Shown here one piece after another: positions 1 to 64,000 of a DNA stretch of 64,000 nucleotides. The stretch covers positions 63,942,964 through 64,006,963 of the forward strand of contig JARDVH010000031.1 in assembly GCA_030324005.1 (NCBI GenBank). Reading direction: 5' to 3'. The notes under the pieces are model-generated. The model had not been told where the DNA came from, made no database searches, and was given only the letters and a program-made list of their open reading frames with translations. Position numbers and translations under genes: made by a program. This stretch comes from Negaprion brevirostris (taxonomy: Eukaryota). How positions within the stretch are numbered: the stretch's first letter is position 1; each line of letters begins with the position of its first letter.

Positions 1-113
1 GGGCGGGAGTGTGGAACTGAGCCACGGCAGATCAGCCATGATCTTATTGAATGGCAGGGCAGGCTCGAAGGGCTTAATGGCCTACTCCTGCTCCTATTTC
101 TTATGTTCTTATG
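1..113 (+). mobile_element. CR1-type LINE 3' end
   Basis: Typical tail 'gatcagccatgatcttattgaatggcagggcaggctcgaagggc...ggcctactcctgctcc' ending in a ttcttatg repeat; the same tail recurs many times in the window. Confidence 0.75.
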
Positions 114-379
114 AACGGGTAGCTACTGGAAGATGGTTGTGTATAGCTCATATCACTGGACTAGTAATCCAGCTAATGTTCAGCACCATTCATAACTCTC
201 CTCGTATATGTCCCACGAATTAAAAAAACTCAGGCGTTCAATTCTTTTGTCCACGTTTGGACTGAGGGCAGAAGCTACCTCTCCCTAGAACCGAAAACAT
301 TTGAAGATAAGTGGACAAAGGGATTAATCGCCTCCCCCACAAGCCAGTAGTTTCCTTTCACTCGGAGTCAGCTGCCTGC

Positions 380-1480
380 CTCCCGGATGACACATCTCCA
401 CAGGCACTTGGGCACAGGGCTTCCGATGACGCACAGCGGATCGATACCGTCATTTCCGGCGATTGTGCGCGCGCAGACGCTGGGCGGGGGCGCGCATGGG
501 CCCTGTCGCGATGCTGGGCGTTGGTCGCGGAGTCAGTCACTGGCCTCCCGGACTCCAGATCCCGGCATGCACTGTGTCTGCCCCGGGTTTCCGGTGACGC
601 GAAAGCCGATTGGCGCCGTCATTTCCGGCGATTGTGCGCGCTGACGCTGGCGGAAGGCGGTGCGCATGCGCCCTGCACGCGACGCTGGGAGTTGCTCGCC
701 GTGTCGGCTCAATGGCAGCTTCGGCCGCATCGTCGAAATGGTATTTCAGCCGGGAACAGCTGGAGAACACGCCATCCCGGCGATGCGGGATCGACACCGA
801 CAAGGAGCTGTCGTACCGGCAACAGGCCGCCAATCTAGTCCAGGATATGGGCCAGCGGCTCAATGTGTATCCTTCCCCGTGCGGGAGACCAGAAGCGATT
901 TCTAGAAATGTCCGGGGCTTGGGGAGCGGGCCTGGCCTTGTGGGCCAGGCCCGACATGGCGGCGCTTGACCGATCTGAGCCGGCCCGGAGTTGGCAAGGG
1001 AGCCGAGTGGGGGTCCCACAGCCGGGGGAATGGGTGTGTGTTTGAAATGTTAGCGGTTTGGGAGGCCGGGCAGCTCACCGGACCCTTCTCTTTTGTGGTC
1101 GGCTTTTTTGGCGGCACCGCGTTTCCCGGCTTTCTGCATCCCGGGCTTGTGGGCAATGATTTTCTTTTTAAGGCTGGAAGGGGAGTCGTCTCCTGAATGT
1201 AAATCGGTCCGTTTGCTCCCATCTTCGCTCGCTCTTACTTTGGGTGGGGGGAAAAAATCGCGTGGAGAGGCCCGGCAGGATGGATCTGGAACAGGTGGTG
1301 CAACAGGGCACAAAAGACAACATGGCTGCCGGCACCAGACCGGCAATCATCATGGTCATGGCGCCACGCTTTAAAGCCACACAACCTGATGGATCAGAGG
1401 ACAACATCCACACGGTTTCCAATCTGTCTATCTTTGCAGTCTCGCTGCTGATGCAGAGTTTAAAGCGGGGATCCGTGTAG
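380..1480 (+). promoter_or_regulatory. CpG island / CCNT2 promoter with ETS, NRF1, CCAAT and GC-box-like motifs
   Basis: GC- and CpG-rich block in an AT-rich background spanning exon 1. ATTTCCGG (ETS) at 452-459 and 621-628, TGCGCATGCGC (NRF1) at 661-671, GATTGG (reverse CCAAT) at 608-613, GGGCGGGG at 482-489. Confidence 0.8.
712..866 (+). CDS. CCNT2: Cyclin T2 coding exon 1
   Basis: [51 protein letters not shown](V), the cyclin T N-terminus; ends at donor GTATCCTT. Confidence 0.96.
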
Positions 1481-3365
1481 ATTTTTACCATGAAGATTAT
1501 AATCCTATCTGTTGCGAGGAGGGGAATAATTAGTTTCTGGGACGTTTAGATGTGAAGATGTTATCCAATCTCAGTTAATGGTTCAAATGACGCCTTCAAG
1601 ATAATTTATGCTTGGCTATTTGAGTTGCTAACTCGAATCTGCCGAACGGTTTAATACTTTTGTTGTCATTTTGTGTGTAACCTGGATTATGAAGGAACAC
1701 TGGGGTTGTAAGAAGACTTTAAGGACGTATGTAACATAATTTTAGGTTTTTTTATGAATTAGAAGGCATTTATCAGAACAGGAAAAATGTTCTAATTGTA
1801 TGAATAGTCCATCCCTGATTCTTGTACCACTATTGTGGCACAGCGGTTAACACTGCTGCCTCAAAGTNNNNNNNNNNNNNNNNNNNNNNNNNNNNNNNNN
1901 NNNNNNNNNNNNNNNNNNNNNNNNNNNNNNNNNNNNNNNNNNNNNNNNNNNNNNNNNNNNNNNNNNNNNNNNNNNNNNNNNNNNNNNNNNNNNNNNNNNN
2001 NNNNNNNNNNNNNNNNNNNNNNNNNNNNNNNNNNNNNNNNNNNNNNNNNNNNNNNNNNNNNNNNNNNNNNNNNNNNNNNNNNNNNNNNNNNNNNNNNNNN
2101 NNNTTGCTGACCTGAGTGAAACTATTTTTGCCTCAGATATAGTTTGAGATGAGTTGGAATCATAGAACTATATAGCTTTTACTAGCTCTTTGATAAAGTT
2201 ATCCAATTAATCCTGTTCCTTTGTTGTGTTCCCCATTGTTAGGGAAAGCATGAACCATGCTGCTGTTAATGATGTAGTCTATGACAAATGTGATTCCTAT
2301 ATATTAATTTGGATAATCCATAATATTGGGTGAAGCAATCTGGGTAAGTAGAGGTTACTGGCAGGATCTGTTTTTTAAAGCAGCATATTATAGTAAATTT
2401 AAATATGTAATTATGGCAAGGATTTTGGTAACCAATATGAGCAGCCAGTCAGGTCGAAACGGATTGGAATTTGTAGCGTAGCTTCTCGAAAATTTTGAAG
2501 ACTATTGTATTTGTGACCCTTTTATAACAGGGCTAGAATTTATTTATCTGCATAATAACTTTTGCATTGATTTTGAACCTTTGAGCTAAATTGCCTATTT
2601 CCAAGATTGAATACTTAAATTAGTTTCCCATTCCTGCCTCAACGCAGTGCTGTGGGAATAATTGAAGGTGTACAGATTGTGTGGGTCTATTTTACCCTCG
2701 TGTATCCTTATTGCTGTACAATTGCATTATATTTTTAAAATTCATGCATTTGGATTCTGTAATTACTGCTATCGAGCCATATTGCACAAGCACAGTTCCT
2801 TTTTAGTTGATTTCTGTCCAGTCCAAAGACAGATTCTTTCATATGAAGACTCTTCATAGCTGTGTATTGCTGAACAGTCCACAGCTAAGATTGATTTGCC
2901 ATATTCTATGCAGTGGTCAGTTTCTACAGTAGTTTATTTTAGTGTTACTGAACTTCAGTTATACATATTGAAATTATACTGGGGGGGTGATGTCTTAGTT
3001 GATCTATAGTGGTAATAAGCCGTGGATAACGAAGGAGGTGAAGGAAAGTGTTACATTAAAAGCGGAGGCATTTAGAGTAGCTAAGAGTAGTGGGCGAGAA
3101 GAGGATTGGGAGAGGTTTAAATGTCAACAAANNNNNNNNNNNNNNNNNNNNNNNNNNNNNNNNNNNNNNNNNNNNNNNNNNNNNNNNNNNNNNNNNNNNN
3201 NNNNNNNNNNNNNNNNNNNNNNNNNNNNNNNNNNNNNNNNNNNNNNNNNNNNNNNNNNNNNNNNNNNNNNNNNNNNNNNNNNNNNNNNNNNNNNNNNNNN
3301 NNNNNNNGTTCTAACATGCTTTCTTAATGTCTCTAGGGTACGCTTTCCTTGACGTATATATTTAG
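867..3365 (+). other. U12-type (minor spliceosome) GT-AG intron 1 of CCNT2
   Basis: 5' splice site GTATCCTT (867-874); branch sequence TTTCCTTGAC (3344-3353) 12 nt before the end of the intron; no polypyrimidine tract. Confidence 0.92.
3008..3131 (+). mobile_element. CR1 LINE ORF2 fragment running into a gap
   Basis: Translates as NKPWITKEVKESVTLKAEAFRVAKSSGREEDWERFK, the PW..KE.K...K...EDWE tether region of CR1 ORF2. Confidence 0.7.
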
Positions 3366-3447
3366 CTCTCAATTGACCATCAACACTGCAATTGTTTATA
3401 TGCACAGATTTTATATGCAACATTCTTTCACAAGGTTTCATAGAAAT
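3366..3447 (+). CDS. CCNT2: Cyclin T2 exon 2 (82 nt)
   Basis: SQLTINTAIVYMHRFYMQHSFTRFHRN; ttag acceptor, gtaagt donor; phase matches exon 1. Confidence 0.96.
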
Positions 3448-6400
3448 GTAAGTGTTTTTATTTTTTACTGCCTTGCAGAATTTGATTGACTAATTGTAGG
3501 CCTGATATTGGAGGACCAAGTGAAAACTGAAATTTTAAGCCATTTCAGATTAATTACAGTTTGATTTGCAATTAAGACTTTGATTTTGGAATTTTTGTTT
3601 TAGAATATTAGAATTTGGAGTTATCTAGCAAGAATAATATATCGTCTGGTATTCTCATGGGATATAGTTTATGCAGAACAAAATGGTTTTGTTGTGATTA
3701 TAGTGTACATTAGTGTTTCCCAACCTTCTCCTGCGGTGACTCCATTTTAATGCTTGAAAATTAGTGCAACCACAATGTGAAATGAGTTAAGGTCAGGGCA
3801 AGAAGGGATGAGTCAGTGATTTAATCCACAACCATTTTGAAGATTCTTGTGTAAAGGAGCCTCAGCATTGATCTCAGGGTAGTCCTGCCAGATTCACAGT
3901 TTGACAGTCACCTTTGCTGTTTTAGGGTTTGTGACCCCTAACCCATGGCTTGGGAACTTTTAATGTACGCTTCATTTATTAATTAAGTTTGTTACAAGTA
4001 TGGTATGTAAGTAAACTGTGGTTTCGGCAATAAAGAACTACCTAGCTTTTGAAAGTGTTTAATTTTCCACATTTTTGCAAGCAGAGGACAAAACATTAAA
4101 ACTCGACAAAATTGAGTTAATTCCTGAGTTTGAAGCCCCTTGTGAAATCATAGCTTACAGAATTAAGACTAGTTTGTGGATGAATGAATGCTTTCAGATG
4201 AACAGCATGTGCCAATTGCACAGTGCATCCACAAGCAAAAGCTACTTACACAAGCTTTTTGCAAGTTGCTGCCACCAAACACCCACATATGTTTTTGTTT
4301 TTTTAGTAATATTAATTTATTCTTTTAGCTTATGGTCATGTAATATGTGTTTTCATCCTGTGGATTAATAGCGCTGTGAGTTCACACATCCTGGTTGCTG
4401 CCAAAAGCACTCTGAAGCATTTCCTACATTTAGTGTAATTTTGTGTAAAGATTGATGTCATATTTGTGATGCATTCTGGGCTTTTGATTAGCTGGAAAGC
4501 TTATCTTTCAAATTAACAGACAACCAGAAGAACAATAAAAATAGTTCGTTTCAAAAATAGAATAGGCAAAAACAATTAAGATACAAGGGAGGAGGACCGT
4601 GCAGGGGGGGTACAAATTTGTTTTCAATTTTTTCAAAAGTGTAATTGCATTTTAAACACTTTGTTTCAAGAAGCTGCATGCCAGTAACTAATTTGAGTAC
4701 AAGAGTTACTAATTCTTTAATGATTTGATTTTTGAAGCACTGAGACATTTCAATGTGGTGGTGTTATACAAGTCTTCATCCCATTTTATTTGGCCTCCAT
4801 CAAAGTACATGTCTCTGCCATTAGACTTGAAGTCGTTTGAAGATTGGAGCTTTGTTGATCAGATGACCTTCCTTTCCACATTGTACATGAAGAATCTGTC
4901 TGAACCACAGCATGCTGATTTTTCTCCAGTTGTCAATGACGACTCTTTTATGCGCAGGGTGAAATTGATCTGTTTTGTGCTTGTAGCATTTAAGTTGTTT
5001 GAGTCTTCAAAGAGTGTTCAAGTTTTAGAATATTTTTGTAGTAAATATTTCTAGGTAAATCATCATGCTTTATTTTCATGTTCAAAGCTGATTGATCAAG
5101 GTGGATTAAATTTTACCCCTGCTTGACACCTGCATTCAAGATCTGCAATCTTTGTGGATCTACCCTGGGATTTTGGTAACATCTGCATTTCAATCAATGC
5201 AATGTGATTTCCAGAGTAGTGCAACCTGTTGTAAACTTGACAGGATATGAATCTGCCAGATCTTCCAGATCTGCTGGGAGGAAATCCATCGGATCAGAAT
5301 GGCTTTCCTTGATACTTTTATGAAGACATGACATTGAATTTCAGTTCACTGAAGAAGTTTGCCGTCAGCAAGAAATAATTTATGGTCAAACACAGTTCTC
5401 AATGTAAACCGCTCAAGTCTCACTCTTTACTGACTCGTTTGCTGGAAATTAGACTATATTCATGTTCTTATATTTCTGTGACCAGGTTACTCAACCTCTA
5501 GGATCTGTTGCCACCTGGCGCAAAAGGAAAATGAATGCATTGGAGTCAGTGATTGACGGCACAACTCAGTAGATCCAGATGTTTCCATACATTCTGTAGT
5601 AATTGACTGTCTTTGTCTTTAAGTTAATGATGCAAATGGCTAATATGTTTGTCTCTGGAAATGTCCTTTAAAGTTGCAAAAAATGAGGTGCTTCACTTTA
5701 TATACTGATCGCTCATCATAGTTGGTTTACCTGTAATGCTTTTTTATTTGATCTAAGTCCCAGAGAAATCTGCCAAAGTAGATATTCTGTCATGGCTTTT
5801 GTGGAACTTGCTGCATTGCACATGGTTTAATTCCAATACTTTTGTGGACATCTGCCATAATGGTTTGTGAAAACCTGAGTGATGCAAAGGGCTGGCAAAC
5901 AGTCCAAAATCCCTTACTGTGTGAAGAGGCTCCTTTATTCAACTGTGCTGGATTTTTTGTGGCAGTTCATCTTCTGGTTATGTATTGTAATTCATCATTG
6001 CAAGGCGACTTTATACTTTCCCAGTGAGAGTTGGAAGAGCTGCACAATTGCAGTACACGTTTCTGCTCAAAGAACATCTTAAATGGGATTGATATCTTGC
6101 ATTTCCGAACCTCCCTCAAGGTTTGAAGCAGTAACTTTCTCAGGCCAGTACTGCCATGAAACCTTTGGTCATGGTGTTGATGAGCAAACGTTCTGTTGTT
6201 TCCGAAAAACTGTTTTTGATATTACTGGAACTATTTTACACACTGGTGCTGTGATGCAGAAATCATGGAGGTAGCTAATCCCATTGGAGAAGGTGGTCTT
6301 GCGAAAAAAAAAAAGCATTGAACAGATTGTGGCTGCACATGGCCTTTATCAACCAGAATGACCTCAAAAGATGAACTGCTCATGTGCAAGGAGCAAGAAC

Positions 6401-7269
6401 ACAAATCTATGCTCAACCACATTCTTGGCACAAAGTAGACTTGAGCTCCGCTCTTCATTAGCTGTATTCTCCAATGATCAAGTCGGCAACATACTAGGCA
6501 TAGTCTGTATAGGTGATGCCGCCTAATGAGGTATGCAAACAAGCGGGATGTGACTTATTCCTGACTTTTGTCTCGATACCATGCAGATATGGCATTTGTG
6601 TCACAACTTCAGTCCTTTCTGCTCAACAGCTTGCAGGCATGCAGAATATCGCAATGGAGGCTCTGAGGAGGGACAGTTCGGCTGCACCAACAGACATACT
6701 AACAGGAGACAGCTCAGCTCTTTGACAGGTGGGGTTTTCCAGCAAGGGATATTAATTACTACATTTCAGACTAGAAATTGACTTTTGTTGCAGGCATGGA
6801 GGGTTCGCATTTAAAATTTGGCAACCTCATTTGACTTTAACACTCTACTCAAGATCTATCATGTATGGAGAAGAGTAAAAGCGGTATCTTGAAATCCCAT
6901 ACTGGCCATGAAGTCCTTGGATGTGGCTGATTGCTTGAACGTAACAGCTCACATACATAAGAGACAAAACTAAATATGGCATTGTTCTTTGTGCCAATCT
7001 TGAGACTTGGCCTTGAAGGCCAGCTTCATGGCAAGATGTTCTTAAGTGTTGGATACCATTTAACCATTGAAAACTTCTGTTTCAAAGATCTACCAAATCA
7101 AAATGGTTGGATTTTGGAAATGCGGATGAAATGTTTGGATTCTAACTACAATCCAAGTTTCCTGAGGATCAGGTACTTAGTTCATTAGGATATTTGCATT
7201 AACAGACAAACGTGGCAGATTTTCAGCCTCAACAAAATATTTCCATTCCTGTTCTTCTCACAATGGTGG

Positions 7270-7835
7270 TTAAAATGGACTTGGCTTGGTGAGACTGCAC
7301 CTGGAATATCTTGTACAGTTTTATTTTCCTTATCTAGGGAAGAATGTAATTGTCATAGAGAGTGTTATGGAGGTTCACCAGATTAACATCTGAGATGGCT
7401 GTATTGTATAATGGAGTGAATGGGAAAGCTGGGGCCTGTATTCTTTGGAATTGCAAAGAATGAGAAGTGATCTCTTTGAAACTTACAAAATATTTAGAGG
7501 GTGTGACATTGTGGATGTGGATAGGATATTTCCCCTGGCNNNNNNNNNNNAACCAGGAACATCGCTTCCAAAGAGGCAGGCTATTTAAGACTAACATGAA
7601 GAGGAATTTCTTCACCTGTAGGGTGGTGAATCTTTGGAATTGTGTACCCCAGGGGGCTGTGGAAGCTCAATCATTTGAGCATGTTTAAAAACAAATTGAT
7701 AGATTTCTGGATGCAAATGACATTGAGGAAATGGGAGTAGTGGGAGAAATGGCATAAACGCAGATGATCAGCCATGACCTATTTGAATGGAGGAGCAAGC
7801 TTGATGGGCCAAATGGCCTATTCCTCTTATGTTCC
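7270..7835 (+). mobile_element. Degenerate CR1 LINE 3' fragment
   Basis: RT C-terminal remnants (…KRNFFTCRVVNLWN…) followed by the gatcagccatga…ggcctattcctcttatgttc tail. Confidence 0.7.
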
Positions 7836-7974
7836 AACTTTGAAGGTAACTTTTTCAACTTGGACTTTTATTGATAAGTAACTGGTGGTTCAGAAGGCAG
7901 CACTTATGCACAGTGGCTGGGATGTAGGGTGACTTCCTTATTAAGATGACTCTTCATGCTAAATCCTGATCCAA

Positions 7975-8200
7975 AGAATATATTATATTATACGCTGTCA
8001 CTTCCTTGGGATGTCTCAGTGCTTCACAGCTGTCATTGTAAGCAAGTGTGACAGCCCATGAATGCATGCAAGGTCATACAAACTGCAAATGAGATAAATG
8101 AATAACTGATTTTTGCTTTTATGTCCTTTATGAGTGAGCAGTATTGGCCAAGGCATCAGGAGAGTTCTGCTTTTTGAATAGCAGGATCTTTGGTGCTCTG
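7975..8200 (-). mobile_element. Ancient Deu-domain SINE (SacSINE1/AmnSINE-like) remnant
   Basis: Resembles the copies at 26150-26520 and 62550-63185 ('gatgtc..aa.gcttcaca…aatgagataaatga…attggccaagg…gaga..tctgct..tt.gaatag'); family assignment from memory. Confidence 0.4.
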
Positions 8201-8734
8201 GCCAGTATTTGTGAACTTAAATTAAAGTTCTACCTGTCAGAACTGTACTTGAGGCCTCAGTGTAAAATCTTGTCTGAAAACCGTACTTCGTCATGCTGTA
8301 GGAAATTATTGGGACCTCTGTTAATTTAGTGTTCAAATTTCTACTGTTGCCTGCTTTATAAGATTGTTGCACTTGTGGAGATTTTCTTTTCATCTGAACT
8401 TAATTACGATACACCAACATACAGCTGTTCTGTTTAGAATAGGAGCTAATAAGTTTATTAGATATAGTAATTCACTATTGAAGCATAATATAAAAAAAGC
8501 AACATGAATGGAAGCTGTAAATGCATAAAACATGTTTTTCCTCTTCAGTAAACAAAGCATATTGTGCGTAAGAATTATGAATGCAAGAAAGCACAGCGCT
8601 AGAAATAGGTTTCTCCTTTTGTACCTTGAGATTTTTATTAACACCATGTGCTATACCATTTTATATTAGCTCTGGGATTCTGTTTATTAAAGCTTTTTAA
8701 TTTGGTGTGGTGAGTTAGATATTTCTTGAGCTAT

Positions 8735-9080
8735 AAGAAAAACCATAAGAGATGGGCAGAAGTAGGCCATTTGGCCCACTGAGTCTGCTCCACTACTCAG
8801 TGAGATCATAGCTGATATATAATCCTCAACTCCCCTATCCTGCCTTATCCTTATAACCCTAGATTCCCTTACTGATTAAAAATCTGTCTATCCCAGCCTC
8901 TTCTGTGTTAAAGAATCCCATAGATTCTGTACCCTCTTGAGTGAATAAATTCTTCCTCATCTGTTGTAAATGGCTGACCCTTATTCTAAGATTGTCCTCT
9001 GGTCCTAGGCTCTCCATAAGAAAAAACACCCTTTCAATAGCTACCCTGTCAACCTTCTCGAGAATCCTATATGTTTCAAA
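8735..9080 (-). mobile_element. CR1 LINE 3' fragment
   Basis: Reverse-complement tail 'cataagagat…gcagaagtaggccatttggccc'; minus-strand ORF …FETYRILEKVDRVAIERVF…. Confidence 0.7.
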
Positions 9081-10422
9081 GTCAGAAATAATTTCAGAAG
9101 TTGATTTAACAGGAGAAGCTAGGGCAAATATATACATATACAAATGCTATGGCTGAAATGCATCACTGGGTATATAAAGCTTGGTTTGTGTATTAGTGCA
9201 AACTTGAGGGGGACTTTTCCAGACTATGGTACACTAATTTTGACCACAACCATAGTAATTTTGTCTGGAATAAGCTCAATGATCACTTAAGACTGAACAA
9301 AGATCATGGACACTAATACAAATCTGGTTTTAGATGATGGGTTGATGTTTATGGGGGAAAGAACATAGGTAAATCTCATAAATAAACATGATTGTAGGTG
9401 CTTCTTGGATTTTCTATTTCAGGGTAGACCAAGGCAATCTCAAACTTAATTGTGGTTTCTTGTGATGACATCCCCAATGAAGATACATGCTGGATGTGCA
9501 TGTTAATTAATTGACGTTCACAGCTTGCATATCTNNNNNNNNNNNNNNNNNNNNNNNNNNNNNNNNNNNNNNNNNNNNNNNNNNNNNNNNNNNNNNNNNN
9601 NNNNNNNNNNNNNNNNNNNNNNNNNNNNNNNNNATCACATTCTCCTCTGAAGTAAAACTTCCAGCTTATTCCTTGCATTATCTGAACTTGCATGAGGATT
9701 TAAAGTGTATCGATGCCACTGGAATGACGATTTTTAAATTAACTTGCGTACATGGGTAAGTGTTCTGAACTTCATGTACATACTAATACCGATGCTTGCC
9801 TTTCTAAACAATGCAATGGACAGCAGATTCGTTTTATGTAGTAAGTTTGTTTTAGCTACTATCACAAATTAATGAACTTTCAAAGATAATCAGCATGTGT
9901 CCACAATGCTGCCATTTGATGAAGCAAAATTAAATTCATTCAAATGGATTTTCACTGAGACAATATTTTGTGTAATATGGTAGTGACAGGTGATACAGAA
10001 TAGAAATGCAAAAGTTGTATCGGTTGAATACTGATTAGAATCCTCAATTCTCATGACACAAAAATGTGGATATTGAAATACTGTACAGCCTTGCTTGCCT
10101 ATAATTTAATGGTATTTGAAATTTATGCTCCAAGACAATATGGTTCATTTGCTTTTAAATAGCACTAAGGGCTTCATATTGAAAGATAGTAAGTTGATAA
10201 ACTAGTCTGGATGAAAACAAATACCATGTTGTGTTATCTGGAATTTGGGAGCAATGCTATTGAATTTTGATTTAAGAGCAGTAACATTTTAAACATTTTT
10301 GATTTAAGTATAGTCATGCTTAGTTCATTAACAAGTAATGACACGGCATCAAAATTTTGCTAAGGTTTTTTGCTAAATGCAAATGTTTGTTCAGGCATTT
10401 AACATTTGAAAATTCTTAACAG

Positions 10423-10551
10423 GTAATTTCCCCAGCTGCTTTGTTCTTGGCTGCAAAAGTAGAGGAACAGCCTCGTAAACTTGAGCATGTCATAAAGGTG
10501 GTACATGCCTGCTTGAATCCTCAAGAACAGCCACTAGATGTTAAGAGTGAT
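10423..10551 (+). CDS. CCNT2: Cyclin T2 exon 3 (129 nt)
   Basis: [43 protein letters not shown] (cyclin box LAAKVEE); cag acceptor, gtaagt donor. Confidence 0.97.
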
Positions 10552-10864
10552 GTAAGTTGTAAATAATATAGCAAAGTGACATTTTGGTTAAACATAAGCC
10601 TTTTTCATTAAAAATCCGATGTTTTAAGTGTTATTTGATCTGCATTTTTTATTTTGTAAGTTAAAAATAGCTTTGCTAATAATTTTGAGTACAAATTGCC
10701 ATAGCTATCATTTAATGAACTCTAGCACTAACTTTGCAAAACCAACTATTTTCGCTACTTGTGCAGAAGTGAATTTGGCGGATAATATTTACAAGGGGTG
10801 AGATTGGCTTGCTTTGGATTCCACTGTATAAATTAGTTCCTAATACATATTCTTTAAACTGCAG

Positions 10865-10925
10865 GCATATCTTCAACAGGCCCAAGACCTGGTCATACTT
10901 GAAAGTATAATACTGCAAACCTTGG
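10865..10925 (+). CDS. CCNT2: Cyclin T2 exon 4 (61 nt)
   Basis: AYLQQAQDLVILESIILQTL(G); cag acceptor, gtaagt donor. Confidence 0.96.
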
Positions 10926-11634
10926 GTAAGTTGGAATAAGGACTCGATTACAGTAACATACCATGTTTTGAAGAGAAAAGCGTTGATTTCACTGGTGCTA
11001 GGGTAATGTAGACTAATCTTTTGAAATGCTCTACGCCGTGCATACATTCTTAGTCTTTGAGTTTTGCATGTTGTTTCCTGTCTGCTAGCGTCCATTGCAA
11101 GTTAGATGTCATTCAATAATAGTTTCTGCACTGAGGCTTTTTTTGGTTCTTGGTTTGTTGATGACTCTTAAGAGTTGTGTTATTTTGCCCATCTATCCTT
11201 GCCCTCCAAGGGTGGTCACAATTTTTGTGACAGTGCTTCCATTGTGGTGTTGGAATTCAGAATTTGGCTCAGAGGATGAAAGAATGACATATCATCAAGT
11301 CAGGGTGATGTGTGATTTGAGGCCCTGACCTACAGCTGTTGTGCTTGTCGATGGAGGGTCAATGAGCTTGTTGCTGTCATAGTAAGTTCTTGTAGGGCAT
11401 ATATTGTCAACGTGGGAATTTTGGTATTTTTTTCCTGTGGTCTTGCAGATTAAATTATTTGTTTCATTCCCAACATGTTTAATTATCCTTGGTTAACTTT
11501 TCAGAACCTAATGAATGACTTTGAAACTAAAGCATAAATACTTCAGTGTTTAGTTTTAAGGGATGTGTCAGGAAACTAAAGCTTTTTGCCATCAGAATAG
11601 GAATTGTCAATAATATAGAGGTGGAGGAAATTGG

Positions 11635-11740
11635 GTACTGGAAAACTCAGCAGGTCTGACTGCATCTGCAAAGAAGTCATGTTTAACACACTTTTGTCTC
11701 TAGAGATGCAGACAGACCTGGGTTTTTCCAGCATCTGTAG
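11635..11740. repeat. Short palindromic repeat element (same family as 39836-40040)
   Basis: 'ctggaaaactcagcaggtctgactgcatct' … 'agatgcagacagacctgggtttttccag', imperfect inverted arms. Confidence 0.6.
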
Positions 11741-12961
11741 TTTTTAGCTTTTATTACAGGATTGGGAAGAAATTTATTGTTCTGTTGGTAGCAAAATTTT
11801 GCAGCAGTGTTCACTTAACGGGAGGTGAAATAATGTACTGTTCTACGCCAAGAGTGTCAGACCATGCAGCACACTATTCTGGTGAAGTACAGTTGTTTAC
11901 TGATCTATTTAATTATTTCATTAGGGCCACTTAATTTAATTAGTGACCCTTAAATCAACTAGAAGGAAATTTGAAAATTTACAGATACTTGTAATTTTCT
12001 TGTTGCAAGTTGGAAGATATCAGCATGAATTGGAAATTATGTTTTTTCCTTTATTATTTCCGGCACTTAAAAGAGCCTTCATCTCTCTCTCCTTTTCTTA
12101 ATTTCTTCTTTGTTTTTGATATTGTTGCTGGGAAGACAATCTTCAGTTGGAAACTGCACCTCTGGATATAGCCTTGTTTGCTTCCAACCCTTCACACTGT
12201 CTTGCCTTCCATCAAGCTTATTGCAACCTGCACTATTTACTGGGGAAATTTCACAGTAACTTCGTTGAAGTGTTAATGTAAGCCTTACTTGTGACTAAAA
12301 CTTTTTTTAACTGTGATTAGCCCCTAAACCTACCACCCCATTTCAATATGGGCTTCCTTTTGGAAGTTCAGATTCACATATTGCAAGACACTGCTTCCCA
12401 TCCCAATTTCTTCTGACAGTNNNNNNNNNNNNNNNNNNNNNNNNNNNNNNNNNNNNNNNNNNNNNNNNNNNNNNNNNNNNNNNNNNNNNNNNNNNNNNNN
12501 NNNNNNNNNNNNNNNNNNNNNNNNNNNNNNNNNNNNNNNNNNNNNNNNNNNNNNNNNNNNNNNNNNNNNNNNNNNNNNNNNNNNNNNNNNNNNNNNNNNN
12601 NNNNNNNNNNNNNNNNNNNNNNNNNNNNNNNNNNNNNNNNNNNNNNNNNNNNNNNNNNNNNNNNNNNNNNNNNNNNNNNNNNNNNNNNNNNNNNNNNNNN
12701 NNNNNNNNNNNNNNNNNNNNNNNNNNNNNNNNNNNNNNNNNNNNNNNNNNNNNNNNNNNNNNNNNNNNNNNNNNNNNNNNNNNNNNNNNNNNNNNNNNNN
12801 NNNNNNNNNNNNNNNNNNNNNNNNNNNNNNNNNNNNNNNNNNNNAGATGAAAGATACTGGCTGTCACTGTATTACTGTGAAAACTCTATTGTCTCTGCTC
12901 ACTTTCTTCCTTCACACTATTCGTTCTGGTACTTTTCATTTCAGTACACTTCATTTATTTC

Positions 12962-13988
12962 CACATCTATTTCAGACTACTGATGAGCTTGTTGCCAGAG
13001 AAGCCCAACTCCTCCTATTTTCTGGATCATTCAGTTTCGAAATTTGCAAGTACTGCCCTAGTTCCAGTAAAGTGGTTCTGCTCGACTGGCTTCAAACATT
13101 TAAGGATCCTTCTGAGTGACAGATGCCTGCATTGTCGTCTATGCGCAACTTCTGGGCTTGGAAAGTTTGTTCCAAGCTCTGCACAGGGAATGAGCTTCCT
13201 TTTATTTTTCTGTACTATTCTGTCAAAAACATTGACTTTTCTGGCCAGCCTGTGCTGACCACCAACCAGTAATTTCCCAAGTTGCCATTATTTACAGAAT
13301 TTCTAGCTGTTCTATTTCATTGTCTGGGCTACGACTCAAGTTTCTTGCCCATTGATTATCCAAAGGTAATTTTTATTACAAGTAGTAGCTAGGAGTCTAT
13401 CTAATCAGAGCATTAAGGCCAATTGTGTAATAGGAAGGCATCAGTCTTCAGCCATTCTACTGGAAACATCGTTGGTTCATCTGGAATTGAAAGCGCATCT
13501 GTTGTCAGTTGCAAAGGTGTCAGTGTCAACTTAAAAACCACACTACTTTTGCTGACCGGAAAGCATTTTGCAGGTCAGTAAATAACTGCACAATGTACGC
13601 AGATGAGTGTCCGCTTCTCCTGGTGCTTCCACAAAGTCTGTTTATTTTAAGACAGTCATATTCCCAGCATTGCAGCCTCAGATAGCAAAGTCTCATGGTA
13701 CTTTCTGACAGATCAAAGCCAATCATTTCAGTAATGGCTGATGACATCCTAGTTTATCTGAAAGCACACCATACAAAGGCTCTTGTCAGAAGAATAATTT
13801 GGGCACAATGTCAGTGCACTGCTGGTGTTTGGAGAAGTCTTGAGGGTGTCCTACATAGATCCTAGCTAGTGTTGTGGATTTTGGCTGTTGGTTACCCAAC
13901 TTTCCATGAAAAAGAGAACTTACCCTGATCGCTTGGAGGAGTTGGGCTTCTCTGGCAACAAGCTCATCAGTAGTCTGAAATAGATGTG
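12962..13988. repeat. Perfect 54-bp inverted repeat pair (12962-13015 / 13935-13988)
   Basis: cacatctatttcagactactgatgagcttgttgccagagaagcccaactcctcc and its exact reverse complement. Confidence 0.9.
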
Positions 13989-14149
13989 AGAAATAACCTG
14001 TTCTTGGTTGCAAGAGTTATGCCCAGCTTTGCACTTCTCTCAGCATCAACATCTGATTAATACACCTAACTAAACCCTGGCACTCTTCCAAAAGTAAATA
14101 TGTTAGGATTAATAGATCTTGATCTCTAGTTCATCTGAATTTTTTAAAC

Positions 14150-14745
14150 TTCATTTACTGGACATAGACATTGCTAGCTAGGCCAGCATTTATTGCTCAT
14201 CCTTAATTGCACTTAAGGTGATGGTGAGCTGCAGTGCTGTGTTGTAGGTACACCCAAAGTGTGGTTGGAGAGGGAATTCCAGGATCTTGACCCAGCAACA
14301 GTGAAGAAATGGCAATACATTTCCAAATCAGAATAATGTGTGAGGGGCTTGGAGGGGGTCGTCTTGGTGGTGGTGTTCCTATGTGTCTGCTACCCATGTC
14401 CAAGGTGGTAACAGTCATGTGTTTGGATGGTGCTGCTTAAGGAGCCTTGGTGAGTTTCTGCAATGATTCTTGAAAATGCTATGCACTGCTGTCACTTCGT
14501 CAGTGGTGGAGGGAGGAAATGTTTGTGAGTGGGGAGCCAGAGGGATGATATTGAGTTTTTTGTGGCGAAGTGGAGCTGCACTCATCCAGGAAATGGACAG
14601 CATTGTCAGACGACAGGCTTTGGGGAGTCGGGAGTTGTTAGGCACTGCAGGATGCCAAGTGCCTGACCTGCTTTTATAGCCACAGAATTTATATGACAAT
14701 TTCACTTTCTGGTCAGTGGTACTCCCCCAGGATGTTGGTAGCACT
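14150..14745 (-). mobile_element. Old LINE 3' fragment (L2/CR1 clade)
   Basis: 'gccagcatttattgctcatccttaattg…ggtgagctg' terminus shared with the copy at 34435-35290. Confidence 0.55.
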
Positions 14746-15377
14746 TGATGAAAGCAAGTTGCAAGACTTCGAACAGATTTTTTTAAATGGTTTTTGATGC
14801 TTCACCTGGTGTGTCTTACTATGATATTTCTGCCTGGTGGACTCTTCATCCTTCCAATGATGCACATTTGCCTGTCATATTTTTCATTGGGATATGTGTA
14901 TCTCTTTTGAGATTGGAATTTTATTGCTCATCATTAGCTGTCGTTGAGTAGGTAGTGGTGGACTACCTTCTGCAATGGTGAAGATAGTCCCTCTGTTGTT
15001 ACATGGCTGTATCATCCATGAGCGCTGTTTGGGGAAGCTGGGCAGAAAGGTTAGTGTTCAGTGGCTTTGATTGAGAGTGCCGTTTTGTTACAAGACTGAA
15101 GTGCACAAGCAAGACTCATGTAACATTGCCGATTTATAAAATCATGCTGCTTTCATTTATGCAGTACATTCTTACCAGAGACCAACTTGCTCTGCTTTTT
15201 AAAATGAGCTTTAATTTCCTTTAATTATAAAAGTTTAATTTTAATCATACTGTTTTAGTTGTCTGCTGTTTGAGGTCTAGTGGTTTTTATCCCTTACCTC
15301 TTAAAAGTATATAAATTCCTATTGTAATACTGCTTTATAAATGAATTGGAATTAATTGAATTGGTTTAACTTTGCAG

Positions 15378-15440
15378 GTTTTGAGATTACTATAGAACAC
15401 CCTCATACTGATGTGGTGAAATGTACCCAGTTAGTGAGAG
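15378..15440 (+). CDS. CCNT2: Cyclin T2 exon 5 (63 nt)
   Basis: (G)FEITIEHPHTDVVKCTQLVR; cag acceptor, gtgagt donor. Confidence 0.97.
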
Positions 15441-15601
15441 GTGAGTTTTCCATATTTAATAGTAAATATACATTGGTCAGTGAAGTTCTGTGTTCAGTGA
15501 ATAATTACTATGCTCACTAAGTTTAGTGAATTATATCCAAAGATATTAAACTGTTGTCCTTAGTTTTTCCTTTGGCTAATTCTGTTTTATTTTTATTGCA
15601 G

Positions 15602-15647
15602 CAAGCAAGGATTTGGCACAGACATCCTATTTCATGGCTACCAACAG
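15602..15647 (+). CDS. CCNT2: Cyclin T2 exon 6 (46 nt)
   Basis: (A)SKDLAQTSYFMATN(S); cag acceptor, weak donor AG|GTTGTT. Confidence 0.95.
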
Positions 15648-15790
15648 GTTGTTATCCTGACCCTCTTTGTTGCAGTTTCAGGCACACTATTGCTTCCCTT
15701 ACTGCAGGGCCCCCTAACAAGTGTCTCAAGCCCTTGTTGCAACAGAGAAATGTCCTTTCATCTGCAATGATGGTATCTCTCTGTTTGCAG

Positions 15791-15971
15791 TGCGGTGTAC
15801 TGTACAAGGGTATTTTGGGCACTAAGGGGTTAAATGCACAATGAGAAGTGTAGTGGTGCTCTCTGGTTACATTAACTCGATTCTGAGTGCATAACTCTAA
15901 AAATTGGTAGCCTGAATAGCAACTAAAGATTACAAAGAGATAAACTTAACCTAGAATTCACAAGCATCATG
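15791..15971 (+). other. Candidate poison (PTC-containing) cassette exon in CCNT2 intron 6
   Basis: Acceptor ctctctgtttgcag|, donor ATG|GTAAGT; in-frame TAA at 15831-15833 when joined to exon 6. Confidence 0.5.
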
Positions 15972-17051
15972 GTAAGTATGAAAGCATTTAACATTTTTAC
16001 ACTTCTCGTTGAATTGCAAAATTTAATTTTTCCAAAATTAATTTGATTTTTGCTAACAACATTTTGATGTTTTCAGATTTAAACTTTGCAGCACGTTTTA
16101 AGAACTGCAAGTTGTTGGGTTGTACTTCCAGTTGCAATGGAAATTATTCAGTGACCTCCTGAAACTAACTGGAGGTACCAAATGTGGGTAATAGAAAAGT
16201 TGATATCGCAGGTTCTGCTGAATAAATTTATTCAAGTACAATAATTAGGTTTTCATGAGTAGTGCAGAAAACATTTTAGTTAACTTAATTAACAAATTGA
16301 AATTAGTGTTAATATCAATATCACTAATTAGCTACTCATTGATAGTTACACCTTGTATAACTTATTGTAAAATTGCCTAAAATATAGTTCGGAAACTGGG
16401 GGGGATGGATGTAGAAACTAGAACAGATCATATATTTTGGTGGTGTTTGGCGGGTCTGGATTTTATGCAAACCCGCATGCAAAAAAAGTATAAATAACCA
16501 ATGCACATTTTTTAAAATTAAAATGACATCCATGTTGACTTAATCTCTGAACTTGCAAAAATATTTGACTGTAACAATTTTCCTTACCAGATAGCTGTTC
16601 TAAATTTCAGTGGTGATTCAGGAATTGGCACCTTCTTTGCCAAGGAAAACTTGTTAAAGATCATGAACATTGCTACTAAGAATAATATAATTTATCACCA
16701 CTGATAAATATTGAGTTGTTCGTGACTAGATTTTTTGCCTTGTAAAAGGGGCATCTTAAAACTTGAACGACCTAGTAAGGAACATGGTGGATACTAGCTT
16801 GACATGAATTTTTCATTAAGCCAATGTACAATGGTATATATACTACCTCCATTAGGCGTATATTTGCAACATGTTTGGCCATACTCAATCTGGAGAAAAC
16901 CCATTTTCAGCTTTGTGCTGGAAGTGTGACCCACCTTCTGCAGATATTGATGTCTGTCTTTTCACTCAACAACTAAAAAGCTTCCTTTTTTTTTGTCTCC
17001 TTTTGTATTTTTTTTCCATGATCCGTCGATCATCAATATGCTCCACTACAG

Positions 17052-17215
17052 TTTGCACCTGACAACATTTTGCTTGCAATACAAGCCTACCGTGATAGCA
17101 TGCGTGTGTATTCATCTGGCTTGCAAGTGGTCCAACTGGGAGATACCTGTATCCACAGATGGCAAACATTGGTGGGAATATGTGGATCCATCTGTAACTC
17201 TGGAATTACTTGATG
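17052..17215 (+). CDS. CCNT2: Cyclin T2 exon 7 (164 nt)
   Basis: [54 protein letters not shown]; cag acceptor, gttagt donor. Confidence 0.98.
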
Positions 17216-17484
17216 GTTAGTTGTAAATTTACAGATGAAGTAAGATTTGTAGTCTTTGTTTTGGTAATACAGGGCTATGTAGTGAAACAGGATAATATTT
17301 ATGCACTAGAGCTGTGTAGTAAACTAATTTTGTGCTGTGTTGTAGCGAGTGCTGTATTATCATTGACCTTGATACACATTGGGTGGGACTTTACGGCCTC
17401 GCTTGCCCCTAGACTGGAAAATCCTGCCCAAGGTCAACGGACCTTTCCGTTGTCTGCCCCTTGTCCATGCCGATTCCTTTGGTG

Positions 17485-17625
17485 ATGTGGATATGCTGGC
17501 GTTGGACTGGGGTAAACACAGTAAAAAGTCTGACAACACCAGGTTTAAGTCCAACGTATCAAATAAATCAACTATTAAATAAATCGGTTGGACTTAAACC
17601 TGGTGTTGTCAGACTTTTTACTGTG
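17485..17625. mobile_element. Short palindromic insertion with 39-bp perfect arms and a 12-bp target-site duplication
   Basis: Arms 17517-17555 and 17587-17625 are exact reverse complements; attcctttggtg at 17473-17484 and 17626-17637. Confidence 0.85.
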
Positions 17626-18196
17626 ATTCCTTTGGTGGGCAGGGCAGTAGAATTCCAGCGTATATCTGTCTCTTCCCACCCTAATCATGCTGAACAATGG
17701 TGAGGAAGATCAGTAATTTGTGTTAACAGAATGATTTGGGAAGGTCTTCAGGCAGTAAAGCACTGAAACTATCTTAGTTTGTTTTTCTTTCAGAGAATGT
17801 AGAATATTTTGTACAGAAAACGATTCTGAAAAATTGTTTCTCCAAATTATGCATTTTATTTTTCTGCCTTTCCACATGGGTGAAATTGAAAAAGCAAACT
17901 TGGGGAATATTTTCCAGGATTGTACTAATCACATTGTTGTCTAAGAATAGTATGGTACCATTGTAACTGTCTCCTACTAGAAATTCCAAAAGGATTTGAT
18001 AATTGAAAACAAACCTACAAAATGGGACAAGTTGAAGTTCTTTTCAAAATTAGTCTCCCAAAAAAATTGGATTCTGTTACTGGTATAATATTGTATCCTC
18101 ATTTAAAACATTGCTAAAAAATGCAGTGGTATGTCTAAGTTCCTGTTTAGCACCAAATTCTTGGACCTGGAAACTCTTAAAATTGTGAACGTTGTG

Positions 18197-18600
18197 TAGA
18201 ATCCCTACAGTGCAAGAGGAGGCCATTTGGCCCATCAAGCCTGCACTGACAACAATCCCACCCAGTCTCCATCCCTGCAACCCCACAAATTTACCCTGTT
18301 AATCCCCCTGATACTAAAGGCAATTTAGCATGGCCAGTAAACCTAACCATTACATCTTTGGACTACAGGCGGAAACTGGAACACCCAGAAGAAATCCACG
18401 CAGATACGGGTCCTCTGGTTTTCTCCCACGCTTCAAAGATGTGCAGGTTACGTTGTTTGGCCATGCTAAATTCCCTTTAGTGTCAGGGGGATTAGCAGGG
18501 AAAATTTGTGGGGTTGCAGGGATGGAGCCTGGGTGGGATTGTTGCTGCAGGTTCGATGGGCTGAATAATCTCCCCCTGAACTGTCAGGATTCCATGGACT
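18197..18600. mobile_element. Fold-back pair of HE1/V-SINE 3' halves (minus then plus)
   Basis: V-SINE body 'ccaaagatgt…ggccatgctaaatt…ttagtgtc' present in both orientations, joined near 18405. Confidence 0.8.
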
Positions 18601-18754
18601 AGTTAATAAAAGAATTCCAGCAAGAATTGTATTCAACATAACTTTTAAGAAAATGATTATGGTAAGTTTTTAGTAAGTGTATTTCAAAGAATATATGAAT
18701 GGTTGCCAGAATTATTTTCCATGACTTGACCTTTATTTTAAATTTTATTTGCAG

Positions 18755-18825
18755 AGTTAACACACGAATTTCTGCAAATACTCGAGAAAACTCCAAGCAG
18801 ATTGAAGAGGATACGAAACTGGCGG
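18755..18825 (+). CDS. CCNT2: Cyclin T2 exon 8 (71 nt)
   Basis: (E)[23 protein letters not shown]; cag acceptor, gtaaag donor. Confidence 0.97.
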
Positions 18826-18940
18826 GTAAAGCTTTTGGTTTTCAATGTTGATTTAAGTTGTCTTATTTTTTATTGTTACTGTAACAATGAAAAATGAAAA
18901 AGAAGTGTATTAGCTTCATTTCTGTTTCTTTCCTTTACAG

Positions 18941-20383
18941 GCTAACCAAGCTGCAAAGAAACCAAAAATAGATGGCCAGATAGCTGATAATGTTCTTCCT
19001 GGTTCATCTGGGCCCCATGAATCTACGTGTTCTATTGGTGGTGATCCTGGTTCAAGTGCAAATTTTCCTAAATCAAATTCCACAACTGTCCTACCTGCAT
19101 CCTTGAACTCTGGTAGTATTTCAATTCCAGTGCACGTCCCTGAAATGATGGCTACTACATCATTCAGTTCTACCTCCCAACAAGAGTGGCCTCAGCATCC
19201 ACACCAGAGCATGGAGCAAGTTCAGTCCCACAAACAAGATCTATCCATATCTGTCAACAAAAATGATATGATCTGCATTCAGCAGTCAACCTCTGGACAG
19301 TTAACTCAAAGCCATCATCGATCTGAAAAAGGTTCAGGACATTCGTCCAGTAAACATGAACATCTTAAATCTGGTAATGGCAAACATCATGGATTCCCTC
19401 TTCCATCTGTTCCAGCTCCTCAAAAATTAGCTTTGGACAGATATAGAGAGAAATTTGCTGCGGAACTTGCAGTACAGAAACGCAAATTAGAAACATTGGA
19501 GTCTGATGTGAAAGAACAATATGCCTCTGCTGCACAAGCCCTGGTAGAACAACAGAAGAAGCGTGTGCCAGCACAGCAGCAAATTCAGCATAATAGTAAT
19601 GCTGTGACTTCACCAATTAAAATGAAAATCCCAATTTCATCTGAAAAATCAGAGAGGCATGCAGCAGATAAGAAGGAAAAGGGTTTGCTTAAATTAAGGA
19701 TACCCATCCCACCCACAGAAAAGGCTTCTAAAGATGAGCTGAAAATGAAAATTAAAGTTCCCTCCTCTGAAAGACATAGCTCCTCTGATGAGGGCAGTGG
19801 TAAGAGTAAGCACACAAGTCCACACGCAGGCAAGGAACACAAGGAGAAACGCAAGGACCATTCTTCTCACCATCATCACCATAGTAGCAGCCATAAGTAT
19901 TCGCATAGCAGCAGCAGTAGTGGGAGTAGTAGACACGGTATTGATGGATCGAAAGGAGGAACTTTGCGGAGTCCCGTAGGTCTGAGCGGTGATGGCAGTT
20001 CCACTGGCTCCAGCTCTTCACGCAAGAGGGCGCACGCCAGTGATACCTCTCACAACCACCATCCCAAAATGAGCAAAACCTCCAAGACTGCAGGTACTTC
20101 ATCTAGCTCTTCTTCCTCTTCCTCTTCTTCTTCCTCCTCTGTGAAGCAGTATATATACCCTTACAACTTAATTCTTAACCTTCCCTCCTCCCCTCCTCCC
20201 ACTGTCACATACCAGGTGGGCTATGGACAACTCAGCACCCTCATGAAACTGGATAGGAAACCTACAGAGGCCAACGGTCACAACGCCAATCCAGAATACA
20301 ATGCAAACAGCCAGCACATGGACTACAAAGATACTTACGATATGCTGGAGTCACTCTTAAGTGCTCAAGGAGTGAACATGTAG
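18941..20383 (+). CDS. CCNT2: Cyclin T2 last coding exon (T2b-type C-terminus; coiled coil, His-rich and Ser-rich regions)
   Basis: ANQAAKKPKIDG…SPIKMKIP…LKLRIPIPP…ELKMKIKV…ERHSSSDEGSGKSKH…HHHHH…MDYKDTYDMLESLLSAQGVNM*. The C-terminus is diagnostic for CCNT2 rather than CCNT1. Exons total 2214 nt (737 aa). Confidence 0.97.
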   Translation, partial: ANQAAKKPKIDGQIADNVLPGSSGPHESTCSIGGDPGSSANFPKSNSTTVLPASLNSGSISIPVHVPEMMATTSFSSTSQQEWPQHPHQSMEQVQSHKQDLSISVNKNDMICIQQSTSGQLTQSHHRSEKGSGHSSSKHEHLKSGNGKHHGFPLPSVPAPQKLALDRYREKFAAELAVQKRKLETLESDVKEQYASAAQALVEQQKKRVPAQQQIQHNSNAVTSPIKMKIPISSEKSERHAADKKEKGLLKLRIPIPPTEKASKDELKMKIKVPSSERHSSSDEGSGKSKHTSPHAGKEHKEKRKDHSSHHHHHSSSHKYSHSSSSSGSSRHGIDGSKGGTLRSPVGLSGDGSSTGSSSSRKRAHASDTSHNHHPKMSKTSKTAGTSSSSSSSSSSSSSSVKQYIYPYNLILNLPSSPPPTVTYQVGYGQLSTLMKLDRKPTEANGHNANPEYNANSQHMDYKDTYDMLESLLSAQGVNM

Positions 20384-21653
20384 CCGTAATTCGCAGCCTG
20401 TGTTTGAAGTTGGAATTCTACTCCCTCTTAATCCAGTTGTGACAAAAGTCATTGCTGCCACTGCTTCCATCAGATCTGAATGCTGCTTCCCCATTCTCCA
20501 CTTTGAAAAGGAGATTAGCGTAAGCATAATCAGAGGTGAATGTTGAAAGGGTTGTGCTCTACGTAGTATTATTACATACTGTAACTTCTAGCATGAAATG
20601 TGCATATTTAATTTTGCCGATATTTCAGCAATTGAAAATTAAAGATGGCAGACTGCTGCTTGTGAAGGTTTAATGCCTAATGTGTTGTGCACATTGATAA
20701 TGTGGCAGTTTATGTTGGCTTTGCAATTTGTCAAAGCCTATGTTCACATTGCCACATCTTTCAAAAGAGTGCAATTCTTTTCAAAATTTCATTTGTCCTT
20801 TTATTGTATGGTGATTTTGCATGTTTCTAGGACAAAAGGGATGTAAAATGGACATTAGAGACAACTGTATTAGTTTACCAGAAAGTGGAGAAAAATGTAC
20901 ATACATTTTTGTATGTTTAGATGTACTATGAATACTCAGGTTTGGAGCTGCTTGTAAGTATAAAAAGTTTAAAAAAAAAGAGAGGTTTACATATGACTGA
21001 CTTTGCTATAAAGTGCATTTAACAATTTCCATGGCTTGTTGAAGTAATTTACCCAGGCACCGTGCTGTTTCTTGATTACATTGGGTTATTAATGTAACAT
21101 TAAAAAATTGTCGCAACTCATGTAGGAGAAGTTAAATCACAAGTATAATAGCTGTATTTTTTTAGGTTAGCTCTTTAAGTATTACTTTAAATACATCTTA
21201 ATCTACAGGGATCAAGTGTCAATCAGCATCTTAACTTTCCAGCTTCTGTATGCTTCGATTATAAAGTAAATGGAACAAGTTATTGTTAATGATGTGATTT
21301 CTTTTTCAGGCAAATATATATATATAGGTTTGCAGTCAACTACACAAGTAAAGATATCTTAAAAAGGTATTATCTGACCTTTACGACTGATAGAAGCACC
21401 AAAATAGTACTGTTGAAAATTATAGCATACATCTTAATTATTGTAATTACAGAAGACACTAACTATTTTGTGTGTGGGGACAATGCAAGAATAACCTCCA
21501 AGGTGGTCTGGTCTTGAGAACTGATCTGTATGTTTTTGATCTTAGGCATTTGAAACTAAGGCATCCTTCAAGACATGATAATATAAAAACAAATTGCTGT
21601 TGGTGGTCAGATATTACCTTCTTAAAATTGAACATTTCTTAGTTGAATTCATC

Positions 21654-21737
21654 AATAAATGTGATAGTTATTCACGTTGTTTCCTGTAGTCTTTCTTTGC
21701 TTTGTCATGAATAATGTTGCATCATTCAAATAATAAA
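21654..21737 (+). terminator. Candidate CCNT2 polyadenylation signals
   Basis: AATAAA at 21654-21659 and 21732-21737, about 1.3 kb after the stop; the first is followed by GU/U-rich sequence. More distal sites are possible. Confidence 0.5.
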
Positions 21738-24406
21738 GCTGTGTCTTAAGCTTTGAAAAGCATTCTGAGCCTAATGCAGCGGTTAATGAAATATTAGCTT
21801 TTAAAAGAAGACTGCTGTTTAGCTACAAATTTTCTAATTTATACAATTGAAACATTTTATTATCTCAATCATCCATACTGCTTTGATTATTTCTAAACCA
21901 ACAATTCGGAATCTGTTAATCCTGCTCCTTAGACACTAGTATAAGCATAAGTGGTTTGGCTGGAACATTCCTTGTGTTTTCAAGTTTTATCACATTGTGT
22001 TTTGGTACTGAACCTTGTATCCCCCTTTCAATTTCAACTGCTTTGCTGTATATTTTTAATAATGGAATATTATCTGTTAACTGAATATTCCAGTTGTAAC
22101 TGATCAAGGATCATGTGTAATTTTCCAAATATAATACCTGCTGCAATTTTCATGACTCAAATTCGCCTTATTACCATATTTAATATGCACTATACTTTTG
22201 CAATACTGCGATCAAAGTGAGGAAATTTTACAAAGCTAACGGGTCAGCTCCTGCCCTACTTTACTGAGCAGCGGGCTCCAAGCCTACGCAAAATTAATGA
22301 TACTCAGGGCAATCGAATAAATGACAATATTGATCAATCGAACATAGCATGTGATGTGCAGATGAGTTTCTCAGGGCAGCAAAGAATTATCTGACAAGTC
22401 CTCCATGGTTTGCTCAAAGGCCTCCTTTGGAATTGCAATTTTTTTTTTCTTGAAGCAACCATTAAAGTACAGTATCTACCAAAACCTTCAACTTGGCTGA
22501 CATTGTTTGCTAATTGGTTCCTTTCATTAATAGAATGTCCTGATATGAACCACCTTGGATATGGCAGAATTTTTCATAGTAATAATTAAGAGTTAAAAAT
22601 GTTAACTGTTAACGTGGCAGAGAAAAGAACCAAGTTATACAGCAGCCTTCAAATTTGAGGTGATAAAAGTTGCTGAGAACCATAGAAGCAGCGATGTATG
22701 CATTATTATTCACATGCATTTAGAAGAGATTCTTGACTAGCTGCATTTAGATTTGTTTATACTGTGTAATGTGCACCCTAACATCTAGATAAACTTTTAG
22801 GGAAAAATGTGTATTCAGAAAATTAGCTGTATAAATTGTTCTAATTTCACAAACCATGTTGCAACAAGAATTTATTGTTACTTTTATCTTTATTTTCCTC
22901 CTTCCTATGAATATGTCTGTATGCTTTAGTCTGTGTTGATGTATTATATTTTCAGATAATCATGTATGGGCTTCAAAAACCTGGACAAACATGCAGAAAG
23001 GTTGTTACTGTTTTCAAACTAGAGTTATATTTGAACATTACTTTTTAAATTGTTTAATATTAAATCTTACTGGTTTTGCCCTATTTATAATAAACTTAAA
23101 CTTGCATTCAGGTATTCACTTAAAATAGACTTTTTCTTCCTGGTTAAGCCTGCAACTGATGCTTCCCAATATTCAAATGTGACCCAGCTTTCAAAGAAAA
23201 TATCTTTTAATGATGGAAAGTGTGAATATTATAGGTTTACCACCTAATCAAGAATACTAATGCAAATCTACAACCCACGGGATAGTTAAAATATAAATCC
23301 ATCACGTACAAATATCCACTCAAAGTAATAACAAAAAGATCTTTGTCACATGGGTGTCAATTTATTTGTGATTCAGTTGGGTAAAATCTTGCATTCACAG
23401 CAGTCTCAGCAATTCGCTTTGTTTCATTTTAAGTTTGTAGATTTTCTTTATGGCATCCAATTTAGATTATCTAATCTTCAAAGTTGATTCCTGTTTAGTT
23501 GTGAAGTAGGCAGTTGATACAACAGTCCAACTTCTAAATTTGCTGTTATACTGCATTTGGTTTATGTGCATCATTGTATAAGCCAATAATAAAACAAAAG
23601 CAAACAATTCTGCATTCATTCTGACGATGTTGATTTGTGTTGGTGGACATGTTTGTTCCAATGATCTATTGTGACATCAGAGCATTAGTGGTTAGTTAGG
23701 CTATCCATCTGTATCTGAGGCTGCAAGTTTATCTTTCCCCCGGTAGTCTTAAAGCACTTCCCCATAGTGTCTACTAGTATCCCAGAAAATACGTGGTTCA
23801 TGATGTTAGTACTTTGTGATCCTTGTTTTTTTCCAGATGTACAAAATATAGGTGACTGCCAATGCTAAAATGCCAGTAATTTCCAGATTATTTGTGAATT
23901 TTTACATATTGGGCATCACTGGGGCACTCTGTCTCATACTTATGTTACTGCACGGCAGCCCACTTGGCTGTATGGCGTGTCATTTAGAATATTTGCTGAA
24001 CTGCATGTTTTTTATTTAAGATTATATCTTTTATGTATAGCTTTTTGGATTCCTCCCCCTCCCAGGAGTTTAAAACGTAAAAATATACTGAATTCCTATC
24101 AGAACTTTGCGTTCGATCAGCAAAGCATTTCTGGAAAGAGCCAACAATATTTTCATAATAGCGGTCTTTGAAAACTATAGCATTAAAAGGAGTTGACTTC
24201 AGTGTGCCTGTGTCCTTGGAGGTGGACCTTATCAACACTGTTAGCATAAAATATAAGAAGTGCAGCCTTTGTGAAATGGTGGTTCCTGTGTGGTCACATC
24301 GGACCTNNNNNNNNNNNNNNNNNNNNNNNNNNNNNNNNNNNNNNNNNNNNNNNNNNNNNNNNNNNNNNNNNNNNNNNNNNNNNNNNNNNNNNNNNNNNNN
24401 NNNNNN

Positions 24407-24835
24407 CTGGTTTGGAGGGTAGATCTTATGAGGAAAGATTGAGGGAGCTGGGGCTTTTCCCTTTAGAGCGGAGGAGGATGAGAGGTGGCTTAATAGAAGT
24501 TTATAAGATGATGAAGGGGATAGAGTGGACGTGCAGAGACTATTTCCTCAGGTGGATATAGCTGTTACTAGGGGGCATAACTATAGATTTATAGTGGGAG
24601 ATATGGGAGGGATGTCTGAGGTAGATTCTTTACTCAGAGTGGTTGGGGTGTAGAATGTACTGCCTGTTGTGATAATGGAGTTGGACACTTTAGGAACTTT
24701 CAAGCGGTCATTGGATAGGTACATGAAGCACATCAGAATGATAGGGAGTGGTACAGCTTGATCTTGGGTTCAGACGTAGCTCGGCACATCGAGGGCCGAA
24801 GGGCCTCTACTGTGCTGTATTGTTCTAAGTTCTAT
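24407..24835 (+). mobile_element. CR1/HER1-type LINE 3' end
   Basis: [37 protein letters not shown] plus tail 'gggccgaagggcctctactgtgctgtattgttcta'. Confidence 0.8.
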
Positions 24836-25204
24836 TTGTGCATTTTATGTTGACTGCCCAACCCAGAAGAAGTCATGTTGAAAACCGAGAAAATGATTTT
24901 TCTATGAACAGTTGTTCAATCCAGACAATGAAACTCTTGCAATGGGCATTCTGGAGTCCATTGATGTAGATTTTGACCTGACTCCCAAATAAATGGTACT
25001 GCCAGTCATTTCATTCCTACAAATTAGACGGTAGAAAATTAACAATTCATTAATTGCAAGTAGTTAGCAATTCTCTCTAGGCTAATTACTGCATCACCTT
25101 CCCCATCTTTTTATCTGCACCAGCATCTAATGTGAAATACAAAAAAAAATTATGGTTATGTTTGTCTTTCCAATATTATCCAAAGTTTGCTGAAAAAAGT
25201 TTGA

Positions 25205-25530
25205 GGTGACAGTGGTCAGCACTGCTGCCTCACAGCGCCAGGAACCCAGGGTCATTTCCAGTCTTGGATGACTATGGATTTTGCACATACTGTGTTTGTG
25301 TGTTGTGTGGGTTTCCTCCAGGTGCTCCAGTTTCCTCCCGCCGTCCAAAGATGTGCAGACTAGCTGGATTGGCTGTGTTGTACTGTTCCTAGTATCCAAA
25401 GATATTGGGTTCGAGAGTTTTGTGAGGTGAAAGCATTGGGAGTAGGGTGAGCCTGGGTAAGATGCTCTTCCAGAGAATTGGCGCAGATTCGATGGGCAAA
25501 AAGGCTTCTTTCTGCACTGCAGGGATTCAG
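25205..25530 (+). mobile_element. tRNA-derived HE1/V-SINE
   Basis: Head 'cagtggtcagcactgctgcctcacagcgccagg', V-domain 'gggtttcctccaggtgctccagtttcctccc…tccaaagatgtgca', LINE-like tail. Confidence 0.85.
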
Positions 25531-25896
25531 TGACTTTCCCGGTTGTAAACTGGTCTTGTCCCAACAGTTGGTCTAATCTGGCTGGTTGCCCACCGTAAAG
25601 GGTGGGGTAATCTAGTTATTCCACTTGTGCTTTACATTTATATTGTTGAATAAATGGGCATGGACCAGTGCTGATAAATTTTGTTATAAAAGATTGCACT
25701 CTAAACAACTACAGAAGGCTCAAATTGAAATTTGCATCCATTAAATAACATTTGACAAATCAACCTTCACTGCCTGCTTTGTGGCATTAAATTGCTGAAA
25801 TTGAATCTGTCGTTCATAGAAACAGGTAGAATTTTGTGTGATAATCAAAATATTTCCTCTTTTTCATCCAAAACCTTGTATTATTTTCCTGTCCAG

Positions 25897-26094
25897 CCCT
25901 ACCCAGAAGACCCTGCAGTTTACAAACCACTTTCTCAAGAAGAGCTACAGAGAATAAAAAATGAAAAGAAACAAAAGCAGAATGAGCGAAAACAGAAAAT
26001 CTCAGAGAACCGCAAGCATCTGGCCAGTGTACGCGTTGTACAAAAGAATCTAGTCTTTGTGGTTGGTCTATCACAGCGGCTAGCAGATCCAGAG
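25897..26094 (+). CDS. CNOT4: CNOT4 (CCR4-NOT subunit 4, E3 ligase) exon: coiled coil and start of RRM (198 nt); isolated fragment
   Basis: PYPEDPAVYKPLSQEELQRIKNEKKQKQNERKQKISENRKHLASVRVVQKNLVFVVGLSQRLADPE matches human CNOT4 as I recall it; ttttcctgtccag acceptor, GAG|GTGAGC donor, phase 0/0. Confidence 0.93.
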
Positions 26095-26149
26095 GTGAGC
26101 AAAAGAAAGTCAGGGATTTCCATTGTACCATTCCTGACTTTTCAAAGGA

Positions 26150-26520
26150 AACCAAAGTGCTTTGCATTCCAGCAAGTAATGTTGAAGTTTATTCCCTATT
26201 GTAGCAAATAGAGGAACCAATTTGCTCTGTGATGTCTCAAACAATGTGATAATAATTTGAGGTGTTGGTTGGAGAATAAATTTTGGGCATGACACTGGAG
26301 AACTACTTTCTCTGTTTTGTCTACTACCTAATCTTTTGCATTTGCCTGAGGGTAGAAGGAGGCCTTAGGTTTAATATGCCAACCAAAAGACAGCGTCGTC
26401 ATCATCAACTTGGCTCTACAACAAGACTCTACTAAAGAGTGTCGTCCGAGATTGTGCTCTGGGACTTGGGGTCCATGACCTCCTTGCCCAAATGCTGATC
26501 CAGAGCTGAGTGCTTTCTCG
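26150..26520 (-). mobile_element. Deu-domain SINE remnant
   Basis: 'tgttggttggagaataaattttgggcatgacactggagaact…ttaggtttaatatgccaaccaaaagacagc…gggacttg…catgacctcc'; similar to 62550-63185. Confidence 0.5.
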
Positions 26521-28587
26521 GCATCCTCACCAGGCACCTCAAATACTAGCAACAGTAAAGCACCCTGTAATATGTTTACTTGTAATGTCATGCATTCCAA
26601 GGGGATGTGTGATGGGAGTGTGTTTTTAGGAAATATTTGTAATGGCATTTTGTGTTCCACTTTTAACTTTAGCTTTCTCCATCCTCTATCTATTTTGTCA
26701 AATTTTCTGACTACCCATATGCAGCAATTTAATTCTAGCCAGTAAGTCATTCAACACAAGCATTTAAACCTTTTGGCGAGGGCAGGGTTCTCTGGAGCAG
26801 ACTGATCCATAACTTGTTTGTGCCCCTTTTTAAAAATTATTTGTTTTAAAGAACTACGACGCTGCAACACATTCTGGAAATACGCTTTCCTGAATTGCAT
26901 CAATGCTCGTTGTGAAGTGAAGCAGTGCAGAAGGGCTTAAACACAATGTAAACTTGTCTCTGCAAAGTGGAATAAATGTCATGCTTGTCTGTTTTGCACT
27001 CATGTCAGGTTTTTAAGACCCAACACTTGTTGCTCCAAGCTGCTATTTACCAATTTTAATCGTCCTTTTTGAAAGGACTTCAATTTACTGTCAGAAATTG
27101 ATTTGTAAAAGTCACAATCTTGACTTGAAATGATGTCACCCTTCTAACTGGTGTCTGGATGCATGGCAGAATTATTGCTGTACTTGTAACATTTGGCTGA
27201 CATCAATTCCAAGTAACTTGTATATTTAAAAAAATGTATTTTCCAATGTAGCATCATATGACAAGATTTTATGCTTTAAGATTTGTGCTGTAACAAATAC
27301 AAATCAACATGGACTGAATATTGATTCGTCAACAGCTAAAGAATTAACCTACGGAAAAGGGATTTAGCATTGACAAAACGCAACCAAAAATCCCATGTCA
27401 CTCTTAACGATTGTGGAGACTGCTTTTTAAAAGAAACTCCAACTCCCAGTTAATAGCAGAAGGATGACACAAGATTTCACTTATTACGACTTTTACTGTA
27501 ATAAAAGACGAAGATGTGATTGACTAAAAAGTATCTTTATACACTATGTATTTTAAATCGCAAAATAGAATATTCCCTTTTAGTGCAACCAAAAACACAT
27601 TTCATTGATACGCTTTGCCCTCCAAGTGGACACTCAGCTTCTCCAGAACGAGTCTTCGGTGATTCTTGGTCTCGGATGGGGGGGTGGGTTTACTTATTTT
27701 GCTTTCTGGTCTTGAGAACTTTTAATGTTTTCACAGTGTCTTTCAGAGTAAGGCTTTACCCCCAAAGCTGTTTCCTTGAGCAGGAGTTTAGTGACGTTTC
27801 CAGCCTCATTTGAACTCTCTACAAATTTCAATCAAAGAACAAACTCCCACCTGCATTTCTGAAAATTGAAATGCAACATCCAACTGTTGTAATGGCAACC
27901 TGATTTGTCTGTGAAGTTTTGGGGGTACCTTCAAACCAGCCCCCTCAAAGCCCATCTCCATGGCAATGTAAATCATGTGGGTCTTGTATTCTGCTAAATA
28001 ATGCTATTTATCTTTGAGACCCAACTCTCCATTTTTGAAGAAAATGGGCAGTTTAAAGCAAACTATTTGCAACCTAAAATGCCCAATCCTTCAGGAATTG
28101 GGAGCCCTCAGTCTATTCACTATTAGCACATAGACTGTTGCCACTGTGTCCAAGCGTAAATGCATTGTTTCGTTTGGAAGAAGGTGCAATCTGGGCCCCC
28201 TTTTAATGTGTAAACAATCAAATCCAGGGTTGCTGTCAGCAAACTTTAGACAAGATAATGTAACCCTTTGATTTAACCCAAGTTTAAAGATAGAGATCCA
28301 ATATATGATTCTTTCAAAACTTAATGGTTATGACACAGCATTTATACATTTACGCTGTGCTCGTATTAAGTCTCGGGCTGCTACTGGCTTTAACCAGATC
28401 TCTTCACCCTACCTCATCAATGCGGATCCTCCAGTGTCCTGTAATCCCTTCACTCAAATAATCTGAGCGTAATCAAATAGACTTGCAGTAACAAGGCACT
28501 CCCTGGCGACTCCGAGGTCTTGAACTCTCCACAAGCCTCATTCCATGGACTAGGGAATCTGTCCACGTCAGTCTGCTTGGTAATTAA

Positions 28588-28850
28588 CCCAGTGGTCAGC
28601 ATTGCTGCCTCTCAGCACTTGCCTGGATTCAATTCTGGCCTTGGGTGGCTGTGTGGAGTTCTCCACATGTCTGTGTGGGTTTCCTCCCACAGTCCAAAGA
28701 TGTGTGGGTTAAATTGGCTATGCTGAATTGTCCCTTAGTGTCAGGGATATTAGCAGGGTACACAAGTGGGATTATGGAGCTAGGCCCTGGGTGGGATTGT
28801 TGTTGGTGCACTTAATAGCTGAATACCCTGTTTCTGTACTGTCGAGATTT
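28588..28850 (+). mobile_element. HE1/V-SINE
   Basis: 'cagtggtcagcattgctgcctctcagc…gggtttcctcccacagtccaaagatgtg…ttggctatgctgaattgtcccttagtgtc'. Confidence 0.8.
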
Positions 28851-29363
28851 GATGAAAAAGTCTTTTACTTCTGCCTGGCATTGCAGCACTCTTTGTGGGT
28901 TGTCTTCCCTCAAGTCTGTCTGTTTGAAAATCTGAGTGTCTGTGCTCAAGAAGACCAGCTAATGCTTCCAGTGTATCCAGGTGCAGCTTCCTTGCAGAGG
29001 TTTTGACCTGGACCCTGTCCCATGGCAGCAAAGCAACCTGGTTTTATCTCCATGCAAATGTTGTAGAAGATCATATTTGCCTTTCCAAACGTCTCCATTT
29101 TAACTTAAACTGCCTCCTTCAATTCAACAGATAACTGTCTTATAAAGTCCTCCACAAAGAAAATGGGTGATACTTTGTTGCTGCCCTAATTAGTATCATT
29201 AGCAATGGCCAAAACCTTGAACTTGTCTGTGCAATTCATTTTATCTCTTCCAAAGCATTAAGTAGTTTTGTTTTTTCTGAACTGATTAATGCCTGGTTAA
29301 GCTTGTGCTGGCTTAGAATTTAAGTGACTGAAAAACACCAGTTGAACTCTTTCTTTCTTTCAG

Positions 29364-29450
29364 GTTTTAAAACGGCCAGAATATTTTGGGAAGTTTGGTA
29401 AAATACATAAAGTTGTCATCAACAACAGCACATCATATGCAGGTTCACAG
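29364..29450 (+). CDS. CNOT4: CNOT4 next exon, RRM part (87 nt); isolated fragment
   Basis: VLKRPEYFGKFGKIHKVVINNSTSYAGSQ; tttctttctttcag acceptor, CAG|GTAATG donor; directly continues the 25897-26094 exon in frame. Confidence 0.93.
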
Positions 29451-31479
29451 GTAATGTTGCACCAGTTAACAGTTTCTTTGTTTTTCTCCCTCCATTTGCT
29501 TGCCGCTTCTCTTTGTCTGACAGGAATGCTGGAGTGGATTTATGGTACTGGCGCAATTTTTTTTGACTTGACAGTGAACTTGCATTGTGCTTTCAAATGT
29601 AGTGTTGTCTTCTGGCATCAAACCATGCACCTCTGGCATAACATCTGACTGGCTACCTGTTGTACACAGTTTAGTAGGAATTGAGGATTCCATGCATGAT
29701 CTACTTTAATCCCCAAACTGTTGGGGATACTGGATCAAGAATGTGTTGTTGTGCCTTTTAAAAAATGTGTTTGATCATATGTTTATATGTCAAAACAGTT
29801 CAAGCTGAGATGTTTTGTGATTATAAAGGAAAATGTTGTCACATAGTATGAATGTTTAACATAACTGGCCATCTGAGTAGGTGAGATGTTTCTGGCTTCA
29901 CCACGGGATGATTTATCTGGGAGCCATTAAATAAAGGTCCATCAATTGACTAGTCCCCCTCAATGCAGTTGGTAATCTGAAGCCTCATGTAGCCTGATTC
30001 TATCAGTGCTTAAAAGATATGTGATCAGAATGTGAGGGTCTTAGAATTGCTTTCGTACCAATTGGCTGCGTGCATTGCAATGTGTGGAAACTCAATCTGA
30101 GCATTTGTAACAGCGGTTTCTGTTGCCATAATTTCTTTCAATGCCATTTTGTCCCGTGGTCAACCGTAAATGAACCACGAAGCAGGCAGTTCACTTATTT
30201 CAAGATCTAGTTATACAAATCATTAAATTGTTCTAGCAAATAAACAATAGGCTCTATTTGTAGCCTGCAAGAGGTAAGTTTGGCAGTATGACACATGCAT
30301 TTTTTAACTAAATTTTCACTAAAGTCTCTAACCATTTGGAATAGTATGCCCATAGCTTAACATGTTCTCATTCTGCAGACATTAAGTCAGCATCTACATT
30401 CTTAGAAATAATGGGCCTGATTTGCCCTTGCAAATGCATTGAATTGATTAGACTTTGCAGGTAGAAACTGAGCTCAGTTGTATGGTGCTTTCTTTGTAGA
30501 TGTATGCATGAGCTTAAAATATCTCCAAAATATCAGGTGATGTAGGTTCTGCACAGTTCTGCTTTGCTTCATGCTACAAATGAACAGTTCTGTGCAGTTC
30601 CACATTTGAATGTTTCTCCATGTAATTAAGTTACTGATGCATGTTTCCTACAGCAATTTTTAACGCTCCCTCATTTTAATTCCAGCAACTAAAGTGAGAG
30701 ATCTTTGAGATGCTTATTTTTGCCAAAAATTTATTTTGGCAAAAGGTTCACAAGCAACCATTTTTTGTTCCAATTAGCCAGGCTTGGCACATCATTATTT
30801 TCAGTGAAAAAACACCAACAAAGCTGTCTTTGTACATGTATGATCAGTATGACTTGCTATTGCTTGGTACATGAACACAGTGCACCATTTTCCATTGTCA
30901 ACTACTTTTGGTTGGATACAACAAATGGATAAGAATGGGCCTAAACCTAATTCAATGTAAAATTGATTCAGATATTCTATAAATTCCAAATAAGATACAG
31001 ATATGGTTTTGCAATAATGGTACCTTACTGGTAGAATTGGAATATTTTTCTCATCGGGGACCTCACTTTGGTGAATTTGTGAATGTGATTTTTAATTTTG
31101 TATCACAATTGGTTACTTCAGCCCTAATTGTCACTTAAAATAATTCACCAATTACTTGCCTTGTCAAAAACTCAGCTGCCTATTTTGAAAATGTGCATTA
31201 AATTCTGAAATACTTAAATTGATATGGAAATATTGATAGGTTTGAACGTCCAAAATTTGTAGAAAAATCTAATGACATAAGTATCATGATAAATTTGTCA
31301 ATTTAGCAATTTTGCATTTGTTCGTATTAATACATGAATCAGTATGTTGTTAACTGGGTAATAACACCAATGTTATTCTGGAAAAAAACAAGCAGTTTTA
31401 AATTGAATAAAATTGGACATGTGTAAAATTCTTCCCAATCTTGTTCAATAACTGCATAGATGGCTTAATTGTTAAAAGA

Positions 31480-32290
31480 AAACATAAGCACAGAAGTAGG
31501 CCATTTGGCCCACTGATTCTGCTCTGCCATTCAGTGAGATCATACAATCTAAAACAATCCTCACCTTTTTCCTGCCTCACTACCATAAACCTAATTTCCT
31601 TACTGATTTTAAAAAACCTGACCATCTCAGGCGTGAACATTTTAATGACACTACCTCTACAGCCTTCAGTAGTAAAGAAAAATCCACATTCGTTACCTTC
31701 TGGGATAAGTTGTTCATCTTAAAATGGGTGACTTCTTACCCTGAGATTGTCCTGTGGCCCTACACACTCCCACAAAGGGAAATAACCTCTCAGCATCTAC
31801 CCTATAATGCCCCCTGAAAATCCTATGTCTAAATATGGCTGTTTCTCATTCCAACTCCAACGAGTACAGGCCCAACCTACTCTACCACATAAGAAAATCC
31901 CTCCTAACCAGGACAAACTTAGTGAACCTTTGGATTGCCTCCAAAGCCAGGACATGCTTCCTTAAATAAGGTGACCAAATTGTTCACAGTATTACCGGTC
32001 TAGTACCTTGCATAGTTTTAGCAAGACTTCCTTATTCTTATAGTCCATTCCCTTTTGAAATAAAGGCCAACATTCCATTTGCCTTCCCTATTTGCTGACC
32101 TTGCATGTTAGCTTTGTGTGGTTTATACTCAATGACACCCAAATCCCCCTGTGCTGCAGCTTTCTGCAGTCTTTCTCCGTTTAAATAATATTCAGCTTTT
32201 ATTCTTACTACCAAAGTGCACAACTCCACATTTTTCTGCATATTCCATCTGCTGTTTTTGCCCACTCAACCCGTCTATATTCCTCTAGAT
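31480..32290 (-). mobile_element. CR1 LINE 3' fragment
   Basis: Reverse tail at 31480 and minus-strand ORF …YYLNGERLQKAAAQGDLGV…GKANGMLAFISKG. Confidence 0.8.
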
Positions 32291-34434
32291 TGTCATACCC
32301 ACTTCTTGCCTTCCCAGAAATCATTTTTTTGTTTCTTTAGTTTCATAATGTGCAACAAGGCAGATGTGATTGCTGCCTTCAGTGCTGCTGGGCAGTCTTT
32401 GGGAACAGGGAGGGGGGAATATTGCAATGAAGAGCCATTAAAAGATAAAAACCATTTATGGAGGGGCATTAAGTCAAAGATAGGAATAGCAAAAANNNNN
32501 NNNNNAGCAAAAAAGATAAGGATGGAGCTGACTGCATGTATGCTATTTCTAGGATTTTCAATGCTGTATGCAGAGAAAAGTGGCAAATATTTTCATTAGT
32601 TATGTTCACTTGATTTCCAATTTAAGAATCTTGCCTTTCACCACGTTTTAAACTGATTTCCATGCATGACTGCAAATAAATCATTTTGTAAAATACCCAA
32701 TGATTGTAATGTTGTATTGGCAATAATATAAGCAGAGGTTTGGGTGGCAAATAACCACTTAAGTTTCTTGTGTAGTTTAATACACTTGCTTACTGTGAAA
32801 TTCAAAAATCTTGGTTTCATTCTTAGAATTTAAGTTTTGATAGACGATATAGGTCTGAAATGTCATTTATATGCCTTGATCAGAATTGCACAGTGAGCAA
32901 ATCATTAACCATCCATTAAATGGCCAACAATGGTTTGAAAATGAGGATGATGCAGTGATGGAGGATAGAATTTGCAAATAGTAATGCTGGACTGTGCAGA
33001 CCAAATGGGTAGAAACAAGTGGTATAATTAGAAGCAGGAGGAAAGTTCTAGTTTATTCTGTCAAGAATGCCATTAATCTCAGTATAATTATCATTATTCT
33101 TGGATGCATTTTTAAAAAGTAATTTGACGAGTTGGATTCACTTTTCGACATACTGAGAGAAGTTCTGAATTAAATGAAATTTATGTCACAACTATATGAT
33201 AATTAGATTTCAAGTTGTTTTTTGTCATGGCTAACTGAGTGGACTGCATCCCCCTTCAGTCACCCTGAGGCACCATCTGGAAGTGGGTGGGTTTTGTTTC
33301 ATTACTCTCCCTAATCAAATCATTGGGAATTACTTTGGGTGTGCAAAATCTCTCGTACTAATTACCTTCTGAGAAACTTATGACCTGAAATTGTATCATA
33401 GACTTAATGGATTTGGAAGAACTTAATAAACTTATTTCTACAGTGTCAATATTAAATATGTTAATCCATCACACACAAATCATTTTTAAGGAGATATCTG
33501 TTGTGCTCAAATAATTGCTACTTTTCAAATTAACAATAGATGGGGATGTTTGGCGACATCAAGGCATAGTCATAAGTGGCATGCAAAATAAGTTGCATAA
33601 ATTGTGGGTGCATTCCAATCTCTAGTTGAATAAACATGCAGTTTTTACCTCTACAGCTCTGAAAATTAACATTTGATATCTATCGGAGATTGGATTGCCA
33701 ATTCTTTTAACGTTTAGTTTTTTTGCTAATGTATAGCCAGGACATTGATTATTGATAGTTTTTGATTTGTTAACATTCTTATTATCCTAATAAGACCATA
33801 TCAAAATTTTAAGCTCAGAAATCTTAGCCAGCTAGTTAACTTGCATTTGTTATTTTTTCTAAATTATTAAATGGCTCAACAGTTAGAAGCATAGGCATGT
33901 AATGTCAGGGAATACAGTTTATTTGTACCTGTCCTACAAACAACAAAAACAAAGTGCTGGATGGCAGCGTCTTTGGAAAGAAACCAGTGTTAAAGTGTCA
34001 AACCTAAATGGCGCTTTTACAGACTGTTTATTTGCACCTAGCAAGGTTCTACCAACAAAAGTAGTGATGACCACTTATTCACATACTGCTGCATTGAAAT
34101 CCCACCCTAGCTCAAGTCCCTGCAATGGAATATTCTGACCGAGAAAAGATTGCTACCATTGAAACATGCTAACACATCAGTAGCTACTTAAAGTTCTTGA
34201 TGTTTTGCTTGAGTGCAGCAAGAAGATGCTGCAATTGAAATTGGCACTGATTAGAGCAAGTAAAGCAAGGTCCCAAATAGCCTGCCAAGAATTTGTCCGC
34301 TCATTTGGCCAAGCAGTGGAAGTTAAGCGGAGTCTGCCATCTTGGATAATCTTGTGCTTTCTTAGGAGGTAGTTGTGGGAACGATGATGGTTGGAAAAAG
34401 AATTCTGTAAATTCTGCTATTCATGTCCCATCTT

Positions 34435-35290
34435 TATTTCATGGGATTTGGGCACTGCTTGCAACACCAGCATTTGTTGCCAACCTTAAATTGGCCATTG
34501 TGGAGAGCTGCCATCTTGTACCACTACAGTCCATATGTTGTAAGTAAATGTACAGTGCTTGTAGGGAAGATGGCAATATAGCAATCATGATGGTAATATT
34601 GTTGAAAGTCAAGCTCGTGTGGTGATGGTCCCATGCCTCTGTAGCCTCTTTTAGGTAGAGGTTTGAAAAGTGCTTTTGAAAGAAGCTTGTAGAGTTGCTG
34701 CAGTGCATCTTGTATACACTGCTACAACTGCATAGTGGTGCAGGAAATGAATGTTTCAGGTGCTGAACAAGTGGGATGCTTTATACTTCTTGAGTATTGG
34801 AGTTGTACTCATCTAGGCAAGATAGCCTTGGCTTGTGCCATGAAAATAGTGAATAGAATTTAGAAAGGTGGTGACGTTTTCACAGTTTCCAGTCTGGGCT
34901 TCTGTAGCCACAGTATTTAGATGGCTGATCCACTTTCAGTTTCTGGTCAGTGGTAGCACTTCTCGAGTGTGGGAGATTCAGCAATGGTAATATCAGAGTG
35001 CCATGGCAGATGATTAGATTCTCTTAGAGATGACCATTATCTCATATTTCCCTAATTCTCTGTGATTAATGCTAAGTACTTGCCATCAATCAACCAAAGC
35101 CTGAAATTGTCCAGATATTGTGTTGCATTAGGATATAGCAATGCTTCTGTCTGAGGAGTCAAGACTGATACTGAACAGTGCAATCATCAACAAAACATCC
35201 CCATTCCTGACCTTATGATGGAGGGGAGGCCACTGATGAAGCACCTGAAGATGACCCCACCCTGGGGAATTCCTGAAATCTGACTGTGAT
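34435..35290 (-). mobile_element. Old LINE fragment (L2/CR1 clade)
   Basis: Same terminus as 14150-14745; decayed RT-like text at 35130-35290. Confidence 0.55.
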
Positions 35291-35299
35291 TGACCTCCA

Positions 35300-35985
35300 A
35301 CAAATGGATTGGATAGGTTAAGTAAATGGAGCAAAGTTTGGCAGAAGTTTAAGTGGATAAGTGTGAGATTATCCTTTTGGTAGAAAAACTAAAAAGGCAA
35401 ATCATCTAAATGGAGAGGAACTTCGGTGCAGAGGGATCTGGGTGTCATTGTGCATGAATCACAGAAAACTAGTATGCCTATGCAGCAATTAATAAGAAAG
35501 TCACATGGAATCTTGGCCTTTATTGCTTAAGGAATAGAACACAAGTTCACAATTTTAGGATAACAGGTGGCTGATTTAAAACAAATGAGAAATTACTTCT
35601 CTCAAAGGGTCAGTAAGTGTGCAATTCTGTACCCCAGAGCATGGTGGATGCTGAGACTTTGAGTAGATTTAAGGAACAGGTGGGCAGACCTTTAATTAGT
35701 AAGGATTAAGGGCTATGATGAGTGGACAGTCCAAAGATGTGCGAGTTAGGTGGATTGGCCATAATAAATTGACCATTAGTGTCAGAGGTATTAGCAGGTA
35801 AATATATAGGGTTACAGGGATAGAACGTGGATGGGATCATTGTTGGCTCAGGGCTCGATGGGCTGAATGGCTACTTTCACTGTAGACATCCTATGAAAGT
35901 GGAGTTGAAGCCAAGATGAGATCAGCCATATTAAATGGCAGAGCAGACTCAGGGCTCTTCTGCTCCTACTCATGATTCCTATAAA
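35300..35985 (+). mobile_element. CR1 LINE 3' fragment with nested V-SINE 3' half (about 35725-35895)
   Basis: 'aatggagagga…cagagggatctgggtgtc' RT tail region interrupted by 'cagtccaaagatgtgcgagttaggtggattggcc'. Confidence 0.7.
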
Positions 35986-36845
35986 CCATAGCCATCTTCC
36001 TTAGTGCTGAACATGATTCCAGCCAGTGGAGCATTTTGCAATGGCTCCTTGAATCCACAATTTGTCAAGTGCTCTATTGCTGTTGAGAGCAGTCATTCAC
36101 CTAGCCCCTTGAGTCATTTGAACAGTTAGGCATGCATGTCAATTTGTTTTTCTTATTTTGCAAATCTTCCCAGATCCACATCTTCAAGTTTTAATTTCGA
36201 CAAGTATCATTTTTAAAATGTCACTCTCTGGCATATCTTTTGTACCAATGTCAGCATCAGTCACAGTCACTTACTAGCACTGTCAATGCCTCCTTTCTCT
36301 TTTAACAGTGTACACTAGGCTGTAATTTAACTGTTTTGGATTTTCCTGTCCTTTTTTGGATAAGACGTAGCTGGGTAATTTTCCACCTGATGGTTCAATA
36401 TACCCAACAGGAACTGCACTGTCCAATCCTTAATCATGCCATTGCAATGTGATCATTCTTTGACTACCACAAAAGTTGTGGCTAGTCCAGCCATTACCTA
36501 TTTAAAATAATCAAGACCATTGTGTTTGTAGTGCTGTCTTTTAGTGTTATGATGCAAGCGGTAACTTACAAATTTTGCTCGAGTCAACACAGACAGAAAC
36601 ATTGTCCTTAATGTGGATGGTGCAGGTGTTTTTAAAGTTAACATTGTCAAAAGAATATTCCCCTAATTCTTCAGTGGAAACAACCCAAATTTTGCAGTGA
36701 AATTCACGTGAAATGTAATATACAAATTTAAAAGCTTTAGTGCAATCTATATAAAAAAACAGCTTTTTACATATAAAACATTTTTTAAAAAATTTGTGAT
36801 CCTCCATAGAAAATACATTTCATGCATATCATTTGTTTTTCCTTG

Positions 36846-36993
36846 TTACTGAATATTCTTGAGAGGTCCAGAGCTTTGCTGCTTGAAATTGTTTCCGCTA
36901 ATAATTTTATCTTCCTGTAATGGCTTCTTTTGTTTCTTCACAATGAATGGATGCTGAAGGAGCTGTTTTGCTGAAGGGCGTTCATGCTGGTCA
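36846..36993 (-). CDS. MAP3K19: MAP3K19 last coding exon
   Basis: (S)DQHERPSAKQLLQHPFIVKKQKKPLQEDKIISGNNFKQQSSGPLKNIQ* (kinase subdomain XI, RPSA..LL.HPF); acceptor ttttctttaatccag; phase 2 matches the kinase exon. Not present in the ORF track. Confidence 0.92.
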
Positions 36994-37939
36994 CTGGATT
37001 AAAGAAAATTTTTAATTCAAATAATTGATACGTTATTACTCTATCAGACGAGGAAATGCATTCATATTGATGATTCCATTAGCAACTTGACCAAGCAATG
37101 ATTTGCCGAGATTATTCTTGCCCCAATAAAACAATCAATTAAGAAACTTGTTTTCCTTTTAACATTTACCACATTCATCATATTACTAAAGTTTTGTTTA
37201 AAATTTTCAGCATCAAATATTGTTTCAGAAGTTTGCTTACTTTTTGTACAATGGGTGTTGTGATATACAATCCACTCATTCCTACTACAAAAATGAATCA
37301 CTTTGCATTTGAATTCAGACAGGTTTTAAAGAGGAATTTTGTGTTCAGTATATTTCAAAATTTTCAACACACTTTTTGATTTATGACGTGGTTGAATCTC
37401 GTCAGGGAGGTTTACTATCTGCCACTTGTCTCAAGTGACCTTTTGTGATATTAACCTTCAAGTTTTAAACCTTGCAGCGATGTCCCAATTTTCTTAGTAG
37501 GACAGTCTGGATGTTTGACAGGACCATGCCCTGGGCTGCAATAACTCCTCATCATTGCAGATGATGAGCTGTAGGTGGCAGGGAGGGTAAAGGCCTACTT
37601 GTTTGTCTTGGGCCTTGTTGCCCACCTCTACCTCCATCACTCAGCATAGTGCCCCCTATACAACAGCTGGTGGAGGGGCAGAAGGGGAACTGGAGACTTG
37701 AAAGAAGCAGATATTGCTTTCAGTGTGACCTTTACATCCAGCTTTGTTGCAATCTGGTATTTTGTGACTGTTGAAGCTCCACCAATTTCTTGCATTACCT
37801 GCCATTGATCAGCCCATATCCAGGTCCAGATCCTGCTTTAGGCTGCATTGTTATCAGTGAAACAAAGCTGAATCCTTAAAGCCTAAATCTTGTGTAAGAA
37901 ATGGAAGACTTCAAGAAGCAGTTGCAAATAGTTGAGCTG

Positions 37940-38245
37940 CATAGAATCCCACAGTGCAGAAGGAGGCCTTTCAACCCACTGAATCTGTACTGACAATTCC
38001 ACCCAAGCCCTATTCCTGGAACCCCATGTATCCACCTTGCTAGTTTCCCTGACACTGAGGGGCAACTTAGCATGACCAATCTATCTAACCCACATATCTT
38101 TGGACTGTGGGAGAAAATCGGATCACCTGGGAGAAACCCACACAGACAAGGGGAGAGTGTGCAAACTCCACACACTGACCCAAAATCAGAACTGAACTTG
38201 AATCCCTGGCACTGAGGCAGCAGTGCTAGCCACTGTGCTGCCACC
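37940..38245 (-). mobile_element. HE1/V-SINE, full length
   Basis: Reverse complement of tRNA head, V-domain and LINE tail. Confidence 0.85.
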
Positions 38246-38316
38246 ATATTTTTTTCTCTGCCCCCAGCAAAACATACTGCCTGAAGAGCCCTGATGGATG
38301 TGTTGGATTATATTTA

Positions 38317-38561
38317 GGGTGGCATGGTAGCACAGTAGTTAGCACTGCTGTTTCACAGCTCCAGGGACCGAGGTTCAATTCCCAGCTTGGGTCACTGTCT
38401 GTGGAGTTTGCACATTCTCCCCGGGTCTGCGTGGGTTTCCTCCGGGTGCTCCGGTTTCCTCCCACAGTCCGAGACATGTGCTGCTTAGGTGCTAAATTCT
38501 CCCTCAGCCTGACCCGAACAGGCGCCGGAGTGTGGCGACTCGGGTGAATTTCACAGTGACT
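38317..38561 (+). mobile_element. V-SINE with an alternative 3' tail
   Basis: Intact head with B-box 'ggttcaattccc' and V-domain, then 'ctccctcagcctgacccgaacaggcgccggagtgtggcgact…tttcacagtgac'. Confidence 0.8.
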
Positions 38562-38661
38562 NNNNNNNNNNNNNNNNNNNNNNNNNNNNNNNNNNNNNNN
38601 NNNNNNNNNNNNNNNNNNNNNNNNNNNNNNNNNNNNNNNNNNNNNNNNNNNNNNNNNNNNN

Positions 38662-39005
38662 AATAGAGGCATATAAGATGATCAGAGGATTAGATAGGGT
38701 GGACAGTGAGAGCCTTTTTCCTCAGATGGAGATGGCTACCACGAGGGGACATAGCTTTAAATTGAGGGGTGATAAATATAGTACAGATGTCAGAGGTAAG
38801 TTCTTTACTCGGTAGTAAGAGCATGGAATGCCCTGTCTACAACTGTGGTGGATTTGCCAACATTAAAGGCACTTAAATGATCATTGGATAAACGTATGGA
38901 TGATATTGGAGTAGTTTAGGTTAGATGGGCCTTAGATTGGTTTCACAGGTCACTGCAACATCGAGGGCTGAAGGGCCTGTACTGCACTGTAATGTTCTAC
39001 GTTCT
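38662..39005 (+). mobile_element. CR1/HER1-type LINE 3' end
   Basis: IEAYKMIRGLDRVDSESLFP…TRGHSFKLRG plus tail. Confidence 0.8.
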
Positions 39006-39835
39006 GTTTTTTCTTATGCAAAAATTAAAGAGTGAGATTCAATGTGTTATATGTAGAATAAGACGAGTAATCTTCATCAATTTTCAAGTTTACCCAGGCA
39101 TTTGTTCTTAGGGAAACAAAGTTATTTATATTAGCACAATTTAAGTTTCTATATACTTTCATTCTCAGCATAATTAAATAGGGCTTTTTGTAAGCAACAC
39201 CAAGACTTCCTGACAAGTGATGGAAGTCAAATGCACACCCAGATTCAAATCTACAACTATCTTGAAGAGAACTTTCCTGTATTTAGATAGTACAAAGTTG
39301 GTGGAGAAGGGCAAGAATGTGATTATTGCTCACTTCAACTTTCAGGAAATATTTGCAAGGCACCTCACAGAATGCATGACTGACTGAAAATGCTGTTTAA
39401 CTGAAGGGGTTAGTAAGTAGTGGAGCCATACAGATAAGCCCAGTCCCACTTAGAATCAGGTAATCTCAGCCACTTTCTCATGCAATACATAGCCACATGT
39501 ACTCCAACAGGGGTCTCTTAATAAGGATCAGTGTCTTAACCCAGAAACCATTTGTTATACAGTTTTAAAAATTTTTTATTCCATCCGAAAAACAAATTCA
39601 AATTGAATCCAATTCATGGTCTTCATGGGAGTGACAAACAAGATCCAAGCTGACAAAAGGCATTACAGCCCATCTTGAGCTTGATCCAACAGTCATCTTC
39701 GCCAAAAGGCCAAGATGGCTTTGAAAATTTGCATCAAGCAACGCCCCAGTTTATCCTCAATCGGCTACCCTGATCCTTTACTCTACCCCAGCCTGATGGA
39801 TCAACCTAATCATTGACTCTCCCCTCACACAAAGA

Positions 39836-40040
39836 GGAAATGCTGAAGAACGTCAGCAGGTCTGACAGCATCTGTGGGGAGAGAATAGAGCCAACATTTC
39901 AAGTCTAGATGACTGAGTCTGGATGACCGAGTTGAACTCAATGTTGACTCTATTCTCTCTCCACAAATGCTGTCTGACCTGAGATTTTCCAGCATTTTCT
40001 GTTTGTTTCAAGATTCCAGCATCTACAGTATTTTGCTTTT
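39836..40040. repeat. Palindromic repeat element (about 60-bp imperfect arms)
   Basis: 39837-39898 pairs with 39940-39999 (…caggtctgacagcatctgtggggagagaatagagccaacatt / aatgttgactctattctctctccacaaatgctgtctgacctg…). Confidence 0.7.
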
Positions 40041-42644
40041 AATCAATAAAATTGTTTTTCTTTTGAACCACGTCATCTACCAATTTTCCTTTAAGAACTG
40101 AAATATCTAGGATTCAATATAGTTTCAAACCTAAAATGTGGCAAAATTATGCACCAGTTAAGTAGCTTAAATCTTACCTATAACATTTGTACATTTATAA
40201 TGGCCTAGATTTTGCAGATAATGGGAAACAGATGGTGCTTACTGTTGTCGAACCTGAGCTGCAACCTATGGTCATCATACATCTGAAACAATACAGCATC
40301 ATCTACAATGTATGTGGGGATTGTGAACATGGTAAGTTGCAGCTTTCTTTTAACAACCTATCATATTTGATCCTTACTGGGGCACAAAATATAAACCAGG
40401 AGGTGCAAGTTAAAATAAATTCAATATGAAGTCAGGTACAGAAATCAAAATCGAGGGAAAGAAAGAGCTAAATAGAAAAATGAATCTATAGGTGAAATCT
40501 GAGGCAATATGACTGCACACATTTTAAAAGTCAGTTTTCAGTAATAGGTTGAGCTGTTTGGCAATAAAGACTTGGTGTCATTGACATCACTAAAATCAGT
40601 TTGGGAAGAGATAAGGAATAGTAAAGGTAGGAAGTCACTAATGGGAATAGTTTATAGGCCCCTTAGCCCTAACCATAATGTAGAATGGAGTTTACAGGAA
40701 GGAATATTGGGGGCTTGTGACAAAAGCCTGATAACCATGGATGATTTTAATCTACATATATATTGGATGAATCAGGTTGGCATGATTGGCTTATAAAGTG
40801 AGCTTATCAGATGTTTTGGAATGGTTTCTTACAGCAGTATGTTCTATAACTAACCAGACTGCAAACTATTCTAAATCAAGATGCGATTCAATTAATAACC
40901 TTATAGTTAAGGAACCTCCTGGGTAACAGTGATCATAACATGATTGAATTTTCCATTCCATTTGAGGGAGAGAAGTTTTAAATTTAATGATAATTGAGTG
41001 TATGAAATCGGAGCTTGCTAAGTTGAAGTGCAAAATTAGGTTATGAGGTCAGTAGAAAGGCAGTGACAGACATTTAAAGAGAGATTTCCTAATGTTATTG
41101 TTTTGTGGATTTATTGTGTTATTCTGTGAAGGAGATTTGTGACTGTTAAACTGGGGACTGACTATATACAAGGTTTAGGATGTTTAAGAAATAGAGGTAT
41201 GAAAGGCATACATTTGAAATAAATATAGCCGAGTTGAATTTAAGTAAATGACAAGCAAAATTTTCATTGGGAGATAAGTCCCCTTTTCAGTTCTATTTCA
41301 AAAGGTAGTAAACAATTTGAATAAATAAGAAAAAACATAGAAAATCTGAGTAGGAGTAGACCATTTGGCCTTTAAAGTCTGCTTCACCATTTACTATGAT
41401 CATGGCTGACCATGCATCTCATGATGGTAAAGAAGGAATGTAGGAGAAGGGATAACCAGCCGTGGTTATCGAAGGAAATAAAGGAGAGTATTAAATTAAN
41501 NNNNNNNNNNNNNNNNNNNNNNNNNNNNNNNNNNNNNNNNNNNNNNNNNNNNNNNNNNNNNNNNNNNNNNNNNNNNNNNNNNNNNNNNNNNNNNNNNNNN
41601 NNNNNNNNNNNNNNNNNNNNNNNNNNNNNNNCCTGTAAGGAATTTATATGTTTGAGATTCCCCCCCACCGCCCCCCCCCCCCCCAACCACTCCCTCATTC
41701 TTCTGAACTCCAGCAAATATAATCGTAACCAACTCGATCTCTCCTCATACATCAATCCCGCTGTTCCAGGACAAAGTTCTTGAATTTTGTTCAATAGTGG
41801 GGGCAATAGGGAGGACATGAAAGATTTTTATATTTTGGGGAAAATTGTTTCAGAGAGGGCCAAATACAATGGAATCAAGATGAAAACAAAAAAGTACTTA
41901 GGATAAGTGTTGAGAGCTTAGATGGAGTGGCTATATTCTGGGGTGTCACTGTGTCAGGAAGAGAGCTGAAGCAGCCTTCCAGCAAAGCCTGCAAAGTATT
42001 TGCTTTTGTTTTTGAAGTTTTGAAGTCCCACAGCTGAGTGGAAGAGAGGGATGAGAGATCATGTGGTATGCCTCACTAAAGTGACAGTAGCTTTGCGTTG
42101 GAGATATTAGTACTAGAATTTCTATAAGGGATTATTACCTAAAGGAATACTTAATTGAGTCCAGCCACGTAGGGAATCTTTGTGGGGGAATGTTTCATAA
42201 GATTAATTTATGTTGTAATCCTGTGTTAAATTTTCGGAATTTGAGCTTTGAATACATAATCTTTTCTGCTCATGGTCAAAATATGAAAACAAGTTATGAT
42301 TATATAAACCAAGTTTCTCTGGGGTTTGGTTTGCACAACAATTAACATTTGCTGGATCATAACATTCAGCAAAGATCATTCCAGTGAGAAAGAAAGAGAC
42401 TCATTAAAAAGGATACACCATCCATGAGTAACTAAAGATGGTATCAAATTAAACATAAGTGCATACAATTCTGTGAATTTTAGTAGCAAGATCTAAAATC
42501 GGCCCTCCGACTGCACACGTGCAGAAAAAAAGATAGAGAAACACTCCGCTGCCACGTTGCTCCCAGACCAGATAATCGGGCAGAAGAGAAAAAAATGGCA
42601 AAGAATGACTCAAAGGGAGAAATTTAGAGTATGTGAAAAAGCTA

Positions 42645-42985
42645 GTGGCACAATAGTTAGCATTGCTGTCTCTCAGCTCCAAGGACCTGGGTTCATTTCT
42701 GGCTTTGACTGTCAGTGTGGAGTTTACATGTTCTGCCCATGTCTGTGTGGGTTTACTTCTGATGCTTTGGTTTCCTCCCACAATCCAAAAATGTACAAGT
42801 TAGGTAGATTGGCTGTGCTAAATTGCCCCTAAGTGTCATAAGGTTAGATGGGATAGCCATGGTAAATGTGGGGGGTTATGGTGAGAGAGTGGGAAAGAGG
42901 ACCTGGGTAAGATATTCTGTCAGAGTCAGTGCAGACTTGAGGGGCCAAATGGCCCCTTCTGCACTGTGGAGATTCTACATTTCTA
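42645..42985 (+). mobile_element. HE1/V-SINE nested in CR1
   Basis: tRNA head 'gtggcacaatagttagcattgctgtctctcagctcc', V-domain, tail. Confidence 0.8.
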
Positions 42986-43089
42986 ATGAAAAACAAATGG
43001 AAAGAGTTTCTACAGGCATTCAAAAAGTAAAATAGGAACTCAAATAAGCGTAGGTCCTTTTAGAGACTGAGTTGAGGGAATTAATAATG

Positions 43090-44105
43090 AAACATAGAAA
43101 CATAGGAGCAGGAGGAGGCCATTCAGCCCTTCAAGCCTGCTCCGCCGTGTATCATGATCATGGCTGATCATCCAACTTGATAGCCTAATCCTGCTTTCTC
43201 CCCATTTGTCCTCTGCTATATGTAGCTGCCTCTTGAATACATTCAATGTGTAGGCNNNNNNNNNNNNNNNNNNNNNNNNNNNNNNNNNNNNNNNNNNNNN
43301 NNNNNNNNNNNNNNNNNNNNNNNNNNNNNNNNNNNNNNNNNNNNNNNNNNNNNNNNNNNNNNNNNNNNNNNNNNNNNNNNNNNNNNNNNNNNNNNNNNNN
43401 NNNNNNNNNNNNNNNNNNNNNNNNNNNNNNNNNNNNNNNNNNNNNNNNNNNNNNNNNNNNNNNNNNNNNNNNNNNNNNNNNNNNNNNNNNNNNNNNNNNN
43501 NNNNNNNNNNNNNNNNNNNNNNNNNNNNNNNNNNNNNNNNNNNNNNNNNNNNNNNNNNNNNNNNNNNNNNNNNNNNNNNNNNNNNNNNNNNNNNNNNTCT
43601 TAAGAATTGCCAACACCTCCTCCTTATGTACCTTAATCCTGCCTTGCAACAACACATCTTGTACTCAAAACCTCTCGCAATGAAGGCCAACACACCAATT
43701 GCCACCTTTACTGGCTGCTGCACCTGCATGCTTACCTTCAGCGACTGGTGCACAAGGACACCCAGGTCCCACTGCACACTCCCCTCTCCCAATTTACAGC
43801 CATTTAGGTTTTAATCTGCCAACTTGTTTTTGCTTCCAAGGTGAATAAGTTCACATTTATCCAAATTATACTGCATCTGCCAATGATTTACCCACCCACT
43901 CAACCTATCCAGATCATACTGAAGGATCCCTGCATCCTCGTCACAATTCACCCTCCCATCCAACTTGATATCATCTGTAAACTTTGCGGTTACATTTTGT
44001 TCCCTCATCCAAATCATTAATATATATTGAGTAGCTGGGGTCCCAGCACTGATCCCTGTGGCACCCTGCTAGTTACTCCCTGCCAATTTGAAAAGGATCC
44101 ATTAA
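43090..44105 (-). mobile_element. Younger CR1 LINE 3' fragment nested in opposite orientation
   Basis: Minus ORFs AKFTDDIKLDGRVNC…LQYDLDRLSGW…WQMQYN and …QWDLGVLVHQSLKVSMQVQQ…; tail (aacataga)n at 43090. Confidence 0.85.
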
Positions 44106-45539
44106 TTCCGATTGTTTGAAAAGAAAAGGATGTGGTGGATGAATTGAGGATGCAAATAACATCCCAATGTGAAAAGGAGGGCTAAACTTAAAATAGTAAC
44201 ATTCACCAGGGAAAGGATCCAAATAAATTTATTAAAGCTAAAAGCTGACAAAGATCCAACTAGTTTAAAAAATAGTGGGGTGAATCCTCTATTCAAGAAA
44301 GGAGGATTAAAAGCAAAAAAAGTAGTCTGGTTAGATTCTGTTATGGGGAAAATGCTGGCAACTATTAAGAGAGTTAGAGCTGGCTATTTAGAAAATTGCA
44401 ATGCAATCATGTCGGAAAGGTGGCCTGGTAAAAGGAAATTGTGTTTAACTATAGCTTTTTGAGTAGCGATGAGGATAAAGGGGAATCTGTGGATCTGGTG
44501 CACTTAGATTTCCAGTAGATATTTGTCAAGGTGCCACATATTAAAGCTTGCTACACAAAATGAGAACTTGTGGTGTAGGAGGTAGCATATTAGTATGGAT
44601 AGAGGATTGGTTAGATACCAGAAACAGGCATGAGTCATTCTTGGGTCATCAAGATGTAATCAATGGAATTCCACAGAGTTCAGTACTTGGGCTTCAAATA
44701 TTTACTATCTATATTCGTGATATGAATGAGGGAACTTATGTAGTTGCTAAATTTGCTGATAACACAATGATAGGAAAAAAGTTGTGAGGAGAACATAAGG
44801 GGTCTGCAAAGGAATATGGATAGGTTGGACGAGCAAAAAATTCAGATGGAGTCTAATGTGGGGAAAATGTAAATTTGTCCACTTTGCTGCTTTTCTATGC
44901 TTTCTGTCAAACTACCTAAATGGAGAGGAATTGCAGAGGGGGATATGGGTGTCCAGGTCCATGAATTACAAAGTTAGCATGCAGGTACAGTAAATGATTT
45001 GGAAGACAATGGAATGTTGTTGTTTATCATAAGGGGAATAGAATATAAAAGTAGGGATGTTTGCTACAGCTATACAGGGCATTTGTGACCACATCTAGAA
45101 TACAGTATATGGTTTTGGTCTCTTTATTTTCAAAAGGACATTATTACATTAGAAACAGTTGAGAGAAGGTTCTGTCAACTGATTCCTGGTATGATGGTGT
45201 TTTCATATGATGGACGGTTATGGAAAATGTCCATTGAAATTTAGAAGAATGAGAGGTGATCTTATTGAAACACAAGATCCTGAGAGGAACTGACAATGGG
45301 TGCTGAAAGAGTTTTCCTTTATGGGAGACAGCATGCTAGGGGAAAGAAAGGGTTTCCCATTTCAGATGGAGTTTTTTTTCTTTCTGCAGATATTGAATCT
45401 GCTGAACTCTCTTCCACAGAGTGGTAGAGACAGGGTCATTGTATTTAAGGCAGAGGTTGAAAGATTCTTGACTAACAAACATTATTGTGGATGGTCAGCA
45501 AAGTGGCATTGAGGTCACAATCAGGTCATGATCTTCCAA

Positions 45540-48500
45540 ATAGCTTTGCACACAAACCATGGGAGAGAAGACGCATCCTGAGTGAGACTATCATAGCGAG
45601 AGAGAGCATCAGGAATTTGGGGCCAAGTGGGAATTGAATTGCAAGTTCAGTCATCTAGTTAAAAGGTGAATAAGGAGCTGACCCAGCTTGCTGAGTGGCA
45701 GTTGCCTGTCAATCGTCTGAAGTCTGATTAGGGCCTCAATATGCTTGAGTACCTTAAAGTTTAACTGTGTGCTGTTTCAGCTGTATTTAAGAAAGGGGCT
45801 TAAAAGTGCACTCTGAGCTTTGCACACAAACAGTGGGAGGTGATATCCATCCGGAGTGAGAGTCATCCAGAATGAGTATGGGTATCAGGAATTTGGAGCT
45901 GAATGCAGAGAAGGTGCTTTTCGCTTTTTCTCCTTGCTTTCTAACTTTTAAATCTTCAGGAGAGTGATCTTTGCCCTGCTGCAGTAGAAGAGGATACGAG
46001 GAAGAGAGCTGATTGGTAAGTAGTAGGTAAGGTTGGATAAGTATTTAATACTTTTATCACATAGTTTCAGAGGCCTTTTTGTGGTTTATAGTTTGTAAGA
46101 GTTATATTCAGTAATAAGGGGACCAGGAAAGAAGGGCTCTAGAAAATTGGATATAATCTGATATCGAGCATCTTCCAAAGGTTTAACATAAAATCATGAC
46201 ACAAGAGCTCCAAGCCCAGCTGTACTCCTTGTGCCCTGTGTGGGAAGCTGGAAGTACTTCCGTGTCCAGGGACAGCATATGATTAGAAAGTTTCTTTCTG
46301 CATCTGCAGCTGCAGCTCCTGGAAGTCCAGCTTTCGGATCTGGAGCAGCGGCTGGGGTCACTGGAGCATCCGTGAGGTAGAGAGTATCATGGATAGCATG
46401 TATAGAGAAGTGGTCACACTGCANNNNNNNNNNNNNNNNNNNNNNNNNNNNNNNNNNNNNNNNNNNNNNNNNNNNNNNNNNNNNNNNNNNNNNNNTGACC
46501 ACAAGGCATTTCAAAAGGGTGAGGTAGGCAGTGCAGGAATCTCCTATGGCTATTTCCCTGAAAAACAGATATACCATTTTGGATACTGTGAGGGAAATGA
46601 CCGCTTTGGCAAAAGCAGCAATAGCCAAATTTGTTGCAGCATAATTGGTTCTGCTGCAGAGAGGAGGAATAAAAAGTGTGGAAATGCAATAGTTTATAGG
46701 GCATTCAATTGTAATAGATGTGTTTCTGTGGCCACAAACGAGACTCTAGGATGGTCGGTTGCCTCCCTGGTACTAGGGTTAAGGGGGAGGGAGAACAGCC
46801 AGTGGTTACGGAAAACATCGGTACCAATGACATAGGTTTAAAAACAAAATAAAGTCCTACAAGCAGAATATAGGGAGTTAGGAAGAAAGTTGAAAAGTCG
46901 GACCTCAAGATAGTGATCTCGTGCTAGTCAAAATAGAAATAGCAGGATATGTCAGATGAATATGTGGCTGAAGAGATGGTGTGAGGAGGAGGGTTTCAGA
47001 TTCCTGGAACACTGGGACCAGCTCTGGGAGAGGTAGGACCAGTACAGGATAGATGAGTTACTCCTGTGCAGGACTGGGATATCCGAGGGTAATTATTTGC
47101 TAGAGTAGTCGGGGTTTAAACTAAAATGGCAGGGGGACAGGAACCTGTGCAAGGACTGAGAGGATGGGGAATCAAGGGCAAAACCAAAAGGGGAATTTAA
47201 AAAATGAGAGGTAGAGAAACCAAGGGCCAGATGAAAGGGTCTCAGTGAAAAATAGTGGGAATGAGACCAGTGATGGTTAAAAAAAACAAGCTGAAAGGCT
47301 TTATACCTTTTACGGGTGTGGTGCATTNNNNNNNNNNNNNNNNNNNNNNNNNNNNNNNNNNNNNNNNNNNNNNNNNNNNNNNNNNNNNNNNNNNNNNNNN
47401 NNNNNNNNNNNNNNNNNNNNNNNNNNNAGGGATATTTAGACTGGACAGACCAAAAGCTAAGGACAGTAGAGTTGCTGGTTCAACAGGAAATTAGCACCAT
47501 GTTGAGGAAGGCTATTTGCTCCAACAATGTGGCATCTATATGGGTAGAGCTAAGAAACACCAAGGGCGAAAGAGGGGTTGTAGGTAGACCTCCAAACTGC
47601 AGTGATGTTGGGGATGATATTAAGCGGAAAATTACAGATGCATGCAATAAAGAAACATCAGTAATTATGTGTGATTTCAATCTGCATATAGATTGGATAA
47701 ATCAAATTAGTTACAATACCATGATTCTAGGTATTGTGTAATAAAAAAAAATTGGCAATCTAGTTGGAGATTCCACATAATAGAATTTTTCATCAAGATG
47801 GAGAGTGATGTAGTTGATCTGAGGCTAGGGTCCTGAATCTTAATAAGAGAACCTACAATGATCTGCAGCATGGGTTTGCTACAATAGATTGGGAAACCTT
47901 ACTTAAAGGGATGATGGTGGACAAGCAATGGCAAACATTCAAGGAGTGTATGTGTGTCTGAATTTCAACAATTGTTTATTCCTGTCTAGCACAAAACTAA
48001 AATGGGACAGGTGGCCAAACCATGGCTTACGAGATAAATTAGAGATAATATTACAGGGACAGGTATATAAATTGGCCAAGAAAGACAACAGACCTGAGCA
48101 TTGCGAGCAGTTTAGAATTCAGTAAAGGATGACCAAGGGACTGATTAAGAAGGTATGAGAGTAAGCTTGTGAGGAACATAAAAACTGACTGTAAAGTTTC
48201 TATAGGTTTGTAAGGAAAAAAAGATTGGTGAAGACAAATGTAGGTCCCAATAATACAGGGTCTAGGTGAAGTCAAACATGGAATATTGTGTGCAATTTTG
48301 GTCTCCTAATGAGGAAGGATGTTCTTGCTCAAGAGGGAGTGCAGAGAAGGTTTACCTGACTAATTCCTGGGATGGTAGGACTNNNNNNNNNNNNGAGATG
48401 TAGTCAGTTAGGATTGTATTTGCTGGAATTCAGAAGAATGAGGGACAAACTCACAGAAACCTATAAAATTCTAACAGGACTAAACAGGATAGATGCAAAA

Positions 48501-48830
48501 ATAATGTTCCCAATGGTGGGAGTGTCCAAAACCAGGGGTCATAGTCTGAGGATGCTGAGTGGACCGTTTCAGAACCGTTTAGATGAGAAAAAAAACCTTT
48601 TCACTCAGTGGTCAGTCTGTGAAATTCGTTACCACAAAAAATAGTTGAGGCCAAAACATTGAATGTTTTCAAGAAGCAGTTTGATATAGCACTTGGGGCA
48701 AAGGGGATCAAAGCGTAAGGGAGGAAGGTGGGATCAGGCTAATAAGTTGGATGATCAACCATGATCGTAATGAATGGCAGAGCAGGCTGGAAGGGCCAAA
48801 TGGCCTCCTGCTCCTATTTTCTATTTTTCT
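45540..48830 (+). mobile_element. Near-full-length decayed CR1 LINE (5'UTR, ORF1 with esterase remnants, endonuclease, internal deletion, 3' end)
   Basis: 'NIGTNDIG' at about 46814-46837 (SGNH block of CR1 ORF1); SIWVELRNTKG…GRPPN…MCDFNLHIDW; GLYLLEFRRMRD…TYKILTGL; tail ends near 48830. Confidence 0.75.
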
Positions 48831-49063
48831 ATTGAATGGTAGAGCACACTCAAAGGGCCATATGGGTTACCCCATGATAAACTTGTATGTTCATATGTGT
48901 TTGAATACTGATTCTCTGAAATATATGGTCACAAAGCTTTTGGACCAGCAGGACAGAATGGGTGGGTGATCCACTGTGCACATTGGTGTCTGAGTGTTGA
49001 ATCTATAAATTATCTCCTATTTTGTAACATCACATGAGATTGATTGTTTAAAAATACACTAAC

Positions 49064-49761
49064 CTTGTTAGACAAATATGTACAAAGTCTCTTGCATTCT
49101 CTGAGAACTCCTTAGGTAGGGTAGGCATCAGACCTCGATGTGCTCCAATGTAAAACATTGCTGCCATTTTGTCCATATGGGCCAAAGGTGGCTTCCCTGA
49201 TGCCATTTCAAACACCGTACAGCCTAAACTCCAAATATCAGATTTCTTGCCATGCCCAGTCTCATTAATCACTTCAGGTGCCATCCAGTAAGGGGTTCCG
49301 TGCATTGATTTTAACATTTCACTGTGTGTATCATTCATATTCACACACGTCATGCGTTTAGCACATCCAAAGTCAATAAGTTTGATCACACCATTGGGCA
49401 TAAGCATGACATTGTTTCCTTTTATATCTCTGTGAATCACCCTGTTATCATGTAAATAGTCCACTCCTTTTAAAATTTGTTTGGTATATGTACAACAAAC
49501 AGGCTCTGGCAATGGCCCAAATCGACTGATGACACCAGCAATGGAACCACCAGGAACATACTCCATGAAAATGCTGACAACATTACCTTCTAGGTTTGTG
49601 CCTAGAAAGCTCACAATATTGACATGTTTTAGGTTTTTAAGTAGCTCTATTTCCTCTTCTAATTTCTGATATTCCTTTTCTGCTGCAATTTGATTTGTTG
49701 CATCCAAAGAAACCTGTTTAACAGCAATCAATTGGCCTTGACTGGTTAGACCACAATATAC
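49064..49761 (-). CDS. MAP3K19: MAP3K19 kinase-domain exon (698 nt)
   Basis: VYCGLTSQGQLIAVKQV…HRDIKGNNVMLMPNGVIKLIDFG…SMHGTPYWMAPEVINE…AAMFYIGAHRGLMP (YSK4-specific); tttag acceptor, gttagt donor. Confidence 0.97.
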
Positions 49762-52518
49762 CTAAATAAATAGAAAATTGAAATGATAAATTTACAGTAC
49801 TTATTATGTAGTTTTGCAAGGACAGAATTGAAACAAACTTGCCTGCTTCCAAAACCAACTTTATCCTATGTAAATTCTTAATGTTTAAAAGGTTAAAACA
49901 AACGATTAAAATTGCTTCTTGGTTACTAGTAGATATCTCAAATGAGCTAAACAATTTATATAGTCAAGGTGATTAGAAATGAATAGATTGTAGAGGCAGA
50001 AACCTTAATTGTTTGTGATGGATATGTACTTGGTCTGGCATAAACTACAGGGCCACAGACCAAGTGCTGGATGGTGAGATTGGGCTAGATATTACAATGG
50101 ACTGAATGGCTGCTTTCTTGCTGTAAATATTATATCCCTGTTATGATCTCCATAGAGACCATTAAAGTTTAGAGAAATTCAAGCATCGAGTAGTGACAAT
50201 AACTGTGCCAGAAGATTTCACATTTTTAAACATCAGACTTTACCATATATTTAAAAAAACAAAGAAAGCTTAACTTAACTTAACACCATAGTTTGTCAAG
50301 ACTTAAGAGTATACATCTAATTCCCCTCTTAGATCCTAATTCTACCCTTTACACATTGAGATCTTGAGGGTTTATTTGTTTTTCTTCTTTGGAATCAAGC
50401 GAAATGTACCACAGCCCTCCAGAATTGACTTTGCTTTCTACTCAGTATTACATCTATTAAGGTGTGGGATTTCATGAGGATCTTTTAACATTTGGCTGAG
50501 TGACCCTCCAACTTTTCAAAAACGTCACAATTGTGGACTTATCAGTTTAAACTTAGCCTACTACATTTGTGATCTGGTTTAAAAACCAGGAACACCTGGC
50601 TCTTAATGGTCTCCATAATACTTGTCCTGGCTTTGGTCAGATACAATCTGTCTGCCAATCTATTCTAACAGTTACATGTAGGCCATGCTGACTACCTTTC
50701 ACTATAAGTGTTACAGTAGATTTATTCATCTAGCTCCAAGCTAGGCAAATCTTCCAATCTTTTTTGTTCTCATGAACACTTTCCAAATTGAGTGCAAACA
50801 TACATCTGCATTCTGCAGTGAATTATAAAATTAGTATTAAGGTACTAAAATCGCTTAAGGTGCAAGCCTGACTAACAGTCATCTCTTGCTCCTTTGACTT
50901 TTAGTGAGCTCCTAACTACAACTGTCTGACATTTTAGGATTTCTAGGAAAGCCTGTATCTTGATTCCAAAAGGACTTTCCCTATTCTCTTCTCCATAGCA
51001 ATGGAAAACCCTTTGTTCCTTTTAACCAAGTAGAAATGTCAATTAGCTGAATCTGACCACACAACAGCCTTTAAATTAGAAATAAAGGGGTAAACTTCAG
51101 TATGACTACTTATAATTTGTGTTTCAAGAGTTTTAAAGGCTGGAATTCTTTGATGTCACCCATCCTGGCATGGAATGGAAATCCTATTGGCTGGGGCCAT
51201 AGATTTCCATCACTAATGAACAGCATGACATGATCAACCACCTGGAAACACGTGGTTGGCAGAATCCCTCCCATAGTCTTTTGATTTCAGACATAACATG
51301 GCAAACAATTTATAAACTGATTGTTCTCGCATGTAAATATTGATCACAATTCAAGTCTTCCCTTTCAATCTTCACCAATTACCACCTAGCTTTTATAGCC
51401 AGGTAGATTGTAGAACAGATCATATCATTCCGCTCACCCAAAATTTAAGGACAGAGTCCTAAACAACAATGCTCTTACAAATCAAAAGAGAGTCTTAACA
51501 TAATCATATCAATTTCACCATTATAGCCACAAAACATATATTACACAGGACACATTTAGGAGTAGATCGTTTGCCATTTGATGGGAGAGTAGCTGACTTG
51601 TGACTTAACTCCACATACCTGCCTTTGCCCCATGTCCTTTAACACCAACTTTCTTCTCCTTGAGTTTGCTGACTGAAGGTGGGTCCTTGGTGATTTGCTG
51701 AACCATCACAAAGTACTGTGGATATTTTAGTGTCTTAGTTGGAATGGGAAACCCTGTCCTGTTGCCATAATCATCTAGCCAACTGAGCTAGCTGCCCACT
51801 CAACCTCCTCACTCCACTCCAGCACAATTCCGCCATGAACATAACACCTGGTTAACAAAGAATTTTCATTCAGTTTTAACCTAACAATTGATTTAGTATC
51901 AATTGCTGTAGGGGAAGAGTTTACAGAAAGGCAGGCTCTACCTGCCTTTCTGTAAACAACTGTTTCCTAATTTCATCCCTGAAAGGTCTGGCTCTAACTT
52001 TTTGATTACGCTCCCAGTTCCTGAATTTCCTAAATAATTAAAATAGTTTCTCCCAATCTACTCTACTTGTTTCACATAATGCCTTGAATTTTGATCATAT
52101 AATGCTTGAACTTTATAGATTATAGGGAAGAGATCCCTAATTTGATACAATTTCTCCTTTTAATTTCAACCATTCTAATGCCATCCAAGGTCAACATAGC
52201 CTTCCTAAGGTGTGGTGCCCACAACTGCTCACAGTACTCCAGGTGTGGTCTGACCAAGGCTTAATTATTGTCTGTATATGTTCCTGACATTTCAACTTAT
52301 ATACATAGAGTTGGTCTTTTTGGATTCTAATTTTTCACCATTTAGAAATGATTCTGTTTTATCCGTTTTGGGTATCACGTTAGTGACGTTGCATTTGCTT
52401 CAATTTTACACATTCACTTCATTTATTAATTTTTGTAATAAAGACAAATTATTACAATTTATCTTATTGACTATTAACATTCGATCTTAGAAGTCAACAG
52501 GAATTTACAGTTACTCAC

Positions 52519-52671
52519 TGTGCCATAGGCTCCTTTACCAAGCACATTGCCTTTGGTCCATATGATGGCATCCTCACAACTGGAGCTACATTCAGATTTT
52601 ACGGAGTGACCAAGTGAACTATTTGGCCTGCTAGAAGTCTTAAATAGTTTTGCAACTGTATATTCAGCACT
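52519..52671 (-). CDS. MAP3K19: MAP3K19 exon with glycine-rich loop (153 nt)
   Basis: SAEYTVAK…IIWTKGNVLGKGAYGT; cag acceptor, gtgagt donor, phase 0/0. Confidence 0.95.
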
Positions 52672-52792
52672 CTGTTGGAAGAAAATAACCATGCTTGTGA
52701 GCATCACTAATTGCTTTATTTCTTCATTTCACACAATATTATTTAGTGTTGCTACGAGTTAAATACGTGTAGATTTTTGAAAAATAATTTAC

Positions 52793-55516
52793 CTGAAGGC
52801 TCTTTTCATGCATCATCTTTCTATTTCCATTTTGAAACAAACTATTCTTGCTATCATCTTCCTTTTGTAGTACATGTTTGGCCATTTCTCCATTGTTGGC
52901 ACAAGTATTTTTTTCTTCTAGCAACAATGCTGATGCCAGACAACTAAGCAACTCATCTGTAAGACTGTCTTGACTATCACATTCTAAGAAATGTGTTGGG
53001 CATGATTTTTCGGTTGTCCATGTGTTAATCAGTGGTTGAACTGGTAAGCTTGTATGATTTAAATCTGGGCTTGAAATAGTTTTTATGAGAGAAGTGGCTT
53101 TTACTTGATCTTCGTCAGTACGTAAGACAGTAGACTCTGTTTCATCCTCTATAACATCCCAGTTAGGTTTACTGGACAGAGCAGTTGTAGACTTGCTTGC
53201 ATCCATAGTCCCTTGACATTCTACAAATTCATTTGTTTTAACCATATCTATATCACTGTGTCTCTTACTCAAATACTGTTGTAACTCACATATATCAGCA
53301 GTAATATAATCGGTGCTCTTAGTTTTTGGAAGCATTGAGGGCTTACACTGATCAGATGTATTATCATGTAAATTTCCATTAACAGAAGTACTATATGATT
53401 CTTTACAAATAGCTTCATCATCCTCTGAAATGTGAGATTTATCTGAAGTTTGGTCAAGTGAAACTTCCATAATGGTTGGCAAATACTGGTTATCTAGGTG
53501 AGCTTCGTTACCTGGTAATGAATGAAGGGACTCAGAGTTACCTGAGAGATGACCGTTATCTTCCTGATTACTTAATTCAGAGAATAACTCCTTGTTCCTA
53601 AAAGTTTTTGTGTGCCAATTGTGTTGAGAAATGATCGCATTTTCTTGTCCTTCATCGCTGTTGAACAAAGGGACAGTTTTCTCTCCACCTTGTGACGCAT
53701 CTGCGTCCTCCTGTGATGCATCTGCGTGATTTTTCTTATGTTTAGCATTCAGATTTTTTTTAATGTTCTTTGCACTGCTTTTTGCTATTCTTTGATTTGG
53801 CTTTGAATTCTTGCATACTCGCCTTTTAGGTGGTGAAGAATGAATAACTTGGTTATTAATTATAGATGTTGTGGACTTGCGTATTATAGAATATACTGGA
53901 GTGCCAAACATTTCATAAATTCCTGGGCCTTTCTCAGTTGGATTTATTTCCTGAAACATATCACTATACTTCAACACTGAGAAATCATTAATGGAATGTG
54001 ATCTTGGAATCCTTAGAGTTGGTGAATTGTTAAGTCTATTTGAAATTCTGCTGATATGTGGAAGATTTTGTTCAATAGAAACTGATCCATTTTTCAAGAG
54101 GTACTTAATTCCACTTTGTCCTTTTGTTTGTACTTTTGATGAAACTTGGTGCAGATCAGAATTCTCCAGTGAAGGAAGGCATAGATTTTTATATTTTAGT
54201 AAATGAGTTGTCGGCACAAGTGTGCTTTTCCTTGTCCAACTTTGTGTCGGAATTAAGTGGCACTGTAATGACTTGGAATTAGATTTTTTTCTTTCTAGAA
54301 TTGAGATATTCTTTTGATTGGCACAATTAATCTTGCTCTTTTCCTCTTTTTCTTTGCATGCTAAAATATTGAAGTTGTGGTTAGCATTATAAGACATGCT
54401 ATTACTGGAGTTTTTCATTTTAACAGGATTTTTTTTTGAGAAATGGTGTGCTTTGGTAGGTGATTGTTTTGACATTGTGATGTGCATGGCAGAATTACAT
54501 TTTAAGTCAGTGTTAATATCCTTATGTTCCATGTACCTTTCTTTTGTATAAGTGGTACATTTTGTCCCGACAATCTGTTTTGGTACAGCTGCACTCTGTT
54601 GAAAATTATCTGCTAAATTTTGAGCTATGCCTTTGTGGTTTATACATTCTCTTGCTTCTTTTTCTTCAAGCAGATTATCATTCGGTATGATCTCCTGAAG
54701 GCTTGGAAGAACCTCATCAGCTAATATTTCCATGTTGTGTGCATTCTGTAAATGTGTGTTTTGAATTGGGTCTACACCTACAGAATTAAGAATGATGGTA
54801 CTCATATTTTCTTTAACAAGGTGTTTCCTAGTCTCTAAATTCGGCTTGCTGCACAGAATTCCATCCAATAATACAATATCATCATTGCAGTAACTAACAT
54901 CAAATACTTCTCCATTTAAGTTTCTTCCTACAATTTCAGATTCTTCGCATTTATGTTTTTTATCTGATCTTACTGAAGTACATTCTGTACTGTTTTCTGA
55001 TGGTATTATATGAGTGACATCCTTTGGACACACATATTTAGCCATTTCTTGACCGAATCCTTCATTGTCAATTTTCATACTAGCAGTTACACAGTTCATA
55101 CAATTACTGAGAGGCATAGGAAGAGATAAACTTAGCTTGTCATTATTTTCAATGTCAAGTCCTGTTTCTGATTGTTGTACATCCAAGTGCTCTAGCTCAT
55201 GGCCATATGTGTGTTCAGGACATTCATCCACATTGACGGATCTTTGGTTGCTGGGTGCACTGGCACTAGAGAATTCATTTGAAGTTTTTTGTTTGAGAGT
55301 TGATACTAAGGATTGTCTATTCAATGCTTTTTCCTTTGTGAATGATTCATATGGCAATAAAGAATATGGGTATTGTTTTGAAGGTGATGTTGTAGCAGTG
55401 GTATTGTAGATATCACTTTCATTTTGTTTATCAGTTATTCTTTTTCCCTCTAATGGGAGAAGTCGCACAGGAGCTGGAGACTTTGTACTGCTGGTGCTCA
55501 GTTGAGGTAAAGAAAT
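52793..55516 (-). CDS. MAP3K19: MAP3K19 giant exon (2724 nt, low-complexity regulatory region)
   Basis: 908 open codons containing LKYSDMFQEINPTEKGPGIYEMFGTPVY and LTDELLSCLASALL, motifs I recall from human MAP3K19; ctgcag acceptor, CAG|GTAAAT donor. Confidence 0.92.
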
Positions 55517-56851
55517 CTGCAGTTTGCAAAAGTATAAGATTTAAATTTTATCTGAAGTCATGTATTGTTTAGAGTCATCATTACTTTGTTTTTTTTCTTG
55601 TGTTTAAAGCAACTAGAAAGTGGCATCACATTTGCAATGCTTTGCCAATGTTTTCAGTTATAAAAGATCAACCAATAAAATTGCATATAAAAAAAGCTAT
55701 AAAAGTTATGCATCTAACTGTGCTTTTGTCATGGAACACTTCAATAAAAGTAATGGGTAAATCATAGGAATGCTAAAAGCCAGGGAAATCATTGTAAAAT
55801 CTTGATCAATAGCCAATGTCTTGTGGATTGTACGTGGACCTAAAAGGACACATTATTGTTTACTAGGATTTGTATTCTCCACTGGATTTTGCATTCAGCC
55901 TGCAAATGCTTAAATGCATGGAAATAAAAGTAGATGGTACGTCACAGTTCTGGCAGCATCTGTGGAGACTGTGCAACATTCTTCAGACCTTCAACAGTGT
56001 TTTGCTTTTATCCAAGTGAATATGTATTGGTTGATGGCGGGGGGTAGGTATTGAGCCAAGGCTGCTGTACTTCAGCAGCCTTGTGTGAATCTCGGAGGAC
56101 TGCTTTAAATGAGGGGAGTAAGTTATTGCTGATAGCAGGGTGTGTCAAGCTCCAGGGTGACTCGCTGCCCAGTAAAAGTAAAACTAGTACAAAAAGGAGG
56201 GGAGAGAGTGAATATTTATGCCGTTTGAATTCCTTGATGACAATAGAGCTGTAAAAATTAGTTTTGTGCAGTTGATATTTAAGATGATAAATTTGGAATT
56301 ACACAATACCTTGAGTGTGTCACTGCTATTCTCTGAATCTGTTGCCACTTGTTTTTTTAACCCTTAATAAAAAAAATTGAAATATTTAGTATCAAGTTCT
56401 GTGGTTCAAATAAAGCTGTAGCTTAATATTTTAAGTAAAATTGCAACATTGTAAATCTACTTGAATTGCCTTTGCAATTAAAAACTAATAGTTAATCTTT
56501 CAGAAAATTTTAAATCTTTAATCAATATCACTTGTTAAAATTAGTTGTTTTAATTCCATCAAGTGAGATAAACATTTTTGAAAAAAGCTGATAGAATGTT
56601 GAATATTCATATAGTGAATATGATTTATTTCTCAATAATAATTGCTTACTGGTTATCACCTCAAAAAAGCAATGATTATAACTGTGAATTTTGCACACCA
56701 ATATCCCATCAATGCCAAAACTGAACATAAATGCCCAAAAACTTTCTAGTGTACCACTTTCTACCATATATTGAAGCGTGTATTGAGGTTTGCAGGTCTT
56801 ATTGAAAACTCCAATGAGAACATTCAAATTATCCAGACTGCTTACACTTAC

Positions 56852-56887
56852 CTGTAACATTTCCTTGTAATACCACGAGGTGGTGCT
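56852..56887 (-). CDS. MAP3K19: Putative MAP3K19 36-nt micro-exon
   Basis: STTSWYYKEMLQ; ttctgttag acceptor, CAG|GTAAGT donor; phase 0/0 fits neighbours. Confidence 0.55.
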
Positions 56888-57439
56888 CTAACAGAATGTC
56901 TAATGCTACTGTAATTGAGGATCTGTGATAGCTCCTTGTTATACCTGCAGCTTGCTTTGATCATTGTTCTTTAGCCAAGCTCTGTCTATTGTAGTGTGTT
57001 GGAGACCTTTTTTTGTAGGCCTTAATGAAATCTTTGCATTTTAATTGTATCTATTAACTACAAGAACTACATACATATCTGATAAAGATAGGATTTCTCT
57101 CCATGCTTGTTTGTGCATACAGCTCTGATGAATACCAGACTGACCCCCAGATGTAGATCATATGTTCCTTTACATTCTCAGCCTTTTGGTTAAAACCAAG
57201 CCTCAGATCAAGCCCAAGATGGGGTCCATGTCAGCTTGTCTTTTTCTCTCTTGAGGGAACGAATTGAATTCAATTAACTTTTGAATTTAGTTTTTGGAGC
57301 AAGCAAGAAATGGATTTGGATTTGCCCAGTCCATCAGAGCATTGACTTTGTAACTTCAAGAAAGGAGTACAAGTTTTTTTTAGAAGTTCATTTACATCAC
57401 AGTGTGGGCAGTACTGTATTCTCTCAATCTTATATTGGA

Positions 57440-57910
57440 AAGCTGCAGGCCATTCAGCCTATACAACTTAGCCTGGAATTCAATTTTATCATGGCTGATC
57501 TGCCATGATAAACCTCTGCCAGATTGCTTCACTGTCTCCAGAAATCTATTGATTTCTTCTTAAACATGATCAATCAGCTTCCATGACACTCTTGGGTAGG
57601 GAATTCCATAGATTCATCACCCTGTGAATGAAATTCCTCCTCCTCTCAGTCTTAAATGGGCTTCTTATTCTGAGATTGTTTCCCCTGATTCTAGACTCAC
57701 CAATCAGGAGGCAACATCCTATCCACGTCTACCCTGTTATGCCTTCTAAGAATTTTACAGATGTCAATGAGGTCACCTCTCATTCTTCAAAACTCTAGAG
57801 AATACAGATCCAGTCTCCTTACAAGGCCATCCTCCCCATCCCATGGATTAATCTGGTGAATCTCCGTTGCAATTCTTTAGCAAATTTATCCTCCTTACAG
57901 TAAGGGGACT
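57440..57910 (-). mobile_element. CR1 LINE 3' fragment
   Basis: Reverse tail 'gcaggccattcagcc…atcatggctgatctg' and 'tcacctctcattcttcaaaactctagagaataca'. Confidence 0.75.
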
Positions 57911-58459
57911 GTGGTTGAGAATTGTGACTGATTCTAAATACCTAACATGAGGATAATTAGCAGCTAGTGTTTTAATATGGCATTTGAGAATAATACAAAA
58001 TATGTAAGTAACATCTTAATGTCGCAAATGTTTTTAACATGCCATTAAAATGAAAGATGTATTCATGAAAGCTATCAGCACAAGTCGGGCACAAATAATG
58101 TAACAAAATAAATTGCCAATGCGTATCTAAGCCAGGGAAAATACATCCAATAGATAAAGGTGCCTTCAATAGAACCGGTTTAAATTGGTTAGAGAAAATG
58201 CTGAATCATAAGCCATTTTTTGGGAGAGAACTTCCGTAAAACAGACTGACTAATAAGAGTTATATTTGAAGGTGTCAGAGAATTATTGAAAGACATGTCA
58301 TCAGTAGATTGACAGATCAGTGAATGAATAAAATTGCTGTTAATTAAGTCCTGGGCAAATTAATCTGATTAAAAAGAAGTATAATCTACTAATTTGGCAT
58401 GAAATCTGAGATCTTTTGTGAAAGCTGCTAGCGCATTAACTGTGTAGGTGGAACCATTG

Positions 58460-58641
58460 ATAGAACCATAGGACATTACAGCACAGAAACAGGCCTTTTG
58501 GCCCTTCTTGGCTATGCCAAACCATTTTTCTGCCTAGTCCCACTGACGTGCACCTGGACCAATTCCTCCACACCCCTCTCATCCATGAACCCGTCCAAGT
58601 TTTTCTTAAATGTTAAAAGTGACCCCGCATTTACCACTTTA
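58460..58641 (-). mobile_element. LINE 3' end (HER1/CR1-like) running into a gap
   Basis: 'atagaaccataggacattacagcacagaaacaggccttttggccc' reverse tail. Confidence 0.7.
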
Positions 58642-59569
58642 NNNNNNNNNNNNNNNNNNNNNNNNNNNNNNNNNNNNNNNNNNNNNNNNNNNNNNNNNNN
58701 NNNNNNNNNNNNNNNNNNNNNNNNNNNNNNNNNNNNNNNNNGTCAGAGAATTATTGAAAGACATGTCATCAGTAGATTGACAGATCAGTGAATGAATAAA
58801 ATTGCTGTTAATTAAGTGCTGAGCAGATTAATCTGATAAGTATAACTATTTTTTTGGCATGAAATGTAGATCTTTGTGAAAAGCCTGCTAGCGCATTAGC
58901 TGTTAGGTGGAACCATACATCTTCCGTTTTGGCCAAAATGAAATTTGTCTTGTCCGAATTGTATGTTTGTTTGAATATTGTTAATTTGTAATGTTTTTGA
59001 GTTGAACGTTTCAATGTTTTAATAAAAACTAGTTTAATTGAAGAATTTCATTGAACTGAATAAATTTTTTTGTTTGTGAAATGAAATTTTTAATGAAAAG
59101 ATTTAGTCTTTAAATAAATCAAGCCACCTAAAAGAATTTCTCACAATATGGACCAATACTAGACACACTATTCTAGATGAAGTCTCACCAAAGCTTGCAT
59201 AACTGCAACAAGACATCCTTACTCAAATCCCTTGTGATGAAGGCCAGTATACCATTAGTCTTTGTTCCTTGTTTCACTTGCTGTTCACTTATAAACGACA
59301 CCTCTGAAATATTTATCTGAAGTATTTCAAGTTGTTGTTTACCCTACGTATTTACATTATTACTACTCCATCTCCTTTTTGAGCTTATCAGTTCAGATTG
59401 TCTGGAGGCCTTATCTTTCTATATCTCATTTGCACTACTATCCAAGAAGTGTCAGCCTCTGTCATTGCAGGTAAATTCTGTTGATTTGGATGTTATCCCA
59501 GCATCTGGGTATCTTGGTGTTTTCCCACTGTACTTAGCAGACATTGAGTCTGGTTTCTCCTGACCATAC

Positions 59570-59712
59570 CCTCCTCGGTGCCAACCAAGGTAGGTCTGAA
59601 GAACTGAACTGATGTTTCGGAGAACTCATATTTTCATTTAGCATCAGCCCTCCATCCTGCAGGTGATCTAAGACTGCTGCATGTCTCTTGTCACATTCCC
59701 TTAACTGTTTTA
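59570..59712 (-). CDS. MAP3K19: Putative MAP3K19 exon (143 nt)
   Basis: (I)KQLRECDKRHAAVLDHLQDGGLMLNENMSSPKHQFSSSDLPWLAPRR; tgtttcacag acceptor, AGG|GTATGG donor; phase 1/0 links the 61933 and 56887 exons. Confidence 0.6.
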
Positions 59713-61932
59713 CTGTGAAACAATACATCCTACATGTAGCAAATGACCCTTTGTAGGCTAGCAAAATAGCTGATATTGCATTTTGAAATATTTCTGGGAA
59801 TTGGATGTTTCACATGTCTGTGCAGACTTGATGGGCTGGAGGCCTCTTCAGCACCCTTTAATTCTATCGGTGTGTTCTTTTGTACTGTTAATGGACCTTT
59901 TTATTAAGAATCTCTTGGGATTTTAGACTAGATACGGAGAATTTTGAGGTTTTGATTAGGTTTATTCACAGGAACAGAGTCATGTCGCTAATGGAAGGAG
60001 CTAAGTTTTTAGGAAACAGTTTCATTTTCATTTTTAAAGTACAAGCAGTTGCTGCATGGACCTAAAAGAAACATTCTCTCTCGCCACTGTCCTCCCTGCC
60101 CTAAACAAGAGGTGTTCTGGAAACCTAAGTCACAGCAAGCATGCCTGTGTTATGCTAACTAATTTTAAAGTGAGGTTTGAGTCTATAAGAGAAATATTGC
60201 TTGACTGAAACTCAATCATGTTCAAGTATTCAATTGTTAAAGGTTGAACAAATTTATTTATTATAATTAAACTGTGTTAAATAAAGTTTGTTTTTTATAA
60301 AAGATATGCAGTCTGCCAATAGAGTGGGACACTGCCATGTTGCCAATGCCCTGGGGAACACCCCCTGCACCCGATCCTCTGGAGAGCCCCAATTGCCCTC
60401 CCCTCACTCCAGTGGGGTCAGGCCACTTTTGAGGAGCTAGAATAATCCCCACTGAAGTGAACCATTCTTGTTGCTGGGGGGGTGGGGGGGAAGAGATGCT
60501 AGTCTTGGGCCTGCTAATGATATTTAAATATATGGAAATACTCACCTCCATAACTTATATGCCTTTCCACCAATTTCTGGTGTTAAGCTGGCACCACTGG
60601 AAATCTGGCACTTGGAGATGCTAATGGGCTGGGATGTTTATTGCGGATGTCACGCATCGGGCACCACTGGAATCTCCCAGGCTTTTATGCTAAAAAATTT
60701 GCACAGTGGGATGGGAGAATTGCCCCCCCAGCCCCCTCTTATCTTCACACTAAAGCCAAAATAGAAAATTGTTGAGACCTGGTCTGGCTTCATAACGTGT
60801 TGCAGTTTCTGATTTGGTACCCTAACAGTAGGATTTGCTAAAGATCCTGCTATTTGACAAATTTTTACATTAAATAAAAATGCCTTTCCTGGGTTTTGAG
60901 AAACTCTTTAGTGAACGCATTCCATGGGATTCAAATCCTGGTTAAACCAGTAAACTACAGGTAGGGAACTCCCTAAAGAACTTTCCTTCAACCTGCTCTC
61001 TTATTTAAATAACAGGACCTACTCAAATCTGCCGCTGGAAGTGGCAACTGACATTTTTGCTCCATTTTCCCCATTCTAATACTTCCTGATTCCTTGCCAT
61101 TTCACCCTATCTCCTGCTAATTCCATTCTGAATGCAATTCATGGTTTGCATGAAATAGCAACATGTGTGTAACAGACCAAGGAAGCACCTTTGTAATGCA
61201 TACTCATTCAATCTGTTGGGTATGGTGAACTTTTGAGAGTAACTTTACCTTGATAATTTTCTTTAGATCTACCTTATACATTTGCATACAATTAGCTGTT
61301 AGAGGCAGCATTCTATTGGGCATCCATTTTCTACCATGGATTTTACACTGCTTGTCTCTGAAGACCCCTCTAAAGTGGCAAACAGAATAGCCTTCCTTGC
61401 ACTTGGCACACAGCAAAAACTTTACTGCTGCATCAACAAACCTAGCAGTTGTTCTACTCCATAACAAATCAGGAAACTGTTATATTGCACTAGTTGCACA
61501 ACTAGTCTGATTCCCTTTAAATTGTTGGTTCAACTTGTTAAACAATTGCATTTGCACTCAATTTCTGAAAAGTTACAAGTGACCTTCTAGAAGCAGTCTG
61601 CTGAGTGATTAAATAAGTAGGAGGATAAGTTGCAAAGTGGAAGTTGCAGTAGGGACCGTCATGCAGCAGGTTGACAGATATTTGATTGTTCATTACTCCT
61701 GCTCTGAGATTGCAAGAATCAATTTCTACAGTACAGTTTTTTTTACTGTAGGAACAGTTAGATGCCACAATAGATCTTTCTGGTCTTAAGTTCTCAAAAT
61801 AATTGCAAGTTGTTTCTAGCTTTGTACTCAACTTCGACATTTCTGGAACATTTATTATTCTCTCTCTATTTTCTAGAATCTCTGCAAATTAATTCTATAT
61901 TAGAAAGTGAGCAAAAAATATGGAAGTCTTAC

Positions 61933-62278
61933 TTTGCTGAATATAAGCTTGAGAGTCTTGCAAGGAATCCAGATGCACTTCAGTATTACTGATATTTGGT
62001 TCAGATTGTGAGCCCTGCATTGCAGAAGTTTCTTCAATACTGGGCACGTTTCTAACCTCCTTGTTCCTTTTGGTAAATACATTTAATGAAGGTGGCCTCC
62101 TTCGCTTCATTGAAGCAAGTAGCATTTCATCTGGAAGTGATGAATGACGTAATTTTTCTCCAAGTCCTTTCCAAGGATTTGCCAATGCAGAAGCTGAACT
62201 GTCAATTGCATCATAAATTACATTATCTTTCGTGAACCTATTATTTATATACACGTTACCTTTACCCTCAGCTTTTAA
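61933..62278 (-). CDS. MAP3K19: Putative MAP3K19 upstream exon (346 nt)
   Basis: Lies in the 164-aa ORF 61895-62389; tttttacgttgtcag acceptor, CAAA|GTAAGA donor, phase 0/1; the 5' boundary is less certain. Confidence 0.6.
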
Positions 62279-62549
62279 CTGACAACGTAAAAACCTCAAA
62301 TCCATGATTAAAAGTACATTGAACATGACTTGTTTGTGTATTAATAATTTGTTCTTGTTTTCCTGCTTTTGTGTTTTTCTATGTATCATTGTAAACTTGA
62401 GGTGAAGAAACTAATTTTTTTGTTAAAATTGCAAATACCAGCACTAAGCATTGTGATGATACATACGCAACTTCAATAATATCCAGAAAAATATTGCGTT
62501 ATATTTTCAAATGAGACCTAAGTCACTTCATTTCTTTTAAAGAAAAGAT

Positions 62550-63185
62550 AGAACTTGCATTATCTCAAGATGTCCCAAAATGTTTTTGCCTGCTTTTGAA
62601 TGTGTACTTTCTGTTGTAAAGTAGGAAACAGAGGTTAATTTGTGCACAAGTTTGTACAGATGGCAATATGAAAAAGTCAGATACAGTGTATCAAAACTGG
62701 CAATCTCCGAACTTGAGTCTATGTTGGATTTTGAGTTGGGTGATTTGGGTTAGGTCAAAGTCACTTAGCTGTCTGGAGTGTGGGGAAAAGCTCAACATGC
62801 AAAGCTGAGAACTAGTCAGTGTGCCATTGCAGCATCTAACCCAGCAAGCTGATAAGTTACTTATCTCTAATAATAAAAACAAATGCATGATAGCTTAAAA
62901 ATACATTCAGTTTACAAGCATTGCTAGTTTTCGGATAGCCAGATTTGAGGCACTATATCTGTAATTTATTTTGATAATTGAAGGATAAGCATTGGTCAGG
63001 ACACCAGTGACAATTCTCATGCTCTTCTTCAAGATGACCTTTTACATCCAACTGAGTTTAATGACTCAGCTCAAAGACAGCATCTCCAATACTGCAGCAT
63101 CCCTTAGCACTGCAATTTAGGGTTTCAGCATAGATTTGAGATTTCAAGTTTTTGGAATGGGGCTTGAGCCCACAACCTTCTGGGT
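62550..63185 (-). mobile_element. Deu-domain SINE (SacSINE1-like), interrupted by an insertion at about 62690-62950
   Basis: 'gataagcattggtcaggacaccagtgacaattctcatgctcttcttcaa…aaagacagcatctccaatactgcagcatcccttagcactgca…tggggcttgagcccacaaccttctg'. Confidence 0.6.
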
Positions 63186-63189
63186 CAGC

Positions 63190-63530
63190 ACCCTAGTCTC
63201 CAAATCTCTGATTCTCCACCTTGATTAAAAAAAAATTCTATCATGTCATGGTCACTTATCCCCAAGGGCGCTCGCACAGTTAGGTTGGTAATGATTCCCT
63301 TCTCATTACCCAATCTAAGATGGCTTGCTCTCTAGTTTTTTCCTCCATACATTGGTCAAGAAAACCACCCCGTATACATTCCAGAAATTCCTCCTCTACG
63401 GCATTGTGGCTGATTTGATTTGCCCAATCTATGCACAGATAGATGATCACTGATATTTGCTTATCACATGCATCTCTAATTTCATGCTTAATGCTATTCC
63501 CAACATCACTGCAGTTTGGGGGTCGATATG
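63190..63530 (-). mobile_element. CR1 LINE endonuclease fragment
   Basis: YRPPNCSDVGNSIKHEIRDACDK…IDWANQISHNAVEEEFLECIRGGFLDQCMEEKTREQAILDWV. Confidence 0.8.
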
Positions 63531-64000
63531 AAATATTCAAGAAACATTGAACTTTCATTTCATTGAATTTAAAGACCTAGTGAAATTTTAAAGTCTATTG
63601 ATATCCGGTTATCAGTGTGTCCCCTGATATCTGACTCAGATTTCAAGATACAAAAAATATTTTCCCTTTTTTTTCTATAAATGGCATGCCAATTTTCTGT
63701 TTACCTATACTGGGAAAGAATATGATTGCTTGTAGCTGGCTTGTAAAGCCTCCCTACTTATTGGGTAAAAACTATGACTATGAACTAATGGTTGTGCCTG
63801 TCGAATTGTTCTGGATTGTTCCCGTTGATGTGGAGTCTGTTTCACAATGTAAGCAGGGACAGATTCCACAACACTAGAACTCCCAACAGATTAGAGGATA
63901 AATGTATAATAGAAGTGGTTTGTGATGGAAGAGGATATTTGTTAGCATGACATTTAGATTTCTCTCTCTTTGGAGAGCCAACTATTCACTCCTGCAATAA

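Follow-up and report, generated by a model that had tools for sequence, protein, structure and literature searches.

The two CNOT4 exons found between CCNT2 and MAP3K19 in the window (the whole stretch of 64,000 nucleotides that was analyzed, G000:C31:63942964-64006963 of a 2.69-Gb assembly) very probably sit on a misplaced 5.3-kb piece of the ordinary CNOT4 gene, derived from a chimeric contig in a fragmented assembly and likely placed there by the larger MAP3K19 part of that contig. The exons most likely belong in a 5378-N gap of the CNOT4 gene on another scaffold (C73), so that their stray position is most likely an ordinary assembly error and not new biology. The block between CCNT2 and MAP3K19 is very probably not a real feature and would have no biological significance as one. 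The coordinates of all features are compiled in Table 1.

Table 1. Features of the window and of the CNOT4 locus on scaffold C73 (positions are those of the window unless a scaffold is named).
Feature	Position	Strand	Remarks
CCNT2 coding exons, complete	712..20383	+	tblastn with shark cyclin T2 P0243
100-N gap	24307..24406		left edge of the misplaced block
Misplaced CNOT4 piece (very probable)	24407..29752	+	5346 bp; right edge from X1, X2 and X5 contigs
3' piece of high-copy LINE-like repeat	24407..24837	+	at contig start
CNOT4 exon	25897-26094	+	198 nt, phase 0/0, residues 59-124
CNOT4 exon, part of RRM	29364-29450	+	87 nt, phase 0/0, residues 125-153
Gap-free join of CNOT4 intron and CCNT2-MAP3K19 intergenic DNA	29752..29753		likely chimeric
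DNA right of the join	29753..32495		likely native CCNT2-MAP3K19 intergenic DNA
Old LINE piece	about 31480-32316		nearest copies 70-78% identical
10-N gap	32496..32505		flanks overlapping by 8 bases; real contiguity
MAP3K19 last coding exon	36993-36846	-	anchors contig 32506-38561 at the locus
5378-N gap	G000:C73:56828882-56834259		intron lacking residues 59-153

Identity of the CNOT4 exons

Both exons are bordered by AG acceptors and GT donors, and together they encode residues 59-153 of CNOT4 from the shark Scyliorhinus canicula (P0068) with no letter changed. This segment was identical in 107 of the 114 CNOT4 rows of at least 400 aa, and the same exons, identical and starting at residue 59, were recovered in all of the cartilaginous-fish rows (17/17) and human rows (2/2) that were tested. 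The window exons also matched solved CNOT4/NOT4 chains, PDB 1e4u and 2cpi being amongst the closest known entries for CNOT4. Sequence identity and exon borders both agree with residues 59-153, as expected of a CNOT4 orthologue. Compared with vertebrate CNOT4 (CCR4-NOT subunit 4, a RING E3 ligase with an RRM), the two exons are identical over residues 59-153 and, together with the C73 exons, give a gene that runs on in exon order and phase; the difference lies in the placement in the assembly only, with no sign of a second or decayed copy.

An earlier, sequence-only reading of this DNA had described two exons of 198 and 87 nt with intact splice sites, a 3.3-kb intron between them and no residue differing from human CNOT4, and each of these observations was reproduced here. 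That reading had also found neither the RING exon nor the downstream exon in the window, in line with our search, in which no further CNOT4 exon was found within it. It had also argued that the intron excludes a retrocopy, and the retention of a 3269-bp intron with GT-AG ends speaks against a processed retrocopy.

The piece is single-copy in the assembly, its inner repeats matching elsewhere at no more than 90%. Across the 2.69 Gb, the 198-nt exon matched at one place, the window itself (4/4 candidates scored), and no close second copy of the intron between the two exons, or of the junction region described below, was found in the assembly.

The CNOT4 locus on scaffold C73

The search of the genome with P0068 returned 10 matches, eight of which lie in order on C73 and two in the window. 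Those on C73 span residues 1-58 and 154-638, apart from small stretches lost in gaps; those in the window span residues 59-153. The RING exon had one match in the genome, at C73:56827595. Its last residue is 58, the phase at this border is 0 and GT follows; the next CNOT4 exon on C73 is preceded by AG and starts at residue 154, also in phase 0. As both of these borders are in phase 0, the window exons fit between them seamlessly (58/59 and 153/154). Four gaps, of 5378, 10, 100 and 87 N, lie between the two C73 exons. Upstream of the RING exon, at a distance of 66-170 kb, C73 also carries matches of the NUP205 family; in human, NUP205 is a neighbour of CNOT4.

The sequence-only reading had listed misassembly amongst its options and had proposed a search of the main locus as the check. 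The outcome supports that option, as the locus on C73 lacks exactly residues 59-153, the piece present in the window, and has a gap there.

The foreign piece, at 5346 bp, is 32 bp shorter than the 5378-N gap. The other sized gaps of more than 100 N in the 264 kb examined, which holds 82 gaps in all, included none within 500 of 5346 (0/30), and the rough log-normal chance of such a length match was 0.001 within 32 bases and 0.003 within 100, for a comparison that was chosen after both numbers had been seen. Counting against a mis-join, none of the contigs and reads seen connects the block with either side of the C73 gap, and no overlap of the block ends with the flanks of the C73 gap was detected by blastn at word size 7 or by local alignment. 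The last 16 bases of the left C73 flank gave a 15/16 match to a copy of the LINE in the block, at an E value of 0.085 that is too weak to use.

N runs may in principle represent withheld stretches and not assembly gaps, which is a caveat on the mis-join reading.

A probable join hidden within a gap-free contig

The contigs of four public runs (X1, X2, X5 and X6) were aligned to window positions 29500-34600. X1 shared the most with the sequence (0.94 of words, at a word depth of about 6) and is possibly the source data of the assembly; X2 and X5 are from relatives. None of the 24 runs listed for the sequence was an RNA run. Record 1 of X1, record 9 of X2 and record 17 of X5 all cease to fit the window at 29753, with 24, 5841 and 2407 non-fitting letters beyond that point, respectively. 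Over the part that fits, the X1 record showed 0 differences from the window over 2166 bases, and the contigs of the relatives showed 60 (X2) and 52 (X5) over 2.1 kb. None of the X1, X2 and X5 records extends past the left end of the aligned stretch, and the letters that they carry left of 29753 would represent the flank of CCNT2. For X6, no long contig over 29753-31880 was present among the records listed, which counts against a mis-join. The records listed, being only part of the whole, also show no long contig over 29500-29752 and are therefore uninformative for that interval. The evidence from contigs only is thus that three of the four runs break at 29753 and that the fourth has no listed contig there.

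These results revise the extent of the block, which the sequence-only reading had carried on to 32495; judged by the run contigs, the CNOT4-derived part ends at about 29752. The piece so delimited contains the two exons and the start of the next intron, preceded by what would be the final stretch of the intron that follows the RING exon (24407-25896).

Only one copy of the junction region is present in the assembly, and positions 29480-30100 are unique sequence. No gap, repeat or clear microhomology that would account for the join was found there, which counts against a mis-join. The GC content was 39.0% in the masked block, 39.3% and 39.1% in the C73 flanks and 45% in a third C73 piece, compared with 34.1% in the CCNT2 flank and 34.4% to the right of the join. 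The best GC change point lies at 30942 and not at 29753, though the average GC values agree with the model. Searches for unplaced contigs carrying the true continuation gave none (1/1 candidate for the junction; 40 candidates in each of the other searches).

Gaps and repeats around the block

The 100-N gap on the left abuts a LINE, as had been noted from the sequence, and no gap size is more common here than 100 N, with 24 of the 82 gaps examined. The LINE-like piece that follows has 39 other copies among 40 scored candidates, at 86-90% identity. The 10-N gap on the right had been described as having shared sequence on both sides, which corresponds to the overlap of its flanks (Table 1), and this had been read as a hint of contiguity with the MAP3K19 side. 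The contiguity is borne out, since record 16 of X2 spans the gap without a break, from 32172 to 34600, ruling out a mis-join at that position; however, it has no bearing on CNOT4, because the break sits 2.7 kb further left, at 29752/29753, inside a gap-free contig.

The old LINE near the right end of the contig was also considered as the site of a repeat-driven mis-join, which is unlikely given how far its nearest copies have diverged (Table 1). Records 9 and 16 of X2 end within this LINE from opposite sides, and among the records listed none bridges its portion at 31918-32172. It is thus the window's own contig, together with the two X2 records ending in the same LINE, that ties 29753-31882 to the MAP3K19 side.

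Probable origin of the misplaced piece

The likely sequence of events would begin with a low-depth contig joined chimerically at 29752/29753. At the word depth seen in X1, one chimeric fragment or one wrong contig join could fix a false junction. The resulting unit (24407-38561), which lies between two 100-N gaps, would consist of a CNOT4 part of 5.3 kb and a CCNT2-MAP3K19 part of 8.8 kb that includes a MAP3K19 exon, and would have been placed by its larger part. Such a placement would result in a default 100-N gap on the left side, with a hole of defined size remaining at the CNOT4 locus, and the animal itself would have a single, ordinary CNOT4 gene spliced in cis.

Behavior of this kind is known from reference-guided scaffolding with RagTag. 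The part of the RagTag paper used here states that a single primary alignment decides the place of each contig in the order and that gaps can be sized from the reference, with 100 N, the default for an unknown size, given if the inferred size is too small (PMC9753292). From a scaffolder acting in the way that this part describes, a hole of defined size on C73 and a gap of 100 N at 24307 would both be expected. However, the scaffolder used for the shark assembly may differ, and mate-pair scaffolding could also size a gap. In the excerpt of Rhie et al. 2021 drawn on here, short-read hummingbird assemblies contained about 5,000-8,000 mis-joins, chimeric joins included, and one gene was split across two scaffolds (PMC8081667). 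Like the short-read assemblies of that excerpt, the shark assembly is fragmented, with 96,185 contigs overall and with 82 gaps within the 264 kb examined; unlike the cases given in it, the misplaced shark piece can be matched by length to an empty slot. Literature on CNOT4 in sharks, judged by title and the start of the abstract, yielded nothing relevant.

Alternative explanations

If a CNOT4 fragment of 5.3 kb had really been inserted between CCNT2 and MAP3K19 in the sequenced animal, this event, a private or heterozygous duplication whose copies were collapsed by the assembler with the donor site left as a gap, would account for a gap-free join at 29752/29753, and a collapsed two-copy block would both break the contigs of the donor site and appear single-copy. 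We nevertheless consider it very unlikely: X1 carries 24 other letters left of 29753 and not the CNOT4 side, the break in the two relatives (X2 and X5) falls on the very base at which X1 breaks, and no second copy or variant junction was found in the assembly. Within the assembly a collapsed private duplication would look much alike, and it is the X1 contig that opposes it. The segmental duplication proposed by the sequence-only reading is not borne out, as the exons, like the unique parts of the intron, occur once in the assembly; a donor copy at the source locus, the mark of duplication or transduction, was not found, and a collapsed copy is possible there. It is conceivable, at a still lower probability that we would call remote, that the whole contig 24407-32495 is CNOT4 intron, mis-scaffolded at its two visible gaps, and that the break at 29753 reflects a large insertion difference between animals. 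The exons would then still be an assembly error, and both the stretch of LINE bridged by no listed contig (31918-32172) and the position of the GC change point away from 29753 are compatible with this account. Its 8089 bp are, however, incompatible with 5378 N, X2 spans the 10-N gap from 32172 on, and the break point is identical in X1, X2 and X5 and lies in unique sequence (29480-30100).

The single-copy state of the exons, the unchanged protein and the good splice sites would also be expected if the two internal exons had been moved to another chromosome by a fixed cut-and-paste event and the mRNA were completed by inter-chromosomal trans-splicing; moreover, if the gap sizes came from the genome of a relative, the 5378-N gap would be uninformative on the animal itself. 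A clean deletion should, however, assemble as continuous sequence and not as a contig break, the join at 29752/29753 is not seen in X1, and the DNA contigs give no support to a location of the exons on another chromosome. The exons are also kept in place in 17/17 of the cartilaginous-fish CNOT4 models tested. In mouse, loss of CNOT4 is lethal, homozygous Cnot4 knockouts dying at E10.5 according to the part of the source used here (PMC12111730), so that, as far as this part goes, a CNOT4 gene that had really been split is unlikely to be maintained. Altogether, these observations make such a move extremely improbable, and the misplaced piece of an ordinary CNOT4 gene is the reading retained below.

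Consequences for the use of the assembly

The misplaced CNOT4 piece serves as a warning that this assembly contains gap-free chimeric joins that are invisible from N runs. Where it shows orphan exons, odd neighbours or an apparent loss of exons, a comparison with the home locus and with independent contigs is therefore needed. Automatic annotation is likely to yield a CNOT4 model short of 95 residues in frame (285 nt), as well as a spurious CNOT4 fragment beside CCNT2.

Flanking genes and other cartilaginous fishes

The flanking genes had both been described as complete in the sequence-only reading. This holds for CCNT2, of which residues 1-654 of 654 were covered in the window by tblastn with P0243, but not for MAP3K19: of P0123, the shark protein closest to it, residues 1-179 had no match in the window, and residues 268-283 likewise had none there at E<=0.01. 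The MAP3K19 kinase exon was nearest to shark proteins, with 98% to the best.

The placement of CNOT4 relative to MAP3K19 was also compared amongst other cartilaginous fishes. The longest records of CNOT4 and MAP3K19 rows differed in length in 9/9 species, counting the species listed with both genes and omitting those with only one, and with the qualification that for multi-member clusters the record may belong to another species, which makes the comparison an indirect one. In Pristis, the record length is the same for CCNT2 and MAP3K19 and a different one for CNOT4.

Gaps on the scaffold carrying CNOT4

The coding exons of CNOT4 on C73, the scaffold that carries the main CNOT4 gene, are interrupted by two small gaps, and the assembled gene is therefore damaged at further sites as well (see table). 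Exact overlaps of 40, 27 and 29 bases were also found between the flanks of the 100-N gaps at C73 positions 56799263, 56918382 and 56949515; here overlapping contigs were placed next to one another with a default gap, giving small false duplications.

The final 16 bases (G000:C73:56828866-56828881) ahead of the 5378-N gap, the proposed home of the misplaced CNOT4 block, resemble the beginning of the LINE that sits at the left edge of that block, and match another copy of this LINE at 15 of 16 positions (E 0.085). These LINE-like bases may mark the contig break point.

Ends of CCNT2 and MAP3K19

Both known cyclin T2 ends, named T2a and T2b after database titles, are encoded at window 20095-20253 (see table, with the shark cyclin T2 protein P0243 as reference for the short tail). 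Right of the hidden join, the stretch 29753-31480 is unique and AT-rich, shows ~97% identity in two relatives, and contains an AATAAA at 31406. If it adjoins position 24306, this stretch may form the distal part of the CCNT2 3' UTR.

The last MAP3K19 exon lies 12 kb beyond the kinase exon in the window (sites 36846-36993 and 49048-49066). Amongst the shark MAP3K19 models, P0125, P0126, P0127, P0129 and P0131 include this exon; P0123, P0124 and P0130, which stop at the kinase exon or shortly beyond it, lack the last exon and are probably incomplete models or represent an alternative end.

Coordinates of the CNOT4 exon gaps (C73) and the cyclin T2 tails (window)
Feature	Position	Strand	Shark protein residues
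Small gaps in CNOT4 coding exons	G000:C73:56880385-56880394 and 56936707-56936736		near 523-529 and 608-617 of P0068 (Scyliorhinus canicula CNOT4)
Cyclin T2 short tail, spliced	20215-20253	+	642-654 of P0243
Cyclin T2 long tail, read-through	to 20383	+
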